Positions 1 to 58,222 of a stretch of DNA of 58,222 bases are shown one piece after another (positions within the stretch are counted from its first letter, which is position 1; each line of letters begins with the position of its first letter). A model generated the notes under the pieces. The model had not been told where the DNA came from. It made no database searches and saw only the letters and a list, made by a program, of their open reading frames with translations. The stretch is from a virus (Duplodnaviria; Caudoviricetes). Location of the stretch: the IMG/VR virus record IMGVR_UViG_3300045978_000161, positions 1-58,222 of that record; one strand, 5' to 3'. The position numbers were made by a program, and so were the translations under genes.

Positions 1-12
1 ATCCGAATTACC
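1..12. repeat. 12-bp terminal direct repeat (left copy); candidate cos site or assembly overlap
   Basis: ATCCGAATTACC at 1-12 is identical to 58211-58222. Confidence 0.9.
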
Positions 13-195
13 CGCAGGATCATCAAGTTACGGAAGAACCTACCCCCCCCTGACGTGAGCTGTGGCCGCGCCTGGTGCTGCGCGAAAAGCCTTTGGTGGA
101 AGGCCTTTTCTCATTCATCGAACAACACAAAGGCATGGTGCGCTTCGTATTCCCATAGATAGGACGCTGTAGATAGGGCATAGCAGGGCCACCCC

Positions 196-969
196 TCATT
201 TAATCCGGGCATTCAAGACAGCGACCCTCAGCCTCTCCCGGAAGCGATCGGGGAAAACGGCGCTGAAAGTCGACTGGGCCAGGGCCGCACCATCGAATCG
301 CTTCCGATATCGGGGTGCGTTGCGCACTACGATATAGACCATCCTGATGGCTGATCCGCTGCCGAAAGATGTGCGTTGAAAAATCGCCTTCGGTAGATGC
401 GAGCCGCGTGTACCGCCTTTCCCTCCGCCACCCATGAAATAAACACCGCGCTTCGATGCATCCTTCTTCCGTGACCGTCGGGCCCGACTCTCAGGAGTCG
501 ATCGGTTCAAAGGGTCACGTGAGGCCTGCAGATCCGACAGCAACGCATTCACGACACCACCAGGGACGTTGCCGAATGCATCCAGCGGAAAGCCCTTCGC
601 AGGGACCAGGAACTCATTGCCATCCAGAAGGCCCGCCCGGCGCAGGAGAAATTCGATGGGCTTCTCCTCTCGCGCGCCGGCGCGGGCCTGCGTCGCCAGG
701 TAGCGAGCCGGCGGCGTTCCGTCTCCTGCCTCGTCGCGCAGGAAAACCTCTGCGACCAGGTTGCTTTTGGTCGCCTTCTTGAACAGCACGGAATTCAGCG
801 TGAATGGCGTCGGCTGCTCGAACACCTGCGGGACCGCCTGCTTCCATGCGTCGCGCACCGCGAACATTGCATCGTTCAACGCCTGCATGGTCGCGAACGG
901 CAGCTGCGTCTCCTCCAGATCCGAAAACTTTCGGACCAGCGCGCTGTCGTCCCATTCGAGCTTCCACAT
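196..969 (-). CDS. Phage morphogenesis protein, putative lambda gpZ-like tail completion protein
   Basis: 257 aa, basic; QLPFATMQALN...PTPFTLNS pattern typical of genes next to cos in gpA-terminase phages; no gpZ equivalent in the neck gene block. Confidence 0.5.
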   Translation of the reverse strand: MWKLEWDDSALVRKFSDLEETQLPFATMQALNDAMFAVRDAWKQAVPQVFEQPTPFTLNSVLFKKATKSNLVAEVFLRDEAGDGTPPARYLATQARAGAREEKPIEFLLRRAGLLDGNEFLVPAKGFPLDAFGNVPGGVVNALLSDLQASRDPLNRSTPESRARRSRKKDASKRGVYFMGGGGKGGTRGSHLPKAIFQRTSFGSGSAIRMVYIVVRNAPRYRKRFDGAALAQSTFSAVFPDRFRERLRVAVLNARIK

Positions 970-978
970 GGCCGGTGC

Positions 979-1704
979 CTACTGCACGCCGAGTCCGGTG
1001 TTGGCCGCCGGCTTCGGGTTCACGGTGAGCGTGACGCCGGCGGTGCGGTTCACCGATCCCGTGATCGTCTTGCTGAGACGCGGGAGCGCGAGATCCGACT
1101 CCGCACCGTTCGCGTTGATCGCGGTCGCGGTGAACCAGTGCGTGCCGAGTGGCAGCTGGGTCCATGCGTAGCTCGTCGCGTTTCGATCGTTAATCAAGCG
1201 CGACTCCTCGCCGGCGCCGTTCACGTCATTCGCGCGGTATACACGAAACTGCAGGAGGCATGGCCCTGTCGCGGTTTGCGAGGTGCAACGCGCGAGTGCC
1301 GAACCATCGGTGTTGGTGGTCGGCGGCGTCCAGCTCACGGTAGCCGTTGTGTCGCCGGGCCACGCGCAGTTGAGCGACAGCTGATATGTGCCCGACGTCG
1401 TGATCGCCGGAAGATCGAGCGTGCCGCTCGCCGGCTTCTGTCCTGTCCAGCTCGCATGGCCGCTCGCGGTGCAGCTGTTGGCCGCGGGTGTCGTCGACCA
1501 GGTGAGCCGCGTCGACAACGAGCCGTTCGCATTCGTGACGCTCGCGCCGAAGGTGACCGATGGATCGGTCTGCGCCATTGCCATCGGTGCGACGAATAGC
1601 ATCAGCAGCAAGAGCAGCAACGATAGGCCGACGACTTTCAAAGCGGAGCAGAGGTGCTGGCCGAAGTGGACCAGCTGTCGGGCATTGAGACCTGCGGATT
1701 GCAT
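979..1704 (-). CDS. Secreted fibronectin type III / Ig-like protein
   Basis: ATG 1704 after GAGGAG; signal peptide ending AMA-Q; ATVSWTPPTTNTDGS...FRVY...WFTATAINANGAES FnIII pattern. Confidence 0.75.
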   Translation of the reverse strand: MQSAGLNARQLVHFGQHLCSALKVVGLSLLLLLLMLFVAPMAMAQTDPSVTFGASVTNANGSLSTRLTWSTTPAANSCTASGHASWTGQKPASGTLDLPAITTSGTYQLSLNCAWPGDTTATVSWTPPTTNTDGSALARCTSQTATGPCLLQFRVYRANDVNGAGEESRLINDRNATSYAWTQLPLGTHWFTATAINANGAESDLALPRLSKTITGSVNRTAGVTLTVNPKPAANTGLGVQ

Positions 1705-1744
1705 GTGGAATCTCCTCAAGTTGTGGGGATCGCATCGAAATCTT

Positions 1745-1770
1745 CGCCCGCACCTTCCGTGGCACGGGCG
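1745..1770 (-). promoter_or_regulatory. Leader hairpin with C-ACGGAA-G loop (candidate CsrA/RsmA site)
   Basis: Minus strand CGCCCGTGCC-ACGGAA-GGTGCGGGCG, 10-bp stem with 2 G-U pairs; fits CANGGANG. Confidence 0.55.
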
Positions 1771-1883
1771 CCGATCGCTGGACGCGCGTGTCTGGGAGGA
1801 CGAGTGCGCGAGCTGCTTCCCGGCGACCTTGCGCTGGGGAACGCTCGGCAACCTGGGCGCGCGGAGTGTAAGCACAGCCGGCA

Positions 1884-2174
1884 TCAGTTCGCTGACCCCG
1901 CTGTCCGGGCCGTCGCCAGCGAGATTCGGTGGCACTCGGCATGGAGCTGATCGAGAAACTTCGCGCGCCGGTCGGCGGCGTCCGGCATCTGCTCGAGCCG
2001 CAGGAGCAGGATCACGACCGCGGCCGCGCCTGAGGTGTACGACTCGTACATGCGCGCGCGGGTGAAATCATCCTCCGGCACGTATGGCGGTATCGTGAGC
2101 CGGGCATACATCTGCCAGCCCTCCTCAATCGAGTAGGACTCGATGGCGCGCGGCGCCGCGGCCGCGGTGTCCAT
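1884..2174 (-). CDS. Hypothetical protein
   Basis: 96 aa from ATG 2174, overlapping the upstream stop codon. Confidence 0.65.
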   Translation of the reverse strand: MDTAAAAPRAIESYSIEEGWQMYARLTIPPYVPEDDFTRARMYESYTSGAAAVVILLLRLEQMPDAADRRAKFLDQLHAECHRISLATARTAGSAN

Positions 2175-2527
2175 CAGGCAGCTCCAGCCAGCTCGCGCTG
2201 GCGGTCGATCATCGTGAGCACGCCGGCGGAGTAGTGATGCACGCGATCGAGCTTGTTCCAGTACTCGCGCCGGGTAATCTTCACGCCGGCGATGAACTCC
2301 GCCTCGCGCTGCTTCTGCTGCGCGATCTGCGAGCTCGTGTAGTGCACGACCGCGGTGGCGAACAGATCGAACGGCAGCTTGGAGAGCGCGAACCGATACG
2401 GATCCTCGCTGCACTGCTCGAGATCCTGGAAGCGTCGCATGGTCGTCGTGTCGTGCACCGCGCCGTGCCGTTCCAGGAATTCTTTCCCCCAGGATCGCAC
2501 CGCGGCCTTGCCCGCCTCATCGTTCAT
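2174..2527 (-). CDS. Hypothetical protein
   Basis: 117 aa, GGAG SD, coupled to neighbours. Confidence 0.7.
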   Translation of the reverse strand: MNDEAGKAAVRSWGKEFLERHGAVHDTTTMRRFQDLEQCSEDPYRFALSKLPFDLFATAVVHYTSSQIAQQKQREAEFIAGVKITRREYWNKLDRVHHYSAGVLTMIDRQRELAGAA

Positions 2528-3287
2528 TGTCGTTGTCTCCGGATGGTTTCAGGATGCCGCTGGTCATCAGCCGCAAGATCGAATCGCACATGAGACGCTC
2601 CGCCGCCTCGCTGATCGAGTTGCCGTAGAAGCCCGACGCGACGAGCAGCTCTAACTTCTCGCGCACCCGCGGCCCGGGCTTGAACATGACGCGCCCACTC
2701 CACCGATCGGCGAGCTGCTCGAAGCTCGTGACCGGCAGCCGATCGTCGATGATGCCGCGCGCTGCGAGCGGATCTGCGAGCACCGTGGTCTTGCCGACTG
2801 CGGCGTGCTTCTCGACGAGCACGTGCGGCTCTGCGGCCGGCGTCGGCGGCGCAGGTTTTGGCGCGGGCGCTGATTTGGCTTTCAGCGGCGGCAGCTTACG
2901 GCAGGCGGCGCAACGTGAAAAATTGCGCCCCGGTCCAGAGCGCAAGTAGTGAGATCGTGGGTGCTCCATTTGGCATCGCGAGCAGGCGACCATCGGTTCA
3001 GCGTGCTCGGTGCCGCCCACGGGTTTCGGCGGATCCTTCTGTCGGGGCGCCGGCGCGGGCGGTGCGGAGTCGCTCGTGCGCTTCGATTGTGCCGGCGGCG
3101 TGCCCGGCAGCGAATAGGTGTCTCCCTGGTCCATCACGATCTGCTTCGTGTGGACCAGGAGGCGCAGTGTCTCGCGGATCAGCGCGCTGTTCATGACGCC
3201 GGCGTTCTGAATGTCCTCGATCGAGCACCGGCCCTCGTTGGCCTTCAGCACGTCGATGATCTTGTTGCCGTGCGTCTGGTAGTTCAC
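2517..3287 (-). CDS. Putative DNA-binding regulator (wHTH-like N-terminus, CxxC-CxxC zinc finger, RHH-like C-terminus)
   Basis: GTG 3287 overlaps the VRR-NUC stop; CSRC...CAAC; Pro-rich linkers. Confidence 0.5.
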   Translation of the reverse strand: MNYQTHGNKIIDVLKANEGRCSIEDIQNAGVMNSALIRETLRLLVHTKQIVMDQGDTYSLPGTPPAQSKRTSDSAPPAPAPRQKDPPKPVGGTEHAEPMVACSRCQMEHPRSHYLRSGPGRNFSRCAACRKLPPLKAKSAPAPKPAPPTPAAEPHVLVEKHAAVGKTTVLADPLAARGIIDDRLPVTSFEQLADRWSGRVMFKPGPRVREKLELLVASGFYGNSISEAAERLMCDSILRLMTSGILKPSGDNDNER

Positions 3288-3814
3288 CGGATGCCGTCCT
3301 GCAGGTAGGTGTTGTCGCGGAAAGATCCGTCGGCGATCGCGCCGCTCATGTCCATGTACGCGCGCACGGCCTGGATCATTTCGAGCGCGCCCTTGCAGAT
3401 CTCCGCGTGATAGCCCCAACGTCGCAGGTCATCGCGCCACGTGGTCTGTTCCGCCTTCGGCGTCTCGCCTTCTCGCTTTGCTTCGAGATAAAGACCATGA
3501 AACCGACCGGAGGGAGTGTGGATCACGTAGTCGGGGAAGCCGGGCTTCATGCCGATCGACACCATGACCGCGGTCATCGCTCCCGCCTTGCCGCGCTCAT
3601 TCGGGATCTTCGCGAGCCGGCGGAAGATGGTCTCGCCCTGGAAGGTCACGAGCTGGGTCCACGCGATGAAGGTCCGACACTCGTCGGTCTCCAGCGGCGG
3701 TGCCGGATGCTGTGCCTTCCGCCGGCCCTGCTGCGTCGAGTGCGCAGCGTGCCGTTTCAACGGCGGGCGGTTGAGAGCGTCGAGATCTGCCTGGGTCATG
3801 CGCCGGCGTTTCAT
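3284..3814 (-). CDS. VRR-NUC domain nuclease (resolvase-like)
   Basis: IPNE...GMKPGFPD...GLYLEAK...EQ..W...L...GY motifs. Confidence 0.85.
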   Translation of the reverse strand: MKRRRMTQADLDALNRPPLKRHAAHSTQQGRRKAQHPAPPLETDECRTFIAWTQLVTFQGETIFRRLAKIPNERGKAGAMTAVMVSIGMKPGFPDYVIHTPSGRFHGLYLEAKREGETPKAEQTTWRDDLRRWGYHAEICKGALEMIQAVRAYMDMSGAIADGSFRDNTYLQDGIR

Positions 3815-3987
3815 CGCAGGTAGATGTACCCGATCGAGAAGCCGGCGAGCGCGACCAGGATGCAGTGGGCCACGAGCCCGGAGATCAGCCAGCGCATGTG
3901 GCCCTCGCGCAGCTGCATGAACGCGCCGATGGCCGCGGTCCCGTGGAACGCGATCACCAGGCCGAGCGTTATCTTGACGATGAGCAT
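3811..3987 (-). CDS. Small two-TM membrane protein
   Basis: 58 aa, GGGAGG SD before ATG 3987, two hydrophobic segments. Confidence 0.6.
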   Translation of the reverse strand: MLIVKITLGLVIAFHGTAAIGAFMQLREGHMRWLISGLVAHCILVALAGFSIGYIYLR

Positions 3988-4029
3988 GTTCGATCCTCCC
4001 CAGTTGGCCGGTGCATCCCCACAGCTCAT

Positions 4030-4380
4030 GCCCAGCTTTTCCACCTGATATCCACAGCCTCAAAAAGATTCGCGCGCGCGCGTCCGGATCCAGAGGTGCC
4101 AATCCGAAGTGCTACACGAGGCGTTCCAAATCCGCTGGGAGCTACCACTCCAGAGTGCAGATTTTCAGAGCGGAGGCGCACGGGTCCCTACCCACTCATG
4201 TGGCCGGACCTCGTGCGCCTGCCGGATCTGTTCAGACCCCCGTCGCATCAACGCAGCCGTCTCACCTGTTGCGGTGACGACTACCTGGTTCGCGGACAAC
4301 ACCGCGGGGCGCCGGGTCCAAGTACCCTCCGGCTCGCTTTCGCCCCAGGCCTGGCCCTCCCCGCCAGGCACTTCACTCCT
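4030..4380. other. Structured non-coding region; candidate replication origin and/or ncRNA
   Basis: No convincing ORF; stems at 4174-4220 and 4349-4369; two 1-mismatch DnaA-box-like 9-mers (4037-4045, 4048-4056); (CG)6 at 4071-4082. Confidence 0.4.
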
Positions 4381-4482
4381 AGCGAGATAAACGCTGCTGG
4401 CCGGACAGGGACCGACCGTGGTGACAGTTGGACCAGCAACGGCCGCGCGCGAACGCGCGGCGCAGGAAATATGCGGCCGGGC

Positions 4483-4911
4483 TCATGAGTTGAGCCCCTG
4501 GGCCTTCAATGTGGCAACGATATGCACGGACACCCGCCCTTCATGCGTGCGCTCGTGCATCACCAAGCCGTGCACCTCGTCGGGATGCTGCTCGAGCAGC
4601 TCCAGGACGACGCGCAGCTGCGCGAGCGCGCGGATCCGCATGTCGTCGCTGCGCGGCGCGCGCACGGTCATGTCGAAGCGTGGATCGGCCAGCGCGGCGA
4701 TCTGCGATGCCGTGACCAGCGGGTTCTCGATGAGTGGCTTCAGCAGCTCCGCGATCGCCGCGCTTGACCAGTGCACCGCGCTCACACCTTCGCAGGCGCG
4801 TATATCGACATCGAGCTGTCGCAGGGCGGTGCAGATGGCCTGCAGGCGGCCGAGAAGGGTGTCGGCCGCGGCCAATGCCACGGGCCCGTCTGCGGGCGTC
4901 TCAGGCGCCAT
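4483..4911 (-). CDS. Hypothetical protein with short TerS-like segment
   Basis: About 142 aa (start 4911 or 4920); DEVHGLVMHERT-HEG resembles TerS DLMHGLVVQVRTAHEG. Confidence 0.6.
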   Translation of the reverse strand: MAPETPADGPVALAAADTLLGRLQAICTALRQLDVDIRACEGVSAVHWSSAAIAELLKPLIENPLVTASQIAALADPRFDMTVRAPRSDDMRIRALAQLRVVLELLEQHPDEVHGLVMHERTHEGRVSVHIVATLKAQGLNS

Positions 4912-5137
4912 GCGGGGCATCCAGAGCGGGGACTTCGGTGGATCCACGTGGAACCAGGCGAAGGGCGTTGCGCGCACTGCGCGTCGCCGCCAGCTCCAGG
5001 GCCGACGGCGTGACGGGCGCACCGCACTGACAGCACTCCTCGCCCGGCTCGCCGATGGCCTGCTGATTCGGCGAGCAGCACCGGCAGTAATTGCCGGGCT
5101 GCTGGTAGGCGAGCGGTGGCGCGTCAACGTCCGCCAA
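4901..5137 (-). CDS. Small Cys-rich zinc-binding protein
   Basis: CRCC...CCQC; TTG start at 5137 inferred. Confidence 0.5.
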   Translation of the reverse strand: MADVDAPPLAYQQPGNYCRCCSPNQQAIGEPGEECCQCGAPVTPSALELAATRSARNALRLVPRGSTEVPALDAPHGA

Positions 5138-5363
5138 TGATCTTCTCCACGGTCGCGCGGTTGCGCTGCAGGACGTCCAGGATGGCGCGCGCCCCACTGC
5201 CCTCGATCGAGCCGTTGATCACGATGGTGATGGGCGCGGCCACGGGCGCGACCTTGGCGGGCAGCGCGGCCGCGGGGACTGAGAGCTCCGGCGCCGCGGC
5301 GCCGACGAGTGGCAGGGCCGCAGGTGCGGCGACGAGGCCACCGAGAAGCTGGCGACGGTTCAT
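5124..5363 (-). CDS. Twin-Arg leader peptide fused to a tape-measure C-terminus mimic
   Basis: MNRRQLL leader; last 24 aa are 11/24 identical, ungapped, to the last 24 aa of the tape measure. Confidence 0.8.
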   Translation of the reverse strand: MNRRQLLGGLVAAPAALPLVGAAAPELSVPAAALPAKVAPVAAPITIVINGSIEGSGARAILDVLQRNRATVEKIIGGR

Positions 5364-5584
5364 GCGTACACCTCGCGCGCGAGAAGTTCGTAGGGCATCT
5401 GCAGGCTTTCCGCGATCTGCCGAATCATCGTCGTGACGAATGCCGAGTAGGCTTCGGCGTTTTCGTAGGCGTCGAGATCGGCGAGCCGCTGGAGCAGCGC
5501 CGGCGAACCAGGCGAGGGCGCGAGCATCTGCGCCGGTGCGGTGGCGCCGGCGATCGCACCGAGGATCAGTTCGCGGCGGTTCAT
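5360..5584 (-). CDS. Twin-Arg leader peptide fused to a portal-segment mimic
   Basis: MNRRELI leader; YSAFVTTMIRQIAESLQMPYELL is 8/23 identical, ungapped, to portal YDPFFMAVCRQIGAALEIPLDEL. Confidence 0.75.
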   Translation of the reverse strand: MNRRELILGAIAGATAPAQMLAPSPGSPALLQRLADLDAYENAEAYSAFVTTMIRQIAESLQMPYELLAREVYA

Positions 5585-5811
5585 GGCAGTTCCACCGTCT
5601 GCGTGGCGCCCGGCACCACGGCGCCGAAGCCCAGGCGGCTGCAGCGGATGTTCTTGCCGGGGTTATCGAACATCGCCGCGTGCAACGTCACGCGATCGTT
5701 GGCCTCGTGTACCGCGAGCTGCTGGCCCTGCACCACCGTCATCGGTGCCTGCGCGAGCGCGATGTGGCGCGCGTCCAGGCCTGCGGCCGCGGCCTTCTCG
5801 TAACGATTCAT
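5581..5811 (-). CDS. Hypothetical protein
   Basis: 76 aa, ATGA-coupled at both ends. Confidence 0.65.
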   Translation of the reverse strand: MNRYEKAAAAGLDARHIALAQAPMTVVQGQQLAVHEANDRVTLHAAMFDNPGKNIRCSRLGFGAVVPGATQTVELP

Positions 5812-5981
5812 GCCACTGGCACCGGGGCCGCTGCCGAACGACCCCGGGCCTTGTCTGCAGACTTATGACTTCGGACATCCCGTGCTTGGCCGTCGGCCGG
5901 GATGTGAGCCTTGCGGCTCGACCTGATCAGCCGGTGCGCATGGCGGCACACCTGATACACGCTGCAGCGCCCGCGGATCAT
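5808..5981 (-). CDS. Possible small basic ORF overlapping structured RNA
   Basis: 57 aa, ATGA overlaps at both ends, atypical composition, three hairpins inside. Confidence 0.35.
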   Translation of the reverse strand: MIRGRCSVYQVCRHAHRLIRSSRKAHIPADGQARDVRSHKSADKARGRSAAAPVPVA

Positions 5982-6292
5982 TCGCGCCTTCCCGCGGGAA
6001 ACCCTTCTTGGGGCACGGCATCTGGCCCCTGTGCGCAAGGGTTAGATTCTTTCGCGGCGCGCTGCTTTGCGAGCGCCGCCTGTAGTTTGGGCCAATCGGC
6101 CTGGCGCACGTAGCAGATGCGTGCGGCGTGGTCGATCTCGAAGCGCTGCGCGCGAGGTTCGCGCGGATGGCCTGGCGCGACCGGGATCATGGTGAAGTCG
6201 GCGAGCGTCGGATCCGGTGCCTTGACCACCGCGGCGGGTTCCTCCGCGGGGACAATGCTCGCCGCGATCGCGGCCCGGATCAGGTGGTTCAC
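5978..6292 (-). CDS. Hypothetical protein with tail-tip-like motif
   Basis: 104 aa; KAPDPTLADFTMIPVAPGHP resembles tail-tip KPRSAALEDFDVPVAEEDRP. Confidence 0.7.
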   Translation of the reverse strand: MNHLIRAAIAASIVPAEEPAAVVKAPDPTLADFTMIPVAPGHPREPRAQRFEIDHAARICYVRQADWPKLQAALAKQRAAKESNPCAQGPDAVPQEGFPAGRRE

Positions 6293-6375
6293 TTCTTGGC
6301 CTTTGACGCGAGCAGAAGCGACACACCAAGCACCAGCAGGATGTAGGCGAGGTTGATCCAGCCGTCGCGTGTCAT
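6289..6375 (-). CDS. 28-aa hydrophobic peptide mimicking the tail-tip N-terminal helix
   Basis: MTRDGWINLAYILLVLGVSLLLASKAKK; start overlaps the cro stop, stop overlaps the next start; 9/21 identical, ungapped, to tail-tip residues 20-40. Confidence 0.7.
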   Translation of the reverse strand: MTRDGWINLAYILLVLGVSLLLASKAKK

Positions 6376-6677
6376 GGTGCGCCGAGTCCGTAGATGTCGG
6401 GCCGCAGATGCCGGCGCGTCACGGCCATGTCCGTGAGGATCTCGACGTGGCTCCAGTAGCGCTCGTCGATGAATTGGCCTTCGCTCACCCACCAGGCGAT
6501 CGCCTGCACGGTGACGGGTCGCTCGCCGGCGGACTCCATGCGCGTGCGCAGCCGGCGCGCGAATTCGGCCTGCGAGCCGCACGCCGTAAAGGCGCGGCGC
6601 AGGGCAATTCTTACCTGCTCCTGCGCCTGGTCGAGATTCACACCGGGGAAGATCTTCTGGTTTTCGGCCAGTGCCAT
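6372..6677 (-). CDS. Cro/YdaS-like HTH transcriptional regulator
   Basis: GSQAEFARRL...VTVQAIAWW...VTRRHLRPDIY; first gene at a divergent promoter region. Confidence 0.85.
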   Translation of the reverse strand: MALAENQKIFPGVNLDQAQEQVRIALRRAFTACGSQAEFARRLRTRMESAGERPVTVQAIAWWVSEGQFIDERYWSHVEILTDMAVTRRHLRPDIYGLGAP

Positions 6678-6679
6678 GT

Positions 6680-6850
6680 GCAGCTTTTACACCTGAGCCC
6701 GCAACAGACTCAAGGCGCACCTGTGAAATTCTTTCCGCGCCGCGTTGCAAGTAGGTATTGACAGGCCCCTCCGACAGCGAATCCCTGCCCCTATTTTCAA
6801 TTGTCAAGGCGCGTGGTAAATATCGGGCATGTTGCAGAGTGCGCACAGGT
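6680..6850. promoter_or_regulatory. Divergent promoter region
   Basis: AT-richer gap between divergent operons; TTGACA on + (6758-6763) and on - (6807-6802); TTGAGT-18-TAAAAG just before the cro ATG. Confidence 0.55.
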
Positions 6851-7026
6851 CGATGCTCCTGAAGCTCGCGCGGAATCACGCGATCGAGCTGCGCGGCCGT
6901 CTGTCAGTGGCGCGTCAAGTTCTCGGCCCGGCGCACCCCAAAGTCGGCGAGATCAAGAGCGAGCTGCTGCTCGCGGTCGATGCTGTGCGCACTCTGTACA
7001 CTGAACCCGAAAGGGTGGCCGCGTGA
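6829..7026 (+). CDS. Hypothetical protein
   Basis: Short ORF, first gene of the rightward operon; start uncertain. Confidence 0.45.
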   Translation: MLQSAHRSMLLKLARNHAIELRGRLSVARQVLGPAHPKVGEIKSELLLAVDAVRTLYTEPERVAA

Positions 7027-7053
7027 ACGATCCACGCCTCGCGGCTCGTTGAT

Positions 7054-7089
7054 GGCCCGCCGGCGGATCTGGGGATCTGTCGGCGGGCC
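7054..7089 (+). promoter_or_regulatory. 16-bp RNA hairpin in intergenic leader
   Basis: GGCCCGCCGGCGGATC-TGGG-GATCTGTCGGCGGGCC; two G-U pairs work only on the + strand; no U tract. Confidence 0.6.
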
Positions 7090-7112
7090 CCTGACGTAGA
7101 ACAACACGAAAC

Positions 7113-7122
7113 CCCAGGAGGG
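7113..7122 (+). repeat. Start-associated motif CCCAGGAGGG (first of 9 exact copies)
   Basis: Also at 15537, 19992, 21103, 21611, 23109, 23378, 51816 and 54188; each lies 3-7 nt before a start codon. Confidence 0.9.
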
Positions 7123-7125
7123 CAA

Positions 7126-7473
7126 ATGCCAGAGCCACGCCTTGAATGCCGCGACTGCGGTGAGTCGCTAGTAGTCTGCGATCGCTGCGTCGACGATGAT
7201 GATGTCGCCTCCTCCGCCTATCCACTCACGAGCGAAGCGCGGCGCGTTTTCCACATCGGGATATGCCCCTATCATGGTGCGCTCGCCAGGCGGTGCCCGA
7301 GGTGCGTACCGACGCATCTGATCGAGCCGGTCGACAACGGCCGCGTTGGTCCATCTCCGGAAATTCCCGATCGAATTATTCGCGCAGGTATGGTGTGCCT
7401 GCTCGTCGGCTTCGTCGCCGGCGTGCTGCTCACGCTGCTCTTGCTGCCGCAGATCGCGGCGAGGATGCACTGA
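7126..7473 (+). CDS. Cys-rich protein with C-terminal TM helix
   Basis: Multiple CxxC motifs; hydrophobic tail; strong SD. Confidence 0.7.
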   Translation: MPEPRLECRDCGESLVVCDRCVDDDDVASSAYPLTSEARRVFHIGICPYHGALARRCPRCVPTHLIEPVDNGRVGPSPEIPDRIIRAGMVCLLVGFVAGVLLTLLLLPQIAARMH

Positions 7474-7682
7474 TGGGCTTCATGCTGGCGCACGGCGAGT
7501 GCTACGGGTGCAAGCGCTTTTTCAGTTTCAACCCGGATCTGGTCCCATCTATTCGGATCAACGGCAACCGCGAGCCGGTGTGCCAGAGCTGCGTCGACGC
7601 GGCGAATCCTCAGCGACTCAAGAATGGCCTGCCGCCGATCGAGGTGCTGCCCGGCGCCTACGATGCCCAGGAGTGCGGATGA
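7473..7682 (+). CDS. Small zinc-binding hypothetical protein
   Basis: CYGC...CQSC, 69 aa, TGATG coupling. Confidence 0.7.
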   Translation: MGFMLAHGECYGCKRFFSFNPDLVPSIRINGNREPVCQSCVDAANPQRLKNGLPPIEVLPGAYDAQECG

Positions 7683-8008
7683 GCCGCCGCTGCGATCGCT
7701 GCAAACGGCTCCTCGTGTTCTCGCGCGAGGAGTGCAAGTGCAAGAGATTCGAGGTTCAGAGCGATCCGAGTCCGTACAACCAGGAGTGGACAAAGCCGCC
7801 TGACAAGGGCGCGTGGACCGAGATCTACGCGGCCGATGCGGAAGCCGCGGCCGAGAAGTTCTGCGAGCGATACGACTGCGACGGCGAGTACACGATCCTC
7901 AAAGCGCAGCGCGGCCACGTGTATGTGCGCGACGATGGCGGGACCGTGACGCGGTGGTTCATCGAAGCCGAAGCGGTGCCCACCTACTACGCGCATGAGG
8001 TGAAGTGA
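7679..8008 (+). CDS. Hypothetical protein
   Basis: 109 aa, ATGA coupling. Confidence 0.7.
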   Translation: MSRRCDRCKRLLVFSREECKCKRFEVQSDPSPYNQEWTKPPDKGAWTEIYAADAEAAAEKFCERYDCDGEYTILKAQRGHVYVRDDGGTVTRWFIEAEAVPTYYAHEVK

Positions 8009-8220
8009 TGCCGCCGCTACTCGACCAGGCCGGACAATTCCGCTGCCCGCTGTGCGATTGGCGCACCGACAGCACGGGGCTTTCCGCGGCCGCGGCCGCC
8101 GTGCTCGAGCGCGCCGCGCACGATCATCTGTCGGAGCATTCGATCGCGAGCTGGATCGGGAAGATCCGCCAGCTCGAAAGAACGCGCGACGAGCTGCAGG
8201 CGAAGGTGGCGCATGGCTGA
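8008..8220 (+). CDS. C2H2-type zinc finger protein
   Basis: CPLC...HLSEH. Confidence 0.6.
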   Translation: MPPLLDQAGQFRCPLCDWRTDSTGLSAAAAAVLERAAHDHLSEHSIASWIGKIRQLERTRDELQAKVAHG

Positions 8221-8485
8221 GATCGGTCACGTGAGGACCAGTCCGGAGGAGTGCGCGCGCATGATTGCCGCGATGGACAACGGCACCCTGCAGGCTCAGG
8301 AGCTGGTGCAGAAGGGTGCGATCGACGCGCTGCAGATGCTCCAGCTGCTTGGCGTCGACGAGATCAACGTCAACAACATGCTCCACAGCCTGCGGCGCCT
8401 GGCGAAGATCATCAGCAAGGAGACGAAGCGGCGCGGCCTGTGTGTCGTCGACGTCTCCCCGCCTATTCGTCCCGGGCAGGCGTGA
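8213..8485 (+). CDS. Hypothetical protein
   Basis: 90 aa, in operon. Confidence 0.65.
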   Translation: MAEIGHVRTSPEECARMIAAMDNGTLQAQELVQKGAIDALQMLQLLGVDEINVNNMLHSLRRLAKIISKETKRRGLCVVDVSPPIRPGQA

Positions 8486-8718
8486 GCGACGCGGCCGGAT
8501 CTTTCACGATCTGGGTGGTGTACGACCATCCGCGCGACTATCCGCACTTCTATGTCGCGCGCCGCTTCGTGGTCCTGCCCGGGCGAACCGAACCGACCAG
8601 CGATGTGATGCAGTCGGGCACACTCGACACCATTCGCCAGGAGCTGCACAAGCGCGGCCTGCACGCGATCGGCCGGCACTGCAGCGATGATCCCAAAATC
8701 GTGGAGACGTGGATTTGA
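8482..8718 (+). CDS. Conserved phage hypothetical protein
   Basis: IWVVYDHPRDYP..YVARRF...DDPKIVETW pattern; GTGA coupling. Confidence 0.7.
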   Translation: MSDAAGSFTIWVVYDHPRDYPHFYVARRFVVLPGRTEPTSDVMQSGTLDTIRQELHKRGLHAIGRHCSDDPKIVETWI

Positions 8719-9158
8719 AAGCACTAACTATCTGCCAGCCGTATGCGCACCTCATCGCCGCCGGCAAGAAGCGTGTCGAGAACCGCACCTGGTCTACCGC
8801 GCACCGCGGCCTGATCTATATCCACGCCGGCAAGTCGCGCGAATGGCTGGATATCGAAGGCGATCGCGATGCCGAGTACGACATCCCGCTGAAGTCCATG
8901 GCCTTCGGCGCGGTGGTGGCGATCGCAGATCTCGTCGCGTGCGTGCATATCAATTCGGTGAGGGCCGGAACTTACGATCGGCAATTCCCGTGGCTGCAGA
9001 AGCATGAGCACACCTCCGGGCCGTGGTGCTGGATCGTCGATCACGTCAATCCGATCGGGCCCTGGCCGTACACCGGCGCGCAAGGCCTGTTCGAGATCAA
9101 TGACGACAAGCTCGATGAGATCGCGACGAGGGTTATCAACCAGGGGAGCAAGCGCTGA
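8715..9158 (+). CDS. ASCH domain protein
   Basis: KALTICQPYAHLI..GKKRVENRTW...IHAGK...GAQGLF; TTG 8715 or GTG 8709 start. Confidence 0.9.
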   Translation: MKALTICQPYAHLIAAGKKRVENRTWSTAHRGLIYIHAGKSREWLDIEGDRDAEYDIPLKSMAFGAVVAIADLVACVHINSVRAGTYDRQFPWLQKHEHTSGPWCWIVDHVNPIGPWPYTGAQGLFEINDDKLDEIATRVINQGSKR

Positions 9159-9670
9159 TGGCTGACTGGAAAGACGAAGCTCGAAACCGAGTCGCGCGCC
9201 GGGTGTTCCTGGCCGCCGAGAAACTGTGCGATGAGCCGATGGATACGAACGAGCTGGTTGGGCTGCTGCGCGCCGCCGGCCTTGAGATCGAACGCCTGGT
9301 GCCGCCCGGCTGGAAGTGCTTCCACTGCGGCGAGACGTTTACTGAGGAACCGCAGGCGCTTGCCCACTTCGGCCATGCGGAAGGGCACCAACCAGGTTGC
9401 GTTGAGAAGCTGACAGCTCCGGAGAAAAATCTGGTGCTGGCGCTGCGGAAGGTGTGCGACGAGTTCCACCGACTGCAGATTCAGGTGTCGGAGGAGATCA
9501 CCAACGACACCTACTTTTATTCCAGGCTGCGCGCGTCCCTCGCGTCCATGCCGAAGTTCAAGACGTGCATTTCGCTGCACGACGTTTTCATGCTGTTCGA
9601 TTCGATGGAAGGTCGCGCGCTCGCGGCCGAGGAGCGTCTGCAGCGTCTCGACCAGGCGCCGGAGCGCTGA
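9158..9670 (+). CDS. Zinc-finger hypothetical protein
   Basis: WKCFHCGETF...AHFG. Confidence 0.65.
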   Translation: MADWKDEARNRVARRVFLAAEKLCDEPMDTNELVGLLRAAGLEIERLVPPGWKCFHCGETFTEEPQALAHFGHAEGHQPGCVEKLTAPEKNLVLALRKVCDEFHRLQIQVSEEITNDTYFYSRLRASLASMPKFKTCISLHDVFMLFDSMEGRALAAEERLQRLDQAPER

Positions 9671-10191
9671 TGGAGCGCGGCACCTATCCAGGTTATCGCG
9701 CCGAAAAGTGCAACGGCTGTGGGCTTTGCTGCCTGACTGCGCCTTGCTCGATTTCGCAGCAGTTTGGACTCTGGCGCCACGGGCGATGCATCGCGCTCCA
9801 GTCGGCGACCGACGGTGTTGCCACCCGTTACTTCTGCGGGGTGCTCACCGCGCCGGCGACGATCAGCAAGCGACTGGCCGCGCTCACTCAGGAGGCGCGC
9901 GACGATGCGATCGGTGTCGGCCGCGGGTGCGACCACCGGGCGGCCTGGTCGATCCAGGAGGCGGTTGCGCTTCTGCAGACCCGGAATATCGCCGATGACT
10001 ATTACAAGTTCGCCGGCGACAGCTACCCGCGCGGCTGCGTGCTGCATACGCCCGACGGGCGCCACTGGCTCGTGTACCAGGGCGAGAAGGGCGCGGAGCC
10101 GACGGTGAGCCCCATGGGCCTGTCGACGGGGATCGACGTATCACGCGAGGTGCCGCTGTCACAGTGGATAGATAGAGGAGGGGTTCGATGA
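9670..10191 (+). CDS. YkgJ-like cysteine-cluster protein
   Basis: CNGCGLCC...C...C...C. Confidence 0.6.
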   Translation: MERGTYPGYRAEKCNGCGLCCLTAPCSISQQFGLWRHGRCIALQSATDGVATRYFCGVLTAPATISKRLAALTQEARDDAIGVGRGCDHRAAWSIQEAVALLQTRNIADDYYKFAGDSYPRGCVLHTPDGRHWLVYQGEKGAEPTVSPMGLSTGIDVSREVPLSQWIDRGGVR

Positions 10192-10391
10192 AGATTGAGA
10201 GCGAGTTCCGGATCCTGGAGATCGGCCGCGCGCCGGCGGGCGAGGGACGCACGTCCGAGGTGGTGCTGGAGTCGATCGACGGCCAGCGCTTGAAGGTGAT
10301 CGGTCTCGACGACGACCAGGCGCGCGAGTTGGGCGCGCTGTTCAGCGAGCCCGTCAAGGTGTCGCTGGAGATCCGCAAGAGGAATGTCTGA
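10188..10391 (+). CDS. Hypothetical protein
   Basis: 67 aa, GGAGG SD. Confidence 0.7.
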   Translation: MKIESEFRILEIGRAPAGEGRTSEVVLESIDGQRLKVIGLDDDQARELGALFSEPVKVSLEIRKRNV

Positions 10392-11248
10392 TGGAGAACA
10401 CGAAGATCGAGTGGGCCACGCACACCCTGAACTGGTGGACCGGCTGCGAGCATGTCTCGCCGGCGTGCGATGGGTGCTACGCGGAGGCCTGGGCGAAGCG
10501 CGCGGGCCGTAACTTCGCGGAGCGCCGGCAGACGAGTGGCACCATTCACAAACTACCTTTCAAGTGGGAGCGCGAGGCGATCGCGACTGGAGACCGGCCC
10601 TATGTGTTCGTCAATTCGCTATCGGACTTCTTCGACAACAAGGTGCCTGACGAGTGGCGAGAGTCTTTTTTCTCGACTGCGCGGCAAACTCCCCACGTCA
10701 CCTATCTGCTGCTTACCAAGCGGATCGGCAATGCCGCGCGGATGCTTCCGCCAGGCGGTCCTGCCGAATGGCCGAACCTGTGGCTCGGATCCACGGTGGT
10801 CACTCCGGAGGAGGCAGCCCGCGATATCCCGAAGCTGCTGCGAACGCCGGCCGCGATTCATTTCCTGTCGATCGAGCCGATGCTGGCCGCGATGAATATC
10901 GACCGCTGGCTCTGGGACGATGACCAGCGCGAGGGCCACGTCACCGGGCTCGATTGGGTGATCGCCGGCGGCGAGTCCGGAGGTCACGCCAGGCCGCTGA
11001 ACCCCGACTGGATCCGCGGATTGCGCGACCAGTGCAGCGAGGCCGGCGTCGACTTCTTTTTCAAGCAGTGGGGCGAGTGGGCGCCGCCGGATGCGGTGCC
11101 GCCGGAGAAGTGGCACGACCGGCACACCTACGACAGCGGCGCGTACATGATGCGCGTCGGGAAGGATGTCGCCGGCGCGAAGCTCGATGGGTGTCTGCTC
11201 CGTGCGCGGCCGCCGCACCAAACTCCTTCGATCAGGCTTGCTCACTAA
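10391..11248 (+). CDS. DUF5131 / phage Gp37-Gp68 family protein (radical-SAM-like)
   Basis: TKIEW...GCEHVSPACDGCYA...FVNSLSDFF...LLLTKR...GGESG...FFKQWG. Confidence 0.92.
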   Translation: MENTKIEWATHTLNWWTGCEHVSPACDGCYAEAWAKRAGRNFAERRQTSGTIHKLPFKWEREAIATGDRPYVFVNSLSDFFDNKVPDEWRESFFSTARQTPHVTYLLLTKRIGNAARMLPPGGPAEWPNLWLGSTVVTPEEAARDIPKLLRTPAAIHFLSIEPMLAAMNIDRWLWDDDQREGHVTGLDWVIAGGESGGHARPLNPDWIRGLRDQCSEAGVDFFFKQWGEWAPPDAVPPEKWHDRHTYDSGAYMMRVGKDVAGAKLDGCLLRARPPHQTPSIRLAH

Positions 11249-11260
11249 AGAGGAATCACC

Positions 11261-12016
11261 ATGGCCGATGATGCTTACAAACTGAACCTTGCCGTCGAGA
11301 CGACGTGCATGGTCAAGCGGAAGATGGCGACCACGCGCGAGAAGCTAGACAACGACACCGAAATGACGGTGTGCTGCATCTGGATCAAAGGCGTGCGCGT
11401 GTCTCGAGAAGCGGCGGAGGAGCTGGCCGGGCTTCCGATCGGATCCTTCGGCCCGCTGTTCAACGAGGCTGGAATGCCGCGCGAGCGCATGTCGATGCTG
11501 TTCCCGAAGCGCGAGCTGCTCGGCACCGGCGTGTTCGATCACCGCAAAGAGAGCGGTGCATCGCTCGCGAAGCTGGAAGTAACTGGCGCAGTTGTCGCCG
11601 ACATGCGTTTCAATCTCGACGTGCCGGACGGCGACGGGCCGACGGTGCTGATGTCGTACTCGGTTATCTGGAAGGCCGCCGGCGACGAGGTGGATCACGT
11701 CCGCCATCTGCTCGGCCAGAAGTCCTGCTTCATGAAACTGAAGTTCACGACGCCACCGACCCAGGTGCCGCTGGCGATCGACACCGACAGCCGGCCCCTT
11801 GCTGACAAGCCCGCCGGCGATCGCGCGAAGCTCGATCGCAAGCGCCAGGCCGCCGGCGAAGGTGCGGAGCCGAAGCCGCGCGGCGCCGGCGCCGTGGAGC
11901 AGCTGGAGAAGAAACTCGATCGCGGGCCCGCGGTGGGCGCGAAGTTCACGGCCGAAGCGCGAGCGGCTGCGGCGAAGAATCCCCGGCGCGAGAAGCCGCC
12001 GGCGAGGAAAAAGTAA
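11261..12016 (+). CDS. Hypothetical protein with basic C-terminal tail
   Basis: 251 aa, GAGGA SD. Confidence 0.7.
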   Translation: MADDAYKLNLAVETTCMVKRKMATTREKLDNDTEMTVCCIWIKGVRVSREAAEELAGLPIGSFGPLFNEAGMPRERMSMLFPKRELLGTGVFDHRKESGASLAKLEVTGAVVADMRFNLDVPDGDGPTVLMSYSVIWKAAGDEVDHVRHLLGQKSCFMKLKFTTPPTQVPLAIDTDSRPLADKPAGDRAKLDRKRQAAGEGAEPKPRGAGAVEQLEKKLDRGPAVGAKFTAEARAAAAKNPRREKPPARKK

Positions 12017-12291
12017 TGCTGACGATCAAACGCAAGGTGGGCCAGGGGATCCGCGTCGGCAAGACGGTGCAGATCTCCGTGCACCAGCTCAGTAACCGCG
12101 GCGCGCATCTGGTGATCAAGGCGACGGGTCTCGAATTCGAGGAGGTGCTGTTCCAGTCGCACACCTGGTCGGCGGTGATCGACGGCCATCTGCTGTCGAT
12201 CACGCTGAACGACATCGTGCGCGGCGAGGCGGTGCTGGCGTGTGAAGCGAACCGCGAGCTGCGGATCGACCGGGAGGAGGTTGCATCGTGA
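12016..12291 (+). CDS. Divergent CsrA-like protein with internal duplication
   Basis: N-terminal MLTIKRKVGQGIRVG..VQISV and C-terminal GEAVLACEANRELRIDREEV match the two ends of CsrA, with about 40 extra aa between. Confidence 0.7.
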   Translation: MLTIKRKVGQGIRVGKTVQISVHQLSNRGAHLVIKATGLEFEEVLFQSHTWSAVIDGHLLSITLNDIVRGEAVLACEANRELRIDREEVAS

Positions 12292-12551
12292 GAAAGATCA
12301 TTCGCGTGGATCTCGACGTCGGCATGAATGTGCCGATCAGCGTGGCGAAGGGCGCGGTGCTGCTGCACGTCGGGTGGCGGAACGGGCCGGCGATGTACTT
12401 CCAGGTCGACACCGAGAAGGAGGTCGTGCAGCGCCAGGTCAACTGGTATCGCAACGAGGATCCACTGCCGGCGAAGGTCGGCAACTATCTCGGCACGGTG
12501 ACGGCGCCGGAAACGCTGATCACGTATCACGCATTCGAGGTGCGGCCATGA
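12288..12551 (+). CDS. Conserved phage hypothetical protein
   Basis: 87 aa; GAVLLHVG...YLGTV...HAFE. Confidence 0.65.
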   Translation: MRKIIRVDLDVGMNVPISVAKGAVLLHVGWRNGPAMYFQVDTEKEVVQRQVNWYRNEDPLPAKVGNYLGTVTAPETLITYHAFEVRP

Positions 12552-14302
12552 GCCGCACGGCCAATCTACCGATGCGCATGGACGCGCCGCCGGCGTATAC
12601 CGAACTTCCGCAGGACGTTCCGCAGGACGCGCGGCCGCACACCTTCGTGGTGGTGGGCAACACCGGATCCGGCAAGTCCAGCTCCGCCAGGTGGGGGATT
12701 GTGGAGCCGATCCTCCGCGCCCATCGGCGCGCGGCCATCATTGACCCGACGGGCGTGTGGTGGGGCTTGCGCTTCATGCGCGACGGATCGCCCGGCTTTC
12801 GCATTCCGATCCTGGGAGGCCTTTACGGCGATGCGCCGCTGCACGACTACGACGCGGCCGCGGTCGCGCGCTGGATCGGTGAGAACGATGTGCCGGTGAT
12901 CCTCGATCTCAGTGAAATGACGATCGGCGAGCGGCATGACTTCGGTGCTGACTTCTTCGCCGCGCTGTACCAGGCGAACCGGCGGCCGCTGCATCTGGTG
13001 ATCGACGAGGCCGACGAGTTCGCGCCGCAGAATCCGATGCCGGAGACGAAGCGACTGCTGCATCACGTCGATCGCATCGTGCGCCGCGGCCGCGTGCGAG
13101 GCTTCCGCCCGGTGATGATCACGCAGCGGCCGTCCGTGCTTCACAAGAATGTGATGTCGCAGGCGTCGGCGCTGGTGGCGATGCGACTCCTCGGCTCCCA
13201 GGACCGCGCCGCGGTGGAGCTGTGGATCAAGGGCCAGGGAGATCTCGCGGCCGGCAAGGAGGTGCTGAACACGCTGGCGCGGCTCCAGGTCGGCGAAGGG
13301 TGGCTGTGGGTGCCCGGGCTCAACATCCTCAACCGCGGCCGCTTCCAGTTGTTCGAGACCTACGACAGTTCGCGCACGCCGAAGGATGACGAGCCGCCTG
13401 TCGAGCCGCCTGGTCCGTTCCCATGGGCCGACGAGTTCCGCGAGCTGCTCGAGCACGTGGTCGCCGCGGATCCGCCGGCGGATCCGGATGCGCCGCCGGC
13501 GACGGCTGATGAGCTCGCGGCTGCTGAGAAACGCGGCCGCGATGCTGGCCGGCTCCTGGGATTCGACCAGGGCTTCCATGCTGCGACGGCCGCGCTGCAG
13601 GGCCGCGTGACCGGGGTGCTCAAGTCCGCGGAGGAGTTCATGGCCGGCTTGCGTGAGACCGCGGCATCCCTCGCGAATGGCGGTGCAAATCCGCCGGCGC
13701 CGCCGGCCACGCTGGTTGTGCACCCGACCAGGCAGGCCGCTGAGGAGTGGGCGAAGAAAAACGCCATCGTCCCCAAGCCTGCTGCGCCGGCGCCGAAGCC
13801 CGCGCCGCCGGTCGCGCGTGCGCAGCTCGTGACCGCGAGCAACTCCGGCGGCGAGAAGATGCTGAAGGCGCTCGCGATGCTGCAGGAGCAGCGCCCCTGG
13901 GAAGATGTGTGCGTGCTCGCCGGGATCCTGCACGCCAACGGCAACTTCTGGGTTGGCCGCAAATATCTGCTCGGCCAGGGATACGCGACCGAAGGTGCTG
14001 GCCAGGTGCTCGCGACGCCGGCGGGAATCAAGATCGCCGGCGGCCGGCAGCCGGCGCTGTCGCGCGCGGAGATCATCCAGCTGTGGCAACACAAGCTGCG
14101 CAGCCCTGGCGGTCTCATGCTCCAGGCGATCGCCGGCGCCCGCGGCTGTCAGATGTCGAAGCAGCAGCTCGTCGCCGCGCTTGGGATCAAGCCGGACAAC
14201 GGCAATTGGTGGGGCGGGTTGAAGGCCTTGCGCAAGGCGAACCTGATGGAGCAGGAGGGCGACACCTACCGGCTCACCAGCATTGTTAGAGAAGCTCGCT
14301 GA
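12548..14302 (+). CDS. HerA/DUF87-like P-loop ATPase with C-terminal wHTH-like repeats
   Basis: Walker A GNTGSGKS; IIDPTGVWWGL; Walker B LVIDEAD; RRGRVRG; ITQRP. Confidence 0.85.
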   Translation: MSRTANLPMRMDAPPAYTELPQDVPQDARPHTFVVVGNTGSGKSSSARWGIVEPILRAHRRAAIIDPTGVWWGLRFMRDGSPGFRIPILGGLYGDAPLHDYDAAAVARWIGENDVPVILDLSEMTIGERHDFGADFFAALYQANRRPLHLVIDEADEFAPQNPMPETKRLLHHVDRIVRRGRVRGFRPVMITQRPSVLHKNVMSQASALVAMRLLGSQDRAAVELWIKGQGDLAAGKEVLNTLARLQVGEGWLWVPGLNILNRGRFQLFETYDSSRTPKDDEPPVEPPGPFPWADEFRELLEHVVAADPPADPDAPPATADELAAAEKRGRDAGRLLGFDQGFHAATAALQGRVTGVLKSAEEFMAGLRETAASLANGGANPPAPPATLVVHPTRQAAEEWAKKNAIVPKPAAPAPKPAPPVARAQLVTASNSGGEKMLKALAMLQEQRPWEDVCVLAGILHANGNFWVGRKYLLGQGYATEGAGQVLATPAGIKIAGGRQPALSRAEIIQLWQHKLRSPGGLMLQAIAGARGCQMSKQQLVAALGIKPDNGNWWGGLKALRKANLMEQEGDTYRLTSIVREAR

Positions 14303-14320
14303 ACCACAGAAGGAATACGT

Positions 14321-14713
14321 ATGGAACCTAAGTATTGGGATATCGGAGATGAGGCCCTCTTAAACCTGGTGCCAGCTCCAGAGCCACCGACTGATCCGGG
14401 TGTAGAGCTTCGGGAGCGGATCCGCGATCAGATAGACAAGAATGTCCGCGAGGCTTTGCTGCATTTCTTTCACGAGTCCACTACCTGTGGCCTTGGGGTC
14501 GATGGCGTTTATGTCGTGATCCACACGGATGTTGAGGAGGATGAGGAGGGAGAGGACAGATTCATCCGTAAATTTCCTATCAGAGAGTTGCTTGAGGACT
14601 TTGTTGCGAACTTCAAGGATGAAGATGGATCTGCATCCGAACTCTCTGAACTGTCGGCGCTATTAACAGAAATGTCAGGGCGCGTTAAACAACTTGCAGC
14701 GTCACGTAGTTAG
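14321..14713 (+). CDS. Acidic hypothetical protein, lower GC
   Basis: 130 aa, AAGGA SD, many A/T-ending codons. Confidence 0.7.
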   Translation: MEPKYWDIGDEALLNLVPAPEPPTDPGVELRERIRDQIDKNVREALLHFFHESTTCGLGVDGVYVVIHTDVEEDEEGEDRFIRKFPIRELLEDFVANFKDEDGSASELSELSALLTEMSGRVKQLAASRS

Positions 14714-14722
14714 GGAGGCACG

Positions 14723-15532
14723 ATGAAGATGGAAAACGCGGAATGGGTCGAGGCGCACCTTAGGCGGAAGCTCACACCGTTCCAGGCGAGGTGCGCGGAG
14801 ATCGTCGGCCTGATCAGCTCCGGCGCGCACAACGCGCCGGTGAAGTGGGAGTCGGTCGAATGGGAGTGGGGCGGCAAGGGCGTGATGGTGCTCTGGGGTC
14901 GCGGCTGTCTGTGCACCTGGGACTTCTGCAATCTCACGCCGCTCGTGTTCCTGTGCCATGACGCGCGGATCCGCCTGGAGATCTCGCCGGCGAGCCCGGA
15001 CAAACTCCGGCTCGTGTTCTTCCAGCGCCAGGCCGCCGGCAAGATCATGCAGCGCCACCCAGATATGACGGAGGCACTAGCCGACCATCTGCGGTGGATT
15101 CCCGACGGCCACCCGCTGCTGTGGCGCAATCATCCGGAGCGAGAATTCGAGAAGGTGGCCGAAGGCTTCAAGACAGTCGGGCAGCGCCGGCGCGAGCGTG
15201 AATTGACGGAGCGACCCACCGACGCCGATCGGGAGGCTAACCCCGGGCTCATGTCGGGCGCTGAGATTGACGAGCAGGAACGGGTTGCTAATCGTGAAGC
15301 CATGAACGCCGCCACAAAGCTGAACGCCTCGCACTTCAACGAGATCCGCATTGCGCAGATCAAGAACGGCACCCCTGCCATGACGCCGGATGAGCGCGCC
15401 TACCTTATTGAGACGATTCCGCGCTTCGAGGAGTGTTCTGTTACGCGCGAGCAGCTCGCAGCGATGAACGATCGCGCTCTGATGGACGAGTCCTATTCCG
15501 TTTGGGCAGACTATGCCTCGACGCAAATCTAA
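14723..15532 (+). CDS. Hypothetical protein (probably composite)
   Basis: 269 aa, GGGAGG SD; TWDFCNLTPLVFLCHDARIR motif. Confidence 0.7.
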   Translation: MKMENAEWVEAHLRRKLTPFQARCAEIVGLISSGAHNAPVKWESVEWEWGGKGVMVLWGRGCLCTWDFCNLTPLVFLCHDARIRLEISPASPDKLRLVFFQRQAAGKIMQRHPDMTEALADHLRWIPDGHPLLWRNHPEREFEKVAEGFKTVGQRRRERELTERPTDADREANPGLMSGAEIDEQERVANREAMNAATKLNASHFNEIRIAQIKNGTPAMTPDERAYLIETIPRFEECSVTREQLAAMNDRALMDESYSVWADYASTQI

Positions 15533-15553
15533 CTAACCCAGGAGGGCAATACC

Positions 15554-17617
15554 ATGCCTGTCAAGTTGAAGGCCGGTGTCGTGATAAAGATGCGGGTGTC
15601 CCGGATCGAACGCGATACCAAACAACCCCGCCAAACTTTCGACGAGGCTCCGCTGAAGGCGCTCGCCGACTCGATGAAGATCCGCCAGGAAGTACCGATC
15701 AAGGTCCGTGTCGAGGGCAAGCGGATCATCATTGTCGACGGTGAACGCCGCTGGCGAGCTGCCAAGATTGCCAAGCTGGAGTACATCGACGTGCTGGTCG
15801 ACGAGCGCAGTGACGCGCTCGATATCGCCGCGACGCAGCTCACCACCGCCGTGCAGCGCGAGCATCTGTCGCCGCTGGACATCGCGGAGTTCCTGGTCGA
15901 TCTGCAGAAGCGCGAGAAGGCAAACACCAACACGCTGCTGGCTGCGCTCGCGAAGCGCGGCATCACCGAGATCGGGCCGGCAAAGCTGGAGCGCGTCATG
16001 CGCCTTGTCGATCTGCCCGACTGGGGCAAGGAGTATGTGCGCAAGGGCGTGTTCGGCGAGAGCCACGGCGCCGCGGTGCTCCAGGTGGTTCGCTTCCCCG
16101 CGGTGCTGAAGCAGCTGCGCGGGCAGATTGCTAACGACATCAGCTGGAAGGGTGGCATCACGGTCAAGGAGCTGGTTAGCGAGGTGGAGCGCGCCGTGCG
16201 TGTCGCCGGCACCGACCTGAATCAGAAGTACGGCCAGGAGGAGGATCAGCGGCACTTCCCGATCGAGCAATGCTTGAAGTGCGAGTTCTACATCAAGATC
16301 GGCGGCGGGCAGTACTGTCAGAACCGCAAGCTGTTCGACAAGAAAAACCGCGAGGCGCTGCTGCTCAAGGCCGAGAAGGAAGCGAAGAAACAGGAGAAAG
16401 CGAAGGGCAACGGCCGCGAGCGCGAGGAGCCGGTGATCGAAACGGATCCGACGAAGGTGGAGCCGCGCAAGGTGAAGTTCGTCGACGCCAACGTGGTTTC
16501 CATGAAAGGTGTCCACTACGATCGCGCGCGGCCGCTGGACGATGCCGGCTTCGACAAGACGCAGTGCAATGGATGTCCGCACCGGCACCTGGCGAGCGCG
16601 AACGGCAAAGCCGATCACGAGGATGGTGTCGAGGATCACTGCTTCTATCCACCGTGCTTCGAGCACAAGAGCGCGAGCGATTCGCGCGTGCAGGGCCGGC
16701 GACAGAAGATGCGCGAGTACCTGGAGGCCTGGCTGCGGCCCGTCGTGGTGCGCGAGGCGCCGGCACGGCTCAACGCGAAGCAGCGCGCCGGCGTCCTGCT
16801 GTGGCTCGCGACCGGCGCCGTCGACCGTGGATCCGCATTCTACGGCGGGCAGATGCATGAGCACGCGGCACGCGCGACGGTGGCATTCCTGCAGAAGCAC
16901 CAGCTCAAGAGCTTCCCGCTGCTGATGGAGTTCGCCACTGCGAAGCTCGCGGAGGATCACGAGCGCCACCTGGTCGCGCTCGCGGTGCAGGTGATGACGC
17001 GCGAGCAGCTGCGCTGGTTCGCGCGCTACATCGCGATCGACCTGAATGATCCGGCGTTCGCGTATCGGATCGACGAGGGTTATCTGCGGCTCAAGCGCAA
17101 GGCGGAGATCATCGAACTCTGGAACACCTCAGCGATGTCATCGAAGCTGGAGCCGAACCTGTCTACGTCGCAGCTGCGCGACTGGTGTCTCGAGGTGAAT
17201 GCCCGCCAGAAGATCGGCGTGCCGGCCGACATCCAGGCGCTGTACGACGAGACCGAGGAGACGCGCGTCGACGAGGATGAGGACGATCTGCTCGATGAGG
17301 ACGATCAAACCGTCTGCATCGGCTGTGGCTGCTCCGACTTCGATGCCTGTCCGGACGGGTGCTCATGGGTCGTCCAAGGCGATCGCCGCGGCTACATGCC
17401 GGGCGGCAATGTCGGCGTCTGCAGCAACCCGGCGTGCGCACCTCATATGGAGCGGTTCCGCCGGCGGGACTTCACGCTGTCGGAGGTGGCCGAGAAACGG
17501 GTGGCGGAGCGCGACAAGCGCCGCAAGCAAGACGATGAGCAGCTCGCCGAAGCCGGCGGCGAGTTGGGCGAGATCCTCGCTGCCGGTAAAAAGCGGCGAA
17601 TGCCGCGGGAGGTGTGA
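15554..17617 (+). CDS. Large ParB/RepB/Spo0J family protein
   Basis: QPRQTFD..LKALADS; IVDGERRWRAA; QREHLSPLD; Cys clusters. Confidence 0.9.
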   Translation: MPVKLKAGVVIKMRVSRIERDTKQPRQTFDEAPLKALADSMKIRQEVPIKVRVEGKRIIIVDGERRWRAAKIAKLEYIDVLVDERSDALDIAATQLTTAVQREHLSPLDIAEFLVDLQKREKANTNTLLAALAKRGITEIGPAKLERVMRLVDLPDWGKEYVRKGVFGESHGAAVLQVVRFPAVLKQLRGQIANDISWKGGITVKELVSEVERAVRVAGTDLNQKYGQEEDQRHFPIEQCLKCEFYIKIGGGQYCQNRKLFDKKNREALLLKAEKEAKKQEKAKGNGREREEPVIETDPTKVEPRKVKFVDANVVSMKGVHYDRARPLDDAGFDKTQCNGCPHRHLASANGKADHEDGVEDHCFYPPCFEHKSASDSRVQGRRQKMREYLEAWLRPVVVREAPARLNAKQRAGVLLWLATGAVDRGSAFYGGQMHEHAARATVAFLQKHQLKSFPLLMEFATAKLAEDHERHLVALAVQVMTREQLRWFARYIAIDLNDPAFAYRIDEGYLRLKRKAEIIELWNTSAMSSKLEPNLSTSQLRDWCLEVNARQKIGVPADIQALYDETEETRVDEDEDDLLDEDDQTVCIGCGCSDFDACPDGCSWVVQGDRRGYMPGGNVGVCSNPACAPHMERFRRRDFTLSEVAEKRVAERDKRRKQDDEQLAEAGGELGEILAAGKKRRMPREV

Positions 17618-17618
17618 G

Positions 17619-17828
17619 GTGATTACGATCAACGTCAGGGTCAATGAAGGGACAGCGTTGCTGGCGGCCGCGCAGGAGACGATCGCGCTCGCGAGCCGAT
17701 TGAACTGCCACGTCGACTTCGTGTTCGAGGGTAAGCACTGCCGCGCGATGCCTGGCGGCTCGCCGGCGGCGTTCGCGAAGGCGATCGGCGAGGGCACGTC
17801 GCTGCGGATCATCGGGAGCGAGACATGA
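17619..17828 (+). CDS. Hypothetical protein
   Basis: 69 aa from GTG 17619. Confidence 0.55.
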   Translation: MITINVRVNEGTALLAAAQETIALASRLNCHVDFVFEGKHCRAMPGGSPAAFAKAIGEGTSLRIIGSET

Positions 17829-18340
17829 ACGACAGCTTTCCCAGTCTGCTGTTCGTCGTGCTGGTGGTGGCGCTCGTGGTGATCGCGGTCAGTAAGAGCT
17901 GCGAGCAGAAGGTGGCCGCGGTTCCGCCGGCGCCGGCGGCGGCGATCGAGCAGCCGCTGGTGCTCACCATGGAGGAATGCCGCAAGTTCCTGGTCGCCGC
18001 GGCCAACGATCGCGACAACGAGAACGTGCTGGTGTGGAACGCCTGCCTCGGCATCCAGGCTCTCGACTGGTGCGAGCTGCCGGTCGACGCGCAGCGCGCG
18101 CTACGTCGACACGGCGCCGCCGGGCGGATCTGCCCGGAGGACATCGCGCGCGAGGCGAAGTGCAATCCGCTGCAGATCAATCCGGAGACCGACAACAATC
18201 TGTCGCCGGCGGAGCTGCAGAAGAAGTCCCGGGCCTGGGCCGATTGCATGGGCTTCGAGTCGATCGAGTGGTGTGAGCTCGACCCGGCAAGCCGCAAGGC
18301 GCTGCAGGACATGGGAGCGCAAGGCCGCACCTGCATCTAG
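17825..18340 (+). CDS. Membrane-anchored or secreted Cys-rich protein with internal repeat
   Basis: N-terminal TM; WNACLGIQALDWCELP and WADCMGFESIEWCELD repeats. Confidence 0.7.
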   Translation: MNDSFPSLLFVVLVVALVVIAVSKSCEQKVAAVPPAPAAAIEQPLVLTMEECRKFLVAAANDRDNENVLVWNACLGIQALDWCELPVDAQRALRRHGAAGRICPEDIAREAKCNPLQINPETDNNLSPAELQKKSRAWADCMGFESIEWCELDPASRKALQDMGAQGRTCI

Positions 18341-18357
18341 CTTCTCAGGGAGGAGGC

Positions 18358-18873
18358 ATGAAGTTCAGGCCGCGGCCGCGACACGGCACGCACTCGATGT
18401 ACAACGGCGGCTGCCGGTGCGACGCCTGCCGGCGCGCGAATGCCGAGTACACGGCGCTGCGCAAGGCGGAGCGCGGCCGCGGCAACGCGAACAAGGTGAT
18501 CGACGCCACGCCGGCGCGGGAGCACATCAGGCGGCTGCAGCGCGCCGGCGTCGGCTACCGCGCGATCGCCGATGTCACCTCGCTGACGCATCGGATCGTC
18601 CTGGGGATCAAGCTCGGCCGCCGATTGAAGGCGCGTGAGCAGACGGTGAAGAAGATCCTGCGGGTCAACGTCGAGTGCCGCGCGGATGGCGCGCACGTTT
18701 CGGCGCGGTCGACCTGGCTGCGGATCCAGAAGCTGTGCGAGGAGGGGTACAGCAAGAAGGAACTGGCGAAGCTGCTCGATTACAAGATGCCGAACCTGCA
18801 GCTGCGCAAGAACAAAGTTACCGTGCGCAACCGCGCGCGGGTTGAGCGACTGTTCGAGAAACTAACAACGTGA
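18358..18873 (+). CDS. HTH DNA-binding protein with HG..Y..GCRC..C motif
   Basis: [20 protein letters not shown] followed by two HTH-like segments. Confidence 0.75.
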
Positions 18874-18883
18874 GGGAACGCCA

Positions 18884-19078
18884 ATGCTTCTACTTTCAAG
18901 ACGAGTCGGCGAGACGATCTGCATCGGGGACGACATCACCGTCACGGTGACCAGGTGCCACGGCAACCAGGTGCGCCTTGCGATCCAGGCGCCGAACTCT
19001 GTGGAGATCCACCGCGAGGAGATCTACAAGCGGGTGAAGGCGGAGCGTGCTGCTCGAGCGGCGTCGCCGGCGAGTTGA
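18884..19078 (+). CDS. csrA: Carbon storage regulator CsrA/RsmA
   Basis: [22 protein letters not shown]....[20 protein letters not shown]. Confidence 0.95.
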
Positions 19079-19083
19079 GGAGA

Positions 19084-19114
19084 GGGCCGCCGGGATAAGG
19101 GGACCCGGCGGCCC
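19084..19114. terminator. Hairpin between convergent operons
   Basis: GGGCCGCCGGG-N9-CCCGGCGGCCC, 11-bp stem; U tract weak. Confidence 0.55.
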
Positions 19115-19126
19115 GTCCTGTGCGGT

Positions 19127-19372
19127 CTAGCTTCCCTGCAGCCGCGCGTGATCCGACTCGATGCGGGTCAACACATCGTCCCAGTCTGCCTGGGTGACGT
19201 CACGCTCCTTCAACTTGTCGGCCACGAGCTTCATGTGCTCGTCGGTGGCCTTGCCCGCCTCGATCGCGTCGGCGACCAGGTGGAGCTTGGCTGCGCTCAC
19301 GGTGTCGCCGGCGATCGCGAGGGCGAGAGCCGCGGCGCGCAGTGCCACCACTCCGATGATTGCGCCGTTCAT
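19127..19372 (-). CDS. Small protein coupled to lipoprotein (possible lysis accessory)
   Basis: 81 aa, hydrophobic N-terminus, ATGA coupling. Confidence 0.6.
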   Translation of the reverse strand: MNGAIIGVVALRAAALALAIAGDTVSAAKLHLVADAIEAGKATDEHMKLVADKLKERDVTQADWDDVLTRIESDHARLQGS

Positions 19373-19782
19373 GGGGCACCTCCCGCGGACTTGATAGCGC
19401 GCAACAGGTTTGCGAGCTGCAAGACGGCATCGTTCACCGCAGATTGCAGTGCCTCCTGCGTTTCCGCGTTCTTGACGTTGGTGTAGGTCGCGGCGAGCTG
19501 ACGCAAGCCCGGCGTGGTGGGCGTGCCGATCACGATGTCGTGAACGGCCTTGTCCGCCTTCTTCAGCGCGTCGATCGCCGCCGGTGGTGTGCCAGGCCTG
19601 CTGGCAATGTCCGCAGCCTGCTTGACCAGTGCCGAGTAGTGCTCCGTCACGACGTAGGCGTACTCGTCGAGAGACTGCGCCTCCTGATATGCCGCCTTGG
19701 TGTTGGCGCAGCCGACCGCGAGCGCGGCCGCGGCGACGACCAGGAACAACCCGGCCAGCGGTGCTGTTCGCACATTCCGCAT
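19369..19782 (-). CDS. Lipoprotein (possible spanin-like)
   Basis: Signal peptide with lipobox LAVG-C; helical body; GGAGGA SD. Confidence 0.7.
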   Translation of the reverse strand: MRNVRTAPLAGLFLVVAAAALAVGCANTKAAYQEAQSLDEYAYVVTEHYSALVKQAADIASRPGTPPAAIDALKKADKAVHDIVIGTPTTPGLRQLAATYTNVKNAETQEALQSAVNDAVLQLANLLRAIKSAGGAP

Positions 19783-19908
19783 AAATGTCCTCCAGAAGTT
19801 GATACGAGACCCCAGATCAGCCGGTGAGACCCTAGCACGGCCAAGGGTCCCGGCGCCGGTGGCACCGTCGGGCCCCTTCCAGGGCCCCCGGCAGGGCCCT
19901 TTTCGGGG

Positions 19909-20005
19909 CTGATCAAACTGAGAATGGCGTCACCGACGGCTAGGCAAGTTCCGCCTACCATTCGCACCATACCCGGCCGCCATGGCCGGCACCCAGGAGG
20001 GCACC
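19909..20005 (+). promoter_or_regulatory. Repeated promoter/leader element, copy 1
   Basis: CTGATCAAA...TAGGC-N7-GCCTA overlapping TACCAT; CCGGCC/GGCCGG hairpin; CCCAGGAGGG; 27-nt core is 26/27 identical to copy 2. Confidence 0.8.
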
Positions 20006-20197
20006 ATGATCCGCGTCGACACCTCGGAATATCGTTTCTCCCACGGCCGCGCGCCGCGCGGCTTCGGTGTCTGGATCTTCCAGATCGGCAACCAGCAGGA
20101 ATCGACCTGGCTGCGTGGCACCTACACCGAAACGCGCAAGGCCGCCAAACGGCTCGCGCACGCGATGGGTGTCCACTCGATCAAAGTCTGCCCGTAA
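20006..20197 (+). CDS. Hypothetical protein
   Basis: 63 aa, YRFSHGRAPRGFGVWIF; motif SD. Confidence 0.8.
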   Translation: MIRVDTSEYRFSHGRAPRGFGVWIFQIGNQQESTWLRGTYTETRKAAKRLAHAMGVHSIKVCP

Positions 20198-20211
20198 CCA
20201 GGAGCGCCACC

Positions 20212-20397
20212 ATGATTGCCGCTGTCGTTTTTCCCGTTCTCTGCGATGACGAGCTGGAGACCACTCAGGAGCAGCCGCGCGCGAGCGTGCTCGCTGCCCT
20301 GGAGCTGGCCCGCGAGCGCGCACTGATCGCCGCCGGTCTCGTCACCCCGCGCGGATCCATCCAGACCGGCGGCCTGCTGCGCCGTCAGGCGGGTTGA
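20212..20397 (+). CDS. Hypothetical protein
   Basis: 61 aa, CCAGGAG SD. Confidence 0.65.
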   Translation: MIAAVVFPVLCDDELETTQEQPRASVLAALELARERALIAAGLVTPRGSIQTGGLLRRQAG

Positions 20398-20398
20398 T

Positions 20399-20644
20399 AT
20401 GCGCTACATCAGCAATGCTGCCCGCCAGCGTGCGCGCGATCGCGCCGACCGCGAGGAGCGTCTCGAAAAGGCCCGGGCTGCTGCCCAGGCGCATGTTGCC
20501 CGCGGCAGCTGCCCGGAGTGCGGCCGCGATCTTCGCCGCAACCTGGCGCTCGCCGGGTGGTGGCAGTGTTCTCAGTTCGGTGCGGTGGGATTCCGCGCCG
20601 ACGCGACGCAGCCGAGCTGCGACTTCCAGTGCTTCACCGAATGA
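20399..20644 (+). CDS. Zinc-ribbon protein
   Basis: CPECG...WWQCSQ...PSCDF. Confidence 0.7.
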   Translation: MRYISNAARQRARDRADREERLEKARAAAQAHVARGSCPECGRDLRRNLALAGWWQCSQFGAVGFRADATQPSCDFQCFTE

Positions 20645-20658
20645 CCCAGGAGATCCTC

Positions 20659-21090
20659 ATGAATGCTGTTGCCAAACCAGAATTCGAGCTTGTTGCCACC
20701 TTCCCCGCCTACCGTGTCGTCAAGCGTGTGAAACGCGGATTCCACGATCGCGGGATGATGCGGATCCACGCCGGCGAGAAACTCGGCCTGAAACGCAGTT
20801 ATGCCGGTGGTGACTACTACCAGCAGTTCACCGCCGGCAGCGTGGTGTCGTATGCCCTGGAGAACGGCCAGTGCCCGGTGCACGCGATCGACGATGCGCG
20901 ATCGAAGGACCACAAGCTGCACTGGCTGAACGCGAGCAGCACCATGCTGACCGCGGAGCCGCGGCCGCAGGAGCAGCTGATCGAGATCGCCGTTGACCAG
21001 GTGGTCTGCTTCGAGGGCTCGCTGTTCAAGATCCGCCCGGCGCCGAATCAGAATCTGGAGCTGGTGCCGTTCCAGTTCGCAGGCTGCTGA
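20659..21090 (+). CDS. Hypothetical protein
   Basis: 143 aa, CCCAGGAG SD. Confidence 0.75.
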
Positions 21091-21115
21091 TTCCACTATC
21101 TACCCAGGAGGGCAC

Positions 21116-21601
21116 ATGATTAAGCTGTATGTACGCACCGCTGCCGGCCGCTACGAAGTGGCCGACGAGGAGACCACCCTTGAAGGCGCGGCCGCGGTGC
21201 TGGAGAGCCGCTTCCGCCACCCGGGCGTGTGCCTGAGTGCCCCGGCGCAGACGCGGGAGTACCTGGTGATCAAGCTGCGCGACAGACCGGCCGAGGTGTT
21301 CTGCGCGCTGTTCCTCGACAACCGCCACCGGCTGATCGAATTCCGCGAGCTGTTCCAGGGCACGATCGACGGCGCCAGCGTGCACCCGCGCGAAGTGGGG
21401 CGGCAGGCGCTGGAGGTCAACGCGGCCGCCGTGATCTTCGCGCACAACCATCCGTCCGGAGTCGCGCAGCCGTCCATGGCCGACGAGCTGATCACGAAGC
21501 GATTGCGCGATGCGTTGTCGCTCGTCGACATCCGCGTGCTCGATCACCTCATTGTCGGCGCGCAGGGCGTGTGCTCTTTCGCCGAACGCGGCCTGATCTG
21601 A
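21116..21601 (+). CDS. radC: RadC-like JAB domain protein
   Basis: EVFCALFLD...[13 protein letters not shown]...AHNHPSG...SMAD...LDHLIVG. Confidence 0.95.
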
Positions 21602-21623
21602 ACTCACTTCCCCAGGAGGGACC

Positions 21624-22703
21624 ATGCAAACGCTGATTGACCTTTCCGATCGTCCGGTGAAAGCCGGCGGTCACACCATCGAACAGGTGCGTGCCTTCGC
21701 GCAGCGCGAGGCGGATGCCGCCGGCGCGGAGATCGCGATCGGCTGGCAGCTGTGCAATGCCACGGGCGAGAAGGAGCTGGGCTACTGCCCGGCTGCTGTC
21801 GCCCCGTCCAACGCCTTCGTGATCGAGGTGCTGGAGACCGTGAAGCCGTACACCGGCGGCCGTGCGAATTTCGAGGCGCGGCAGGAGTCGCGCCGCGAAC
21901 GCCTTGAGAACGCGGCTAGCCGTGCGAAGGCTGAATCGTCGCGCAGGTTCAAGGCCGCGAGTGCTGCTGTCGCCGGCATTCCCTTCGGCCAGCCGATCCT
22001 GGTGGGCCACCACTCCGAGAAGCGCCACCGCCGTGACCTGGCGAGGCACGACACCAACATGCGTGCCGGCATCGAAGCGCAGAAGCGCGCCGGCGAGCTG
22101 GCTGGCCGCGCCGCGTCTGTCGGCGGTGCGGGGATCTCCTCCGACGACCCGGAAGCGGTGCGCAAGCTGCGCGAGGAGCTGGCCGCGCTCACCCAGGTGC
22201 AGGAGCAGATGAAGGCCGCGAACAAGGTGATCCGTCAGCACCGACTCGGCCGCAACGCGACTGCGGAGCAGCGGATCGCGTGCGCGAAGGATCTTGTCGG
22301 CATCGGCATGAGCAATGGCGCGGCCGCGCAGCTGGTGTTGCCGGACGTCATGGGCAACGTCGGGTATCCCGACTACCGCATGAAGAACAACGGCGCGAAC
22401 TGCCGCAGGATCGAGAAGCGAATTGAGATCCTGATGCGCAATGCCCAGGTGCCGGAGGGCGAGGTGCGCCGGTCGAGGTGCGGTGTCATCTTCCAGATCC
22501 AGGAGAACCGGGTGCAGCTCGTGTTCGAGGGCAAGCCGTCGCAAGAGATCCGCGATCGCCTGAAAGGCAATGGGTTCCGCTGGTCGCCGACGTCCGGCGC
22601 GTGGCAGCGCCAGCTGAGCAGCTCTGCCCGCTACTGGGCTAACGAGTTCATCAGCTGGCTCGATGCGCGAGCTGCTGCGGAGGTGTCCCATGCTGAAGTT
22701 TGA
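21624..22703 (+). CDS. DUF3560 domain protein
   Basis: IPFGQPILVGHHSEKRHRRD; ISSDDPEA; LKGNGFRWSP..GAWQR. Confidence 0.9.
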   Translation: MQTLIDLSDRPVKAGGHTIEQVRAFAQREADAAGAEIAIGWQLCNATGEKELGYCPAAVAPSNAFVIEVLETVKPYTGGRANFEARQESRRERLENAASRAKAESSRRFKAASAAVAGIPFGQPILVGHHSEKRHRRDLARHDTNMRAGIEAQKRAGELAGRAASVGGAGISSDDPEAVRKLREELAALTQVQEQMKAANKVIRQHRLGRNATAEQRIACAKDLVGIGMSNGAAAQLVLPDVMGNVGYPDYRMKNNGANCRRIEKRIEILMRNAQVPEGEVRRSRCGVIFQIQENRVQLVFEGKPSQEIRDRLKGNGFRWSPTSGAWQRQLSSSARYWANEFISWLDARAAAEVSHAEV

Positions 22704-22986
22704 AGGCCTTGCTGTCGGCGATCGGATCCGCGCTCAGGACTTCGAGCCGCGGCCCGGGGTGCGCGGTGATTGCTTCGTCGAGGGCACCATTGACCAGGTG
22801 GTGCCGGCGGGCAATGCGGACTTTCCCTTCTCTCACTACCGGATCCAGTGCACGCGGGATGTCTGGTGCGATGCCGATGTCGCCACGTCGCGATCGCGAG
22901 TCGGGCAGCCGGTGTTTGTGCCGATGGAATCGAGCCTGGACTGGGATTCCCGGGTCACGAAGATCGGGCCCCTCCAGGGGAACTGA
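22690..22986 (+). CDS. Hypothetical protein (SH3-like beta fold)
   Basis: 98 aa, GGAGG SD; VGDRIRAQDF...CFVEG. Confidence 0.7.
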   Translation: MLKFEGLAVGDRIRAQDFEPRPGVRGDCFVEGTIDQVVPAGNADFPFSHYRIQCTRDVWCDADVATSRSRVGQPVFVPMESSLDWDSRVTKIGPLQGN

Positions 22987-23026
22987 CGCGCTGCCATATG
23001 GGCCAGGGATGGCCCCGGTTCGCCTC

Positions 23027-23122
23027 CTGATCAAAGTGAGTGCGCCGTCACACCTTGTTAGGCAAGATCCGCCTACCATTCGCACATACCCGGCCGACGT
23101 GGCCGGGTCCCAGGAGGGCAAA
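23027..23122 (+). promoter_or_regulatory. Repeated promoter/leader element, copy 2
   Basis: Same architecture as 19909-20005. Confidence 0.8.
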
Positions 23123-23374
23123 GTGAACACGAAAGCCGACGCAGTAGAAGCCGCTTCCGACGGTGACTGGAAAACCGCGGCCGCGATCTATCGCGAAATC
23201 GGCGACGAGTTTTCCGCCCGCCAGTGTGATGACCATATCGCCCGCCAGATCGAGGCGCGTGCCAAGGCTGATGCCCGGCGCGCGGCCGATCGCGAGCGCG
23301 CTCGCGAGACGCGAGCGAAGCTGGCTGCGCTCGATCGCGCCAGCCTCGTCGCGCTCGCCAGATTGTTCAAGTAA
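23123..23374 (+). CDS. Hypothetical helical protein
   Basis: 83 aa from GTG after the motif SD. Confidence 0.7.
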   Translation: MNTKADAVEAASDGDWKTAAAIYREIGDEFSARQCDDHIARQIEARAKADARRAADRERARETRAKLAALDRASLVALARLFK

Positions 23375-23394
23375 ACCCCCAGGAGGGCCAACCG

Positions 23395-23922
23395 ATGTCG
23401 ATGTTCAATCAGGACCACTATCCACCGCGCCCGCAAGTGGCGCTCCCGTCCGTCTCCGGTGTCGTCGCGCTACTGCGCAAGGCGCAGGACAACGGCCTCA
23501 AGTACCCGAAGCTGTGGCTGCAGTTCTCCGACCAGGAGGATCTGCGGATCAGTGTCGCCGGCAGCCAGTCCCGCACGCCGGGCTATCTGATGCTGACCGA
23601 CGGCCGCCCCTTCGGTGATAACAAGTTCTTCGGCCGGATCTCGCCGGCCGGCGTGCTCGAGCTGGGCCGCGACCGCCCGCGCCAGTCTGAGGAGCTGGTG
23701 CCGCTGCTGTCGCGCCTCGCGTGCGAGCCTGCGAAGGTGGCGGCCGAGTTCGGCCACCTCACGGGCCACTGCACCTTCTGTGCACGCAAGTTGAATGATG
23801 CGCGCTCGATCGCGGTCGGCTACGGCCCGGTGTGCGCGGAGAAGTTCGGGCTGCCCTGGGGCGAGACGCGCCAGGATGCCGATGAGAGTGCCAACAACCA
23901 GGAGGAGTTGATCCATGTCTGA
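23395..23922 (+). CDS. DUF6011 domain protein
   Basis: CTFCARKLND.RSIAVGYGPVCA. Confidence 0.85.
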   Translation: MSMFNQDHYPPRPQVALPSVSGVVALLRKAQDNGLKYPKLWLQFSDQEDLRISVAGSQSRTPGYLMLTDGRPFGDNKFFGRISPAGVLELGRDRPRQSEELVPLLSRLACEPAKVAAEFGHLTGHCTFCARKLNDARSIAVGYGPVCAEKFGLPWGETRQDADESANNQEELIHV

Positions 23923-24283
23923 AGTGAAAGTGGAACGTATCAAGGCCGTCATCGCGCTGCTGGCTGAACGCCTCGCCGCCGATGGCATGAGTGCGGAGAT
24001 TTCCGCGAAACACGGCGGCCGCCCGATTCGGCTGACTGGCGACGAGGGCAACCCGATCGCCGAGATCCCGATGGTGCTGGCCGAGCTGCTGGTGAGCGAG
24101 CACGTCTCGCAAGCCGACACGGTGCTGATCTGTGCCTGGCTCGATCAGTCGGGCGAAGCGAACCGCGTGAAGCACTTCGCTGTCGGCCGCGAAGCTGGGA
24201 AGCAGGAGGTGTGCGCCGTGGTGCACCAGCTCCTCGGCATCGACCAGCTGGTGCAGGCGATCGCCAACGCGCGAGGTGCGTGA
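23915..24283 (+). CDS. Hypothetical protein
   Basis: 122 aa, AGGAGG SD. Confidence 0.7.
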   Translation: MSEVKVERIKAVIALLAERLAADGMSAEISAKHGGRPIRLTGDEGNPIAEIPMVLAELLVSEHVSQADTVLICAWLDQSGEANRVKHFAVGREAGKQEVCAVVHQLLGIDQLVQAIANARGA

Positions 24284-24444
24284 TGGAAAGCAAGGCCAAA
24301 TGGCTGATGCTGGTGGCCGCAGGGTTGTGGTTGGCGAAAGCACTCGCCAACTCGACCACTGCGGGCCAGGTGGTGCTCTGGCTGCTGATCGTGGCAGCTG
24401 GAGTGTGGATCGGCCGCGCGATCGCGCGCTGGGTGCGCCGGTGA
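24283..24444 (+). CDS. Small two-TM membrane protein
   Basis: 53 aa, TGATG coupling. Confidence 0.65.
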   Translation: MESKAKWLMLVAAGLWLAKALANSTTAGQVVLWLLIVAAGVWIGRAIARWVRR

Positions 24445-24644
24445 GCGCCGCGGCCGCCGGCCTGGTGCCGGATCTGTCGGCGACGCAGGAGATCCGCGTG
24501 TCGGTGCTGATTGCGCGGGCGGAGTACTTCCGGACGATGAAGGCCGCCCGCGACAATCTCCGCGCGACGCTCGCGGCCGCCTGTGGGCGCGCGATCAGCG
24601 ACGAGGATCTCGCCGCGGTGCTGGCGACCGGAGGTGTGCCGTGA
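24441..24644 (+). CDS. Hypothetical protein
   Basis: 67 aa, GTGA coupling at both ends. Confidence 0.55.
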   Translation: MSAAAAGLVPDLSATQEIRVSVLIARAEYFRTMKAARDNLRATLAAACGRAISDEDLAAVLATGGVP

Positions 24645-25081
24645 CCGACAAGATCATGACTGCGCACTACGCCGGCCAGCGGCAGCTGCAGGGCGGAGGC
24701 ATCGGGCACTTCTGGGTGTTCACCGACAAGGAACGGGTCTACACCAAGCAGATTGCGCCCGCGTCTGTTGGTGAGGAGTGGAGCTTCCACGTCGAGCAGA
24801 CCGGGGAGAACCTGTCTGTTACGACTGCCGGAAAGGACGCGCCGAAGCAGACCGGCGTGTGGGCGGAGGGTGAGCTGAAGAAGGCCTGGGCTGCGCTCGA
24901 TGCTGCGCACGTCCAGATCTTCCGCGAGGAGCGTGCATACAAGGCGCTTGCGAAGCGGGAGAGCGAGATCGAGCGCGCGTGTCGACCGCTGCGCGAGCTG
25001 TTCGCGACACTGCGATCGCGCGCGGACCAGGAGGCGCTGCTGCGCGCCGTGGCCGTCGAGATCAGGCGAGGTGTCAAATGA
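24641..25081 (+). CDS. Hypothetical protein
   Basis: 146 aa, GGAGG SD. Confidence 0.7.
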   Translation: MTDKIMTAHYAGQRQLQGGGIGHFWVFTDKERVYTKQIAPASVGEEWSFHVEQTGENLSVTTAGKDAPKQTGVWAEGELKKAWAALDAAHVQIFREERAYKALAKRESEIERACRPLRELFATLRSRADQEALLRAVAVEIRRGVK

Positions 25082-25380
25082 AAAAGACTGTGCTGTCCAC
25101 GACGATGCAGCACGCGCTGGATGCGTGCGTGGCCGCCGGCGGGCTGTGGCGCTGGCCTGGTGGCTGGTGGGTCGCGGAGCCGTGTCCAGACGTCAAGCGC
25201 GTCGTGGTGCCGAAGGCGCCCAACTGGTCGGCCCAGACGATCCGTGCCCTTGTCGATCGGCAGCTGCTCGTAGTGACAGGGCGCGGGCCTGGGCCTGCGG
25301 GCCCGAATAGCGGGTTCTGGATCGAGGTGAAATATGTACTTGATGCCGGCCGGGTGGCCGCGCCAGGAGGATCCACGTGA
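25078..25380 (+). CDS. Hypothetical protein (wHTH-like)
   Basis: 100 aa; RWPGGWW...TIRALVDRQLL. Confidence 0.65.
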   Translation: MKKTVLSTTMQHALDACVAAGGLWRWPGGWWVAEPCPDVKRVVVPKAPNWSAQTIRALVDRQLLVVTGRGPGPAGPNSGFWIEVKYVLDAGRVAAPGGST

Positions 25381-25616
25381 AACACATCTGTGACTGCGGG
25401 CAGCGCTACTCGACGCTCGCCGCGCTTGAAGCCTGTCAGGCCGCCGGTCATTCCGCGGCCGCGGGGTGTGAGCTCGCGGATGCGGAAGCGTTCGCGCGCG
25501 AGAACGGAATCAGAGACGGCGAGGTGTACTGCGCGGTCTGCGGCGAGGATCACTTCCCGCCGGCGTGCGTCGACGATTTCCCGGAGCCCGGTGAAATGCG
25601 GGAGACCGGCAAGTGA
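25377..25616 (+). CDS. Small Cys/His-rich protein
   Basis: CDCG...C...H, CAVC. Confidence 0.65.
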   Translation: MKHICDCGQRYSTLAALEACQAAGHSAAAGCELADAEAFARENGIRDGEVYCAVCGEDHFPPACVDDFPEPGEMRETGK

Positions 25617-25837
25617 TCCCGGACGCGAGCAAGCACTGTCCGGATCCGTTCTACCTGCGGGAGCTGGTGCGCCGGTCGGGACTCTCCCAGGAGAACTGCG
25701 CGCGCCGCGTCGGGATCAGCCCGCGCCAGATGCGCTATCACCTGGCGCTCGGTGACGGCCGGCAGGACGCGCCCTACCCCGTGCAGTTCGCCCTGGAGGT
25801 GCTCGCCGGCGTTGTCTCGCCGGCGAGCCGTCGCTAA
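25613..25837 (+). CDS. XRE-type HTH regulator
   Basis: YLRELVRRSGLSQ..CARRVGISPRQMRYHL...APYPVQFALE. Confidence 0.85.
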   Translation: MIPDASKHCPDPFYLRELVRRSGLSQENCARRVGISPRQMRYHLALGDGRQDAPYPVQFALEVLAGVVSPASRR

Positions 25838-26182
25838 TTACTTCTTGGTGGGATCCCGATCGAGCAGCGGCGGTGCGGCCGCTGTTTTCGTTTCCGCGCC
25901 CTTTGCGGTGATGGTGAGCGGCGCGACCGGGGACTGCTGACGTTTCACGATCGCGAGCACGGCGAACAGGATCGCCACACCCTGCGACACGTCCGCAACA
26001 ATGCCGTCGACGTCGATGCTGTCGGTGTCGAGCTGGATGCCGAAGTGCGAGAGCACGCGCAGGCCGATCGACAGGAGCTGCGCGCCGAGTGCGATCACGG
26101 CTCGCACCTGGACTTCCGAGGTGTACCAGGGGGCTGCCGGCAGCACGGGGCCCGGCGTGGGGACTGGATCCGGTGAGTTCAT
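25838..26182 (-). CDS. Putative holin
   Basis: 114 aa, two TM segments, PWYTS motif, directly after the endolysin; GAGGAG SD. Confidence 0.7.
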   Translation of the reverse strand: MNSPDPVPTPGPVLPAAPWYTSEVQVRAVIALGAQLLSIGLRVLSHFGIQLDTDSIDVDGIVADVSQGVAILFAVLAIVKRQQSPVAPLTITAKGAETKTAAAPPLLDRDPTKK

Positions 26183-26238
26183 CTTTCGTCTCCTCGTCTG
26201 GGGAATCGGGGACGGCGTGAACTCTACGCGAGATCTCC

Positions 26239-26718
26239 TCAGGTGTCCGCGGCCGCCTCCCGCAGCGTGTTTGCAGCACGCCGGGCCCACCCTTTGCCGA
26301 ATGTCGGCCACGTGGAGAGCTTCGTCCAGAAGTCCAGGCGCTCTGCAATGAGGCGCGAGATCACGTCGGTGCGGCTCATGGCGGCGATCTTCGCGAGCGT
26401 GACCGGGCCGAGGTGTCCGTCATCGGCGACGCCCACTGCGCGCTGCAGGAGCCGCACCGCGGTCTCGATGCCGCTGTTCACGCCGATGTCGAACACCTGA
26501 TACGCGATCGCCGGGTCGTACTCGGTCATGCGCGCACGCTGCCAGAAGTCCCGCCGGTAGATCTCCTTCGCCTCGTCGCGTGTCAGCTTCGCGATGTCGA
26601 TCGCCGGGTAACTGCGCTTGCTGATGCCCCAGTTCGTCTCGCCACCCGGATCATCCTTGTGGTTGACGTAGCCGCCCTCGTGGCCGATCAGTCTGTCGAA
26701 CACCTCATCGAATCCCAT
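26239..26718 (-). CDS. Endolysin, glycoside hydrolase family 108 with PG-binding C-terminus
   Basis: HEGGYVNHKDDPGGETNWGIS; FGKGWARR. Confidence 0.95.
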   Translation of the reverse strand: MGFDEVFDRLIGHEGGYVNHKDDPGGETNWGISKRSYPAIDIAKLTRDEAKEIYRRDFWQRARMTEYDPAIAYQVFDIGVNSGIETAVRLLQRAVGVADDGHLGPVTLAKIAAMSRTDVISRLIAERLDFWTKLSTWPTFGKGWARRAANTLREAAADT

Positions 26719-26728
26719 GCCGATCTCC

Positions 26729-27112
26729 TCACGCTTGCTCGAGCCCGCGCTTCGCGAGCGCGACCAGGAGCTGCTGGTTGCTGTTCTCCACGCGATCGAG
26801 CGCGCGGACCACATTTGCTTCGAGCTTGTCCTGGCTGCGCTCGACCGCACGCACGCACTCGTTGTTGCTGGCGATCGTCGACGCGCGCAGCTCGTCGAGC
26901 TGGAGCTGCTGCTCCTCTTTCCAGATGTCGAAGTCGCTGCGCGTCAGACGCTCTGCCTCGAGCTTCGTGAGCCGGTGCCCGTGGCGGATCTGCATGGTGG
27001 CGAGCCAGGCCTGGAAGCCGATGAACGCGGTGAGCACCGCGCCGATCACGAGTTCGTAGAAGTACCTGAAGAACCCGTGCTCGGAGCTGTCGGTGACTGG
27101 TGTCGTGTCCAT
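26729..27112 (-). CDS. Single-TM coiled-coil lysis-cassette protein (holin/antiholin-like)
   Basis: N-terminal TM plus coiled coil, upstream of the endolysin. Confidence 0.55.
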   Translation of the reverse strand: MDTTPVTDSSEHGFFRYFYELVIGAVLTAFIGFQAWLATMQIRHGHRLTKLEAERLTRSDFDIWKEEQQLQLDELRASTIASNNECVRAVERSQDKLEANVVRALDRVENSNQQLLVALAKRGLEQA

Positions 27113-27113
27113 G

Positions 27114-28103
27114 TCAGATCTTGAAGTTCAAGAGCCAGGGCCACTGCGCGGACGCACCGGCCGGCGATGTGGTGTGCTGCATGGAGAAGGCCTTCGTTAC
27201 TGGTCCACTCTCGTTGTGCACCTCAAGGGGACCAGTGGGAGACGGGCCATAAGCCATCTGCCGGAGCTTCAGGGGGAAGCCAACCTGCTTGGTCTGCCCT
27301 ATCAGGTTTATGGGGAAGAAGGAGACCTGATTGGTCGCGCTGTTGCGCATGATTTCATCTGAACCGGGGTTATTGTTCAGGAAGGAGTTCGGGACCATTC
27401 CCTGAAAGAACTTCCGGTCGGCAGCGCCGTAGTTAGTCCCGAAGAACATGGTGCCGGTCTGGCCGTACACCATGGAAACGGATGGTGGCTGCCAGGCTGC
27501 GGAGCTTGTCTTGCTGCCGAACAAGCTGAGTTGGTTGCTGGCGTTCGTGCAAAACACTCCGTCGTATTCATTGTCGGCGGCATCCACATAAATTTTGCCG
27601 GCATGGAGGCTGTACGTCGTGACTGACGCGGGATTCGCTGCAATCAGATGGAAGGTCTCCTCGCTGTCGAACCACGAGAGAGTGACGCTCGTCGTGTAAA
27701 GGGTGCTGATCGCGATCATTGACGAGGCCTTCACCACCCCGGTGTCATTGCCGAGGATCGTGCCGGAGGCTGCTGACAGGTTGCTTGGCGAGTCGACGTT
27801 GCCGTTCGGGAACCAGGTGATGCACCAGGAGTTTGCGGTCGGGCTGCCCCCGTAGATTGCCGAGTTGGCGCCGGCCGGAGCGCTGGAGTGGCAGATCAGC
27901 ATGATTCGGCCGTTGCTCGCATCCTTGCGCTTCAGGACGACGTAGAACGGGTTGCTGTTCTGGGAGCTTGCGATCTGCCATTTGAAATCCGCATCGCCGC
28001 TCTTGCTGTTCACCAGCGACACGAGATCGTTTACGAAGTCGGCGTTGCCCGTGCCGGTCTTTGCCTGCGGCCCGGCGACGTGATGGGTTAGTAGTGCGCT
28101 CAT
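27114..28103 (-). CDS. Virion tail protein, candidate receptor-binding
   Basis: 329 aa, Ser/Asn/Thr-rich, at the end of the tail module. Confidence 0.6.
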   Translation of the reverse strand: MSALLTHHVAGPQAKTGTGNADFVNDLVSLVNSKSGDADFKWQIASSQNSNPFYVVLKRKDASNGRIMLICHSSAPAGANSAIYGGSPTANSWCITWFPNGNVDSPSNLSAASGTILGNDTGVVKASSMIAISTLYTTSVTLSWFDSEETFHLIAANPASVTTYSLHAGKIYVDAADNEYDGVFCTNASNQLSLFGSKTSSAAWQPPSVSMVYGQTGTMFFGTNYGAADRKFFQGMVPNSFLNNNPGSDEIMRNSATNQVSFFPINLIGQTKQVGFPLKLRQMAYGPSPTGPLEVHNESGPVTKAFSMQHTTSPAGASAQWPWLLNFKI

Positions 28104-28115
28104 CTGGCTTCTCCC

Positions 28116-28418
28116 TCAAACGTAAGTGCGATTGGTCCACTGGGCAAATTCGTCGATGTCCGCGTTTACCCAATCGGCGTGTTCATAGATGTAATTGCGC
28201 GTATTCCAGGCGATGCCAGCCTGGCCGGCGCCGGCGACCACCGTCACCCAGGCATCGTTAGCGTCGTTGCGCACCTTGAGTGCATTACCGTTGCCGGAGT
28301 CGACCCACCACTTGCCCGGGCCGACGAAGTTGGCGGCGTCGAGTGCGGGGTCGGTGTTCTGAAAGAACGCTGCGGGGTGTACCGCGAATTTTCCGGCGAG
28401 TAGGTGATGCTCGGTCAT
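28116..28418 (-). CDS. Small tail-fibre adaptor-like protein
   Basis: TDPALDAAN..GPGKWWVD...LKVRN.ANDAW; paralogue of 28418-28618. Confidence 0.65.
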   Translation of the reverse strand: MTEHHLLAGKFAVHPAAFFQNTDPALDAANFVGPGKWWVDSGNGNALKVRNDANDAWVTVVAGAGQAGIAWNTRNYIYEHADWVNADIDEFAQWTNRTYV

Positions 28419-28618
28419 CAGACTGCTCCCAGGCTTTCCCAGTCGGTGTTGCCAGTGTTGCGGATCTGCAGGATCAGCAAGCTCGGAATGAACCAGAGCT
28501 TGCCGGCAGTGATCGCGTTCGCGGCATCGAGCGCCGGATCCGTCTCGCTGTGGATTGCGATCGGGTGTATCGCTGATGGCCCGGTCTCACGCATGTGCGC
28601 TGTATAGGTAACGGGCAT
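28418..28618 (-). CDS. Small tail-fibre adaptor-like protein
   Basis: TDPALDAAN...GKLWF...LQIRNTGNTDW. Confidence 0.65.
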   Translation of the reverse strand: MPVTYTAHMRETGPSAIHPIAIHSETDPALDAANAITAGKLWFIPSLLILQIRNTGNTDWESLGAV

Positions 28619-30807
28619 CAGAAGGTCTCTCGCACGCCGGTGACAATTTCGCCGTCGCTGAATAGTACTTGAGGATCCGCTGGATCACCGTTGGACAGTG
28701 GCAATAGGTAATGCCCGCCGCCGGCGTTGAGTGTCACCTGGCCCGGTGTGGAGCTGTCGACCGTGATGCCGGTGCCGCCGATCAGCCGGCGCGAGTTGGC
28801 GAGCGTCGCGGTCTCATCGGCGAAGGTGATGAACGTCTGGTCGAGTGATCCACCTCCCACACGATCGGCCGAAATCTTTCGGTATGCCAGCAGGTTGTTG
28901 TCCCACACAACCAGGTCCATGTCGTCGAATGCCGGCGTGGTCTCGTCGACTTCATCGAGTGGCGGGATCGCCGGCGTCCAGGCCGGCGGGATCTGCGCGC
29001 CGTACTCGTCGACGGAAGTGTGCTGGCCCGTGCCCTGATCGAAGATGATCGAGCCTTCGCCCGGATCAATGAACGTCCAGGTGTCATCGTCGAGATCTGC
29101 CTCCGCGATTTCGCCCTCGTGGCCTGCCCACACGCCTGTCGCGCCTGGCCCGATGAGCCAGCGATCGCCATCGTTGACGGTTTCCACGTCCGGATCCGGC
29201 GGCGTGCTGCGCGTGCCCAGCACCGCGGAGGTCGGCGGCGGTGCATCGTCCGGCGGATCAATCGGCGCGATCGGTGTCGCCGTCGGTGTCTCCGCCTGGT
29301 ACTCGGTCCCGGGCAGCGCGTAGATGTCCTCCACTGCCTGCACGCTCACCTTCGAGTCCTGCAGGGTGCCGCTGCGCACGGTGATCACTCGGAACACGGT
29401 GGGCAGCAGCTCGTGAGGCTCCCACTCCAGGCGCACGACGTCGCCCGACTGGTGATTGAACGCGCGCAACGCCTCGAATTCGATTCGCGCCAGGGGCAGT
29501 GACTTCGCGAGCAGCTCGCGGCCGGCGACGCGGCGGATCAGCTCGTGATCGTTGATCGCGGTGAAGTCCATCTTCTCCGGGATCCGGCGGGCCTGTGCCT
29601 GGATGTTGCCGAGGTCCTGGACGACGATCTCCGCGGCCTTGCCGGTGTCGGGGTTCGTCCAGGCGAGTGTCAGCTCGTTGACCGTCTCGCCCCAGCTGCG
29701 TCGCTCGAAACTCTCGACCCTGTTGATCGTGCCCTTGCCGTACAGCGGCAGATCCGCCGGCACATAGTCGCCGCGGATGAGTTTGATCAGGTAGCGGCCG
29801 GTCGAAGGATCGAACGCGAGAATGCCGGCGATGTGATCGAGCACGATGCCCAGGAAATCTTCGATGCTCGTCTGCTGGTTCCACAGCATGTTGAGCCCGA
29901 ACTCCTCATCGAACAGCGTGTCGGCGACCGCGCGAAAGTTGGCGTCGGTGATGTCGTCGACCGGATCCGCGGCCATGCCCCACTCAGGATCCGTCAGGCA
30001 CTGATAGATGATGTGCGCCGGATTCATTCCGGTGCCGCCGCCCGGTAGCGTGATGGTGGCCTTCTCCGGATACCACACCTCATCGTCGTGCCAGCCCTTC
30101 TCGATGCGCGTGGCCGTGACTGCCATCGCTTTCACGTAAGGAGTGGTGCCGACGTAGCCCTTGGTGAGCACCTTGAGGAGCCCGCGGATGCCGGCGCCCG
30201 GCACCTGCTGAGTGCCGCGCTTGGACACCAGGCAGAACACACCGCGATACGCCGGCACCGGCGCCGCCTGCTGGCTCGCGAGATAGGTGTTCACCGCCTG
30301 GTCCGCGGCGCCCATGCACACGTCGACGTCGGCGATGTAGCCGCCCTCGCGCTTCTCACCGCCGAACAGATTCGGCTGATTGATGTCGAGCGTCGTGTTG
30401 TCGGTGGCGTTGCCGGACCAGGCGAGCTTGTCGCCCATTTCGATCTTCGTCAGCTTGTCGACGGGCCCATGGCAGAACCCGAGGTGCATTCCCAAGTGAT
30501 ACTTGTAGCCGACGGTGGTCGAGGAAAAGAGCGACTTCTTCTTGATCTTGATGCTCTTGAGATCGCCGTACCACAGCACGTTCGCGCCGGTGATGCGCCA
30601 GGTGCCGAACAGCACCGGGATCGGCCTGTCCTCCTCCGCCACCGGAACGTCGAAATCTTCCAGCGCTGCCGATCGCGGCTTCGGCGGCTTGGGCGCCAGC
30701 ACGATCGAGAGGATCAGGACGATGATGTAGTAAATGATCTGGACCCATCCGCCTTGATATTTGCGGATGTTCCGGATCTGTCGGCGAGTTCTAGCTAGTC
30801 CTAACAT
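28618..30807 (-). CDS. Tail tip / hub protein with fused N-terminal tail-assembly module and DUF2793-like C-terminal segment
   Basis: PIPVLFGT..ITGANVLWYGD; VGYKYHLGMH.GFCHGPVD; MNPAHIIY.CLTDPEWG; GDRWLIG..ATGVWAGHEGEIA. Confidence 0.85.
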   Translation of the reverse strand: MLGLARTRRQIRNIRKYQGGWVQIIYYIIVLILSIVLAPKPPKPRSAALEDFDVPVAEEDRPIPVLFGTWRITGANVLWYGDLKSIKIKKKSLFSSTTVGYKYHLGMHLGFCHGPVDKLTKIEMGDKLAWSGNATDNTTLDINQPNLFGGEKREGGYIADVDVCMGAADQAVNTYLASQQAAPVPAYRGVFCLVSKRGTQQVPGAGIRGLLKVLTKGYVGTTPYVKAMAVTATRIEKGWHDDEVWYPEKATITLPGGGTGMNPAHIIYQCLTDPEWGMAADPVDDITDANFRAVADTLFDEEFGLNMLWNQQTSIEDFLGIVLDHIAGILAFDPSTGRYLIKLIRGDYVPADLPLYGKGTINRVESFERRSWGETVNELTLAWTNPDTGKAAEIVVQDLGNIQAQARRIPEKMDFTAINDHELIRRVAGRELLAKSLPLARIEFEALRAFNHQSGDVVRLEWEPHELLPTVFRVITVRSGTLQDSKVSVQAVEDIYALPGTEYQAETPTATPIAPIDPPDDAPPPTSAVLGTRSTPPDPDVETVNDGDRWLIGPGATGVWAGHEGEIAEADLDDDTWTFIDPGEGSIIFDQGTGQHTSVDEYGAQIPPAWTPAIPPLDEVDETTPAFDDMDLVVWDNNLLAYRKISADRVGGGSLDQTFITFADETATLANSRRLIGGTGITVDSSTPGQVTLNAGGGHYLLPLSNGDPADPQVLFSDGEIVTGVRETF

Positions 30808-31625
30808 CAGAACACCGAAGTCTGTCCCATGGGGTTCTGCCGCGGCACGTAGTCGAACCCGCCGTAGTTGAGGATGTTGTCGAAAAAGTCGTTGCAGTCC
30901 GGCCGATCGTGCTTGCAGCCAGGCGAGACGATGATGCTGTCGAGCGCCGCGAGCCCGGCGAACGGGTGCGTCAGCACGATGGTGTCACCGGAGTGCGAGG
31001 CAATGCCGCGCTTCTCGATGCGGCCCGGGGTCGGCTCGAACTTGACGACGCCGCCGGCGAATCGCCCATCGTCGAAGGTGTCGAAGATTGCCGCGGAGAT
31101 CTCGGTGCCGCTCACGCCGTCGACGGTGGTGGTGATCTGGAAGTCCGCCTCGACCGCCTTGCACGCCGGCCCGTACAGCACGTGCGGGCAGCCGGCGCCG
31201 TAGGTGCGACGCAAACCCATCTGCTTGATCGAGGTGAACTTGTTCTCGCAGTAGAGCTTGCCCATGTTGGCGATGCGCTTGCCGTTCAGGACGCGGCCGC
31301 GCCAGATGACGCGCAGCTCCTGATCGGGATCGTTGCGATGGAACCGCGAGATCGTGAGCGTGATCACATCCGACGGTGGCGCACCTTCGTAGAAGTCCAG
31401 CACCGGGAAATCGAGTGGGCAGTCGATGTCGATCGAGTTCTTGGGCAGCTCGTCGGTCGACTCGAATGGCCCGTGATTCAGCGCATACGGCAGATAGAGC
31501 AGGCTCGCGACGGTCTGCTGCGTGCCCGCGGAGGTGTAGCGGAAGTTGGTGCCGTAGACCCGGAAGGTGTACAGCTCCACCGGCGACGCCAGCTCAACGC
31601 TCTGTTCGTACTGGTCATAGCTCAT
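30807..31625 (-). CDS. Phage BR0599-family baseplate hub protein (Fe-S cysteines)
   Basis: PVELYTF; CPHVLYGPAC; PGCKH...C...FDNILNYGGF.YVP. Confidence 0.9.
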   Translation of the reverse strand: MSYDQYEQSVELASPVELYTFRVYGTNFRYTSAGTQQTVASLLYLPYALNHGPFESTDELPKNSIDIDCPLDFPVLDFYEGAPPSDVITLTISRFHRNDPDQELRVIWRGRVLNGKRIANMGKLYCENKFTSIKQMGLRRTYGAGCPHVLYGPACKAVEADFQITTTVDGVSGTEISAAIFDTFDDGRFAGGVVKFEPTPGRIEKRGIASHSGDTIVLTHPFAGLAALDSIIVSPGCKHDRPDCNDFFDNILNYGGFDYVPRQNPMGQTSVF

Positions 31626-33300
31626 TGCGCGGCCCCTTGAATGGCAGGACTGCCTCGAGCTGCGTGGGCGTGGCCCAGGTCAGCTCAATGCTGTCCGCGT
31701 CCAGGCGAACGTAGTGCATCCAGGAGATGCGCTCCACATCCTCCGGCTCGAACTGCTCCGGGAAAACCGCATTCAGCACCAGGCGCTCTGTGAGCTCGTT
31801 GGGTGCCGATGGATCCGTGACGCGCCGGTAGTACACGTTGCCGTTTTTCAGCTGGACGCGAATGTCTCGCCGGCCGGGTTCCGATTCTGCGAAGTGCACC
31901 AGGCCGCAGGCCTCGACGTCGATGTTGAGCGAGGAGGTGGCGACCAGGTTGGTGAGCTTCAGATCGTCGCACCAGGTGGGCAGCCAGATGCCGCGGCACC
32001 GTCCCTTGCGTGCATAGATCCACTCGCGCAGGTAGTCGCAATCCTCGCGGTTCATGCAGGTGAACACGAAGCGCGGCTGCGCGATCGCCAGCTCCGACTC
32101 GTCGGTGACGACGATTGCGCCGAGCCGGAAGTCACTCACCTCCAGCTTGCGTGCGTAGTCCAGCTCCGGACCCTCGCGCCAGTTCATTTCCCGCTCCATG
32201 ACTGGCAGGTCCCTGTAGAGCGTTTCGTCGAGTGCGTCGTGCGTGATCTCCTCGATCGACTCGAAGCGTGCGACGCCGCGCGCGTAGTTGCGGTAGAAGC
32301 GCTGCGTCGCGCGCGGATCCAGGAGCCGCGCGCTGCGTGCCGGATACACCTTGGATCCGATCGGCCAGGTGGCAATGATCGGCGCCTGCAGGTTCACCGC
32401 GTCTGGATCCACCGAGTCGATGCCGAAGGCCTCATAGGTGCCGTCCGGGCCAACGACGATGCCGAGCCCCAGGGCGTGATAGTCGCGGCCAGCGGTGTCG
32501 ATCGGGATCTCCTCCGCGCCGGCGAGGAGTGGCGCGGCGAGCGCGGTGACGTCGGTCCAGATCGGCACGGCCCAGTTGTTGCCGCCCCACCCGAAAATGA
32601 TGTTCTCGAAAAGGCGGCGCGTGCTGTCGCGCACGTCGAAGCTGAACTCCCACTCGATGCGCGCGCCGCCCATCAGCTGCGCGCGCTGCTCGCTGCCGTC
32701 GTAGGCCTCCTGCACGTCGGTCGAGAATCCCAGGCGCTCGATCACGGGATTGACCCAGTTGGCTTCCCACACCCAGGCGACGATGCGAATGCCCTGCACG
32801 TGGACGACGAATTCCGCGACGTCGAAGGTGAAGGTGAAGTCGGCGTCGACTGTGGGTGGCCCTTCGGTGCTGATGCTGAAGGTGTAGAACGCCTGCTCGA
32901 GCGGCTGCAGATCGAATGGCGGCGGCGCCGGCAGCGTCAGCACCACGCCGGTGTCGCCGACGGCCACGACGCTCACCAACGTGCGCGGCACGAAGAATGC
33001 ATTCCAGATCGAGACCGGCCGCTCCTGAACGCTCACCACGTTGCCGAGGTCGATGATCAAGGGCTCCACGTGGAGGCGCTCGTACCAGTCCAGGAAACCG
33101 AAGGCCTTCTGGTGATTGCCCGCGCGATCCTGCGGGATCTCGTCGACCGGCTGCGTGTTCGCCTTGAGACCATTGGTCAGGTCCGGGTTGCCGGTCCACA
33201 CCAATAGATAGTCCGGCTCCACCATGAAGCCGATGTCAGGATTGGTCGGCTCCGCGGTGAAGATTCCGGACGGGAACAGGTTGCCGGCGAAGTCCGCCAT
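31615..33300 (-). CDS. Minor tail / distal tail-like structural protein
   Basis: 561 aa between tape measure and hub; IDLGNVVS; NWVNPVIERL.F.TDV...DGSEQR. Confidence 0.8.
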   Translation of the reverse strand: MADFAGNLFPSGIFTAEPTNPDIGFMVEPDYLLVWTGNPDLTNGLKANTQPVDEIPQDRAGNHQKAFGFLDWYERLHVEPLIIDLGNVVSVQERPVSIWNAFFVPRTLVSVVAVGDTGVVLTLPAPPPFDLQPLEQAFYTFSISTEGPPTVDADFTFTFDVAEFVVHVQGIRIVAWVWEANWVNPVIERLGFSTDVQEAYDGSEQRAQLMGGARIEWEFSFDVRDSTRRLFENIIFGWGGNNWAVPIWTDVTALAAPLLAGAEEIPIDTAGRDYHALGLGIVVGPDGTYEAFGIDSVDPDAVNLQAPIIATWPIGSKVYPARSARLLDPRATQRFYRNYARGVARFESIEEITHDALDETLYRDLPVMEREMNWREGPELDYARKLEVSDFRLGAIVVTDESELAIAQPRFVFTCMNREDCDYLREWIYARKGRCRGIWLPTWCDDLKLTNLVATSSLNIDVEACGLVHFAESEPGRRDIRVQLKNGNVYYRRVTDPSAPNELTERLVLNAVFPEQFEPEDVERISWMHYVRLDADSIELTWATPTQLEAVLPFKGPRNEL

Positions 33301-34221
33301 TTACGGCCTCAGGTGCGCGTAGCCGTACAGCCCGCTCGAAAGGATGCCGGTGCCGGGCTGCGTCAGGTGCCGCTGGAACACGGGGAACACCTGCCACTGC
33401 TGACCGCCGTAGCTCACGATCTCGCCCGGATCGAAGTTGCGCATGGAGACGAAGCGCAGGTTCGGGATCCTGCCGACTGGCGACGCCAGGCCACTCGCGC
33501 GCGCGACGAAGTACTCGCACGGGAACAGCGCGGTGCGCAGGTTCCACGACTGATCTTGAGTCGGCCAGTAGCTTGCCCACAGCCCGTCGCCGCGGCCGCT
33601 GCCGAATGCCATGTCATCGTCCGACGCCAGGCTCGCCGGCTGCTTCATGATTGCCCAGTTGGGCGATGCCTTGCCGTCGTAGTCGACCCATAAGTGCCCC
33701 GTGAGCTTGGTCGAGTTGGTTGCATCGCAGATGTGCCGCACGCCACCATAGTCCGCGAAGGGGATCGAGAAGATTGCGCTGGCGTCGCCCTCGGTCGAGT
33801 CGCAATACACGCCACCATCGTAGGTGCCGGACGGCACCAGCTGTCCGATCGTCCAGTGCCGGAAGATGTTGGCGCTGATCTCGACCGAGACGTGCACGTA
33901 CTCGTATCCATCTTCGTCGCCGAGATAGAAGTGATACGCGGTGTACGGCCCGGCGCCGAGATCCAGGATGTCGGTGACGGTGGCCGCGCCAGGCTGCGCA
34001 TTCCAGGCCGCCGCGCCGCTGTAGCCGGTGCAGCCGCGGCGCTGCCACTGGGTCGTTGTCGCGTCGATGCCGGCGTAAATGATGCCGCTGCCGCCGTTGT
34101 GGATCACGGCATCGCCCGACGCCGGCGCGGAGCTTGTCCACCCGTTCGCGGTGATGAAGGTGATCAGCTTCGACAGCAGATCAGCGGGATCGGTGGCAAC
34201 ACCTGTCTCGTAAGTCACCAT
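33301..34221 (-). CDS. Virion structural protein
   Basis: YETGVATDPADLLSKL..F..ANGW; tail module position. Confidence 0.8.
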   Translation of the reverse strand: MVTYETGVATDPADLLSKLITFITANGWTSSAPASGDAVIHNGGSGIIYAGIDATTTQWQRRGCTGYSGAAAWNAQPGAATVTDILDLGAGPYTAYHFYLGDEDGYEYVHVSVEISANIFRHWTIGQLVPSGTYDGGVYCDSTEGDASAIFSIPFADYGGVRHICDATNSTKLTGHLWVDYDGKASPNWAIMKQPASLASDDDMAFGSGRGDGLWASYWPTQDQSWNLRTALFPCEYFVARASGLASPVGRIPNLRFVSMRNFDPGEIVSYGGQQWQVFPVFQRHLTQPGTGILSSGLYGYAHLRP

Positions 34222-34227
34222 GCTCGC

Positions 34228-35142
34228 TCACTCCAGTTTGATCGCCGCGTAGTAGTACCGCGCGGTGCGGTGGAGATTCTGCACGACCAGGTACGGAATG
34301 CCGTCGATCGTCACCGTGTTCTCGGATGCATTGTTGAAGCCCGACACCGCATACACACCGTCGATCTCGCCAAAGGTGTCGCTGACCGGATTGGTGCCCA
34401 TGAGGATTAGTGGCTTCAGCCAGTAGGTCCCGTCGACGTTCTCCCGTAGCTCGCGATAGCGCGTCTGCACCTGCCCATCCAGCGAGTCCGCGGCATAAGG
34501 CCACACGTGATTGCTGCTCGAGACGCCGGACTCACCGCCGCCCGACTGCTGGAAGTTCTGCACCGCGCGCCAGGATCCGGCGCCGGGCATCAGCATGTAG
34601 GCGCTGCTGCCTGGATCCCAGAAGTTGCGGTTGTTCTCATTGGTCGTCGACCAGCGAGTTGTCGGTGTGGCGACCGGCGCCGCGAGGTAGTAAGGCTGCG
34701 GGTATTCGCCCGGCGTGCCGTATGGCAGGTATTTGCCGGCGTGCGCCGACGGGTAGACGGTCGAGACCTTCGGAGTGATCGTGACGCGCTGGCCGTTCGC
34801 CACGAACCAGTACTGCATCGGCTGATTCCAGATCGGCAGATAGACCACCGTCGAAATGCCGGGCTGCTCGAGATCTCCCAGGCCCGCGTTGTAGCTGCGG
34901 AACATCCAGATGCCGAGCGCATAGGTGTCGGTGCCGACATCTTCGTGCAGGCTGAAGCCGACGAAGATCTCCTCCGTGGTGCTGATGCCAGGCGCCATGT
35001 ACAACGCGCGCTTGTTGAGTGAGTCGTAGCGCAGCAGCTCCCAGTCCGGGCCGCCCGGCGTGGTGACGCTGCGCTCCAGGAAATCGCGCAGCCGATCGAA
35101 CAGATCTTCGTGATCGGCTGCGGTGTCAATCTCGACGGCCAT
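34228..35142 (-). CDS. Virion structural protein
   Basis: ATG 35142; YWFVANGQR; GEIDGVYAVSGFNNASEN. Confidence 0.8.
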   Translation of the reverse strand: MAVEIDTAADHEDLFDRLRDFLERSVTTPGGPDWELLRYDSLNKRALYMAPGISTTEEIFVGFSLHEDVGTDTYALGIWMFRSYNAGLGDLEQPGISTVVYLPIWNQPMQYWFVANGQRVTITPKVSTVYPSAHAGKYLPYGTPGEYPQPYYLAAPVATPTTRWSTTNENNRNFWDPGSSAYMLMPGAGSWRAVQNFQQSGGGESGVSSSNHVWPYAADSLDGQVQTRYRELRENVDGTYWLKPLILMGTNPVSDTFGEIDGVYAVSGFNNASENTVTIDGIPYLVVQNLHRTARYYYAAIKLE

Positions 35143-37814
35143 CAGCGCCCTCCTAACAATCGTTTCAGTGTCACCGAGTTCTTGCTGATGACGTTCATGA
35201 TCGCCCGTTCGCCGGACGCGGAGTTGATCCCGTCGGCGACCAGGTTCTCGTCGACCAGGTTGACGATGCGGATGCCCTGGGTGCCGGAAGCCTGCGCGCC
35301 GGCGGGCGTGCTGACAGGTGGACCCACCTGGCCGCCGGTGGCGAAGCGCGGCGCGCGCATCACATCGCGGAGCCGCAAGCGACCGGCGTTCCACGCGCGC
35401 ATGAAATTGAGCGCGCCCGGCTCCATGAGCCTCGCCTTGCGCAGCACGAATTCGCCCTCTTGCGCGAGGATCGGGATTTTGTCCGGCCCCGGGATCGGGA
35501 GCCTTGGGCCGGCAACATCGCCGCCGCCGACATAGCCGCGGATGCGGCCGCCGTACTGCGCCAGGCCCGCGCCGACGCCGGTCAATCCGGATCCGGCCTG
35601 CGTCGCGCCGCCGGCGCCGCCACCGAAGGCGCTGAACAAGGTGCGCACCAGGGCGAGCGTCGCCTGCTGCGCGATGATCTCGGCCACCATCCGGCGCAGC
35701 GAGTCGACCACACTGCGCGCCAGAGACTTGAAGGCGTCGCCGATGTCCTCGATCTTGTCGGCGTTCGCGAGGAAATCCTCCAGGCCCGACTGGAAGGCGT
35801 CGATGCCGGCGTTGCGGAACTGCGTGGCGAAGTCGGTCGCGGCCTTGTAGCTCAACGCGATCTGATCCACCGACGCGGCGAACTCGCGCGCCTTCTTTAT
35901 CTGCTCCTCGTTGCCCGACGCTTCGGCCGCCGCGAGCATCGCCTGCGCGAGCTGCTGGAGCAGCTCCAGCCGCTGCTGTTCCAGGTCCAGGATTGCGCGC
36001 TCGCCCTCGGCCTGGCTGCGCAAGCCGAGTTCGACGTCGTTGCGGATCTGCTCCTGGTCGCGCTGGAAGGCTTCGAGCGCATCACTGCCCTGTCGCTGCA
36101 GCTCATCGAAGTTGAACGCCTGCTCCGACAGCGCGCGCACCCTGTTGACGGTGGCCTCGATCTCCGCGGCCGTCTGCCCGGCGCGGATCCCAAGCTCGCG
36201 GATCTGCTCCAGCTCCAATTCGAGGTTGTTCTGGAAGGCCTGGTGCCGGTTGCCCTCCAGGTCCGCGAGCTTCGTCTGCAGCTCCAGCTGCTGCTGGCCG
36301 AGTTCTTTTCGTGCGGCCGCCTCGTCGGCGTCGATCTGCGCCAGCTCGCGCGCGGACGCGACCCGCTGCCGGGCGATCTGCGCATCGAGCTGCGCGAGCT
36401 GCTGGCGCAGCTTGATGCGATCGGCCTCATCCTCCGGGCCACCTTCCGTGCTGCTCGAGTTCAGCTGCGAGACGAGTGCGGCGCGCTGCGCCTTCAAGGC
36501 CTGCAGTTCGACCGCGTTCTCCCGCTCCTGCAGCTCGCGCCGGCGGGCGAAGAATTGCTGCAGGGAGATCAGGCCCTGGTCGTAGGCGTTCTGATTCTCC
36601 TGATTCAGCGTTTTCAGGTGCTCTTGCTGCAGCTTCAGCTCATCGTCGAAGGCCTGCTTGCTGGCGGCGCGCTGCGCGGCCGCGGCCTTGCGCGCGGCAT
36701 CCAGCGCAAAGTTCGGATCCACGCCGAGTGGGGTGGCGGACTTCTTGGGCGGCTCGTCGGTGGTCAGCTTGTCGAACGCGCCGCGGATGTCCTCCGCGGC
36801 CGCAAGATCAATCTCCGCTCGCTCGCGGGCGCTGCGCTCGAATGCGGCGGCCGCACCCTCAAAGTCGCCCTTCGCGATCGCCTTGCCCGCGTCAATGATC
36901 GCGCTGACGAAGCTCACGACCTTCGCGGTCACCGCGCCGATGGTCCTGCCGACGCTCACGAACAGGAACGTGACCGTCTTGATCACGATGCCGATGGCCT
37001 GGCCGAGCACCTTGAAGCCGTTGGTGGCGCCCGTGGTCGCGCCCGTTATTGTCTCCATGGAGTCGGCGACCGCCGGCGCCAGGCCCGACAGGAACTGAGT
37101 GGCGACGCCTTCGGCCTGCAGGCCGATCGTCTGCAGTGAGTCGTTGGCGCGCGCGGCCGCGTCGGCGAGATCTGCGTCGATGAGTACGCCGAGTTCCTTC
37201 GCCTTCGCGATGAAGGCGTCGATGCCCTGCTCGCCCACCGCCTTCAGTGCGGTTGTGAGCTCGCCGGCGCCGCGGCCGAAGATGCGCTGCGCGGCGGCCG
37301 CGCGGTCGGCCGCGTTCGGGATCGCGGCGAGCTTGCGCGCAATCTCCTCCAGTGCTCGAGGCGCGGAGAGATTGCCGAACTTCGCGATGTCGACGCCGAT
37401 CGCGGCAAGGTTGTCCTTTGCCTCCTGGCTGCCGGCGGCCACCTGGCCCATGATGTTGGTCGTCTTGAACAGCGCGGTCTGCAGGCCTTCCTGGGACGAC
37501 TGGTTCTGCCGGAACGCGAGCGTCAGGCCCGACACTTCTTCGACGGTGCCTCCGACGGATGCGGCGAGCTTGCCGGTCTTGTCGGCGGTGTCGAGCGCCG
37601 CCTTGCCGAGCGCGATCATGCCGGCGACCGCGGCCGCGAGACCGATCGCGGGAAGGACTGACTTCAGCTCCTGGGCAGCCTGCTTGACCAGGCCGAGCTT
37701 CTTGCCGGCGTTGTCGCCGGATTTCTTCGATTCGTTTTCGATCTTCCGCAGCGCCGCGATGACTTCGTTGATGCCTTCGGGCGAGAGACGGACGCGAATG
37801 TCTGGGGTGCTCAT
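35142..37814 (-). CDS. Tape measure protein
   Basis: 890 aa, Ala-rich coiled coil; GPDKIPILAQEGEFVL...FATGG C-terminus. Confidence 0.95.
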   Translation of the reverse strand: MSTPDIRVRLSPEGINEVIAALRKIENESKKSGDNAGKKLGLVKQAAQELKSVLPAIGLAAAVAGMIALGKAALDTADKTGKLAASVGGTVEEVSGLTLAFRQNQSSQEGLQTALFKTTNIMGQVAAGSQEAKDNLAAIGVDIAKFGNLSAPRALEEIARKLAAIPNAADRAAAAQRIFGRGAGELTTALKAVGEQGIDAFIAKAKELGVLIDADLADAAARANDSLQTIGLQAEGVATQFLSGLAPAVADSMETITGATTGATNGFKVLGQAIGIVIKTVTFLFVSVGRTIGAVTAKVVSFVSAIIDAGKAIAKGDFEGAAAAFERSARERAEIDLAAAEDIRGAFDKLTTDEPPKKSATPLGVDPNFALDAARKAAAAQRAASKQAFDDELKLQQEHLKTLNQENQNAYDQGLISLQQFFARRRELQERENAVELQALKAQRAALVSQLNSSSTEGGPEDEADRIKLRQQLAQLDAQIARQRVASARELAQIDADEAAARKELGQQQLELQTKLADLEGNRHQAFQNNLELELEQIRELGIRAGQTAAEIEATVNRVRALSEQAFNFDELQRQGSDALEAFQRDQEQIRNDVELGLRSQAEGERAILDLEQQRLELLQQLAQAMLAAAEASGNEEQIKKAREFAASVDQIALSYKAATDFATQFRNAGIDAFQSGLEDFLANADKIEDIGDAFKSLARSVVDSLRRMVAEIIAQQATLALVRTLFSAFGGGAGGATQAGSGLTGVGAGLAQYGGRIRGYVGGGDVAGPRLPIPGPDKIPILAQEGEFVLRKARLMEPGALNFMRAWNAGRLRLRDVMRAPRFATGGQVGPPVSTPAGAQASGTQGIRIVNLVDENLVADGINSASGERAIMNVISKNSVTLKRLLGGR

Positions 37815-38535
37815 TTGTCCTGCCTCAACAGAAGTTTCGGGATCTCAGGCACGTCGACACCTTTGCTGCCGGCGAAACAAACGCGCACCTGATACATCAG
37901 CTGCCGGTGCCGCAGATCCTCCCGTAAATGCTCGCGTGACACCTCCAGGTAACTGATCAGCACCTCACTCAGCGGCCACCGCTGCACGACCAGGGCCCGC
38001 GCGAAGTCGTGCAGCGCGACTTCGCGGACGATCGTCTCCCAGTCGCCGAGGTGCCTCAGTGCGCCGCGGGCGGGTGGCCTGGCTGGCTCTTTTTCGTCCG
38101 GGTCAGCATCGTCTCCGCTCGCTCTAAATAGCTCTGGGAACGATTCAGCGATGCGATGCCTTCCCGAAAAAAATAGATGTTCACCTGGAAGGCGAGACGG
38201 AAAACCTCCTCGCGATCGGCGCGCGCTGTCAGCCCCCTGATGAACTTGGCGGTCGCGGCCGCCAGCTGCTCATCCCAGTCGGTTTCCGTCTTGCCCACCG
38301 GCAGGAGGAATCCGCCTAACAGCTCCGGAAGTTTCAGCGTGTCGGTGACCCGCGCCTGCAGGCGCACTTGGTACTCGATGTCCGTCTCGCCTTCGTTGAA
38401 TGGAAGCGGAAGATCCAGCCCTGTGCTCCGCATCAGGGCGTGGATGTACGCTTCGTTGGCGACCGTGATCACGTCGTAGTTCACGACGTTGAACAGCCGA
38501 TCGCCGAGCTTGATGTCCCCAGTCATCGCGGTCAT
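37811..38535 (-). CDS. Tail assembly chaperone gpGT-like (-1 frameshift product)
   Basis: The -1 frame is open from the T7 run (38173-38167) to a TGA overlapping the tape-measure ATG. Confidence 0.75.
38056..38535 (-). CDS. Tail assembly chaperone gpG-like
   Basis: Between tail tube and tape measure; contains TAT TTT TTT. Confidence 0.8.
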   Translation of the reverse strand: MTAMTGDIKLGDRLFNVVNYDVITVANEAYIHALMRSTGLDLPLPFNEGETDIEYQVRLQARVTDTLKLPELLGGFLLPVGKTETDWDEQLAAATAKFIRGLTARADREEVFRLAFQVNIYFFREGIASLNRSQSYLERAETMLTRTKKSQPGHPPAAH

Positions 38536-38541
38536 GGCGGG

Positions 38542-39324
38542 TTACCGCACTCGATCGAGGGTGCCGAACGGATCGTTGGGGTGATTGGCGGCGTCCGACA
38601 ACACACCCATCGTCAGCTGGAAGCTGCCGAACTCGTCGCTGATCACGTTGAGTTCGCCTTCGGGCGCGACGCTGCAGCGCCAGATCTCCAGCCGATCGCG
38701 TGCCGCGTCGCCGTCCTGGTTGGCGTCGTCCGCCAGGTACAGGAGGTGACAGATCGGCGCCGCATCGCGCGCGAGCCGGATCTGGTCGATCGTCTTGGCC
38801 GGGATGTCGTAGGTGACGACGAGATCCATGCCCACCTCGACGGCGCCGCCGGCGAGGATGCCGATGAGCCCGGCGTCCGCGTACAGCTGATAGTCGGTGC
38901 CGGCGACGAGTGCGATCGAGCCGTCCGCCTGGATCGACACGTTCGTGACCTGGCGAGCCTCCAGATCCAGGTATTTGCCGGGCGCGACGAGATCACCATC
39001 GAAGTTCTTGGTGGCGCCGTTCTGCAAGGCCTGGAGCTTCTCGTTGCTCGTGCCGAGCAGAAACTTCTTCAGGTTGTTGAGCGTGTATTCGCTCAGGGTG
39101 GCCGTGAGTGTGTACGCGATGCGCGTCACCGCTTCGGCGATCAGGGGCGCGGATCGCTCCGTGCTCGAGAACAGCTGGGCCTTCGTGACATCGGCCGACA
39201 GCGTGATCGCCGTCGCGTTGCCCATGAAATCGAAGCCCTGGTGGTCACCATCGCTGGTGAGCGTGTCGAGCAAGAGGGAACCCTTGCCGAGCTTTACTTT
39301 CGTGCCATCTGCGGGAAGGGGCAT
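38542..39324 (-). CDS. Major tail tube protein
   Basis: ATG 39324 after AGGAG; LGKGSLL...FMGNA; PEGELNVISDEFG. Confidence 0.85.
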   Translation of the reverse strand: MPLPADGTKVKLGKGSLLLDTLTSDGDHQGFDFMGNATAITLSADVTKAQLFSSTERSAPLIAEAVTRIAYTLTATLSEYTLNNLKKFLLGTSNEKLQALQNGATKNFDGDLVAPGKYLDLEARQVTNVSIQADGSIALVAGTDYQLYADAGLIGILAGGAVEVGMDLVVTYDIPAKTIDQIRLARDAAPICHLLYLADDANQDGDAARDRLEIWRCSVAPEGELNVISDEFGSFQLTMGVLSDAANHPNDPFGTLDRVR

Positions 39325-39450
39325 GTTCGCGACTCCTGTGGATGTGGATGTGACGCGCCCGCCCACCGGCGGCCGCCGTGCGGGTGAAATATACCCGGCC
39401 GGCGCCGGATTGCGGTTTCGCTTCGCGCGCGATCGCCGGTGCGCACTCCT

Positions 39451-40164
39451 CTATATGCGGTAGTGCTCGCGGATCCAGGGGCAGCGCTCCTGCACCTCCG
39501 GCGTCCAGGGATCCTCCTTGCCGTGGAAGTTGATCGCGCGCAGGTTCGCCGGCAGCGGCGCCCGGCCGTTCTGCAGGTGCACGCGCCAGGAGTAGACGCC
39601 ATCCTTCTCCGGCGACCATTTGGCTTCCCCGGGTCCGAGACATGCGCCGATCCAGGCCTGATCCGAGCCGATGTAACCGAGCGCCTTGGCCCGCGCCGGC
39701 GACGTCGCCGGATCGAACTCGTGCCACACCTTTGAGCGGCAGCCGGCGCGCATCATGGTCATCGCGCCGTTGTAGGGCGTGTTGCGGGCGGTGTCGCCGC
39801 AGATCACGAAATCCTCCGGGCGGTGCCACAGCGGTGCCAGCGCGTCGACGAAAAGCCAGTCGAGATCCAGACTGACAAACCAGGGACCCAAGATGTCGGC
39901 CGCGCTCTCGTCGTAGATCTTCAGGCGCCGATAGCAGTTGACGCCGTTCGGCCCTTTCAGCTCGTGATGGTCGTCCCAGACCGGCACGATCCGGATGTCG
40001 CCGTCGATGCCGGCAGGATCGTCGGTGATGCACACGAATTCGTGCGGGAACGGGTAGTGCCGGTCCACCTGCGCACGAAGGTGATTGACGTGCGAGGCCT
40101 GGGGATCGCGCCGATCGCCCGGCGGTGGCCGCCACTTCCAAGTCGCAATGACGAGCTTTTCCAT
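39451..40164 (-). CDS. Glycosyltransferase (GT-A fold)
   Basis: FVCITDD; SLDLD (DxD); GSDQAWI; FHGKEDPW. Confidence 0.8.
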   Translation of the reverse strand: MEKLVIATWKWRPPPGDRRDPQASHVNHLRAQVDRHYPFPHEFVCITDDPAGIDGDIRIVPVWDDHHELKGPNGVNCYRRLKIYDESAADILGPWFVSLDLDWLFVDALAPLWHRPEDFVICGDTARNTPYNGAMTMMRAGCRSKVWHEFDPATSPARAKALGYIGSDQAWIGACLGPGEAKWSPEKDGVYSWRVHLQNGRAPLPANLRAINFHGKEDPWTPEVQERCPWIREHYRI

Positions 40165-40165
40165 G

Positions 40166-41584
40166 TCACTCGCCCGCGTGGCCTTTCACGATGTCGAACA
40201 GCTGCGAGTAGCGGTGCACGAAGCCGTCGCGCTTGTCGCGTAGATAGATCCACTTCGGCAAGATCTCAGGCTCATGCGCGCGGAGCAGTTCGCGGAACAG
40301 CGTGCACGCGCGATCGCGCGCGCCGCGGTCATACAGATAGAGCACCGCGCCGCACCGGAACCGCGGCCGCAAACCCTCCGGCAGCCGACTGGCCCAGGTG
40401 TCCCAGTTGGCTTCGATCTGCTGCGGACTCCACTCACTTCCCAGGAAGTGCTGCTCCGTCACCTCCTCTGCCGTGAAGCGCCGGGTCACGGTGAAGATGC
40501 CGGTGGTGCCCGGGTAGATCCCGCGCACGAAATCGACGATGCCGGCCTGCATGAGCACCGTCATGCAGATCACCTGGTCGTAGCTCGCGAAGTACGCGAA
40601 GTCCTGCCAGGCCATCACGTCGCCTGCCTCGAGGTGCGTGCCGAAGATCTGCAGCGCGCGCGCGATCTCGCGGAATCGCTTCGGTGCATCGGCGATCAGG
40701 CAGGAGATCCGCCCACCTTTCCAGTTGGCCGCGATGATCTCGCCCTTGTGGATCTCGACCAGGCTGCGCAGCGGTCCCAGGTTGACGGCGGCCTGTTCCT
40801 CCATCGGCCGTTCGAGCTTGCCGCCGGCCTTGTATTCGTGGATCGCCTGCCAGCGGAACCGATCGTAGGTGTGCATCGGTCGGGCCACGCCGGCGTCGCG
40901 CACACCGGCGGCGATGTAGACGGTGGCGCCCGCCAACCAGGTGCCCAGCTCCACGATCGCGCCGCGGTTCGCGCAGTCGCGTGCGAGCTCGTAATACGCG
41001 AACTTCTCCGCCGGCGTGGTCATGGACGGGATCTCGATCGCGCCGTCGTGGAGCGTCGGCTTGATCTCCACCTGCTCGATGTGGGAGAGATCCGGGCAGT
41101 CGGCGTGAATGGTGCGCACGCGCGCGAGGATCCAGGGCAGCTCCAGCAGCTTCGCGATCGCGACGCGGTGGTTGCCGTTGTTCGAGAGGATCACTTCGCC
41201 GTCACGTGCGATGAACACCTCCGGCAGCGGCGGGATCCGGCCGTCGATGCGCTCGCGGAATCCGTGATCGCGCATGTCGGCGTACAGCGGATCCACTTCG
41301 CCGTAGTACTGCTCGAGCAGCTCGTCGATCGTGGTGCACCCGCGCACCTCCTCGCCCCGACCGATGCGCACGCTGTAGATCTCCTTGAAAAGATCCGTTT
41401 CCTCCCATCGCCGGCCCTCGCGGAAGCGCTGCGCCATGGCGCGGTGCTTCGCCGCATCGTCCAGCGACATGCGCCTTGCGGTGTCCCAGTCGCCCGGGTG
41501 CCAGCCCTTCGGCAAGTCGCTAATGAAATCGAGCTTGAAGCGGATCCGCGCGGGATCCACGCGGATGATGTCGCTGTGCTGCAC
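40166..41584 (-). CDS. ParB/Srx-like domain fused to class I SAM methyltransferase
   Basis: IARDGE....NGNHRVAIAKLL; IVELGTWLAG.T...TYDRF...IADAPK. Confidence 0.75.
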   Translation of the reverse strand: MQHSDIIRVDPARIRFKLDFISDLPKGWHPGDWDTARRMSLDDAAKHRAMAQRFREGRRWEETDLFKEIYSVRIGRGEEVRGCTTIDELLEQYYGEVDPLYADMRDHGFRERIDGRIPPLPEVFIARDGEVILSNNGNHRVAIAKLLELPWILARVRTIHADCPDLSHIEQVEIKPTLHDGAIEIPSMTTPAEKFAYYELARDCANRGAIVELGTWLAGATVYIAAGVRDAGVARPMHTYDRFRWQAIHEYKAGGKLERPMEEQAAVNLGPLRSLVEIHKGEIIAANWKGGRISCLIADAPKRFREIARALQIFGTHLEAGDVMAWQDFAYFASYDQVICMTVLMQAGIVDFVRGIYPGTTGIFTVTRRFTAEEVTEQHFLGSEWSPQQIEANWDTWASRLPEGLRPRFRCGAVLYLYDRGARDRACTLFRELLRAHEPEILPKWIYLRDKRDGFVHRYSQLFDIVKGHAGE

Positions 41585-41586
41585 GG

Positions 41587-42273
41587 TCAGTCTCCCCAGA
41601 ATAAAAACGCATGGTGCCCGCTGCTCCAGCGGCAGGACTTCTCAAACCAGTTCCACACCTCGCGCGGCCGCGCCTCGTTGCTGGTGAGCGTGATGTAGAT
41701 GCGGCCGCCTGGCGCGAGCTGCGAGCGGCAGCAATCGAGAAAATAGTTCCAGGCCGTCACGTCCCAGAGTGGTGCGAGATCGAACTCGACCATGGTGGCG
41801 GTGATGCGATCGAAGGTGCCGAGCTGCGGCAGCGGCGTCATCGGCATCAGGCGATGCGGATGCTTCTCCACCCCGAAGAATTTGCACAGCCGCGTGTACA
41901 GGTGCGGCTCCGGCAGCGGCATATCCAGGCCAATCGTGTGATGGCCGCAGTAGCGCGCCGCGAGTCCCAGGTGACCCGGCCCGCAACCGATGTCCAGGAT
42001 CCGAAGCTCGCGCCAGCTGTCGGCCTGCAGGCCAGCGGCGAAGCGATCGAGCTGGCCGAACTTGTGGTGGATCCAGTACACCAGGTTCAAGTACTTGCGC
42101 ACCTGATACGGCTCGCTGCGGAAGCGGTGCTGAATCCGCGAGTACTCGATGTGATCGAGCTGCGTGCGCAGCCACCGCAGTAGATCGGCCTGCGCGATCG
42201 ACGCCGTGCGCAGCGCGTCCGACAGCGCCATGTCGAGACGCTGCTCCGCGCCGTCGATCACCTCCTGCTTCAC
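41587..42273 (-). CDS. Class I SAM-dependent methyltransferase
   Basis: ILDIGCGPG; LAPGGRIYI; GTG 42273. Confidence 0.85.
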   Translation of the reverse strand: MKQEVIDGAEQRLDMALSDALRTASIAQADLLRWLRTQLDHIEYSRIQHRFRSEPYQVRKYLNLVYWIHHKFGQLDRFAAGLQADSWRELRILDIGCGPGHLGLAARYCGHHTIGLDMPLPEPHLYTRLCKFFGVEKHPHRLMPMTPLPQLGTFDRITATMVEFDLAPLWDVTAWNYFLDCCRSQLAPGGRIYITLTSNEARPREVWNWFEKSCRWSSGHHAFLFWGD

Positions 42274-42875
42274 GGGCGCACCCCGACCACGATCGGATCG
42301 CCGTGGTCGAGTGTCGTCTCGATGCGATAGGCCGCGCCCTCCAGGAGCGCGGTCATGCCCTCGATCGCAGCCAGGAAATTGAAGCGGCCGAGTTCGCTGC
42401 GTGGCTCTTGCCGGTGCTGCTGCTGGCGGCCGCGGTTTCCACAGAGCACGATCCGCTTGACGCCGGCGGCCGCGGCCGCGGCCATGACGCGCGGTGCGTG
42501 CTCGCGCATGTAGTAGATGGCCCGCACCGCGATGAGCACGTCGACGCCGGCGAGCAATCCGAAGTTCTCCAGGATGTCGCCGCAGACGAGCTGCGCCCGG
42601 CGGGTGTCGAAGCCGAGCGTGTTCCAGCGCTGCTGCAGCCGCAGGCTCGCGTGGTGTCGATCGGGTCGCAGCTCCAGGCCGATCGCGTTGGTAACCAGGC
42701 GCTCGCGCGCGAGGAGCAGCGTGAGCACACCTTCGGCGGCGCCGATCTCCAGTGCGCACTCGCCCTTGATGTACGGAACCAGGCGCGTGTACTTCGCCGG
42801 CACCACCCCGTCACGGATGTCGGCGCCATGGCGCTTGTACGCGAGCGATGGGCGCTCGTTTTCTTCTACTGGCAT
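42270..42875 (-). CDS. Class I SAM-dependent methyltransferase
   Basis: ALEIGAAEG; IGLE; VCGDI. Confidence 0.85.
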   Translation of the reverse strand: MPVEENERPSLAYKRHGADIRDGVVPAKYTRLVPYIKGECALEIGAAEGVLTLLLARERLVTNAIGLELRPDRHHASLRLQQRWNTLGFDTRRAQLVCGDILENFGLLAGVDVLIAVRAIYYMREHAPRVMAAAAAAGVKRIVLCGNRGRQQQHRQEPRSELGRFNFLAAIEGMTALLEGAAYRIETTLDHGDPIVVGVRP

Positions 42876-43672
42876 CACGGACTCCCCAGAAAAACGGCCT
42901 TGTGGTCTCTCACCAGCGGATCCGCCTCCTTGGCGGTCAGCTCCAGCACCTCGCCGGCGTTGAACGGCCGGTGCGCGATTACACAGTCCGAAAGAGTGCG
43001 CACTGTCCGCGACCGCAAATCCCGCAACAACAATTCCCGATCGACTACAGGCTCCGGCGTTTCACGTGGATCATAGTGCGCACACTTCTCGCGGAACAGA
43101 GGGCTGCATCCGAGCGCGCGGTACTGCGCCGGAAAGACTGCTAACAAAGTGCACCACCGTTGAAGATGTTGCACTGGAGTGGCGGCGCGTCCGGACGATC
43201 GCGCTTTCGGCGCGTCGTGATACGTCGCGCCTTCCCACAGATCCATGCCCATGAGGATGATCGGCGCGCAGCCCATGAGCCGCGCGCACCAGGCCGCGGC
43301 CATGCTCGAGCTGGGGCCCGGCATGTACGTCAATCGCCAGTCGCCCCATGGGTGCCGCGAGATCACCGGCACATCCCACGGCGCACCGTCGCGCGCCGGC
43401 GGTGGCAGATCCCTCATGCCGATGTCCCGGCGGACGCGCTCCTCGATCCGGTCTGCACATACGACGTAGCTACAACGTCGTGACAGCGCCGGCCGGTCCT
43501 TCAGCAGCCGTAAGCCGTGATCGTTTACCGATAGATAGAGCGCGTCCGCCGGCGCCTGCTCGATGTGCGTCGCGAGAGAGGGCCCGCCACCCATGATCAC
43601 GGCCGCGCGGCCAGGGTGCGCGAGCACCAGGTCGCGCACCGTGCGATACGGCGGCCAGGCAGTGCGGCGCAT
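42875..43672 (-). CDS. Maf/MptE-like (GT29/GT42-related fold) transferase
   Basis: VIMGGGPSL; SVND; SSSMAAAW.A..MGCAPIILMGMD. Confidence 0.75.
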   Translation of the reverse strand: MRRTAWPPYRTVRDLVLAHPGRAAVIMGGGPSLATHIEQAPADALYLSVNDHGLRLLKDRPALSRRCSYVVCADRIEERVRRDIGMRDLPPPARDGAPWDVPVISRHPWGDWRLTYMPGPSSSMAAAWCARLMGCAPIILMGMDLWEGATYHDAPKARSSGRAATPVQHLQRWCTLLAVFPAQYRALGCSPLFREKCAHYDPRETPEPVVDRELLLRDLRSRTVRTLSDCVIAHRPFNAGEVLELTAKEADPLVRDHKAVFLGSP

Positions 43673-44118
43673 TACGCGCGCTTGGTCAGATCGTTTTTGC
43701 GGGTGTAGTAGCGGATGCGCCAGCGCGTGAGGGCGACGATCACGAACACGCCACCGTCGTTTGCTGTGGCCCAGAGCGTGTTCAGCTCGCGAACTCCGAG
43801 CGCCTTGCCAGAGAGCTTGGTGTCGCCGAGTGTTGCGACGATGTGCTCCAGCAGCGGCTCGATCGCGTCGTCTGCTTCTTCGGGCAACTCCACCGGCACG
43901 ATCGCCTGGATGAGCAGCACCATGTTCCGCTCTGTCAGTGGGCCGGAGTCGCCGCCCACCTGGTCGGCATCTTCGTCCTGGAAGAATGCGGCGAGCCGCG
44001 CGGCGCGGATCTTTTCACCGGGGATGAATCGCCGGCGCGTGCACTCCGGGACATCGGTCGGCCGATCGGTGTTGAGCTCCTGGATGGCCTGGTCGCGGAT
44101 CTCGGTGCGGACGCTCAT
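43672..44118 (-). CDS. Tail terminator (gpU-like)
   Basis: 148 aa; MSVRTEIRD; neck position. Confidence 0.7.
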   Translation of the reverse strand: MSVRTEIRDQAIQELNTDRPTDVPECTRRRFIPGEKIRAARLAAFFQDEDADQVGGDSGPLTERNMVLLIQAIVPVELPEEADDAIEPLLEHIVATLGDTKLSGKALGVRELNTLWATANDGGVFVIVALTRWRIRYYTRKNDLTKRA

Positions 44119-44435
44119 AACGCTTCTCCCAGTTCGATGATGGTTAGGCCCGACTCGTCGCCGCCTGGGAGCAGCTCGCGGAGGAATCGGAAGGATCCGT
44201 AGTTGTCGATGCTCACCAGCTCGTTGAGATCCAGCGTGCCGATCGCGTCGACGTACTGGCACTCGAATGAGATCCCGACCGTCTGCACGGCGCCGCCGGG
44301 CATCTGGATCTCGCGAGGCTGGTGGAAGAAGGCGCCCTGCACCTCGATGCTGCCGTCGATCAGTGCCACGGCCTTGACGATGCGGGATCCGAAGATCCTG
44401 CGGTCAAACATCGCCATGACGTCACGAACGGTCAT
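44115..44435 (-). CDS. Head-tail joining protein (gpFII-like)
   Basis: 106 aa, beta-rich, ends DESGLTIIEL. Confidence 0.7.
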   Translation of the reverse strand: MTVRDVMAMFDRRIFGSRIVKAVALIDGSIEVQGAFFHQPREIQMPGGAVQTVGISFECQYVDAIGTLDLNELVSIDNYGSFRFLRELLPGGDESGLTIIELGEAL

Positions 44436-44453
44436 CGCTGTCCCCTTGTGAAA

Positions 44454-44487
44454 CGGCCCTGGTGGCGCTCCCACACCACCAGGGCCG
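44454..44487 (-). terminator. Terminator/attenuator after the capsid gene
   Basis: 12-bp stem CGGCCCTGGTGG/CCACCAGGGCCG followed by TTTC on the minus strand. Confidence 0.65.
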
Positions 44488-44506
44488 GTTGGTCACCGCC
44501 TCGCGA

Positions 44507-45535
44507 TCAGACGTTGAGCTTGCCGCGCAAGAGCATCTGCGGCCGCGTCGCGACGTACAGCGGATAGCTGTACAGCTCCACCTCGACGAAGGCGTTGCGC
44601 TTCTCGTCGGGGATGGTCATCGCGTAGAAGTCCTGCCCCGGGGTGTTCACCACGTCGAACCACTCGCCGGGCGACTGGACCCGCAGGAACGCTTCCGGCG
44701 CGTTGACCGGGAAGAACTTCACGCGATCCGACTGCACGGCCACCGTGCTGTTGTCGTCGGTGCCGCGGTAGTTCATCCAGCGGATGCCGCCGAAGTCGAC
44801 CGTGCTCCACGGCGTCACGAGCTGCGCGGCGAGCGCATCGGCGCGCGCCTGCTGCGCGAGCCAGATCTCCCGCACTTCCGGGTTCTTGATCAGCGCGTCG
44901 TAGAACGTGTCGCCGGCGAGCGCTGCCACGAAGGTGGAAGGACCCCAGGCACCCTTCGATGCGCGCTGCATCTGCCGGATGATCTGGTTGCACTTCTCAC
45001 GGAACAGACCGCCAGTGAGGGCCGCGAACGCGAAGCCGATCTCCGCCGGCTGGCTGATGCCCCACTCGTCGAACCAGTTGTAGAGCACGGTGCCGTCGGC
45101 GTCGGTGACGATGCCCTGGACGGCGCCGAGTCGCATGTGCTCGTGCGTCAGCTCCAGGTCGTTGCGCAGCCTGACCGCGCGCTCCAGCACTTCGGTCTGC
45201 ACCTGCTCGAACTCGCTTTCGGTGCCGAAGGCGCGGATGCCCGCGATCTCCGACGCATTCAGCGTGTCGCCTTTCGCCAGGCGTGCGGTGCGGAAGTCCC
45301 GCAGATCCCGGGTGCCCTTCACCTGCTGCGGCAGCGGGGCGCCGCGCGGCGTGGTCTGCACCAGCGAGAGCACGTTCTCCTTGCGCTCGATGCTCACCTT
45401 CTCCGTGCGCACCGAGCGCGGCGTGAAGATGCCGAGAGTGCCGAGAAGATTCGGCTGGTACTCGACCACTTGCAGCGCTGCGGTCAACTCCTGCAGCGTG
45501 AAGGCGTTGTCGGAAAAGATGTCCATGCCAGCCAT
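44507..45535 (-). CDS. Major capsid protein (lambda gpE family)
   Basis: DIFSDNAFTLQELTAA; THEHMRLGAVQG; SYPLYVATRP. Confidence 0.95.
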   Translation of the reverse strand: MAGMDIFSDNAFTLQELTAALQVVEYQPNLLGTLGIFTPRSVRTEKVSIERKENVLSLVQTTPRGAPLPQQVKGTRDLRDFRTARLAKGDTLNASEIAGIRAFGTESEFEQVQTEVLERAVRLRNDLELTHEHMRLGAVQGIVTDADGTVLYNWFDEWGISQPAEIGFAFAALTGGLFREKCNQIIRQMQRASKGAWGPSTFVAALAGDTFYDALIKNPEVREIWLAQQARADALAAQLVTPWSTVDFGGIRWMNYRGTDDNSTVAVQSDRVKFFPVNAPEAFLRVQSPGEWFDVVNTPGQDFYAMTIPDEKRNAFVEVELYSYPLYVATRPQMLLRGKLNV

Positions 45536-45577
45536 TGTCTTTCTCCCGATGGGTTTAGGGCTGTGAGTGAGCGAAAG

Positions 45578-45946
45578 TTACGGGTACACGTTGCCGCGGA
45601 CGATGATGCCCAGGGCCTTCAGATCCGCCACCGCCGCGTCGCGATCGCCGCTGTCCTCGCTGTCGGCGAACACCAGCTCGCCGCCGTTGACTTCGCAATC
45701 ACGCACGAGTGCCGTCGCCCGCACCGCACCGTCGCTCGCGTCCACGTTGTCGAGGAGGATCGCCGCGGCCGCATTGAAGCTCGCGTCGTTGTTGTACTCC
45801 TCGTACACGCCGGCGAGCACCGCGAGCACTGCGCCCGCCTGCAACACCTGGCCCGCGGCGATCGTGATGATCTCGCGGGAGCGATGGCCGTTGGCCTCCG
45901 AAACGATGAAGCCACCGCTGTGGGGGCCTTCGGTTTTGACCGTCAT
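45578..45946 (-). CDS. Head decoration protein (gpD family)
   Basis: FIVSEANGHRSRE; GQVLQAGAVL; LKALGIIVR. Confidence 0.92.
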   Translation of the reverse strand: MTVKTEGPHSGGFIVSEANGHRSREIITIAAGQVLQAGAVLAVLAGVYEEYNNDASFNAAAAILLDNVDASDGAVRATALVRDCEVNGGELVFADSEDSGDRDAAVADLKALGIIVRGNVYP

Positions 45947-46009
45947 GTGTGCGATCTCCTCGTGACTGGTTGAAGTGCAGGTTCTCGAATCGGCCTTCGC
46001 GCGAGCGCG

Positions 46010-46534
46010 TCAGGCTTTCTTCTTGAACTTGTCGGTGATGCTACCCCACTTGCCCTTCGACTCCGTGGTGGGCTGTCCGGTGCCGCCGTGCGCGACCGGC
46101 GCCGGCGCACCGTTGCGCAAGCTGGTCACGGTGACGCCGCGTTCCTTGGCGAGCTTGACCACGTTGGCCGCGCAGTCGGCGAAAGAGGTGCCCTTGTCGA
46201 TCGCTTCGGCGATCTCCTTGTCGAAGCCCTTGGCCGTGGCGGCCAGGCCATTGAGCTGCGCCACGCGCTCGCGTTCGGCCTTGCTGGCTTCCTCGCGCGT
46301 CTTGCCGCTGGACTCTTTCACCGCGGCGTCGATGCGCGCCTGGATCTTCGGCTCCTGCTCCTTGTCGTGCGCGGCGATCGCCTCGGCCTTGATCTTGTCC
46401 ACGTCGACTGTCTCGAGCGTGATCTCGTCGGCGGTGTGGCCGGCTTCGATCGCGGCGCGCAGCTCCGCGGTGGTGCGCACGGTGATCGGGCCGCGGTTGC
46501 CTTCGGTCGTCTTGCGGGTGGCCTGGGTGCTCAT
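46010..46534 (-). CDS. Nested scaffolding protein (Nu3-like)
   Basis: In-frame ATG 46534 preceded by GAGGAG at 7 nt spacing. Confidence 0.65.
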   Translation of the reverse strand: MSTQATRKTTEGNRGPITVRTTAELRAAIEAGHTADEITLETVDVDKIKAEAIAAHDKEQEPKIQARIDAAVKESSGKTREEASKAERERVAQLNGLAATAKGFDKEIAEAIDKGTSFADCAANVVKLAKERGVTVTSLRNGAPAPVAHGGTGQPTTESKGKWGSITDKFKKKA

Positions 46535-47365
46535 CGTGAAACTCCTCGATGGTGTGTTGCGGGCGGTCAACTCGTCGATCACGGACTCAAGTGACCCGAT
46601 CCGATCGGCCAGGCCAGCGTCGACCGCTGACTGTCCGACCATCAGACCACCGCGGCCGAAGTTCTGGAGGACATCCTCCTCATCCGTTCCGCGATTGCGG
46701 GCGACCGCGCTGACGAAAACTGCGGCGAGATCATCTACGATTTTTTGCAACTTTGCTTTGCCCGCATCCTCGGACGGATCCATCCGCTTATCGGGCGACT
46801 GGCTGCTGACGATCTCGATTGTGCGCACTCCCGCCTTCTCGTCGCGGCCGCGGGAGTCCTGGATGGTCATCACGGCGCCGATCGAGCCGAGCACGGCGGT
46901 GCGGTCGGCGACGATCTCCAGGCCGCTGGAGCCGATCCAGTACGCGGCGGAAGCCATCTGGCCGGCCGCGTAGCTGATGATGGGTTTGTCCTTCTTGGCC
47001 GCGAACACGATGTCTGCGAGCTCGTTGATGCCCGCCACCTGTCCGCCGGGGGAGTCGATCTCCAGCACGATCGCGCGCACCAGTGGATCGTCGATCGCGG
47101 TGCGGATGTCGGTCGCGAGCACCTGGGTGCTGGTGGCGCCGGAGATCTCGGAGAACAGGTTGGCGTAACGCATGATCGGGCCGCGCACCGGCACGATCGC
47201 AACGCCGTTGCGAATCTGCGCGCGGCGCGCGCCGGCGAGCCGGTTGCCCTCGCGCGAGAGCAGCGCGTCGACGTCCGTGGTGCGCTCCGCGATCGCGATG
47301 ATCGTGCGCATCATGCCTTCGGTGATCAGCCACGGCTCCGACATCACAACGTCAATGGCGCGCAT
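46010..47365 (-). CDS. S49 prohead protease with scaffold C-terminus
   Basis: IDSPGG; MASAAYWIGS; GSIG; GLADRIG. Confidence 0.95.
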   Translation of the reverse strand: MRAIDVVMSEPWLITEGMMRTIIAIAERTTDVDALLSREGNRLAGARRAQIRNGVAIVPVRGPIMRYANLFSEISGATSTQVLATDIRTAIDDPLVRAIVLEIDSPGGQVAGINELADIVFAAKKDKPIISYAAGQMASAAYWIGSSGLEIVADRTAVLGSIGAVMTIQDSRGRDEKAGVRTIEIVSSQSPDKRMDPSEDAGKAKLQKIVDDLAAVFVSAVARNRGTDEEDVLQNFGRGGLMVGQSAVDAGLADRIGSLESVIDELTARNTPSRSFTMSTQATRKTTEGNRGPITVRTTAELRAAIEAGHTADEITLETVDVDKIKAEAIAAHDKEQEPKIQARIDAAVKESSGKTREEASKAERERVAQLNGLAATAKGFDKEIAEAIDKGTSFADCAANVVKLAKERGVTVTSLRNGAPAPVAHGGTGQPTTESKGKWGSITDKFKKKA

Positions 47366-49095
47366 CACTGTCCCCCTTCCGGCGCTGCCTCCGGCTCCGG
47401 CACCTGCTGGCGCCGCGCCGGCGGCGCGTTCGGGTTCTCCGGATCCTGGCCCGGGGGATTCTGCCCCGGCCGCGCCGGATTGTCCGCGGAGCCCGGCGCC
47501 TGGCCTTGCGCCGGACGCAGCTCCATGTCGTTTGCCTTTCGCCATTTCTGCTCCCTCAGCCGCTGGCGGGCGACGGTCGACCAGTTCTCGCCCATGATCT
47601 GCGCGGTCTCGATCGTCTCGTTGCTGAAGCCGGCGTCGATGCGATCGCGCGCGGCCTGCACCTCATCCTTCTCCTGCATCGCACCGCGCGCGGGACCGAT
47701 CCAGATCGCCTTCTGATACGCGGCGCGACGCTTCGGATCCGCGTAGTCGGTGACCGTCACCTTGCCGCGGGCCACTGCCTCGTCGAACCACAGCGCGTAA
47801 TGCGGCTGGCAGAACTGCTGCACGAGCCACCACCGGCGCATGGAATAGAAGCGCCAGGCCTGCAGCATCGCGGCGCGCGCGGCGCTGTAGCTTGCCTGGT
47901 AGTTGAGGAGCAGCTCGTCGAGCGGTATCTCCAGTGCGGCGCCGATCTGCCGGCACACGGCCATGAAGAACGGGTCGTAGTTGCTGTTGGGCCGCGCGGG
48001 GTTTGCGAACTGCGCCTCCTCACCAGGTCCCAGATCCATGACGACGCCATTGCCGAGCGCCAGGCCCGACGCCTCACCCTTCGCCGTCATGCCAGGCACC
48101 GCGGGAATCGGGTTGCCCTTGTCGTCGAACTGGTTGCTCTCCCGCTTGATGAACACGGTGAACATCGCGGAGATGACCGCGGCGATCAGCTCCGCGCGCG
48201 AGTACTGCTCGAGCGTCTGCAGCGGCTCCAGGATCGGTGCGAGGTACGGCATCCCGCGCGTGGTGCCGATGCGATCCTTTTCATTCCACACCTGCAGGAT
48301 GCGGCGCCGCCCCTCCTCGTCGAAGATCTCGCGCCGGTCCCACACCATCGCGTCGACGCTCGCGAACTTGTCATCCGGGTGCCGCCGGCGGATGTGGATC
48401 GCGATCGGCCGCCCGTTGTCGGAGATCTCCACGCCGTCGAGAAGGTTGCGCGTGTCGGCCTGGCCGTTCTGATTGGTGACGCGCGCGGGGTCGATCAGCT
48501 GCACCTTGAGTTCGTACTGCGAGCCTTCGGCCGGCACCATCGGTGTCAGCGCGAAGCAGTCACCACCCAGGAGTGCGGTGATCAGCGCGAGCGACTGGAG
48601 CCCCGCGCCGTCGAGTGTCGCCTCGATGTCGACCTCCACCGGGTTGTCGTAGTAGCAAGCCCACTCCGACAGGATCTCGTTGTTCAGCTCCTCCGCCTGC
48701 TCCTCGCTGATGCCGAGCGCATCGGCGTCGACGTCGGGGTGCATGGTGAGGCCGGTGCCCACCACGTTCGTGCGCACGCGCGTCGCGGCCGCGCGCGCGA
48801 CCAGGTGGTTGCGGTACGCATCGAAGGATCGCGCCGCGGTGGTCTCGCGTTCCTTGCGCGAGTTGTCGCTGCGGCCGGATCCGAGCACCGGGCGCCAGCC
48901 GGTCATTGACCGCAGGAAATTGCTCGCGCCGCGCCACCGGGTTTCCGATCGCTGGCGCTCCACCGAGCTGCCGCTGTTCGCTTCCAGCTCCTTCAGGTGG
49001 TTGTACTGAATGCGGTGCAGGACGTTCTGCACGGCGCGCGCGGGGTTGATGGCGAACGCGATCCGCTCGCGCAGGCTCATGTCTGGAGCTTTCAT
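47365..49095 (-). CDS. Portal protein (lambda family)
   Basis: RSFDAYRN; TNVVGTGL; RIGTTRGMP; ASYSAARAA. Confidence 0.95.
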   Translation of the reverse strand: MKAPDMSLRERIAFAINPARAVQNVLHRIQYNHLKELEANSGSSVERQRSETRWRGASNFLRSMTGWRPVLGSGRSDNSRKERETTAARSFDAYRNHLVARAAATRVRTNVVGTGLTMHPDVDADALGISEEQAEELNNEILSEWACYYDNPVEVDIEATLDGAGLQSLALITALLGGDCFALTPMVPAEGSQYELKVQLIDPARVTNQNGQADTRNLLDGVEISDNGRPIAIHIRRRHPDDKFASVDAMVWDRREIFDEEGRRRILQVWNEKDRIGTTRGMPYLAPILEPLQTLEQYSRAELIAAVISAMFTVFIKRESNQFDDKGNPIPAVPGMTAKGEASGLALGNGVVMDLGPGEEAQFANPARPNSNYDPFFMAVCRQIGAALEIPLDELLLNYQASYSAARAAMLQAWRFYSMRRWWLVQQFCQPHYALWFDEAVARGKVTVTDYADPKRRAAYQKAIWIGPARGAMQEKDEVQAARDRIDAGFSNETIETAQIMGENWSTVARQRLREQKWRKANDMELRPAQGQAPGSADNPARPGQNPPGQDPENPNAPPARRQQVPEPEAAPEGGQ

Positions 49096-49316
49096 CAGGA
49101 CACCGGCGTCACGTAGATGAGACGGTTGCGGCCCTTCTGGCTATCGGGCAGCCCCTCCTGCGCAGCCTTGGCCGCGTAGCTCTCCTCCAGTTTCATGAGT
49201 GTCTCCAGGCTCGCCATCGTGATGGCGCGGCCGTTGTACTGCACCTGCTGGCCGCCGGCGACCAGCTCGTCGATCGCGGTGCGCACTGCTTCGAGTCGCT
49301 GCGTGTAGGTTGCCAT
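49095..49316 (-). CDS. Head completion protein (gpW-like)
   Basis: 73 aa between TerL and portal. Confidence 0.8.
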   Translation of the reverse strand: MATYTQRLEAVRTAIDELVAGGQQVQYNGRAITMASLETLMKLEESYAAKAAQEGLPDSQKGRNRLIYVTPVS

Positions 49317-51295
49317 CAGATTTGCACTCCCGGATTTCGGATGCCACGGGCCGGCGCCGCCGGCGGCGGCTTGCCGTCATCGTGTTTAAGATACCGGACG
49401 TTTTCGATGTGGGCTAAGAGCACCTGCAAGGCTTCGGCGTCCAGCCAGTCATTCACGCCCGTTTTGACCCAGTGCACCTTGCCGGACGGCAGGCGCATAC
49501 GCTGCTCGCCGACGAGCTGCCGGCAGTAGTCATCGTCGATCCCCTTGAACAAGTGCCAGGAGCCCGGCTGATCCTGCGGCCATCGCAGCCGATCGTGCAC
49601 CCAACCCTTGAAGAAACCGTGATCGAAGATCCAGCGCTTCAGGCCCCGCTTGATCTTCTTGCCGGAGCGCAATACCTCCACTTCGCTCGCGCTGTAGAGC
49701 TTGTTCGGCGCGTCGCGGCCCTTGGTGGCGTAGGCCGTCGACAGTCGCTTCTCGCAAAAGCTGTACACCTGTTCGGTGCGATAACCGGAGTCGACCGCGA
49801 TCGCGTCATAGGCGTGTTCCTGGAAGCCCTTGTCGGCGAATGCATCCAGGCGGTTCCACACCTCCTGCTCATCGGTCTTGCCCCACAGCTCCTCACGGTG
49901 CAGGAGCCATGATTCCAGCTCCACGCCCCACCCGCGCACGATGACGACCAGGTGATCTTGCTGCACGTCGACCGTCATGAAGATCTTGCGCACACCCTTC
50001 GGCACGATGCCCATGTCGTAGGTGGAATCGGCCGAGAGCTTCTTGATCTCTTCCCACGGTGGCGCCTCGCCGCGCAGTCGGAACAGCTCGCCGAAGCGCA
50101 GGTTGATCACACCGCGGATGGTGGCCTCGTCGTGCGATCGCGCGGCCGTCAGCCAGGCGTATGCCGATTGCCCCCAGGAGACCCACGGCGACAGGAGACC
50201 GCTGATCCAGATCGTGTACCACTCGCTGTCGGGCGGATCTCCCATCACCTTGCCGTCGACGACGTACTGGCCTGGCGCGATGGGGAGCCCGGCCGCGATC
50301 ATCGCATCCTTGTCGCGCTCCTCGATCAAGGTGCCGCAACGCCAGTGCAGTAGTTTGGCCTTGCGCTTCGCCTTCGCCGGCGAGTCGCCCTCCTGCCAGC
50401 CGGTCAGATACTGCAGCCGCGGCGCGAAGTACTCGCCGCAGTGCGGACACGGCACCATGAATTCGTGGCGCGTGCCGTTCTGCCAGATCTTCCACATCTT
50501 GCTGCCGATGTCCTGGGGATCCGAGACGCCCCAGTGCTCGAGGCCGGTGACCTCGTGCTTGACCGTCTCCACGGATCCTTCCGTCGGCGAGCTGGTGGCG
50601 ATCAGGATGCCGCCCGACTGCCGGTAGTTCGACAGGCGTGCTTCGCCCTGGGTCACCACGTCGCCGTGCCCGGGGATGTCCTCGCACTTGTCCACCTCGT
50701 CGACGACGACGGTGTGCGCGGGCATGGACGCGATCTCGGTCGCGGATCCTGCCCAGGCAAACCGCATGATCGTGCCGGCGATCCGCTTCAGCAGTTTCTT
50801 CTGTCGCTGCTTCGACTCCTTGCTGGCGAGCGACGCGCTGTTCTTCACCATCTGATCGAACTGCGGCTCGATCACGTTCTCCACGTTGCTCTTGGTCGGG
50901 CCGATCCACAGACACGGCGCCGGATCGTTGTCGAGCTTCTCGCCCTGGATGTTCATCAGGCTCGCGGTCTTGCCCATCTGCGTGCCACAGACGATGCCGA
51001 TGCCAATCCACTTCATTGCCACCGCCTCGTCGGTCGGTGGAATCATGTACGGGGTGCGGTGCGGTCGGTACTTACCCGGCTCCGGAGAGTCCGGCGGCAT
51101 CATCCGGTTCTGCGCTGCCCACTTCGTCGGCGTGGTGCGGATCGAAGGTCGTAGCGCTCGCGCCAGGCTGCGGCATCGCGCCGAGAGAGTCTGCGCACTT
51201 TTCCAGATAATCAGCGAGAAGATTGTCGACTCCGCGAAGTTCCGACTGTAGGCGCTGGTAGATTTTTGGGGGGTCGGTGATGCCGGCGAGTTCAC
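49316..51295 (-). CDS. Terminase large subunit (lambda gpA family)
   Basis: TQMGKT; VVDEVD; SSPT; VPCPHCGE; TVDVQ; VDSGY; GTG start with GGGAG SD, overlaps TerS by 224 nt. Confidence 0.95.
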   Translation of the reverse strand: MNSPASPTPQKSTSAYSRNFAESTIFSLIIWKSAQTLSARCRSLARALRPSIRTTPTKWAAQNRMMPPDSPEPGKYRPHRTPYMIPPTDEAVAMKWIGIGIVCGTQMGKTASLMNIQGEKLDNDPAPCLWIGPTKSNVENVIEPQFDQMVKNSASLASKESKQRQKKLLKRIAGTIMRFAWAGSATEIASMPAHTVVVDEVDKCEDIPGHGDVVTQGEARLSNYRQSGGILIATSSPTEGSVETVKHEVTGLEHWGVSDPQDIGSKMWKIWQNGTRHEFMVPCPHCGEYFAPRLQYLTGWQEGDSPAKAKRKAKLLHWRCGTLIEERDKDAMIAAGLPIAPGQYVVDGKVMGDPPDSEWYTIWISGLLSPWVSWGQSAYAWLTAARSHDEATIRGVINLRFGELFRLRGEAPPWEEIKKLSADSTYDMGIVPKGVRKIFMTVDVQQDHLVVIVRGWGVELESWLLHREELWGKTDEQEVWNRLDAFADKGFQEHAYDAIAVDSGYRTEQVYSFCEKRLSTAYATKGRDAPNKLYSASEVEVLRSGKKIKRGLKRWIFDHGFFKGWVHDRLRWPQDQPGSWHLFKGIDDDYCRQLVGEQRMRLPSGKVHWVKTGVNDWLDAEALQVLLAHIENVRYLKHDDGKPPPAAPARGIRNPGVQI

Positions 51296-51692
51296 TAGCT
51301 AGTCTCCCAGGGATGCCTTCGTGGGCCGTGCGCACCTGCACGACCAGGCCGTGCATGAGATCGTCGACCTGCGGCCAGGCCGCAAGCTCGCCCATGCGAC
51401 GGAAGTTTTCCATTTCCACTTTCGTGGCCTGCGCGCGCGCGAGGCGCGATGTCTCGTTGCCGCGCGTGTTCTCGCGCGCGTGTTGCTTCAGATAGCGGAT
51501 GTACCCGCGCACCGAGTCGCGCAGGTTGTATTGGCCGCGAACTGGTCGGGCTATCCACCCTTCATTCGCGAGCTGCTGCAGGCGCCGATCGGTGATCTCC
51601 AGGAGGCCCGCGATCACGCGCGCAGGAAACGACGGCCCGGCACCGGATTGAGGTGCGTCTGTGCGGGAAGTCTCGTTTTCGTCAGGTTCCAT
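51072..51692 (-). CDS. Terminase small subunit (Nu1-like)
   Basis: IAGLLEITDRRLQQLANEG...YNLRDSVRGYIRYL. Confidence 0.9.
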   Translation of the reverse strand: MEPDENETSRTDAPQSGAGPSFPARVIAGLLEITDRRLQQLANEGWIARPVRGQYNLRDSVRGYIRYLKQHARENTRGNETSRLARAQATKVEMENFRRMGELAAWPQVDDLMHGLVVQVRTAHEGIPGRLASELAGITDPPKIYQRLQSELRGVDNLLADYLEKCADSLGAMPQPGASATTFDPHHADEVGSAEPDDAAGLSGAG

Positions 51693-51764
51693 GCCCGAAA
51701 CTCGCCTTTTTTATGGGACCGATCAGACACTTACAGGACGCGATGGTGATGGCTTCGCCATGTT

Positions 51765-51828
51765 TCCTGGGGGACAATTCTCTTACCGGCCAATTCCGGC
51801 CGGCAATGACAGTCCCCCAGGAGGGCAT
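51765..51828 (+). promoter_or_regulatory. Structured leader of the second accessory cassette
   Basis: 11-bp inverted repeat TCCTGGGGGAC/GTCCCCCAGGA enclosing CCGGCC-N6-GGCCGG; overlaps the SD. Confidence 0.65.
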
Positions 51829-53034
51829 ATGTCTCAGAAGAAACCCGCTGGCCTCAAGGCCGGCAAGATGAAAGCGAAAACCGCGAGCCTCACCAGCGGC
51901 CGCGTCCCTGCGACCCGCAACGCGAACGGCTCGATCAAGACGCCGGCGGAACGCGAAGCCGCCAGCGCTGCCAGGATGGCGAAGAATCTCGCGGCGAAGG
52001 TGCCGGCCGGCGACAAGCCGGGCAACGGCCACAAGCCGGCGACGATGCAGCAGGCGGCCAGCACCTCGCCGACCATCCCGGAAAAATCCGTGGTGGCGAC
52101 GATCGCGCCGGCGCCGGCGGCCACTCCTCCGAAGGCCGAAGCCGAAGCACTGGGCCCCGCGACCCATGTGGATCTGCCGGTCAAGTTCCTGTCGGCTGCG
52201 CTCGCGATCGCGCCCAAGGGTGACGTGCGGCACTACCTGAACGGCGTGCTGGTCCAGCAGATCGACGACAAGCAGCTGCGCCTGGTGGCGACCGACGGCC
52301 ACCGGCTGTTCGTCGCGCACCTCGATCCGGGCTGCGTGCTCGATTGGGCGCAGGGTGGCGGCATCATCATCCCGCGCGAGGAGCTGGAGCGCGTCGTGAA
52401 GTACATCGGCAAGGCGGCCGAGCTGCGCGTGCAGTTCGGACTGCGCCACCCGTCGATGAAGCTGCTGGAGATCGCCGGCATCGGCGAATTCACGGTGAAG
52501 CCGACTGACGGCCCGTATCCCGACTACCAGCGTGTGGTCGACGAGGCGGGCGCATCGTTGGGCGGCGAGCGCGAGCAGCTGGCTGTGTCGCAGATCGACA
52601 GCAAGTACCTCAAGTCCGCCGGCGTCGTGGCTGCGACGCTGGAGAGCAAGGGCATCATCCCGTTCCTGTCGGCGCCTGGATCCCGGGCTCCGAGCGTGTT
52701 CGCCTTCTCCGAAGTGCCGAACGCGCTGCTCTACATCATGGGCCAGGAGGGCCGTGCCGAAGCGCTGCCGGCCGCCACGATCAAACTGTTCGGCGTCGAC
52801 GCGATGCGCACTGCGCTCGCGAAGATCGAGGAGCAGATCGAGGTGTCCGAGCGCAATGCCAAGACCACCAAGCACGAACACTTCCGAGTGGCGAGCTTGC
52901 AGAAGGTGGAGCGTCTCAAGCTGCGTGCCGAGCAGCTGCGCACCAACCTCGCGCCGAAGTTGCCTGCACCCCAGACGGGTGAGTCCAAGCCCGCGACACC
53001 CGATGCCTCCGCGTCGGGTGCTGCGGTTCACTGA
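51829..53034 (+). CDS. Partial DNA polymerase III beta-clamp-like protein with disordered N-terminus
   Basis: DVRHYLNGV; LVATDGHRL; DGPYPDYQRVV. Confidence 0.8.
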   Translation: MSQKKPAGLKAGKMKAKTASLTSGRVPATRNANGSIKTPAEREAASAARMAKNLAAKVPAGDKPGNGHKPATMQQAASTSPTIPEKSVVATIAPAPAATPPKAEAEALGPATHVDLPVKFLSAALAIAPKGDVRHYLNGVLVQQIDDKQLRLVATDGHRLFVAHLDPGCVLDWAQGGGIIIPREELERVVKYIGKAAELRVQFGLRHPSMKLLEIAGIGEFTVKPTDGPYPDYQRVVDEAGASLGGEREQLAVSQIDSKYLKSAGVVAATLESKGIIPFLSAPGSRAPSVFAFSEVPNALLYIMGQEGRAEALPAATIKLFGVDAMRTALAKIEEQIEVSERNAKTTKHEHFRVASLQKVERLKLRAEQLRTNLAPKLPAPQTGESKPATPDASASGAAVH

Positions 53035-53041
53035 GGCAGCA

Positions 53042-53079
53042 CGGGGGGCCGGGCGTGTGCCCGGCTCCTCGTTTCTTTT
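53042..53079 (+). terminator. Rho-independent terminator
   Basis: GC stem around a GTGT loop followed by TTTCTTTT. Confidence 0.8.
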
Positions 53080-53164
53080 CGTCCAACTACCCGATGGATG
53101 CCCGATGAACCCCCCACTGCATGACAATCTAACTCTCGATTTTCCAGACCCGCAGGGAGAAACC

Positions 53165-53752
53165 ATGTCCAGGATCCCGCCCACAATCCACGGTCTCAAC
53201 GCGCTGTACTGCATCAGCGCGCTGCAGAAGTTCATTCGCCGCGGCATGGAACGCGAGGCGATGGAGGTGGCTGTCGAGCTGCACCTCACCTCGAAGAACT
53301 TCGCCAGCATGGTGTTCAACCGGCTGGAGGTGATCTGCCACGAAGATATCGACACCCTCACGCAGCCGTGGCTGGTGCCATTCGTCGCGACGGCGATGGA
53401 GCAGTGTCGCAAGTGGTACGACCCCGACAAGTTAGGCCGGTCACGGATGCCGATGGGTAACGCCATTCGGCTCATGTGCCGTGCCCAGAAGTCCCGCGAG
53501 GGCGACCACTTCCAGGCCGCGATCGGCTGGCGAGCGGTGCTGACGCACTACAAGCCGGAGCTGCCCGACTGGATCCACGACCAGCACACCACCATCGGCC
53601 GCAAGGCCGGGCGCGGTGTCGAGTACTTCCGTTCGATCTCAACCCAACTGATCCCGACTCCTCCGGCGAAAGACCGCTACGAGGATGAGGCTTACGAAAT
53701 GTGGACGCTGAAAGCCGAGCGCGAGCGCGTCCAGGGAGGCAACGATGAGTGA
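53165..53752 (+). CDS. RarA/MgsA C-terminal-like protein lacking the AAA+ core
   Basis: ISALQKFIRRG; RLEVICHEDI; AQKSRE; DQHTTIGR. Confidence 0.75.
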   Translation: MSRIPPTIHGLNALYCISALQKFIRRGMEREAMEVAVELHLTSKNFASMVFNRLEVICHEDIDTLTQPWLVPFVATAMEQCRKWYDPDKLGRSRMPMGNAIRLMCRAQKSREGDHFQAAIGWRAVLTHYKPELPDWIHDQHTTIGRKAGRGVEYFRSISTQLIPTPPAKDRYEDEAYEMWTLKAERERVQGGNDE

Positions 53753-54185
53753 GCAACAAACGATGAGCTGCGTGCCGATCACGCCGACGCTGGTGCCGCT
53801 GGATCAAAGGATCCAGACCTTGCCCAAGCACTTCGGCGCCGGCCGGCTGATGCAGGTGTTCGAGAACCGCGTGTACGACACGATGGATGCCCAGGCCGCT
53901 GGCTACAAAGGTGGCTTCTGGGAGTTCATCGAACTGTCGAACGGCGGCTTTTACATGCGCCCGCCGGCGGGACCGCTCGCCGGCAAGTGGATGCTCGATT
54001 GCGAGAGCAACGGCTACCAGGGCGAGCTGTCGGCCGATGCGATCGGCATCGTCATGTGCCTGCACGCCTATTCGCACCTGTCCTTCGAGTTCCCGACGCA
54101 GGTGCTGGCCGAGAAGTTCCACGCGCTGCGCGAGTACGCGATGGATCACCCCGAAGCTAACGAGATCATTCAGGCGATCGACTGA
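53745..54185 (+). CDS. Antirestriction protein, ArdB/KlcA family
   Basis: YKGGFWEF.ELSNGGFYM.P; NGYQGELSADAIGI; LREYA..HPEA..I..AID. Confidence 0.92.
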   Translation: MSEQQTMSCVPITPTLVPLDQRIQTLPKHFGAGRLMQVFENRVYDTMDAQAAGYKGGFWEFIELSNGGFYMRPPAGPLAGKWMLDCESNGYQGELSADAIGIVMCLHAYSHLSFEFPTQVLAEKFHALREYAMDHPEANEIIQAID

Positions 54186-54200
54186 CACCCAGGAGGGACC

Positions 54201-54683
54201 ATGCAAACCGAATCCGATGTTTCCCAGGCGATCGCGCTGCTGCCGGCGATCGACGATCTGCTCGCCTACGAGGCCGAGGCCTTCGACAATGACGAGCCGG
54301 TGGAGGCCGCCGATTTCGTCGACTTCTTCTCGCAGATCCGCCCGCGACTTGTTGAGCTCATGGCGACGGCGCGCGCGACCGAGATCACCACGCTGCTCGA
54401 GCTGGTGGCCGCGGCACTCGACTACAACGCGCCTGACTTCGATGACGAGACCAGCGAGGGTGACTACAAGGTTGGCGGCAACGACGTGCTCGAGTGGTGG
54501 GTCGAGTTCCGGCTGACGCTGCGCCGGGCCTACGCGGCCGCGGCGAACGGCGTCAACGCGCGCACCCAGGCGCTGCTCAATCTGCGGCAGTACATCGTGT
54601 TCGACCCGGAGGGAGATCTGTCCCGCCAGGAATTCGACGCGATGCTCGCGGCCGCGGATCTGGCGATCAAAGGGAGGGCGTGA
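54201..54683 (+). CDS. Acidic hypothetical protein with internal repeat
   Basis: 160 aa, motif SD; DNDEPVEAADFVDFF and GDYKVGGNDVLEWW repeats. Confidence 0.75.
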   Translation: MQTESDVSQAIALLPAIDDLLAYEAEAFDNDEPVEAADFVDFFSQIRPRLVELMATARATEITTLLELVAAALDYNAPDFDDETSEGDYKVGGNDVLEWWVEFRLTLRRAYAAAANGVNARTQALLNLRQYIVFDPEGDLSRQEFDAMLAAADLAIKGRA

Positions 54684-54686
54684 CCC

Positions 54687-54920
54687 ATGGCAATGCGGAA
54701 GAAAAAGGTGCAGCTCGCTATCTACTCGGTGTTCGGGCAGATCGAGCAGGCGGCCGCGAATCACATGCTGCGCGAGGGCCGTGGCACGCGGATCGAGTTT
54801 AAGGACATTCCGGAGGGTGTCCGCTACAACGACAAGAAGGTGCCGGCCGCGTTCGCGATCGTGCTGCGCGGCCCGGAGATCCGCGAGTACGCGAACCTCT
54901 GCGATGCGCTGAAGGCCTGA
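54687..54920 (+). CDS. Hypothetical protein
   Basis: 77 aa, GGAGG SD. Confidence 0.7.
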   Translation: MAMRKKKVQLAIYSVFGQIEQAAANHMLREGRGTRIEFKDIPEGVRYNDKKVPAAFAIVLRGPEIREYANLCDALKA

Positions 54921-54943
54921 TTGATCCGTTGGGGGTAGACAGC

Positions 54944-55231
54944 TCAAGTCCTGGCGCGAGCTGTCGGGGAGGGCGTCTGCGAAAGCCGGCGCCCTCTTTT
55001 TTTCACCCGTGGATACCAGTGGAGTGCGTGCACCTTGGCATCCTTCGGGATCTCCTCCACCGGCCAGCGCAGGCATTTGAGGTGCTGCCGATAGTCGCGC
55101 TTGCTGTCGCGCCGGATCTCTTGCACCAGGTAGCAGGATCCCGCCGGCGTCTTGAGGAAGTGCCCGGGCTCCAGGTCGATCGCGCCGTCGTAGAACAGCT
55201 TGCATGGTGTATATGCCGGCTTGCGCCGCAT
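54944..55231 (-). CDS. Hypothetical basic protein
   Basis: 95 aa, directly follows the glycosyltransferase. Confidence 0.65.
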   Translation of the reverse strand: MRRKPAYTPCKLFYDGAIDLEPGHFLKTPAGSCYLVQEIRRDSKRDYRQHLKCLRWPVEEIPKDAKVHALHWYPRVKKRGRRLSQTPSPTARART

Positions 55232-56005
55232 CTACTTCTGCGCGGCCGCGTTGGTGCGCGAGACGCGGATCGAGATCGCGCTCGATGCCCGCTTGCCTTT
55301 CTTCGCGAACGCCGGCGGCTGGAAGCTCACGTGTTTGCCCCACCGCCGCAGGATCGTTTCGGTGGTGGCCGCGTAACTCTCCGGCGTCACCACGCCGACG
55401 TTGCCGCCGGCGCCGCTGAAGATCCGGCCGACGTCGAAGTAGTAGCGCACGTCCGTGTAGATGCAGCGGTCCTGGAGCAGCGTGCGCAGCGTCCAGTCGA
55501 CCGCTGCGTGTGCAGTGAGCTGCTCGTCATAGTGCCGCTTGCGTGCCGCGCCCATGCAACCCCAGACGGATCCGGCGAGCTGCGTCGGGACGATCGGCCG
55601 GCTGTCGGGGCGGATGATGGTGGTGTTCGGCGTGCGGCTCCAGCAAAAGCACGTCAGGCGCAGATCCGCGCAGCACTGCATCGTGTTCTCGATGACGGCC
55701 AGGATCTCCTCCGCGTCGACGATGTAGCGCTTGTGCCCGACGTTGCACTGAACGCCCTGCAGGTCATCGTCGCTGAACACCAGCGACTCCTCCTGGAAGT
55801 GCTCCATGCACCAGTTGATCACGCGGGGCAGACCGTCGAACGGCGGGTGCAGGACGAGCTGCTCCGCCGGCACGAATGGCGCGTAGTCCGCGCGCTCGCG
55901 CTCGTCGATCACGATGGTGGCCGACGGCAGGAGCCAGCGGATCGTCTCCATGTTGTGCGGCCGCTTGCGCGACGGCACCACGATTCGGTAGGTGGGCAGG
56001 CTCAT
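55232..56005 (-). CDS. GREB1/TAGT-like glycosyltransferase (candidate DNA base modification)
   Basis: IVVPSRKR; VFSDDD (DxD); DWTLR.L; GGN; ILRRWG. Confidence 0.7.
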   Translation of the reverse strand: MSLPTYRIVVPSRKRPHNMETIRWLLPSATIVIDERERADYAPFVPAEQLVLHPPFDGLPRVINWCMEHFQEESLVFSDDDLQGVQCNVGHKRYIVDAEEILAVIENTMQCCADLRLTCFCWSRTPNTTIIRPDSRPIVPTQLAGSVWGCMGAARKRHYDEQLTAHAAVDWTLRTLLQDRCIYTDVRYYFDVGRIFSGAGGNVGVVTPESYAATTETILRRWGKHVSFQPPAFAKKGKRASSAISIRVSRTNAAAQK

Positions 56006-56250
56006 GTCGGCCACCCCGCGAGCTGGTTGCCCGATGGCGGGCTTGGCGTCCAGAGCTTCGCGTACTCCGTGCAGCAGCTCTCGCAGAACAACCGACCAGG
56101 TGCGCGTGGGTGCTTGCCGCACCGGCACAGCCCGCCCGCCGGCGCCGCGGCCGCCGGTGCTGTCTCGAGCTGCTCGCCCATTGCGAAACTTTTCTGGTCC
56201 GGTTTCCCGTTATGCGAAACCTTCACTCGCGATTTCGTGTTACGCCGCAT
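56002..56250 (-). CDS. Small zinc-finger protein
   Basis: CRCGK...FCESC; start uncertain. Confidence 0.4.
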   Translation of the reverse strand: MRRNTKSRVKVSHNGKPDQKSFAMGEQLETAPAAAAPAGGLCRCGKHPRAPGRLFCESCCTEYAKLWTPSPPSGNQLAGWPT

Positions 56251-56710
56251 ACTCCACCCCAGTGTCGAGAAGATCGACCACCCAACTGCAGATGCGTCCG
56301 GCACCTGCATCACGCACTCCATCCCAGGGGCGCGCGTAGTCGGGCCCGCGGCCACGGGCCGCGGTGTGAAAGGAAACTTGCCCCGTCGGGATCTCGATGT
56401 ACAGCACCCACTTGTGGTGCGGCTGCTCCGGATCCTCCGCCCATCCCCACGGGATCGGCGTTGCGAGCTTCTCCAGCGCGTCCACCAGGTTGCCCATTGC
56501 CCACTGCTTGCGATCGTAGGCGGCATCCTTGAACCGGCGGCCGCGGTACTTCTTCGCGCGCGAGCTGCTCTTGTTGGCGCGCACCAGGTTCATCGCGAGC
56601 ACGCCGGCGCTGCCCAGGCGCTCAAGCCTGCGGTACAGCTCCATGGTGCGATCGCCGTCGGAGCCGTCATAGACGCCCATCACGTAAGCGATCGTGTCGG
56701 CGCGGCTCAT
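56240..56710 (-). CDS. Conserved phage hypothetical protein
   Basis: VLYIEIPTGQVSFH...WDG motif. Confidence 0.7.
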   Translation of the reverse strand: MSRADTIAYVMGVYDGSDGDRTMELYRRLERLGSAGVLAMNLVRANKSSSRAKKYRGRRFKDAAYDRKQWAMGNLVDALEKLATPIPWGWAEDPEQPHHKWVLYIEIPTGQVSFHTAARGRGPDYARPWDGVRDAGAGRICSWVVDLLDTGVEYAA

Positions 56711-57345
56711 GGGTTGAACACGCCGTTAGTCAGGTGCCCGTGATAGCCCGGCGTCTGAATCGAGCCCGCGCCGGCGCCGCACGTTCGGCCGCGCTTGTCG
56801 ACGGTGATCATCGGCGGCGTGCCGTGCCGCACCCAACACCGATGCGAGCTGGCGAACTCGCCGACGTCATCCTTCTTGTCGCAGTTGCTGGCCTGGGAGT
56901 CGATACACCAGGTATGCCCGTCGGGGCAGCAGACGTGCAGGCTCATGCCGTCGGGGCCCTTCCAGCGCGCCGGCGACCACCAGGCGTCCCACATCATGCC
57001 CGGCGTCGGATGCCGGATGCTGTGCTCGCGGCCCTCGTCGTCCAGGTAGATAGCCTCACCGAATACCTGTCGCTCCGCGTGCTCCGGCACCGGCTCGTTA
57101 CAGGTGGTGCAGTGGGTCGGCCAGCGCGGATCGCCGTTGAAGCTGCGCGGATCCCACTCCGGGCCCGTGTGGTCGATGTACTGGCCGCCGGCGCCGTCGG
57201 TGTGCGGCTTGAGGACCAGGGCGAACTTGCCGAGCGCGGTCATCGCGTTGTGATATCCGCGGCCGCGACATCCGTCGCCCCAGTACACGCGCAGGTAGCG
57301 CCACTCCTGTTCGGTGCGGTGGACGAAAAAGCACTTGACTCCCAT
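56707..57345 (-). CDS. Cys/His-rich hypothetical protein (DUF6527-like C-terminus)
   Basis: CPDGH.W.ID...C...HRCW...SIQ..GYHG.LTNG. Confidence 0.65.
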   Translation of the reverse strand: MGVKCFFVHRTEQEWRYLRVYWGDGCRGRGYHNAMTALGKFALVLKPHTDGAGGQYIDHTGPEWDPRSFNGDPRWPTHCTTCNEPVPEHAERQVFGEAIYLDDEGREHSIRHPTPGMMWDAWWSPARWKGPDGMSLHVCCPDGHTWCIDSQASNCDKKDDVGEFASSHRCWVRHGTPPMITVDKRGRTCGAGAGSIQTPGYHGHLTNGVFNP

Positions 57346-58142
57346 CACGCCACCGCCGGCGGCGCGGCCGCGGCCGCGTTCAACTTCGCCAGGAGCACCG
57401 TGGCGCGGATCGCGCGGCCGATGCCCATCTTCGCGCGACGCTTCACGGGCGTGAGGCCGAGCTTGTCGATCAGGACGTTCCACTCGTGCGTGGTCTGCGC
57501 GCACACCACGATGAAGTCGTAATGCTCGTGCGGTGCCAGCTCCATTCCCTCGACCACTTTCTCGGTGACCTCCTTGCTGCGCGCGGTGCCGCGCGAGATC
57601 TCGTTGTCCACTTCGGCGAGCAGCTGGCGGAAGAATGCGTTGTCGTCGATCTCCTCATCCTGGTGCTCGAGCAGCGATCGCAGCGCGTCCGCGTCCATGA
57701 TTGCGAGCTCGCCCAACGGGTCGAAGCTGGCGAGCATGAGATCCGCTTCCTGCTCGTTGAGATCGAGCACCAGGCATGGGATCAACTCGTCGCCGGCGAT
57801 GTCCTGCCGCAGATGTCCGTCGAGGATCACCAGGCCCTGCGGTGTCTCGCGCACTGCCACTGCGTCGACCACGCCAATCTTCTCCATCATCGAAGTGAGC
57901 GCGCCGCGCTGCTCGTCGGGATGCTGGCGCCAGTTCTTTTCGTTTTTCAGCAGCTCCGATGCCTTGACCCTGCGCAGCTCTTTCACGCGATCGCGAAAGC
58001 GCGGTGGGATCAGCGGTGCTGCTGACGGTGTGCGTGGTGGTGTCGCCGTGCTGCTGGCGATCTGCTGCTGGCCTGCTGGTGCTGGCGGTGGGTTTGGCGC
58101 TCCAGCTCCCTTCGCTGGCGTGCGACTCTTGCGTGCGGTCAT
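57345..58142 (-). CDS. ParB/Srx-like domain protein of the packaging region
   Basis: KNWRQHP..Q..AL..MEKIG; ILDGHLR; ATG 58142 after GGAG. Confidence 0.85.
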   Translation of the reverse strand: MTARKSRTPAKGAGAPNPPPAPAGQQQIASSTATPPRTPSAAPLIPPRFRDRVKELRRVKASELLKNEKNWRQHPDEQRGALTSMMEKIGVVDAVAVRETPQGLVILDGHLRQDIAGDELIPCLVLDLNEQEADLMLASFDPLGELAIMDADALRSLLEHQDEEIDDNAFFRQLLAEVDNEISRGTARSKEVTEKVVEGMELAPHEHYDFIVVCAQTTHEWNVLIDKLGLTPVKRRAKMGIGRAIRATVLLAKLNAAAAAPPAVA

Positions 58143-58210
58143 GACTGCTCCCCAGAATGCGTGACGAAACGAAATGGCGTTTTTTTGCCTGCGGCCCCTC
58201 AAATTGGGGG

Positions 58211-58222
58211 ATCCGAATTACC
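58211..58222. repeat. 12-bp terminal direct repeat (right copy)
   Basis: Identical to 1-12. Confidence 0.9.

Follow-up and report, generated by a model that had tools for sequence, protein, structure and literature searches.

Do the small genes that follow a regulator gene in a tailed-phage genome carry copies of that phage's own virion proteins, and if so, what could such copies be for? The question is raised by a viral contig of 58 kb and 65% GC, with a head of the lambda type and a siphovirus tail (IMG/VR record IMGVR_UViG_3300045978_000161; by the window we mean the whole stretch analysed, 58,222 nucleotides). A first-pass annotation had proposed that five coupled ORFs each carry a short segment of a late protein. 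[quoted passage not shown] In our opinion, with a probability of roughly 0.35, B, E and F would act as competitive or dominant-negative mimics of tail-tip plug and portal contacts, directed against related phages.

The small-ORF chain

Downstream of a YdaS/Cro-like gene, about nine small ORFs on the minus strand form the array and are linked by ATGA or GTGA or by short overlaps. The ORFs, with the parent segments of three of them, are as follows.

A, 6372-6677, minus strand: 101-aa YdaS/Cro-type HTH regulator, leading the leftward operon
B, 6289-6375, minus strand: 28-aa hydrophobic peptide, a diverged copy of the tail-tip N-terminal helix
C, 5978-6292, minus strand: 104-aa ORF, GTGA overlap with B, late-protein matches not significant
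C2, 5808-5981, minus strand: possible 57-aa basic ORF between C and D, ATGA overlap at either end
D, 5581-5811, minus strand: 76-aa ORF without self-match
E, 5360-5584, minus strand: 74-aa diverged copy of a portal segment
F, 5124-5363, minus strand: 79-aa ORF, a diverged copy of the last ~70 aa of the TMP, terminal helix included
F2, 4901-5137, minus strand: probable 78-aa Cys-rich ORF between F and G, absent from the first-pass annotation
G, 4483-4911, minus strand: 142-aa ORF, no match to TerS or another late protein
Parent segment of B, 30679-30792, minus strand: tail-tip protein aa 6-43, with the hydrophobic helix at aa 20-43
Parent segment of E, 47899-47982, minus strand: portal aa 372-399 (hhalign)
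Parent segment of F, 35145-35375, minus strand: TMP aa 814-890, the terminal helix being the last 33 aa

The ORFs and their translational coupling were described correctly before, with ATGA stop/start overlaps at A/B, D/E and E/F and GTGA at B/C, and the chain is now extended by C2 and F2, which fill its gaps. The GC3 frame plot tracks each ORF, and the frame of A is consistent with it. In D, E and F, GC3 is 0.81-0.88 and GC2 0.46-0.54 (for D, GC at codon positions 1/2/3 is 0.72/0.46/0.88). The frame signal of C fades past ~6080; C2 has a weak GC3 of only 0.71 and is not called as a gene in public sources. F2 has a TTG start 8-9 nt after GGAG and is the highest-GC3 frame over 4936-5145. SD-like motifs (GGTGGA and GAGGTG) lie ahead of E and F. 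Public gene calls exist for A, C, D, E, F and G in 8-12 contigs, B being below the gene-calling length there. A longer version of G, starting with TTG at 5127, was rejected since the frame plot gives it no support. A promoter and terminator scan of 3600-7300 found none on the operon strand inside the array. A VRR-NUC gene neighbours the array.

The leading gene had been labelled cro. A is indeed a YdaS/Cro-type HTH protein, scoring above the gathering cut-off of Pfam YdaS_toxin (34.5 bits against 30, E 1.8e-8) and matching the phrog_35 transcriptional repressor (E 3.6e-4). However, its reading direction is leftward, away from a divergent intergenic region, a position equivalent to that of cI in lambda, and whether A is a lysogenic repressor or a Cro is not settled.

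Which of the self-matches are real

When 46 non-late ORFs of the window were compared with the late proteins, z rose above 4 for B and F alone, each at about 10. The set of 'late' targets also took in two wrong-frame ORFs rich in arginine (41587-42759 and 34228-35394) and a doubtful one (51072-51692); low-complexity matches of upstream extensions to these are noise and were disregarded. C had been taken for a copy of the next tail-tip motif, yet its z against late proteins is at most 0.2, and even against that segment alone p is ~0.5 (0.26 with soft gaps). G had been related, more weakly, to TerS, and falls to chance level, with z ~0 against every late protein; an Atlas neighbour search with G gave nothing above noise. 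D has z ~0 against late proteins and no family match in Pfam or PHROGs, and family searches with C2 and F2 were likewise without a match. Late-protein likeness is thus found in only 3 of the ~9 ORFs of the chain.

The case is clearest for F. Its last 33 residues align without gaps with the last 33 of the TMP, 13 of 33 being identical (score 75, reached by none of 5000 shuffles), and both proteins terminate in GGR-stop. The full gapped alignment scores 83, and a search of the own genome gives E 3.7e-5. Against an HMM built from 14 TMP C-termini F obtains 17.5 bits (E 3.7e-4), the maximum among 2000 shuffles being 7.3, and its residues 7-78 are collinear with this 14-member profile over 72 residues. 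As read from the alignment, the TMP helix has seven hydrophobic positions and F keeps a hydrophobic residue at every one of them, while several polar positions differ. F is closest to the TMP of its own genome, not to those of relatives. In an AF2 monomer model residues 1-54 are disordered and 55-76 form a helix at pLDDT ~80; a sequence search of the PDB returned only one match for F, a low-complexity NRPS.

In JBD30, T5 and 80alpha the TMP C-terminus is a trimeric coiled coil docked in the baseplate core. Of the own TMP, only aa 709-842 align with the JBD30 TMP, the terminal helix lying outside. In JBD30 the coiled coil comprises the 33 C-terminal residues of the TMP; its anchor, the baseplate core, is where tail assembly starts, and these C-terminal residues are the first to be released (PMC11445458).

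For B the ungapped match to tail-tip aa 20-43 has 10 of 24 residues identical and a score of 58. None of 200 plain shuffles reached this score (maximum 40), nor did any of 5000 shuffles that preserve the flank/core/flank architecture (maximum 54), and other hydrophobic proteins in the window score 18-24. The helices of two relatives score 38 and 24 with the register unchanged, so B fits the helix of its own phage best. There was no direct match of B to phrog_1180 at E <=0.1, a search in which 28 aa carry little statistical power; the parent domain of the tail-tip protein does match phrog_1180 (E 4.5e-24). Tail-tip residues 23-91 match PDB 8vjh_U, 'Tail assembly protein 1' (TAP), a virion chain of phage Chi (E 6e-7). 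The TAP trimer plugs the tip lumen next to the TMP (PMC13455828).

The evidence for E is of another kind. E aa 45-68 against aa 373-395 of the own portal score 40, which alone gives p ~0.04. Evidence at the level of the family is stronger. E matches Pfam Phage_portal_2 (PF05136) with E 5.7e-5 and 22.9 bits, under the gathering cut-off of 32.9 and over profile positions 302-330 of 354 only; it matches the phrog_537 portal with E 1.8e-4 and, in hhalign, an alignment of seven portals with a probability of 92.6% (E 4.5e-7). When E was compared with phages by tblastn, 21 of the 27 matching records had the match under a portal-annotated feature, and the top matches span E aa 5-74. E is collinear with portals across ~70 residues with one in-frame insertion of 13 aa. 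The parent range in the own portal, itself a member of the lambda family (Pfam E 1.4e-87), is about aa 344-399, with a robust core of E aa 45-72 against portal aa 372-399. Judged by these matches, E is a fragment-sized relative of lambda-family portals, not a portal itself. Its AF2 monomer model has a helix at 43-61, a turn and a helix at 65-73, and Foldseek returned no PDB match to this model at E <=0.001. From general portal topology, we take E to correspond to the clip plus the stem, as a candidate assignment.

Could chance likeness of short helical or hydrophobic segments account for every match? The segments are indeed only 23-33 aa long, C and G are at chance level, and the value of E against the own portal is marginal. 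But the shuffles that fail to reach B and F include those that keep the architecture of B, independent profiles back E and F, the register of B is conserved in the helices of relatives, and both ORFs that passed z > 4 out of the 46 sit in one chain of small ORFs. For B, E and F the chance reading was tested and is not supported; we regard it as very improbable.

Probable captured gene fragments, old rather than new

The substitutions had been described as mostly conservative, and the identities by codon position agree: at positions 1/2/3 they are 16/21/10 of 33 in F, 10/20/11 of 24 in B and 13/15/11 of 23 in E. Such a pattern alone can, by calculation, be reproduced by a neutrally drifting copy and a constrained parent. 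The mini-ORFs are 31-42% identical to their parents. Third codon positions are saturated, frames are collinear over at least 70 codons, and residues invariant in the parent families have been lost; hence these are old copies and, as had been supposed, not debris of a recent duplication. By these comparisons, three segments of virion proteins of this phage have free-standing paralogous copies in B, E and F that diverged long ago.

We depart from the earlier description where it speaks of epitopes. In E and F the collinearity with the parent covers almost the entire length, beyond the motif, and the likeness of B (RTRR) and F extends 5' of their start codons. This is what is expected of inserted gene pieces, and we infer that captured late-gene fragments are the origin of all three. 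The N-termini may be part of this inheritance. Those of E and F both read MNRR.L (z 3.7) and look like Tat signals; F obtains 14 bits against Pfam TAT_signal, where the cut-off is 22.7 (E 0.052), and NCBIfam Tat models gave no match for E or F at E <=1. Since the N-terminus of F aligns with the GG motif and linker of the TMP, and that of E with the strand region of the portal, the Tat look is possibly parental.

This origin raises an alternative that is nearly as likely as the mimicry that we favour, namely that the likeness reflects DNA origin only, and that the fragments are now relics, or small proteins without mimicry. Illegitimate recombination would have brought the 5' end of the tail-tip gene, an internal piece of the portal gene and the 3' end of the TMP gene into the leftward operon. 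Preservation of the parent stop position in F fits such a route, as do the collinearity and the 5' extensions. Open frames are not demanding either, since at 65% GC long ORFs arise easily and hence are cheap (the window holds 235 of at least 100 aa). On the other hand, the relics would have kept coding-type GC3/GC2 and 4-nt overlaps, and there is not a single frameshift over at least 70 codons despite saturated synonymous sites. Moreover, fragments of three late genes lie in one coupled chain of 1.3 kb in an order unlike that of the late operon, so several independent events would be needed, all of them retained. The loss from E and F of several residues that are invariant among true portals and TMPs is in accord with relics; it also indicates evolution under constraints unlike those of the parents.

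A single phage lineage

The search for relatives bears on the same alternative. Homologues of A, C, D, E, F and G were found neither among 5.8 billion protein clusters nor in IMG/VR, JGI metagenomes or GenBank phages. The array was queried by blastn and tblastn in GenBank phages, A, E and G in IMG/VR, and the VRR-NUC neighbour as well as G in JGI metagenomes; word-index searches covered F among proteins of near length and E among longer ones. A phmmer search with F against 1.84 billion representatives returned F itself and two long low-complexity matches only. In the exact cluster look-up every ORF called there falls into a single-member cluster, except C (two members). A near-identical donor TMP or portal was not found in the libraries searched, and recent capture is thus unsupported.

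The tail module itself does have relatives, one in an Endozoicomonas MAG at 34% identity, and the TMP alignment search yielded ten IMG/VR loci. Three related whole viral records, with TMPs 28-41% identical, were scanned with two pipelines for distant mini-copies of late proteins, and in none of the three was there a counterpart. As a positive control, F of the window was recovered by the first pipeline; neither of them picked up B, its frame being merged into a longer spurious ORF in the first, and composition-based statistics being switched on in the second. A search of five records with F and the TMP C-terminus gave no mini-copy either. The array is therefore known from one phage lineage, and this lack of conservation beyond its own lineage is again what relics would show.

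What the mini-proteins may do

The mimicry that we prefer draws on what the copied segments are. These are the N-terminal hydrophobic helix of the tail-tip domain that resembles an assembly protein, a putative stem-type helix of the portal with the strand region that precedes it, and the C-terminal linker and terminal helix of the TMP. Each kept segment appears to correspond to an oligomer or docking contact in solved siphovirus structures: the trimeric coiled coil of the last 33 TMP residues, the TAP trimer plug, and the ring contacts and docking of the portal stem and clip. Since segments of this kind make such contacts, the mini-proteins would be competitive, dominant-negative mimics, which may co-assemble with the tape-measure, tip-plug and portal proteins of rivals or block their docking sites. 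The targets would be related phages, co-infecting or superinfecting, and the outcome would be either jammed assembly of tail tip and portal or a block of the first envelope-crossing step. Several points speak against this: the lack of homologues and of mini-copies in the related records, the ease with which frames stay open at 65% GC, the codon-position pattern that neutral drift could also give, and the absence of late-protein likeness from most of the chain. In addition, barring timing or divergence, the phage's own assembly should suffer too, and the portal piece E is inconsistent with a block at the level of the envelope. As to the wider proposal, that a self-derived, co-translated set of 'poison subunits' or decoys, expressed from the switch-proximal operon, jams competitors or blinds host sensors, we consider it possible, but doubtful.

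Decoys for host sensors seem unlikely to us. Here a monomeric piece would bind a sensor of portal, TMP or tail without the clustering or oligomerisation that fires it. The array does sit in a regulator-adjacent operon, and such operons are a frequent site of accessory and counter-defence genes. For the hydrophobic helix of the tip plug, that is B, we know of no sensor. For the other parts sensors do exist. SpbK binds the clip domain of the portal, and its activation requires clustering on the dodecamer. A preprint assigns Avs11 to the portal, Avs18 to the TMP and Avs17 to the tail assembly chaperone (bioRxiv 10.64898/2026.01.04.697583), and SNIPE is described as TMP-associated at the inner membrane (PMC13190303). 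But Avs sensors, according to the same preprint, read extended fold surfaces by shape (bioRxiv 10.64898/2026.01.04.697583), and a single helix could hardly imitate these. Further, the clip-plus-stem candidate assignment of E reflects general portal topology, the array has no match to a PADLOC model and contains no known anti-defence family, and in the literature we found no phage-encoded decoy of this type.

A role in the phage's own morphogenesis is, in our opinion, quite improbable. The mini-proteins would restrain or chaperone subunits of the TMP, tip or portal as long as the ratios of late products are not yet right. That B and F are nearest to the tail-tip helix and TMP of their own phage, rather than to those of relatives, would be in line with this idea. 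However, the array is far from the late operon and apparently under a different promoter, related phages share the tail module yet do without the mini-ORFs, and the mini-ORFs share no more than 31-42% of their residues with the parents.

In the literature searched, no phage is described that encodes pieces of its TMP, portal or tip protein for use as mimics. If our preferred reading, competitive mimicry, is true, there would be a simple evolutionary route to anti-phage or anti-host weapons, in which the part of a virion protein that oligomerises or docks is copied and then expressed alone. Such pieces would be ready-made, sequence-addressable inhibitors of tape-measure, tail-tip and portal steps, and other genomes could be mined for them through self-similar mini-ORFs. 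Should B, E and F be no more than relics, or small genes of unrelated function, they would still illustrate clearly how fragments of late genes give rise to small genes, though with limited general interest.

Comparison with known systems

With the C-terminal domain of siphovirus TMPs F shares the GG motif, the Ala/Pro/Gly-rich linker and the terminal helix, the latter with the hydrophobic pattern and the end of the family. Unlike these proteins, F lacks the other ~810 residues and lies outside the tail operon, and the equivalents of the family-invariant S865 and E869 are lost.

In its layout the array resembles lambda cI-rexA-rexB and early-operon morons, where small genes lie directly behind a switch-region regulator and are coupled to it. 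The Rex proteins are not known to be fragments of virion proteins, unlike B, E and F.

Superinfection-exclusion proteins halt the TMP-dependent step of DNA delivery. To our knowledge, HK97 gp15, TP-J34 Ltp and similar exclusion proteins are not copies of virion proteins. Those considered here (HK97 gp15, TP-J34 Ltp; P22 SieA) are small, phage-encoded, envelope-associated and accessory. The array is similar in that B has the character of a small membrane peptide and that F is a copy of the TMP region which is first to leave the tail. It differs in that the putative excluders would be paralogues of their own target.

Tab is a mobile-element-encoded blocker of phage tail assembly. Tai is likewise a tail-assembly block encoded by a mobile element, and shares with our proposal the idea of hitting the tails of competitors (PMC11364771). 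The difference is that Tai and Tab are defence proteins of hosts, prophages or PICIs, and are not known to be tail-protein fragments. With PADLOC the array shows no sequence relation to Tai or Tab.

PICIs and SaPIs carry diverged look-alikes of capsid, scaffold and small-terminase proteins, which redirect or poison the assembly of their helper. As in the array, a diverged copy of a virion or packaging protein is involved. Theirs are full-domain proteins, encoded in satellites and used against the helper, whereas those of the array are pieces of 28-79 aa in the genome of the phage itself.

The small-ORF operon and its genomic setting

The window (58,222 bases, 65% GC) is a single virus record in IMG/VR, estimated to be 81% complete. 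It carries its late genes on the minus strand, from 28.6 to 51.3 kb:

49316-51295, minus strand: gpA-type large terminase
47365-49095, minus strand: lambda-family portal (Pfam E 1.4e-87)
46010-47545, minus strand: S49 protease
44507-45535, minus strand: E-type major capsid protein
35142-37814, minus strand: tape-measure protein (TMP)
33301-34221, minus strand: structural protein
31615-33300, minus strand: tail assembly or distal-tail-type protein
30807-31625, minus strand: BR0599-type hub
28618-30807, minus strand: tail-tip/host-specificity protein, 729 aa

The array operon runs leftward from a 150-bp divergent intergenic region (6678-6828). A, which may be either Cro or the lysogenic repressor, reads from there, where lambda has cI-rexAB:

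6372-6677, minus strand: A, YdaS/Cro-type HTH protein (34.5 bits)
6289-6375, minus strand: B, 28 aa
5978-6292, minus strand: C
5808-5981, minus strand: C2, ATGA overlap with both C and D, GC3 only 0.71
5581-5811, minus strand: D
5360-5584, minus strand: E
5124-5363, minus strand: F
4901-5137, minus strand: F2, unannotated, between F and G; Cys-rich 78-aa product, TTG start behind GGAG, highest-GC3 frame
4483-4911, minus strand: G

Stop and start codons overlap as ATGA at A/B, D/E and E/F and as GTGA at B/C, and the SD-like motifs GGTGGA and GAGGTG stand ahead of E and F. A sliding plot of GC by codon position tracks the frame of each ORF and reveals F2 and C2 as two further candidates. With these overlaps, and with F2 and C2 filling the gaps, about nine small ORFs form one uninterrupted coupled chain. 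The coupling described in the first-pass annotation, which placed the small ORFs downstream of cro, is confirmed, and the chain is longer than it supposed. Gene calls with the same ends exist for A, C, D, E, F and G on 8-12 public contigs, and every copy is identical; B, C2 and F2 have no such calls.

The same plot speaks against a long form of G starting at TTG-5127, F2 being the best frame across 4936-5145. The Cys-rich stretch of F2 (C.CC ... CC.C) could bind metal, judging from its sequence; no family match was found for F2. Downstream lie a 77-aa membrane-type protein (3811-4044, minus strand) and a VRR-NUC nuclease-domain protein (3284-3823, minus strand; E 7.5e-4, below the Pfam cut-off), so that the array gives way to ordinary early or recombination-type genes.

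The rightward operon contains a 686-aa P-loop NTPase (12242-14302, plus strand; its AAA/NACHT/DEAD matches are weak), a 687-aa protein with a ParB-type domain at its N-terminus (15554-17617, plus strand), a DUF5131 protein (10391-11248, plus strand; E 1.4e-76) and other genes. Together with a TET-associated glycosyltransferase domain (PF20691, E 9.6e-7) at 55232-56128 on the minus strand, the DUF5131 protein suggests that the phage modifies its own DNA bases. A 457-aa protein (51661-53034, plus strand), encoded opposite to the terminase region and immediately upstream of it, has the central domain of DNA polymerase III beta, the sliding clamp (E 8.2e-9). Far from the tail operon, the 257-aa product of 196-969 (minus strand) matches phrog_1924, 'minor tail protein' (E 1.3e-62); Pfam and PDB gave no match for it. 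Either the PHROG assignment is loose or the left arm holds a virion-type gene. No integrase was seen within the scanned parts of the window, so that the phage may be integrating, plasmid-like or lytic.

Matches of the small ORFs to virion proteins

The first-pass annotation had assigned five of the small ORFs to parents among the late proteins: B and C to consecutive segments of the tail-tip protein, E to the portal, F to the TMP C-terminus and, more weakly, G to TerS. We aligned each small ORF with all late proteins by Smith-Waterman and took as the null the maximum over all targets for shuffled queries. Among 46 non-late ORFs compared with the late proteins, B and F alone exceed z 4, both reaching about 10; E is weak by this measure alone, and C, D and G score at the null mean. 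For G, z is about 0 against TerS or any late protein. With the segment after the tail-tip helix as its sole target, C reaches p of about 0.5 (0.26 when gaps are penalised softly). Hence B, E and F (3/5) keep their parents, and C and G are at chance level.

B scores 58 against the tail-tip protein (null 30 +/- 3, maximum 40 over 200 shuffles). Because hydrophobic helices readily match one another, we also shuffled B within flank, core and flank; 0/5000 such shuffles reach 58 (maximum 54), and shuffling the target instead has the same outcome. The alignment, to tail-tip aa 20-43, is ungapped with 10/24 residues identical. Against the homologous helix in two relatives B holds the same register, scoring 38 and 24, and against other hydrophobic proteins of the window it scores only 18-24. 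When late proteins were searched against the early region with tblastn, the match extended to tail-tip aa 6-43 against 6390-6292, with RTRR identical upstream of B's ATG.

The tail-tip segment aa 23-91 has matches in PDB chain 8vjh_U (E 6e-7), named 'Tail assembly protein 1', and in phrog_1180. The entry 8VJH is described as the tip of phage Chi (PMC11945409), and its chain U is probably the equivalent of the tail assembly protein whose trimer is described as plugging the lumen of the tip next to the TMP (PMC13455828). In Chi this N-terminal module is a separate 76-aa protein and here it is joined, so it is both split and fused among phages. The longest ORF of the window's tail-tip gene (28618-30807, minus strand) has about 19 extra Arg-rich residues before the hydrophobic helix, at which the tail-tip proteins of two related loci (L012 and L014) start directly (M-x-W...); the true start may therefore lie further downstream.

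F scores 83 against TMP (null 42 +/- 5, maximum 68), and a genome-level search gives E 3.7e-5. Its last 33 residues align without gaps to the last 33 of TMP (13/33 identical, score 75, reached by 0/5000 shuffles), and both chains end GGR-stop. A profile HMM of the C-terminal 100 aa of 14 TMPs (13 from relatives, one from the phage itself) aligns F aa 7-78 to positions 33-100 at 17.5 bits, against a best of 7.3 among 2000 shuffles, over a span that comprises a GG motif, an Ala/Gly/Pro-rich linker and the terminal helix. By tblastn TMP aa 814-890 match 5381-5127, which extends the homology six codons upstream of F's ATG. In that HMM alignment 7/7 hydrophobic positions of the helix stay hydrophobic and several polar ones are changed. 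An AF2 monomer of F, made with no alignment and of modest confidence, has residues 1-54 disordered and a helix at 55-76 (pLDDT ~80).

E scores 44 against the portal, which is not significant, and its ungapped match (E aa 45-68, own portal aa 373-395, score 40) has p of about 0.04. The profile searches are what uphold its assignment: Pfam Phage_portal_2 (E 5.7e-5, profile positions 302-330 of 354), portal phrog_537 (E 1.8e-4) and hhalign against an alignment of seven lambda-family portals, which places E aa 45-72 on own portal aa 372-399 with 92.6% probability (E 4.5e-7). When E was searched with tblastn against 50,697 phage records, 21 of the 27 matching records placed the match under portal-annotated features; the best matches (E 2e-3) span E aa 5-74. 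This family-level evidence is consistent with E being a portal piece. Of the ten portal columns that are invariant in the matched stretch, E has lost several. The portal stem is described as two long helices linked by the clip, a docking station for terminase and tail. An AF2 monomer of E (no alignment, modest confidence) has helices at 28-39, 43-61 and 65-73, and from portal topology and the predicted helix E would correspond to the clip strands plus the second stem helix.

E and F begin alike with MNRR.L (z 3.7), which has the look of a twin-arginine signal. The curated signal models do not bear this out: F reaches 14 bits against Pfam TAT_signal (cut-off 22.7), and neither E nor F matches an NCBIfam Tat model. 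The N-termini of both also align to parent sequence.

The three matches that hold are clustered well beyond chance, and we consider it highly improbable that all three are accidental. B resembles the 5' end of a tail-tip gene, E an internal portal piece and F the 3' end of a TMP gene, so far as sequence can tell. The idea of short epitopes does not fit the spans of E and F, and the matches are homologies over whole fragments.

Age, constraint and relatives

In the three matched segments together, identity at codon positions 1, 2 and 3 is 39, 56 and 32 of 80; synonymous sites are saturated and second positions kept. The segments had been read as conservatively diverged under protein-level selection, and not as recent debris. 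Their age is borne out by the saturated third positions; the codon-position pattern by itself is no proof of selection on the mini-ORFs, since by a rough calculation a neutrally drifting copy and a constrained parent could produce it.

In the main rival explanation the likeness records origin only, and the ORFs are captured fragments that are now either relics or genes with an unrelated role. Against neutral decay, the frame is unbroken over at least 70 codons in both E and F, and such indels as occur (13 aa in E, 4-8 aa in F) keep the frame. Recent capture from another phage is argued against by four observations: no TMP or portal close to F or E was found in the searched libraries; F scores 75 with the TMP of its own genome and 27-64 with those of 14 relatives; invariant residues are lost in both E and F, F being without equivalents of S865 and E869, which are invariant in the real TMP family; and the helix of F keeps its hydrophobic positions. 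In our opinion the origin-only explanation is nearly as probable as competitive mimicry (see below), both being less likely than not.

No homologues of A, C, D, E, F or G were found among 5.8 billion protein clusters, IMG/VR, JGI metagenomes and GenBank phages, nor for F among 1.84 billion representatives. The tail module does have relatives, with 15 TMPs 50-99% identical in the C-terminal region and ten IMG/VR loci. The related records searched gave no sign of such an array: no distant mini-copy of a late protein appeared in three whole related records (0/3) in two self-similarity scans, the first of which recovers F in the window and both of which miss B, and no match to F in five related records (0/5). 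The TMP C-terminus as query found only the TMP gene itself, in 2/5 related records. The case thus rests on a single phage lineage. In one relative (G001:C1:19238-19474, locus L012) the TMP frame has one in-frame TAG inside an 883-aa open frame, and a sequencing error, a split of the gene or read-through of the stop codon may explain it.

Possible function

Three old paralogous virion-protein fragments persist as coupled small ORFs, and from sequence a mimic interpretation of the array is plausible. Since each kept piece appears to be an oligomerisation or docking element, competitive mimicry of virion contacts by B, E and F would be the most economical function; we give it a probability of roughly 35%. 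Related phages would be the likely targets, as the fragments share no more than 31-42% identity with the proteins of their own phage. B and F are copies of what may be the pair of components that occupy the tail-tip lumen and go into the envelope ahead of the rest. They could assemble together with TMP and tip-plug proteins, incoming or nascent, or take the places where these dock. E might cap portal contacts or a portal-binding partner.

For F a precedent comes from phage JBD30, where the 33 C-terminal TMP residues are described as a coiled coil held in the baseplate core via upper baseplate protein contacts, tail assembly as beginning from the TMP C-terminus/baseplate complex, the C-terminal domain as first released at infection, and the fold as shared with T5 and 80alpha (PMC11445458). 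The own TMP aligns with that of JBD30 only at aa 709-842, so that equivalence of the terminal helices rests on position and not on alignment.

The same fragments might instead be decoys for host sensors of portal or TMP. Such sensors are on record, but Avs-type sensors are described as reading extended surfaces, and we hold decoys to be unlikely. Regulation of the phage's own assembly seems less likely again, the low identity pointing to related phages.

Comparison with known systems

The closest functional analogues of the array include exclusion proteins, tail-assembly interference systems and satellite proteins. HK97 gp15 and TP-J34 Ltp bring about exclusion at the step of TMP-dependent DNA entry, and P22 SieA is described as another such exclusion protein; Tab is a tail-assembly interference system, and satellites encode homologues of helper-phage structural proteins. 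Tai is likewise described as interfering with tail assembly (PMC11364771). In contrast to the array, none of these is described as a cut-out set of fragments of the phage's own virion proteins, and full-text searches of the main articles gave no description of such a set. Small accessory genes close to the switch are already known in kind, as is interference through mimicry; that the array is a new strategy is a real but unproven chance.

Follow-up and report, generated by a model that had tools for sequence, protein, structure and literature searches.

A phage orphan gene joining a Tat-like leader to a diverged tape-measure C-terminal module

HK97 gp15, Ltp of phage TP-J34 and lactococcal Sie are small phage envelope proteins, encoded outside the structural operon, that target the infection step involving the tape-measure protein (TMP). 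To our knowledge, none of the three is derived from TMP. We analysed ORF79 (P0003; 5124-5363, minus strand; ATG start, 79 aa and stop), a chimeric orphan gene in a phage record (IMGVR_UViG_3300045978_000161), of which the whole stretch of 58,222 nucleotides is called the window below. An action on TMP-dependent DNA entry, as in gp15, Ltp and Sie, is proposed here for ORF79, which has no sequence similarity to these proteins and no PADLOC or PHROG match.

The TMP end has been described structurally in phage JBD30, where, according to the excerpts of PMC11445458, the final 33 residues assemble as a trimeric coiled coil that the upper baseplate protein retains within the baseplate core, docking of the TMP end is the initiating contact of tail assembly, and the TMP C-terminal domain is released first on infection. 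SNIPE, as described in the excerpts of PMC13190303, provides a precedent for TMP-directed exclusion and for TMP contacts at the inner membrane. The Tai systems consist of small phage or satellite proteins sabotaging the tail assembly of other phages, and some phages carry a counter-measure (PMC11364771, excerpts). Small phage- or satellite-encoded proteins aimed at rival phages would be the common feature of Tai and ORF79. According to the same excerpts, phages escape Tai through mutations of the central tail fibre or needle rather than of TMP, and Tai is a conserved family with 57 homologues (PMC11364771), whereas ORF79 lacks known orthologues and bears a signal-like leader.

The nearest relatives of ORF79 in sequence are the C-terminal domains of JBD30 gp46 (8RK3) and the Chi TMP (8VJH), with which its last 23-34 residues align in the same stop register. 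A helix is predicted in this stretch, and it retains G, N and hydrophobic residues where these are conserved. The JBD30 and Chi proteins are 800-1400 aa long, against 79 aa, and carry an R-I-V-N-V-x-D-P strand motif that ORF79 lacks; unlike TMPs, ORF79 bears a hydrophobic RR leader and sits in the early region, outside the tail operon and ~30 kb from the tail genes. With Tat signal peptides (PF10518, TIGR01409) it has in common N-R-R-Q-L-L, a mildly hydrophobic stretch of 20 residues rich in Ala and Gly, and AxA motifs, but it scores below the curated cut-offs and has Pro and Glu right after the first AxA.

The ORF79 gene and its locus

No start codon precedes the ORF79 ATG in its open frame of 187 codons, and a ribosome-binding-site-like GAGGTG lies 5 bases 5' of this ATG. 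GC by codon position is 0.77/0.54/0.86, compared with 0.70/0.45/0.88 in the TMP gene, and well-supported genes of the window are similar. The pattern is intact in both halves of ORF79, and neither frameshift nor stop interrupts the 79 codons.

Three segments were distinguished, all on the minus strand. Codons 1-24 (5292-5363) encode a leader, MNRR followed by 20 uncharged Ala/Gly/Leu/Pro residues and ending in AAA, which is Tat-like or signal-anchor-like. Codons 25-45 (5229-5291) encode a Pro/Ala-rich linker without significant similarity, with pLDDT <60 in the model, and HMMER left it unaligned with the TMP-end profiles. Codons 46-79 (5127-5228) encode a TMP C-terminal module that has diverged and whose assignment is secure over residues 55-77; AlphaFold2 placed a helix at residues 56-77 (block pLDDT 83-91). 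The ESM Atlas gave no usable match for ORF79, its own model of the protein being poor, and searches of Pfam, PHROG, NCBIfam and PADLOC assigned it to no family at their cut-offs.

ORF79 belongs to a tight string of small same-strand genes, and no terminator-like site was seen from 4483 to 6677. The string is headed, beside an AT-rich divergent region, by a YdaS/Cro-type HTH regulator (6372-6677, minus strand; Pfam YdaS_toxin 1.8e-8; phrog_35 transcriptional repressor 3.6e-4). Upstream of ORF79 lies ORF74 (P0004; 5360-5584, minus strand), a fragment of a lambda-family portal gene, with an ATGA overlap with ORF79. Both ORFs begin with ATGAACCGYCGC, encoding MNRR, an exact 12-base match found nowhere else in the window. 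ORF76 (P0005; 5581-5811, minus strand) starts with MNRY, has an ATGA overlap with ORF74, and no similarity was found for it. Downstream, with a 14-base overlap, follows P0048 (4901-5137, minus strand), a Cys-rich protein of 78 aa with a CxxC...CxxC arrangement and no family found. PADLOC-DB returned no families for ORF79, ORF74, ORF76 and six of the seven neighbours tested, and a chance-level match for the HTH neighbour (E 0.051). ORFs are abundant at the locus, with 41 of 30 aa or more overlapping 2.5 kb, and no integrase was found in the window. Two ORFs at 25377-25837, equal in length to ORF79 and ORF74 (79 and 74 aa), turned out to be unrelated to them.

The sequence turned up in soil metagenomes, and 21 DNA runs contained at least half of the sampled words. 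Metatranscriptome runs X19 and X22-X24 were picked by matching the window sequence itself. Contigs of the soil run X19 covered 30 of 30 bins of window positions 1-20000, and the small runs X22-X24 contained exact contigs at 5358-5571, 5386-5536 and 5862-6451; these contigs carry neither strand nor level and could reflect DNA carry-over. The best explanation for ORF79 would be a real, probably translated small gene, lying in an operon that runs leftward on the early or immunity side of a siphophage of the JBD30/Chi type.

Likeness to the tape-measure end

The resident TMP (P0006; 35142-37814, minus strand; 890 aa) was assigned by PHROG tape-measure families (e.g., phrog_2335, 4.2e-29) and by PDB 8rk3_A (E 1e-7). 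Its last 34 codons (35145-35246, minus strand) are the partner of ORF79 in BLASTP and tblastn. The pairwise BLASTP alignment is gapless, with 13/34 residues identical and 24/34 similar (31.6 bits, E 2e-6), and it contains the 24-residue C-terminal match claimed by the first-pass annotation, 11/24 identical, ungapped and closed by the stop codon in both sequences, exactly as described there. The alignment reaches the final residue of both proteins. When both window strands were searched with ORF79 by tblastn, the TMP end had E 4.6e-5 and the runner-up E 1.3, and a HMMER genome search with ORF79 gave E 3.7e-5 for the TMP end. A profile of 12 TMP ends, scanned over the 943 open frames with 30 or more residues, detected the ORF79 frame as the sole non-TMP match (E 4.2e-4; next, E 6.4). 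A profile of 30 TMP ends of 90 aa each detected residues 55-77 only (E 4.6e-4, 14.8 bits). In an unrelated 2.8-Mb genome, the best match of ORF79 fell on the C-terminal 62 residues of a TMP encoded by a prophage (E 0.01, 43% identity).

These concordant pairwise, tblastn, HMMER, profile and 2.8-Mb-genome matches make a chance resemblance between two Ala/Gly/Arg-rich sequences very unlikely. The match is short and its profile score is just ~15-16 bits, which would suit chance, but E ranges from 2e-6 to 4.6e-4 by four methods, the stop codon anchors both sequences, the runner-up window matches all have E>1, and the independent best match is again the TMP end of another phage. The ORF79 C-terminus is thus supported as a homologue of the TMP C-terminal module, securely over only ~23-34 residues.

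The helix of ORF79, G-A-R-A-I-L-D-V-L-Q-R-N-R-A-T-V, fits the module motif G-E-[RK]-x-[IL]-[LM]-N-V-[IL]-x-[RK]-N-x-x-x-[VL], with two conserved positions altered (E to A and N to D). Mapping by hand indicated that G57, N68 and the hydrophobic I61/L62/L65/V72/I75/I76 are retained and that R67/R69 stand where JBD30 has K1149/R1151, so that basic residues still occupy baseplate-contacting positions of the JBD30 TMP. The first half of the module has fared differently. Its strand motif, R-[IV]-[IV]-N-V-x-D-P with nearly invariant N, D and P, corresponds to K-V-A-P-V-A-A-P in ORF79, where the final P alone is retained; 3/6 nearly invariant columns of the module are kept, and only 2 of the first 17 positions aligned with the resident TMP are identical.

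The first-pass annotation regarded the ORF79 end as copied from the resident TMP. ORF79 is no nearer to the resident TMP end (13/43 identical) than to TMP ends from elsewhere (6-14/44), which argues against a recent local copy. The annotation also noted that an upstream ITIV echoes the IRIV of TMP; the pairing appears in the DNA alignment, by way of an 18-base gap, but in two ungapped protein alignments ITIV stands opposite NLVA. An N-terminal likeness to the GGLV/linker region of TMP, suggested by eye and by the match in the 2.8-Mb genome (query 15-74), was dropped after the 90-aa profile failed to support it.

The TMP C-terminal module is defined here by alignments and has no Pfam model. It is conserved at TMP ends in 73 phage records, and in each of the nine records opened the match stops where the TMP reading frame stops. 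We found it in the TMP chains of two solved tail tips, PDB 8RK3 (JBD30) and 8VJH (Chi), which, together with the baseplate-core position in JBD30 (PMC11445458, excerpts), bears out the statement of the earlier annotation that TMP C-termini dock in the tail tip. The tail tip encoded in the window is homologous to those of JBD30 and Chi. Its upper baseplate or hub-1 protein (30807-31625, minus strand; Chi gp27, 8vjh_D, E 4.3e-40; JBD30 8rk3_g, E 2.6e-22) is the protein to which the TMP end is expected to dock. A complex prediction with three copies of this protein and three of ORF79 residues 36-79 scored 0.00, was run without controls, and bears neither way. The one related prophage, L012, has a TMP in common with the window (42% identity) and gave no match to the queried tail-tip or early proteins of the window at E<=1e-3.

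Besides ORF79, 35 small proteins match the TMP-end profile. Considered as free-standing genes, they were rejected and read as TMP fragments because they carry TMP motifs at their N-termini and come mostly from short contigs. An apparently free-standing module copy in phage EKU1 likewise proved to close a frame of 196 codons within a TMP region whose annotation is poor.

The leader and the search for orthologues

ORF79 begins with M-N-R-R-Q-L-L, in which RR is followed by two hydrophobic residues. This leader pattern fits 3 of the 2706 start-to-stop ORFs of the window, and two of its bearers, ORF74 and ORF79, are adjacent. The h-region consists of 20 uncharged residues with a mean Kyte-Doolittle hydropathy of 1.88. 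The 15-residue hydropathy window peaks at 2.04, compared with 0.24-1.63 in the 35 other small module-bearing proteins, from all of which the RR leader is absent, ORF79 being the sole bearer of the pattern among the 36.

The first-pass annotation likened the N-terminus to a Tat signal. The rarity of the pattern and the identity of 23/33 residues (ORF79 residues 1-33) with the N-terminus of a metagenomic FAD_binding_4+BBE oxidase (L016) favour this view, while the family models do not: Pfam TAT_signal (PF10518) gave E 0.052 and 14.0 bits, below its cut-off of 22.7, and NCBIfam gave nothing for ORF79 at E<=1. The likeness to real Tat leaders therefore stands as a resemblance in sequence that is sub-threshold. 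Two AxA motifs are present, A22-A23-A24 followed by P25-E26, and A31-A32-A33 before L34. Pro25 and Glu26 directly after the first AxA are unfavourable for cleavage by signal peptidase I. The ORF74 N-terminus is of the same kind as that of ORF79, yet part of ORF74 can be aligned to portal sequence, so the signal-likeness could also represent drift to an Ala-rich sequence.

ORF79 is an orphan in every collection searched. Among 138 candidates of 43-139 aa in a homologous-protein search, ORF79 alone was recovered. HMMER against 1.84 billion representatives returned ORF79 itself and two unrelated repetitive proteins (P0007, P0008), and tblastn against 50,697 phage records returned nothing at E<=1. 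The IMG/VR scan yielded 117 pattern matches, none related to ORF79, and IMG/VR relatives of the neighbours of ORF79 or of TMP were absent or partial. In the JGI metagenome scan, the sole find was the N-terminus of an oxidase resembling the ORF79 leader. A search of 201 genomes of the order to which G001 belongs gave five weak matches, one being the TMP end of G001 and four being unrelated and away from reading-frame ends.

Possible functions of ORF79

Our best guess, held tentatively, is that ORF79 is an envelope-displayed mimic of the TMP end that excludes incoming phages. ORF79 would be a three-part chimera, with a Tat-type signal or uncleaved anchor (residues 1 to ~24-33), a Pro/Ala spacer, and an amphipathic helix (~52-79) descended from the TMP C-terminal module. 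The leader would take the helix across the inner membrane, or anchor it there facing outward, and the spacer would extend it into the periplasm. The helix may then meet the TMP end as it emerges from an incoming phage whose tail is of the same type, or else the host or tail-tip surface that this TMP end engages, and such mimicry would stop TMP-dependent genome entry, resulting in superinfection exclusion. Export and target, like translation, are what we infer; the ORF, its coding-like composition, the helix homology and what the module does in relatives have been shown. The mimic reading is supported by the C-terminal homology, the conservation of the module at TMP ends and its presence in solved tail tips, and also by the retained helix positions, the helix prediction, the rare leader and the gene-like context. 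It is weakened by the lack of an orthologue, which leaves purifying selection unsupported, by the sub-threshold Tat scores and Pro25/Glu26 after AxA, by the loss of the strand motif, by the example of drift in ORF74, and by the lack of an integrase in support of lysogeny. Literature searches found no TMP-derived decoy described among the matches listed, no dominant-negative portal gene fragment of a phage, and, for twin-arginine superinfection exclusion by prophages, nothing relevant among the matches listed.

Nearly as likely is that the accessory region captured in-frame pieces of foreign structural genes, namely the 3' end of a TMP gene and internal portal pieces, by illegitimate recombination, and that ORF79 is not made, or has no selected function. 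Such ORFs would stay uninterrupted, given the scarcity of stop codons at 65% GC. The orphan status, the adjoining ORF74 as another structural-gene fragment, the degenerate first half of the module, the resident TMP being no nearer than others and the plentiful ORFs at the locus are all consistent with recombination, and we estimate that an ATGA overlap in the right frame would occur by chance in ~10% of cases. On the other side, the codon-position GC pattern is intact and 79 codons persist without frameshift or stop despite ~70% amino-acid divergence, the start is preceded by GAGGTG, two neighbouring ORFs both show the rare leader pattern, and the 12-base start common to ORF74 and ORF79 is unique in the window. 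Phage genomes also carry little dead DNA. It is unlikely that ORF79 is an expressed small envelope or secreted protein using the TMP-derived helix as a generic oligomerisation element, with a function unrelated to tails. Retention of the coiled-coil-forming helix alone, with the baseplate-proximal strand motif lost, would agree with such a role, but the basic residues at the JBD30 baseplate-contact positions speak for a tail target, and no other function is hinted at by any Pfam, PHROG, NCBIfam or PADLOC family.

Lower still in our ranking, the leader may not be an export signal, and the helix may compete or co-assemble with TMP trimers at the baseplate core, an unlikely mechanism that would poison the tail assembly of co-infecting relatives or, just as doubtfully, delay initiation of the phage's own tails. 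This corresponds to the competitor for the docking site suggested in the first-pass annotation. Docking of the TMP end initiates JBD30 tail assembly (PMC11445458, excerpts), and the Tai systems show that small proteins of mobile elements inhibit tail assembly (PMC11364771, excerpts). Set against this, a cytoplasmic competitor would, without timing or a counter-measure, harm the tails of its own phage as well, this model gives no role to the hydrophobic RR leader or the Pro/Ala spacer, and the Tai proteins of PMC11364771, as far as its excerpts go, are not derived from structural proteins and are escaped by mutations in the central fibre and not in TMP. We consider it improbable that ORF76, ORF74 and ORF79 form a mini-gene array on one plan, a ATGAACCGYCGC start (MNRR), a hydrophobic leader and an interaction segment of a virion protein. 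The segments would then be, with as little confidence, internal portal pieces for ORF74 and, for ORF79, the helix by which TMP docks, and their use, equally speculative, would be as early mimic peptides that sabotage the entry or assembly of like-built rivals or blind host receptors sensing portal and TMP. A pure counter-defence role, in which early-made portal and TMP fragments occupy host sensors of both proteins, appears quite improbable. Avs4/Avs11 and Avs18 sense portal and TMP (PMC13581612, excerpts), SNIPE senses TMP (PMC13190303, excerpts), and the two fragment genes, ORF74 and ORF79, adjoin in an early operon, but binding of a fragment should rather activate a sensor than block it, the presence of any such sensor in the host is unsupported, and Avs18, in the excerpts of PMC13581612, recognises a central TMP segment of ~130 residues, not the C-terminus.

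If ORF79 is a product of recombination without selected function, it would still clearly illustrate how structural-gene fragments persist as open, gene-like ORFs when a phage genome is high in GC, and would call for care in annotation. The portal fragment ORF74 beside it hints at fragment capture as a possible general source of new small genes in phages. If the envelope-mimic reading is true, ORF79 would be the first known exclusion or interference factor made from the target phage protein itself, suggesting that adding an export leader to its own tail docking helix suffices to give a phage a weapon or shield. It would also provide a handle on the poorly understood periplasmic role of the TMP end right after the tail tip opens.

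Tape-measure similarity of the ORF79 C-terminus

On reading we confirmed the 79-residue ORF79 at 5124-5363 (minus strand) and the resemblance, proposed in the first-pass annotation, of its C-terminus to that of the resident tape-measure protein (TMP; 35142-37814, 890 aa): the last 34 residues of each align ungapped, with 13 identical and 24 similar (E 2e-6). Within the window, tblastn with ORF79 detected the TMP end (E 4.6e-5; runner-up E 1.3), HMMER gave E 3.7e-5, and the sole non-TMP match of a 12-TMP-end profile among 943 open frames was the frame of ORF79 (E 4.2e-4; next 6.4). The best match in the 2.8-Mb genome G001, which carries a distantly related prophage, was again an extreme TMP end (E 0.01). 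This prophage of a Steroidobacteraceae MAG (locus L012, 10001-12766 and flanks) has the TMP in common with the window (42% identity), and no queried window tail-tip or early-region protein turned up in the 10 kb to each side, a pattern suggesting that modules are exchanged at the TMP boundary.

The conserved module spans the final 40-45 residues of the resident TMP, with the consensus V-R-I-V-N-V-x-D-P-x-x-x-x-D-Y-L-x-S-S-x-G-E-R-x-I-L-N-V-I-Q-R-N-A-G-A-V-R-x-x-L. The last 110 TMP residues match 73 phage records (Pseudomonas, Stenotrophomonas, Vibrio, Shewanella and Sphaerotilus phages), and in 9 of 9 records inspected the match runs right up to the TMP stop codon. The TMP chains of PDB 8RK3 (JBD30, E 3.2e-13) and 8VJH (Chi, E 1.7e-4) contain the module. 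According to the JBD30 paper, the last 33 TMP residues assemble as a trimeric coiled coil within the core of the baseplate, and the TMP C-terminal domain is proposed to be first out on tip opening (PMC11445458); the T1 paper describes the same TMP-end arrangement for T1, lambda and Chi (PMC11945409). In Pseudomonas phage EKU1 the TMP end lies within a 196-codon frame (2033-2623). The record annotates this frame as several short hypothetical CDSs surrounding a poly-Pro/poly-Gly stretch; the TMP here has probably been mis-annotated or carries a frameshift.

A 90-residue profile of 30 TMP ends aligned ORF79 residues 55-77 only (14.8 bits); judged by alignment, the helix alone is secure as TMP homology, and ORF79 has K-V-A-P-V-A-A-P instead of the strand motif of the TMP module. 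AlphaFold2 (38-row alignment) predicted residues 56-77 to be helical (block pLDDT 83-91) and those upstream to be disordered. By hand mapping, ORF79 R67, N68, R69 and A70 correspond to JBD30 K1149, N1150, R1151 and Q1152, where the resident TMP has K, N, S and V. ORF79 keeps three of six nearly invariant module columns. The segment had been described as copied from the resident TMP; we conclude that it is not a recent copy, because over the 44-residue module ORF79 is identical to this TMP at 13 of 43 positions and to other TMPs at 6-14, and the DNA alignment of the two 3' ends is without long identical runs. In the same alignment TMP ends look much closer to one another than ORF79 is to any. 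The segment is either old, with the helix selectively kept, or from an unknown atypical donor.

The leader and the adjoining portal fragment

ORF79 begins M-N-R-R-Q-L-L, with 20 uncharged residues in all, followed by AAA-PE and a Pro/Ala-rich stretch. Among start-to-stop ORFs in all six frames, a Tat-like pattern (RR, two hydrophobic residues and at least 13 uncharged) was found in 3 of 2706 window ORFs, two of them the adjoining ORF79 and ORF74. ORF79 residues 1-33 are identical at 23 of 33 positions, with two 4-residue gaps, to the start of a metagenomic FAD_binding_4+BBE oxidase of 598 aa, a match whose E-value is not valid database-wide because it was chosen from at least 597 pattern matches. 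FAD cofactor enzymes of this kind are usually Tat-exported. The proposed twin-arginine-like leader falls short of the curated Tat models: ORF79 scored 14.0 bits against a PF10518 cut-off of 22.7 and matched nothing in NCBIfam. Cleavage after A31-A33 would leave a mature peptide almost exactly equal to the module.

ORF74 (5360-5584, minus) has its own ATG and a similar RR-plus-uncharged N-terminus, and shares with ORF79 the 12-base start ATGAACCGYCGC, present in the window in these two exact copies only. From its database matches, ORF74 is a lambda-family portal-gene fragment: it matched Pfam Phage_portal_2 (E 5.7e-5, below cut-off), phrog_537 (E 1.8e-4) and a Fusobacterium phage portal (BLASTP, 23/70 identities, E 1e-9; second segment E 0.001), and tblastn against phages gave 13 records, with the match under a portal CDS in nine, a 'hypothetical protein' in three and one record unannotated. 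Its similarity to the resident portal falls in two separate segments (~277-312 and 372-398), and its 'leader' is partly portal-derived, depending on the alignment.

Gene string and phage context

ORF79 belongs to a tight same-strand gene string: a YdaS/Cro-type HTH gene (6372-6677), a 28-aa hydrophobic peptide, ORF104, a 166-base gap, ORF76 (5581-5811), ORF74, ORF79, a Cys-rich 78-aa ORF and a 143-aa ORF, with no terminator-like site between 4483 and 6677. The string begins where an AT-rich divergent region lies; lambda has its exclusion genes in this position (rexAB after cI). This region (6678-6828) separates the leftward HTH gene from a 65-aa helical ORF that runs rightward (6829-7026), includes TTGACA and looks like a genetic switch. 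The hydrophobic peptide P0049 (6289-6375, minus; 28 codons) may be a short membrane peptide; its ATG overlaps the HTH stop as ATGA, and its own stop overlaps the following ORF's GTG. The Cys-rich ORF (4901-5137, minus; CxxC...CxxC, zinc-ribbon-like) overlaps the ORF79 end by 14 bases; the family search with it gave none, with one weak match to a mycobacteriophage hypothetical protein (E 0.09).

The window (58,222 bases, 65% GC, completeness estimate 81% in the IMG/VR virus record) has lambda-like head genes: a gpA-type terminase (49316-51295), a Phage_portal_2 portal (47365-49095), an S49 protease, a gpD-like decoration protein and a gpE-like capsid protein. By homology its tail tip is of the JBD30/Chi type, with a distal tail protein (31615-33300; 8rk3_U, E 2.6e-88), an upper baseplate/hub-1 protein (30807-31625; Chi gp27, E 4.3e-40; 8rk3_g, E 2.6e-22) and a hub (28618-30807; 8vjh_A, E 1.1e-64; 8rk3_o, E 2e-48). 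In the 729-aa hub ORF (minus), hub similarity covers residues 96-617 and residues 23-91 resemble Chi's separate 76-aa 'Tail assembly protein 1' (E 6e-7); it is either a natural fusion or two genes read as one. No integrase was detected among the window ORFs scanned, and the phage may be integrating, plasmid-like or lytic. A ParB-N domain protein, RadC, DUF3560 and a DNA polymerase III beta-like clamp lie at 15554-17617, 20993-22703 and 51661-53034, and a TET-associated glycosyltransferase domain (PF20691, E 9.6e-7; 55232-56128, minus) hints at DNA hypermodification. The DNA around ORF79 recurs in soil metagenome runs, with at least half of the sampled words in 21 of the 24 rows listed.

Possible functions of ORF79

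How ORF79 is built is settled, with a TMP docking helix joined through a spacer to a signal-like leader. An unrelated function, with the helix serving oligomerisation, is unlikely, and interference with tail assembly in the cytoplasm is a little less likely again. A counter-defence decoy is very improbable. That the TMP resemblance arose by chance is scarcely credible beside the repeated retrieval of TMP ends.

Almost as likely as the mimic reading that we tentatively favour is that ORF79 is non-functional recombination scrap. The adjacent ORF74 and ORF79 both carry virion-protein fragments, which fits a captured-fragment junkyard or a deliberate mimic-peptide set; ORF76 and the other neighbours searched gave no virion-protein similarity. 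No ORF79 orthologue was found in any phage, IMG/VR, metagenome, protein or genome collection searched, and no PADLOC family matches it. The module profile fits 36 proteins of 40-139 aa, and the 35 besides ORF79 look like truncated TMP ends, none with an RR leader. ORF79 has GC by codon position of 0.77/0.54/0.86, as is typical of secure genes in the window, and shows this pattern in both halves, with GAGGTG 5 bases upstream of its ATG, which overlaps the ORF74 stop as ATGA. The favoured reading, possible rather than probable, is that ORF79 would be an exported or membrane-anchored mimic of the TMP end, which may interfere with the TMP-dependent entry of incoming phages.

What the first reader, a model, noticed from the sequence alone, without database searches (positions are those of the whole stretch)
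5360..5584. Portal-fragment peptide with twin-arginine-like leader
Seen: YSAFVTTMIRQIAESLQMPYELL versus portal YDPFFMAVCRQIGAALEIPLDEL (within about 47899-47988), 8/23 identical and ungapped. Its IA..L..PYE.L pattern appears closer to the lambda-family portal consensus, as I recall it, than this phage's own portal does. It may therefore mimic portals generally. Its leader MNRRELI parallels MNRRQLL of the neighbouring gene, suggesting a reusable leader plus swappable payload design. Inference: a decoy for portal sensors such as Avs4, or a portal oligomerisation poison.
Basis: partly seen in the sequence, partly recalled or inferred. Interest (0 to 1): 0.85.

Follow-up and report, generated by a model that had tools for sequence, protein, structure and literature searches.

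The report
Export-leader peptides carrying virion-protein fragments
A phage carries two adjacent tiny genes that each join a secretion-type leader to a fragment of one of its particle proteins (portal, tail tape measure), an unreported design that probably serves interference by molecular mimicry.

Summary
It is translationally coupled to both neighbours.

**Portal relationship.** The raw 8/23 identity to the portal is not above chance. The relationship holds at profile level:
- Pfam lambda-portal profile, E 5.7e-5.
- Profile-profile comparison with diverse portals, 93.7% probability.
- 0 of 5000 shuffles reach the real score.

**Family.** Three other 72-86-aa proteins (42-70% identical) have the same build: an invariant MNRR twin-arginine-type leader, a variable linker, then portal stem helix 2. 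One member also matches stem helix 1, with the clip domain missing.

**Neighbour gene.** The next gene (5124-5363) has the same kind of leader. Its last 34 residues match the last 34 residues of the phage's own tape measure protein (E 2e-6).

**Function.** The Avs4-decoy reading is not supported. The leader predicts export from or tethering outside the cytoplasm, and Avs sensors read whole folds. My best guess (about 0.35) is Tat-targeted subunit mimics that interfere with portal and tape-measure function of competing phages. Function is untested. The design appears new.

The parts
5360..5584 (-). P0002: 74-aa ORF (stop at 5360-5362), the finding. Built as leader, linker, portal-stem payload.
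   Evidence: Codon-position GC is 0.69/0.48/0.80, as expected for a coding frame. ATGA overlaps at both ends. The identical protein was seen on 11 contigs. Homologues are P0005, P0006 and P0007.
5528..5584 (-). Twin-arginine-type leader of P0002 (residues 1-19).
   Evidence: M1 N2 R3 R4 are invariant in 4 of 4 family members. The hydrophobic stretch after RR is uncharged. P0007 passes the TIGR01409 cut-off at 19.3 against 16.7 bits; P0002 itself gives no hit. AF2 predicts a helix at residues 3-15.
5456..5527 (-). Variable Pro/Ala-rich linker plus a segment resembling portal stem helix 1 (residues 20-43).
   Evidence: Second BLASTP HSP against the Fusobacterium phage portal: 16/47, E 1e-3. Against the own portal residues 277-312: 13/42, E 0.14. 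P0007 residues 33-59 match portal-profile stem helix 1 at 13.1 bits. This part is weak for P0002 itself.
5372..5455 (-). Portal stem helix 2 plus the PYELL turn (residues 44-71).
   Evidence: It aligns to lambda gpB 327-376. The gpB stem is residues 343-367 and the wing resumes at 368 (PMC10721106, passage read). AF2 predicts helices at 43-60 and 65-73 with pLDDT about 84.
5124..5363 (-). P0003: 79-aa neighbour with the same kind of leader (residues 1-20, 5304-5363) and a payload matching the tape-measure C-terminus (residues 46-79, 5127-5228).
   Evidence: Pfam TAT_signal scores E 0.052. No small homologue was found.
5581..5811 (-). P0004: 76-aa upstream gene of the same coupled string. It starts MNRY and has no hydrophobic leader.
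   Evidence: No family or phage match.
5978..6292 (-). 104-aa ORF whose N-terminus resembles the leader of family member P0006 but has MNHLIR instead of RR.
   Evidence: BLASTP 15/29, E 2e-4. No match to phage records or families.
6372..6677 (-). Cro/YdaS-type helix-turn-helix regulator at the head of the leftward gene string.
   Evidence: PF15943 E 1.8e-8, above its cut-off. phrog_35 repressor E 3.6e-4.
47908..47985 (-). The segment of the phage's own portal (residues 371-396 of 47365-49095) that aligns with P0002 residues 44-69.
35145..35246 (-). C-terminal 34 residues of the tape measure protein (gene 35142-37814) that align with the C-terminus of P0003.
   Evidence: The module is conserved at the ends of tape measure genes in 113 phage records; the gene ends were checked in 5 of them.

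Best explanation
SHOWN: P0002 is a genuine, conserved small gene. It encodes three modules:
- a twin-arginine (Tat-type) leader;
- a variable Pro/Ala linker;
- a segment descended from a lambda-family portal gene, namely stem helix 2 with its PYELL turn. Traces of stem helix 1 precede it, and the clip domain between the two helices is missing.

P0002 is the first of two translationally coupled genes of the same design. The second, P0003, carries the C-terminal module of the tape measure protein.

INFERRED (about 0.35): the two products are subunit mimics used in conflict between phages.
- Each payload is the part of an oligomeric virion protein that packs against other subunits or partners. 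It can therefore bind the full-length protein or its docking site.
- The Tat leader takes the mimic, possibly with what it has bound, to or across the inner membrane.
- For P0002 the only place a portal subunit can be met is the cytoplasm. I therefore propose that it captures portal monomers of incoming lambda-family phages and mislocalises or poisons them. The phage's own divergent portal (PLDEL instead of PYELL) would be spared.
- For P0003, blocking the incoming tape measure protein in the periplasm is equally possible.
For: Gene reality:
- Coding-type GC by codon position and ATGA coupling at both ends.
- The identical protein occurs on 11 contigs, and 21 of 24 listed soil runs hold at least half of the sampled words.
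- Contigs from 2 RNA libraries of 2 studies match 5358-5571 and 5386-5536 without differences. This is only a weak hint, because DNA can be present in such libraries.
- Three homologues are 42-70% identical over full length. Conservation is concentrated in the leader and the portal-like helix.

Portal descent:
- (4 of 4 members hit PF05136).
- Two portal pieces occur in the correct order with the clip absent.

Leader:
- MNRR is invariant in 4 of 4 members.
- P0007 is over the TIGR01409 cut-off.
- Only P0002 and P0003 pass my RR-leader filter in six frames of 58 kb.

Second payload.

Sparing of self: the family matches diverse portals (93.7%) far better than the phage's own portal clade (18.5%).

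Precedent:
- The prophage protein Tab blocks tail assembly, with specificity mapped to the tape measure C-terminus (PMC10884400, sections 7-9 read).
- The tape measure C-terminal module here is shared with JBD/D3112-type Pseudomonas phages.
Against: - No functional test of any kind was done.
- P0002 itself gives no hit to the Tat-signal models, so the Tat assignment rests on the motif and on one homologue.
- A portal never reaches the periplasm, so an exported portal mimic has no obvious target. The capture-and-mislocalise step is pure inference.
- P0003's payload resembles the phage's own tape measure protein, so self-poisoning would need to be avoided by timing.
- The family is very rare: 3 hits at E <= 0.001 among 1.84 billion representatives, none in 50,697 phage records outside portal genes, and none in the viral or genome contig scans.
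- The genomic context of the three homologues could not be seen.
- No integrase was found (the record is estimated 81% complete), so expression from a lysogen cannot be assumed.
Confidence: 0.35

Rival explanations
1. Purely periplasmic superinfection-exclusion peptides. Both products are exported and act in the envelope on the injection machinery of incoming phages. The portal-like helix would have been co-opted as a binding helix for an envelope or tail target unrelated to portals.
For: - The Tat-type leader.
- The tape measure C-terminus lies at the tail tip and enters the envelope at infection (established knowledge).
- Exported or membrane exclusion proteins that act through the tape measure protein are known: Ltp (title of Bebeacua 2013, seen only in the reference list of PMC3952083) and HK97 gp15 (titles seen in reference lists only).
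- The genes lie in a leftward string next to the regulator gene.
Against: - This explains P0003 well but gives P0002 no target.
- Conservation of the portal-specific motif across 42%-identical homologues and its fit to the portal profile suggest that portal-like contacts are still selected.
Confidence: 0.22
2. Cytoplasmic decoys for host sensors of virion proteins (Avs4 or Avs11 for portal, Avs18 for tape measure protein).
For: - Portal and tape measure protein are both among the proteins sensed by Avs families (bioRxiv 10.64898/2026.01.04.697583, passages read; review PMC13728456, passages read).
- An early-region location would suit an anti-defence gene.
Against: - The leader predicts removal from the cytoplasm.
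- Avs proteins are described as recognising folds through extended interfaces, not a 28-residue helix.
- A ligand mimic would be expected to activate such sensors rather than silence them (inference).
- No paper on portal-fragment decoys was found.
Confidence: 0.1
3. Evolutionary debris. Fragments of virion genes were captured by illegitimate recombination behind a pre-existing small leader-encoding gene, and the frames stay open without function.
For: - The family is extremely rare.
- P0003 has no homologue.
- Phage early regions are full of short-lived ORFs (general knowledge).
Against: - Four full-length members diverged down to 42% identity. The leader and the helix are conserved while the linker is free to vary.
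- The codon-position GC is that of a coding frame.
- Stop and start codons are exactly coupled at both ends.
- Two independent payloads sit behind the same kind of leader.
Confidence: 0.13
4. Chance resemblance. The helix only looks portal-like because of Ala/Leu-rich composition.
For: - The raw 8/23 identity is reached by 193 of 300 shuffles.
- BLASTP against the own portal gives E 0.14 on a different register.
- The Pfam score is below the gathering cut-off.
Against: - 0 of 5000 shuffles reach the profile score for 3 of 4 members.
- All 4 members hit PF05136 at the same profile positions.
- hhalign E 1.9e-7.
- The family HMM picks out portal ORFs among 20,601 ORFs of 93 loci.
- The genuine portal's own 35-aa piece scores only 3.7 bits more.
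Confidence: 0.03

Closest known systems
Lambda-family portal protein (Pfam PF05136; lambda gpB, PDB 8k38)
   Same: Residues 44-71 are homologous to stem helix 2 and the following turn: gpB 350-376 within the aligned 327-376. One family member also matches stem helix 1.
   Different: 74 aa against about 530-580 aa. There is no wing, clip or crown domain. The score is below the family cut-off. It has an N-terminal twin-arginine leader that portals lack. It lies in the early region, not the head module.
Tab (tail assembly blocker) of Pseudomonas prophage JBD26, and the Tai systems
   Same: Small phage-borne proteins that interfere with another phage's virion proteins. Tab specificity maps to the tape measure C-terminus (PMC10884400), which is the very module copied in P0003.
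   Different: - No sequence similarity was seen. tblastn of P0003 against all phage records gave no match, and P0002 hit portal genes only. The Tab sequence itself was not fetched.
- Tab is not described as a fragment of its target or as carrying a leader. The word 'transmembrane' does not occur in the paper, and all 6 occurrences of 'membrane' fall in the methods (blotting) or the reference list.
- The gene position differs: tab lies between the terminase genes.
Envelope superinfection-exclusion proteins acting through the tape measure protein (Ltp of TP-J34, HK97 gp15)
   Same: Predicted envelope location. The target would be a phage injection or tail protein. They are carried by the phage itself.
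   Different: No homology. Those proteins are a lipoprotein and a membrane protein, not copies of a virion-protein segment. They are known to me here only from titles in reference lists and from recall.
Twin-arginine (Tat) signal peptides (TIGR01409, PF10518)
   Same: An RR-x-hydrophobic-hydrophobic motif at residues 3-7, a short weakly hydrophobic Gly/Ala-rich stretch, and Ala-x-Ala-like sites. P0007 is over the TIGR01409 cut-off.
   Different: P0002 itself gives no hit to either model. The cargo would be a roughly 50-residue peptide with no cofactor. Export is untested.

Membership tests
Phage_portal_2 (PF05136), lambda-family portal | Whole-protein score over the curated cut-off (32.9 bits), with the match covering most of the 354 profile positions. 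| tested here: not met
   22.9 bits on profile positions 302-330 only. 19.3 bits in the six-frame scan.
Phage_portal_2 (PF05136), lambda-family portal | Local homology to the stem helix 2 / PYELL segment. | tested here: met
   (4 of 4 members).
Phage_portal_2 (PF05136), lambda-family portal | Wing, clip and crown domains, and a dodecameric ring. | tested here: not met
   The protein has 74 residues. HMMER aligns it across a 69-column deletion where the clip lies. The AF2 model shows four short helices.
Tat signal peptide | Twin arginine followed by hydrophobic residues, then an uncharged hydrophobic stretch. | tested here: met
   RRELI at residues 3-7 and an uncharged 13-mer with mean Kyte-Doolittle hydropathy 1.73. 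RR is invariant in 4 of 4 members.
Tat signal peptide | Score over the curated cut-off of TIGR01409 or PF10518. | tested here: inconclusive
   P0002 gives no hit. P0007 scores 19.3 against 16.7 bits on TIGR01409, and one of the four members, not named in that output, scores PF10518 E 8.3e-4. P0003 scores PF10518 E 0.052, below its cut-off.
Tat signal peptide | Tat-dependent export and leader cleavage. | not testable with these tools
   No signal-peptide predictor or experiment was available. The host is unknown.
Tab / Tai virion-assembly interference | Sequence homology to Tab or Tai proteins. | tested here: inconclusive
   tblastn against 50,697 phage records found portal genes only for P0002 and nothing for P0003. 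Tab and Tai sequences were not compared directly.
Tab / Tai virion-assembly interference | Blocks assembly of an invading phage, paired with a counter-protein. | not testable with these tools
   Needs plating and electron microscopy. No counter-gene was identified.
Decoy of Avs portal sensors | Binds the sensor domain of Avs4 or Avs11 without activating it. | not testable with these tools
   No sensor sequence is at hand from this host. The structure paper was not held.

The most novel reading that the evidence does not exclude
A programmable 'leader plus payload' array. Each gene fuses a Tat leader to the oligomerisation segment of a different virion protein. The fragment co-assembles in the cytoplasm with the full-length subunit of a competing phage. 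The Tat pathway is the one export route that accepts folded complexes. It would then drag the complex to the membrane or out of the cell by hitchhiking. This would be a new class of phage-against-phage weapon that evicts virion subunits, with new specificities made simply by capturing another gene fragment.
Probability: 0.12. Interest if true: 0.9.

Novelty: new variant of a known kind. Interest (0 to 1): 0.7.

Why it matters
Small phage genes of unknown function are the largest unexplored part of phage genomes. Here two of them can be read from sequence alone. Each is a shared export-type leader fused to the interface segment of an essential, conserved virion protein.

If they act as mimics, they show a very cheap evolutionary route to new interference specificities: copy about 30-60 residues of the target behind a leader. 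They would also give a direct handle on which portal and tape-measure surfaces are vulnerable.

The design is testable with two short synthetic genes and RR-to-KK controls. It could guide searches for other self-fragment genes in phage early regions.

Tried and rejected
- **Complex prediction.** P0002 residues 27-74 with portal residues 240-440: score 0.01, no verdict, controls not run. This is no evidence either way.
- **Foldseek of the AF2 model against PDB**: no match at E <= 0.001. The top rows were unrelated helical proteins, and the model is only medium confidence (pLDDT 68).
- **ESM Atlas**: only sub-threshold leads. TAT_signal and Fe-hydrogenase small-subunit clusters scored 0.84-0.85, and a portal cluster had TM 0.48.
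- **Metagenome scan hit L004**: turned out to lie in a 543-aa ORF with no portal features. Rejected as a false match.
- **Viral-contig hits L094 and L095** for P0006: these lie in a roughly 4200-aa ORF and match only the proline-rich linker. Rejected.
- **Scans for relatives of the small family** in viral contigs and genome contigs: none found.
- **80 phage loci fetched through a neighbouring gene**: only 36-49% identical in that gene. They hold no small homologue, so no syntenic relative of the locus was obtained.
- **Other small ORFs of the string** (P0004, the 104-aa ORF, and the 4483-5143 stretch): no match to phage records and none to anything else in the window.
- **N-terminal resemblance of P0002 to the portal clip strands.** The BLASTP extension through a 14-residue gap is not kept by profile-profile alignment. 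I do not claim it.
- **Promoter and terminator scan of 3000-7300**: nothing useful on the minus strand.
- **DNA repeats between the gene starts**: only short matches of about 80% identity, so there is no recent duplication.
- **RNA-library coverage gaps** are not used as evidence.
- **Literature.** Searches for Tat-exported exclusion proteins, portal decoys and dominant-negative portal fragments found no such report. This covers only the held library.
- **Supplements were closed.** Supplementary Fig. 4 of the Tab paper, on the tape measure C-terminal sequence, might show whether the Tab-specificity region equals the module copied in P0003.

Full report
**What is at the coordinates**

The window is a complete IMG/VR virus record of 58,222 bp, about 65% G+C, estimated 81% complete.

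At 5360-5584 on the minus strand lies a 74-aa ORF, P0002. Its start codon overlaps the stop of the upstream 76-aa ORF P0004 (5581-5811) in an ATGA. Its stop overlaps the start of the downstream 79-aa ORF P0003 (5124-5363) in another ATGA.

G+C by codon position is 0.69/0.48/0.80, the pattern of real genes in this genome.

The string of small genes runs leftward from a Cro/YdaS-type regulator (6372-6677, PF15943 E 1.8e-8) towards a VRR-NUC nuclease gene (3284-3694). It is therefore an early or accessory region, far from the head genes.

The portal is 47365-49095 (PF05136 E 1.4e-87). The large terminase is 49316-51295. The tape measure protein is 35142-37814.

**Checking the observation**

That number alone means nothing:
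- 193 of 300 shuffles of the peptide reach 8/23 somewhere on the portal.
- BLASTP against the phage's own portal reports only E 0.14, on another register.

The relationship is nevertheless real:
- Pfam's lambda-portal profile matches residues 43-71 at profile positions 302-330, E 5.7e-5, 22.9 bits, below the 32.9-bit cut-off.
- PHROG 537 (portal) matches at E 1.8e-4.
- A six-frame scan of the whole record with PF05136 finds exactly two places, the portal gene and this ORF.
- tblastn against 50,697 phage records gave 27 records. 21 are annotated as portal genes under the match. 4 more have the same query range and identity as the portal hits but are annotated hypothetical or are unannotated. 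2 are unrelated, at E 9. Only 6 records have E <= 0.01.
- As a calibration, the equivalent 35-aa piece of the phage's own portal scores 26.8 bits and that of a Fusobacterium phage portal 35.3 bits, against 23.1 bits for P0002. The ORF is thus almost as portal-like in this segment as a real portal.
- A profile of 7 diverse portals (A3) scores P0002 at 19.2 bits, while the best of 5000 shuffles scores 5.5.

**A small family**

An exhaustive HMMER search of 1.84 billion representatives found three relatives and nothing else at E <= 0.001:

| Protein | Length (aa) | Identity to P0002 |
|---|---|---|
| P0005 | 72 | 71% |
| P0006 | 79 | 44% |
| P0007 | 86 | 43% |

- All align over full length. In the MAFFT alignment the identities to P0002 are 70, 43 and 42%.
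- Invariant residues cluster in the N-terminus (M1 N2 R3 R4) and in the C-terminal helix (A48 F49 V50 R55 I57 L68). The linker varies freely.
- All 4 members hit PF05136, best E 2.6e-5.
- The family profile's best PDB hit is lambda portal gpB, residues 327-376, E 0.0015.
- In gpB the stem is 250-279 plus 343-367, the clip is 280-342, and the wing resumes at 368 (PMC10721106, passage read). The conserved helix is therefore stem helix 2 plus the first turn of the wing.
- hhalign of the family against the 7 diverse portals gives 93.7% probability, E 1.9e-7, over 26 columns: P0002 44-69 against portal 371-396.
- P0007 also matches stem helix 1 (residues 33-59, 13.1 bits) just before its match to stem helix 2 (49-78, 10.0 bits).
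- HMMER aligns P0002 and P0005 to the portal profile across a 69-column gap where the clip lies.
- BLASTP of P0002 against the Fusobacterium phage portal likewise gives a second HSP on stem helix 1 (16/47, E 1e-3).

Two pieces in the right order with the clip missing argue for descent from a portal gene rather than convergence.

The source was not the resident portal. Against 34 portals of the phage's own clade the same columns reach only 18.5% probability, E 1.3e-3. That clade has P-x-D-E-L where the small family and most lambda-family portals have P-Y-E-L-L.

**The leader**

All four members and P0003 begin MNRR followed by hydrophobic residues.
- P0007 passes the curated cut-off of TIGR01409 (19.3 against 16.7 bits). 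One of the four family members, not named in that output, hits PF10518 at E 8.3e-4.
- P0003 reaches PF10518 at E 0.052. P0002 itself gives no hit.
- In six frames of the whole window, with any start codon and at least 40 aa, only P0002 and P0003 have RR-x-hydrophobic-hydrophobic within 15 residues followed by an uncharged 13-mer of mean hydropathy at least 1.2.
- The two leaders share 10/20 residues.
- AF2 on the 4-sequence alignment (mean pLDDT 68) predicts helix 3-15, a disordered stretch at 15-25, and helices at 28-35, 43-60 and 65-73. The last two have pLDDT about 84.

**The neighbour changes the picture**

- The last 34 residues of P0003 align without gaps to the last 34 residues of the phage's own 890-aa tape measure protein. 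Both end in GGR. There are 13/34 identities and 24/34 positives, E 2e-6.
- In a six-frame search of the window the alignment extends over 63 residues at E 3.8e-5.
- This C-terminal module is conserved in 113 phage records, mostly Pseudomonas JBD/D3112- and YuA-type and Stenotrophomonas phages. In the 5 records I inspected it sits at the very end of the tape measure gene.
- P0003 aligns with those ends: hhalign 69% probability, E 4.3e-5, and 14.3 bits against a best shuffle of 7.3 in 5000. That profile includes the phage's own protein.
- P0003 has no small homologue in the word-indexed search.

Two adjacent genes thus carry the same kind of leader in front of fragments of two unrelated virion proteins.

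A third gene of the string, the 104-aa ORF at 5978-6292, has an N-terminus like the leader of P0006 (15/29, E 2e-4). It lacks the arginine pair, and its remainder matches nothing.

**Is it expressed and real DNA?**

- The stretch is held by 24 listed soil runs, 21 of them with at least half of the sampled words. Six may be the source sample.
- Contigs from two metatranscriptome libraries of two studies match 5358-5571 and 5386-5536 with no differences. This is a weak hint of transcription only, because DNA can be present in such libraries and contigs give no strand.

**How it may work**

Shown: the modular architecture and its conservation. Everything about function is inference.

- The payloads are the parts through which oligomeric virion proteins pack. 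Stem helices form the wall of the portal ring. The tape measure C-terminus sits in the tail tip and leads the way into the envelope at infection (established knowledge).
- Small phage-borne proteins that disable another phage's virion proteins are known. Tab blocks tail assembly, and its specificity maps to the tape measure C-terminus (PMC10884400, sections 7-9 read). The Tai systems also interfere with tail assembly (PMC11364771, passages read).
- I therefore favour subunit mimicry in phage-phage interference, at about 0.35.
- The twin-arginine type of leader matters. Tat is the pathway that accepts folded proteins and complexes, and a portal subunit can only be met in the cytoplasm. For P0002 I propose capture of foreign portal monomers and their mislocalisation or poisoning at the membrane. 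The divergence of the resident portal at this very motif fits self-sparing.
- For P0003 a periplasmic block of the incoming tape measure protein is at least as likely.

Rivals:
- A purely periplasmic role with a non-portal target: 0.22.
- Decoys for Avs-type sensors: 0.10. Portal and tape measure protein are both sensed. But sensing is by fold over extended interfaces, the leader points away from the cytoplasm, and a mimic should activate rather than silence the sensor.
- Functionless debris: 0.13.
- Chance: 0.03.

**Comparison and novelty**

P0002 is not a portal. It fails the cut-off and lacks three of four domains. It is a portal-derived fragment. It is not demonstrably a member of the Tab, Tai, Ltp or gp15 families.

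I found no report of Tat-led virion-protein fragments, of portal-fragment decoys or of dominant-negative portal fragments in the held library.

I rate it a new variant of phage-encoded interference. It would be categorically new if eviction through Tat were true.

Limits:
- The family is very rare.
- The host is unknown. The nearest named portals are from Luteimonas and Pseudomonas, 60-67% identical in the searched region.
- No integrase was found.

Noticed in passing
window 5978-6292 (-): A 104-aa ORF at the head of the same gene string has an N-terminus resembling the leader of family member P0006 (15/29 identical, E 2e-4) but with MNHLIR instead of MNRR. The rest matches nothing. It may be a third, degenerate leader-plus-payload gene.
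   Followed up: partly
window 4901-5143 (-): A Cys-rich small ORF (motifs CRCC and CCQC) lies directly after P0003. It probably starts at a TTG that overlaps the end of P0003, and its stop overlaps the ATG of the next ORF (about 4483-4914). There is no family or phage match.
   Followed up: partly
window 12242-14302 (+): A 686-aa early-region protein has a terminase-large-subunit-like / FtsK-like ATPase match (phrog_2666 E 6e-18). It is separate from the true large terminase at 49316-51295.
   Followed up: no
window 15554-17617 (+) and 57345-58202 (-): There are two ParB-like proteins and no integrase match anywhere in the record (PF00589). The phage may be non-integrating (plasmid-like), or the integrase lies in the missing part (record estimated 81% complete).
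   Followed up: partly
window 53745-54185 (+): Match to an anti-restriction protein family (phrog_10132, E 9.6e-36). The phage therefore carries at least one recognisable anti-defence gene elsewhere.
   Followed up: no
window 4307-4608: One RNA-library contig of run X19 joins 4307 to 4608, skipping 300 bases. The shorter side is only 21 letters, so it may come from another organism or a variant genome.
   Followed up: no
window 49080 vs 49095 (-): The portal as called in public collections (P0009, 571 aa) is 5 residues shorter than the longest ORF (576 aa). The true start is probably the second ATG.
   Followed up: no
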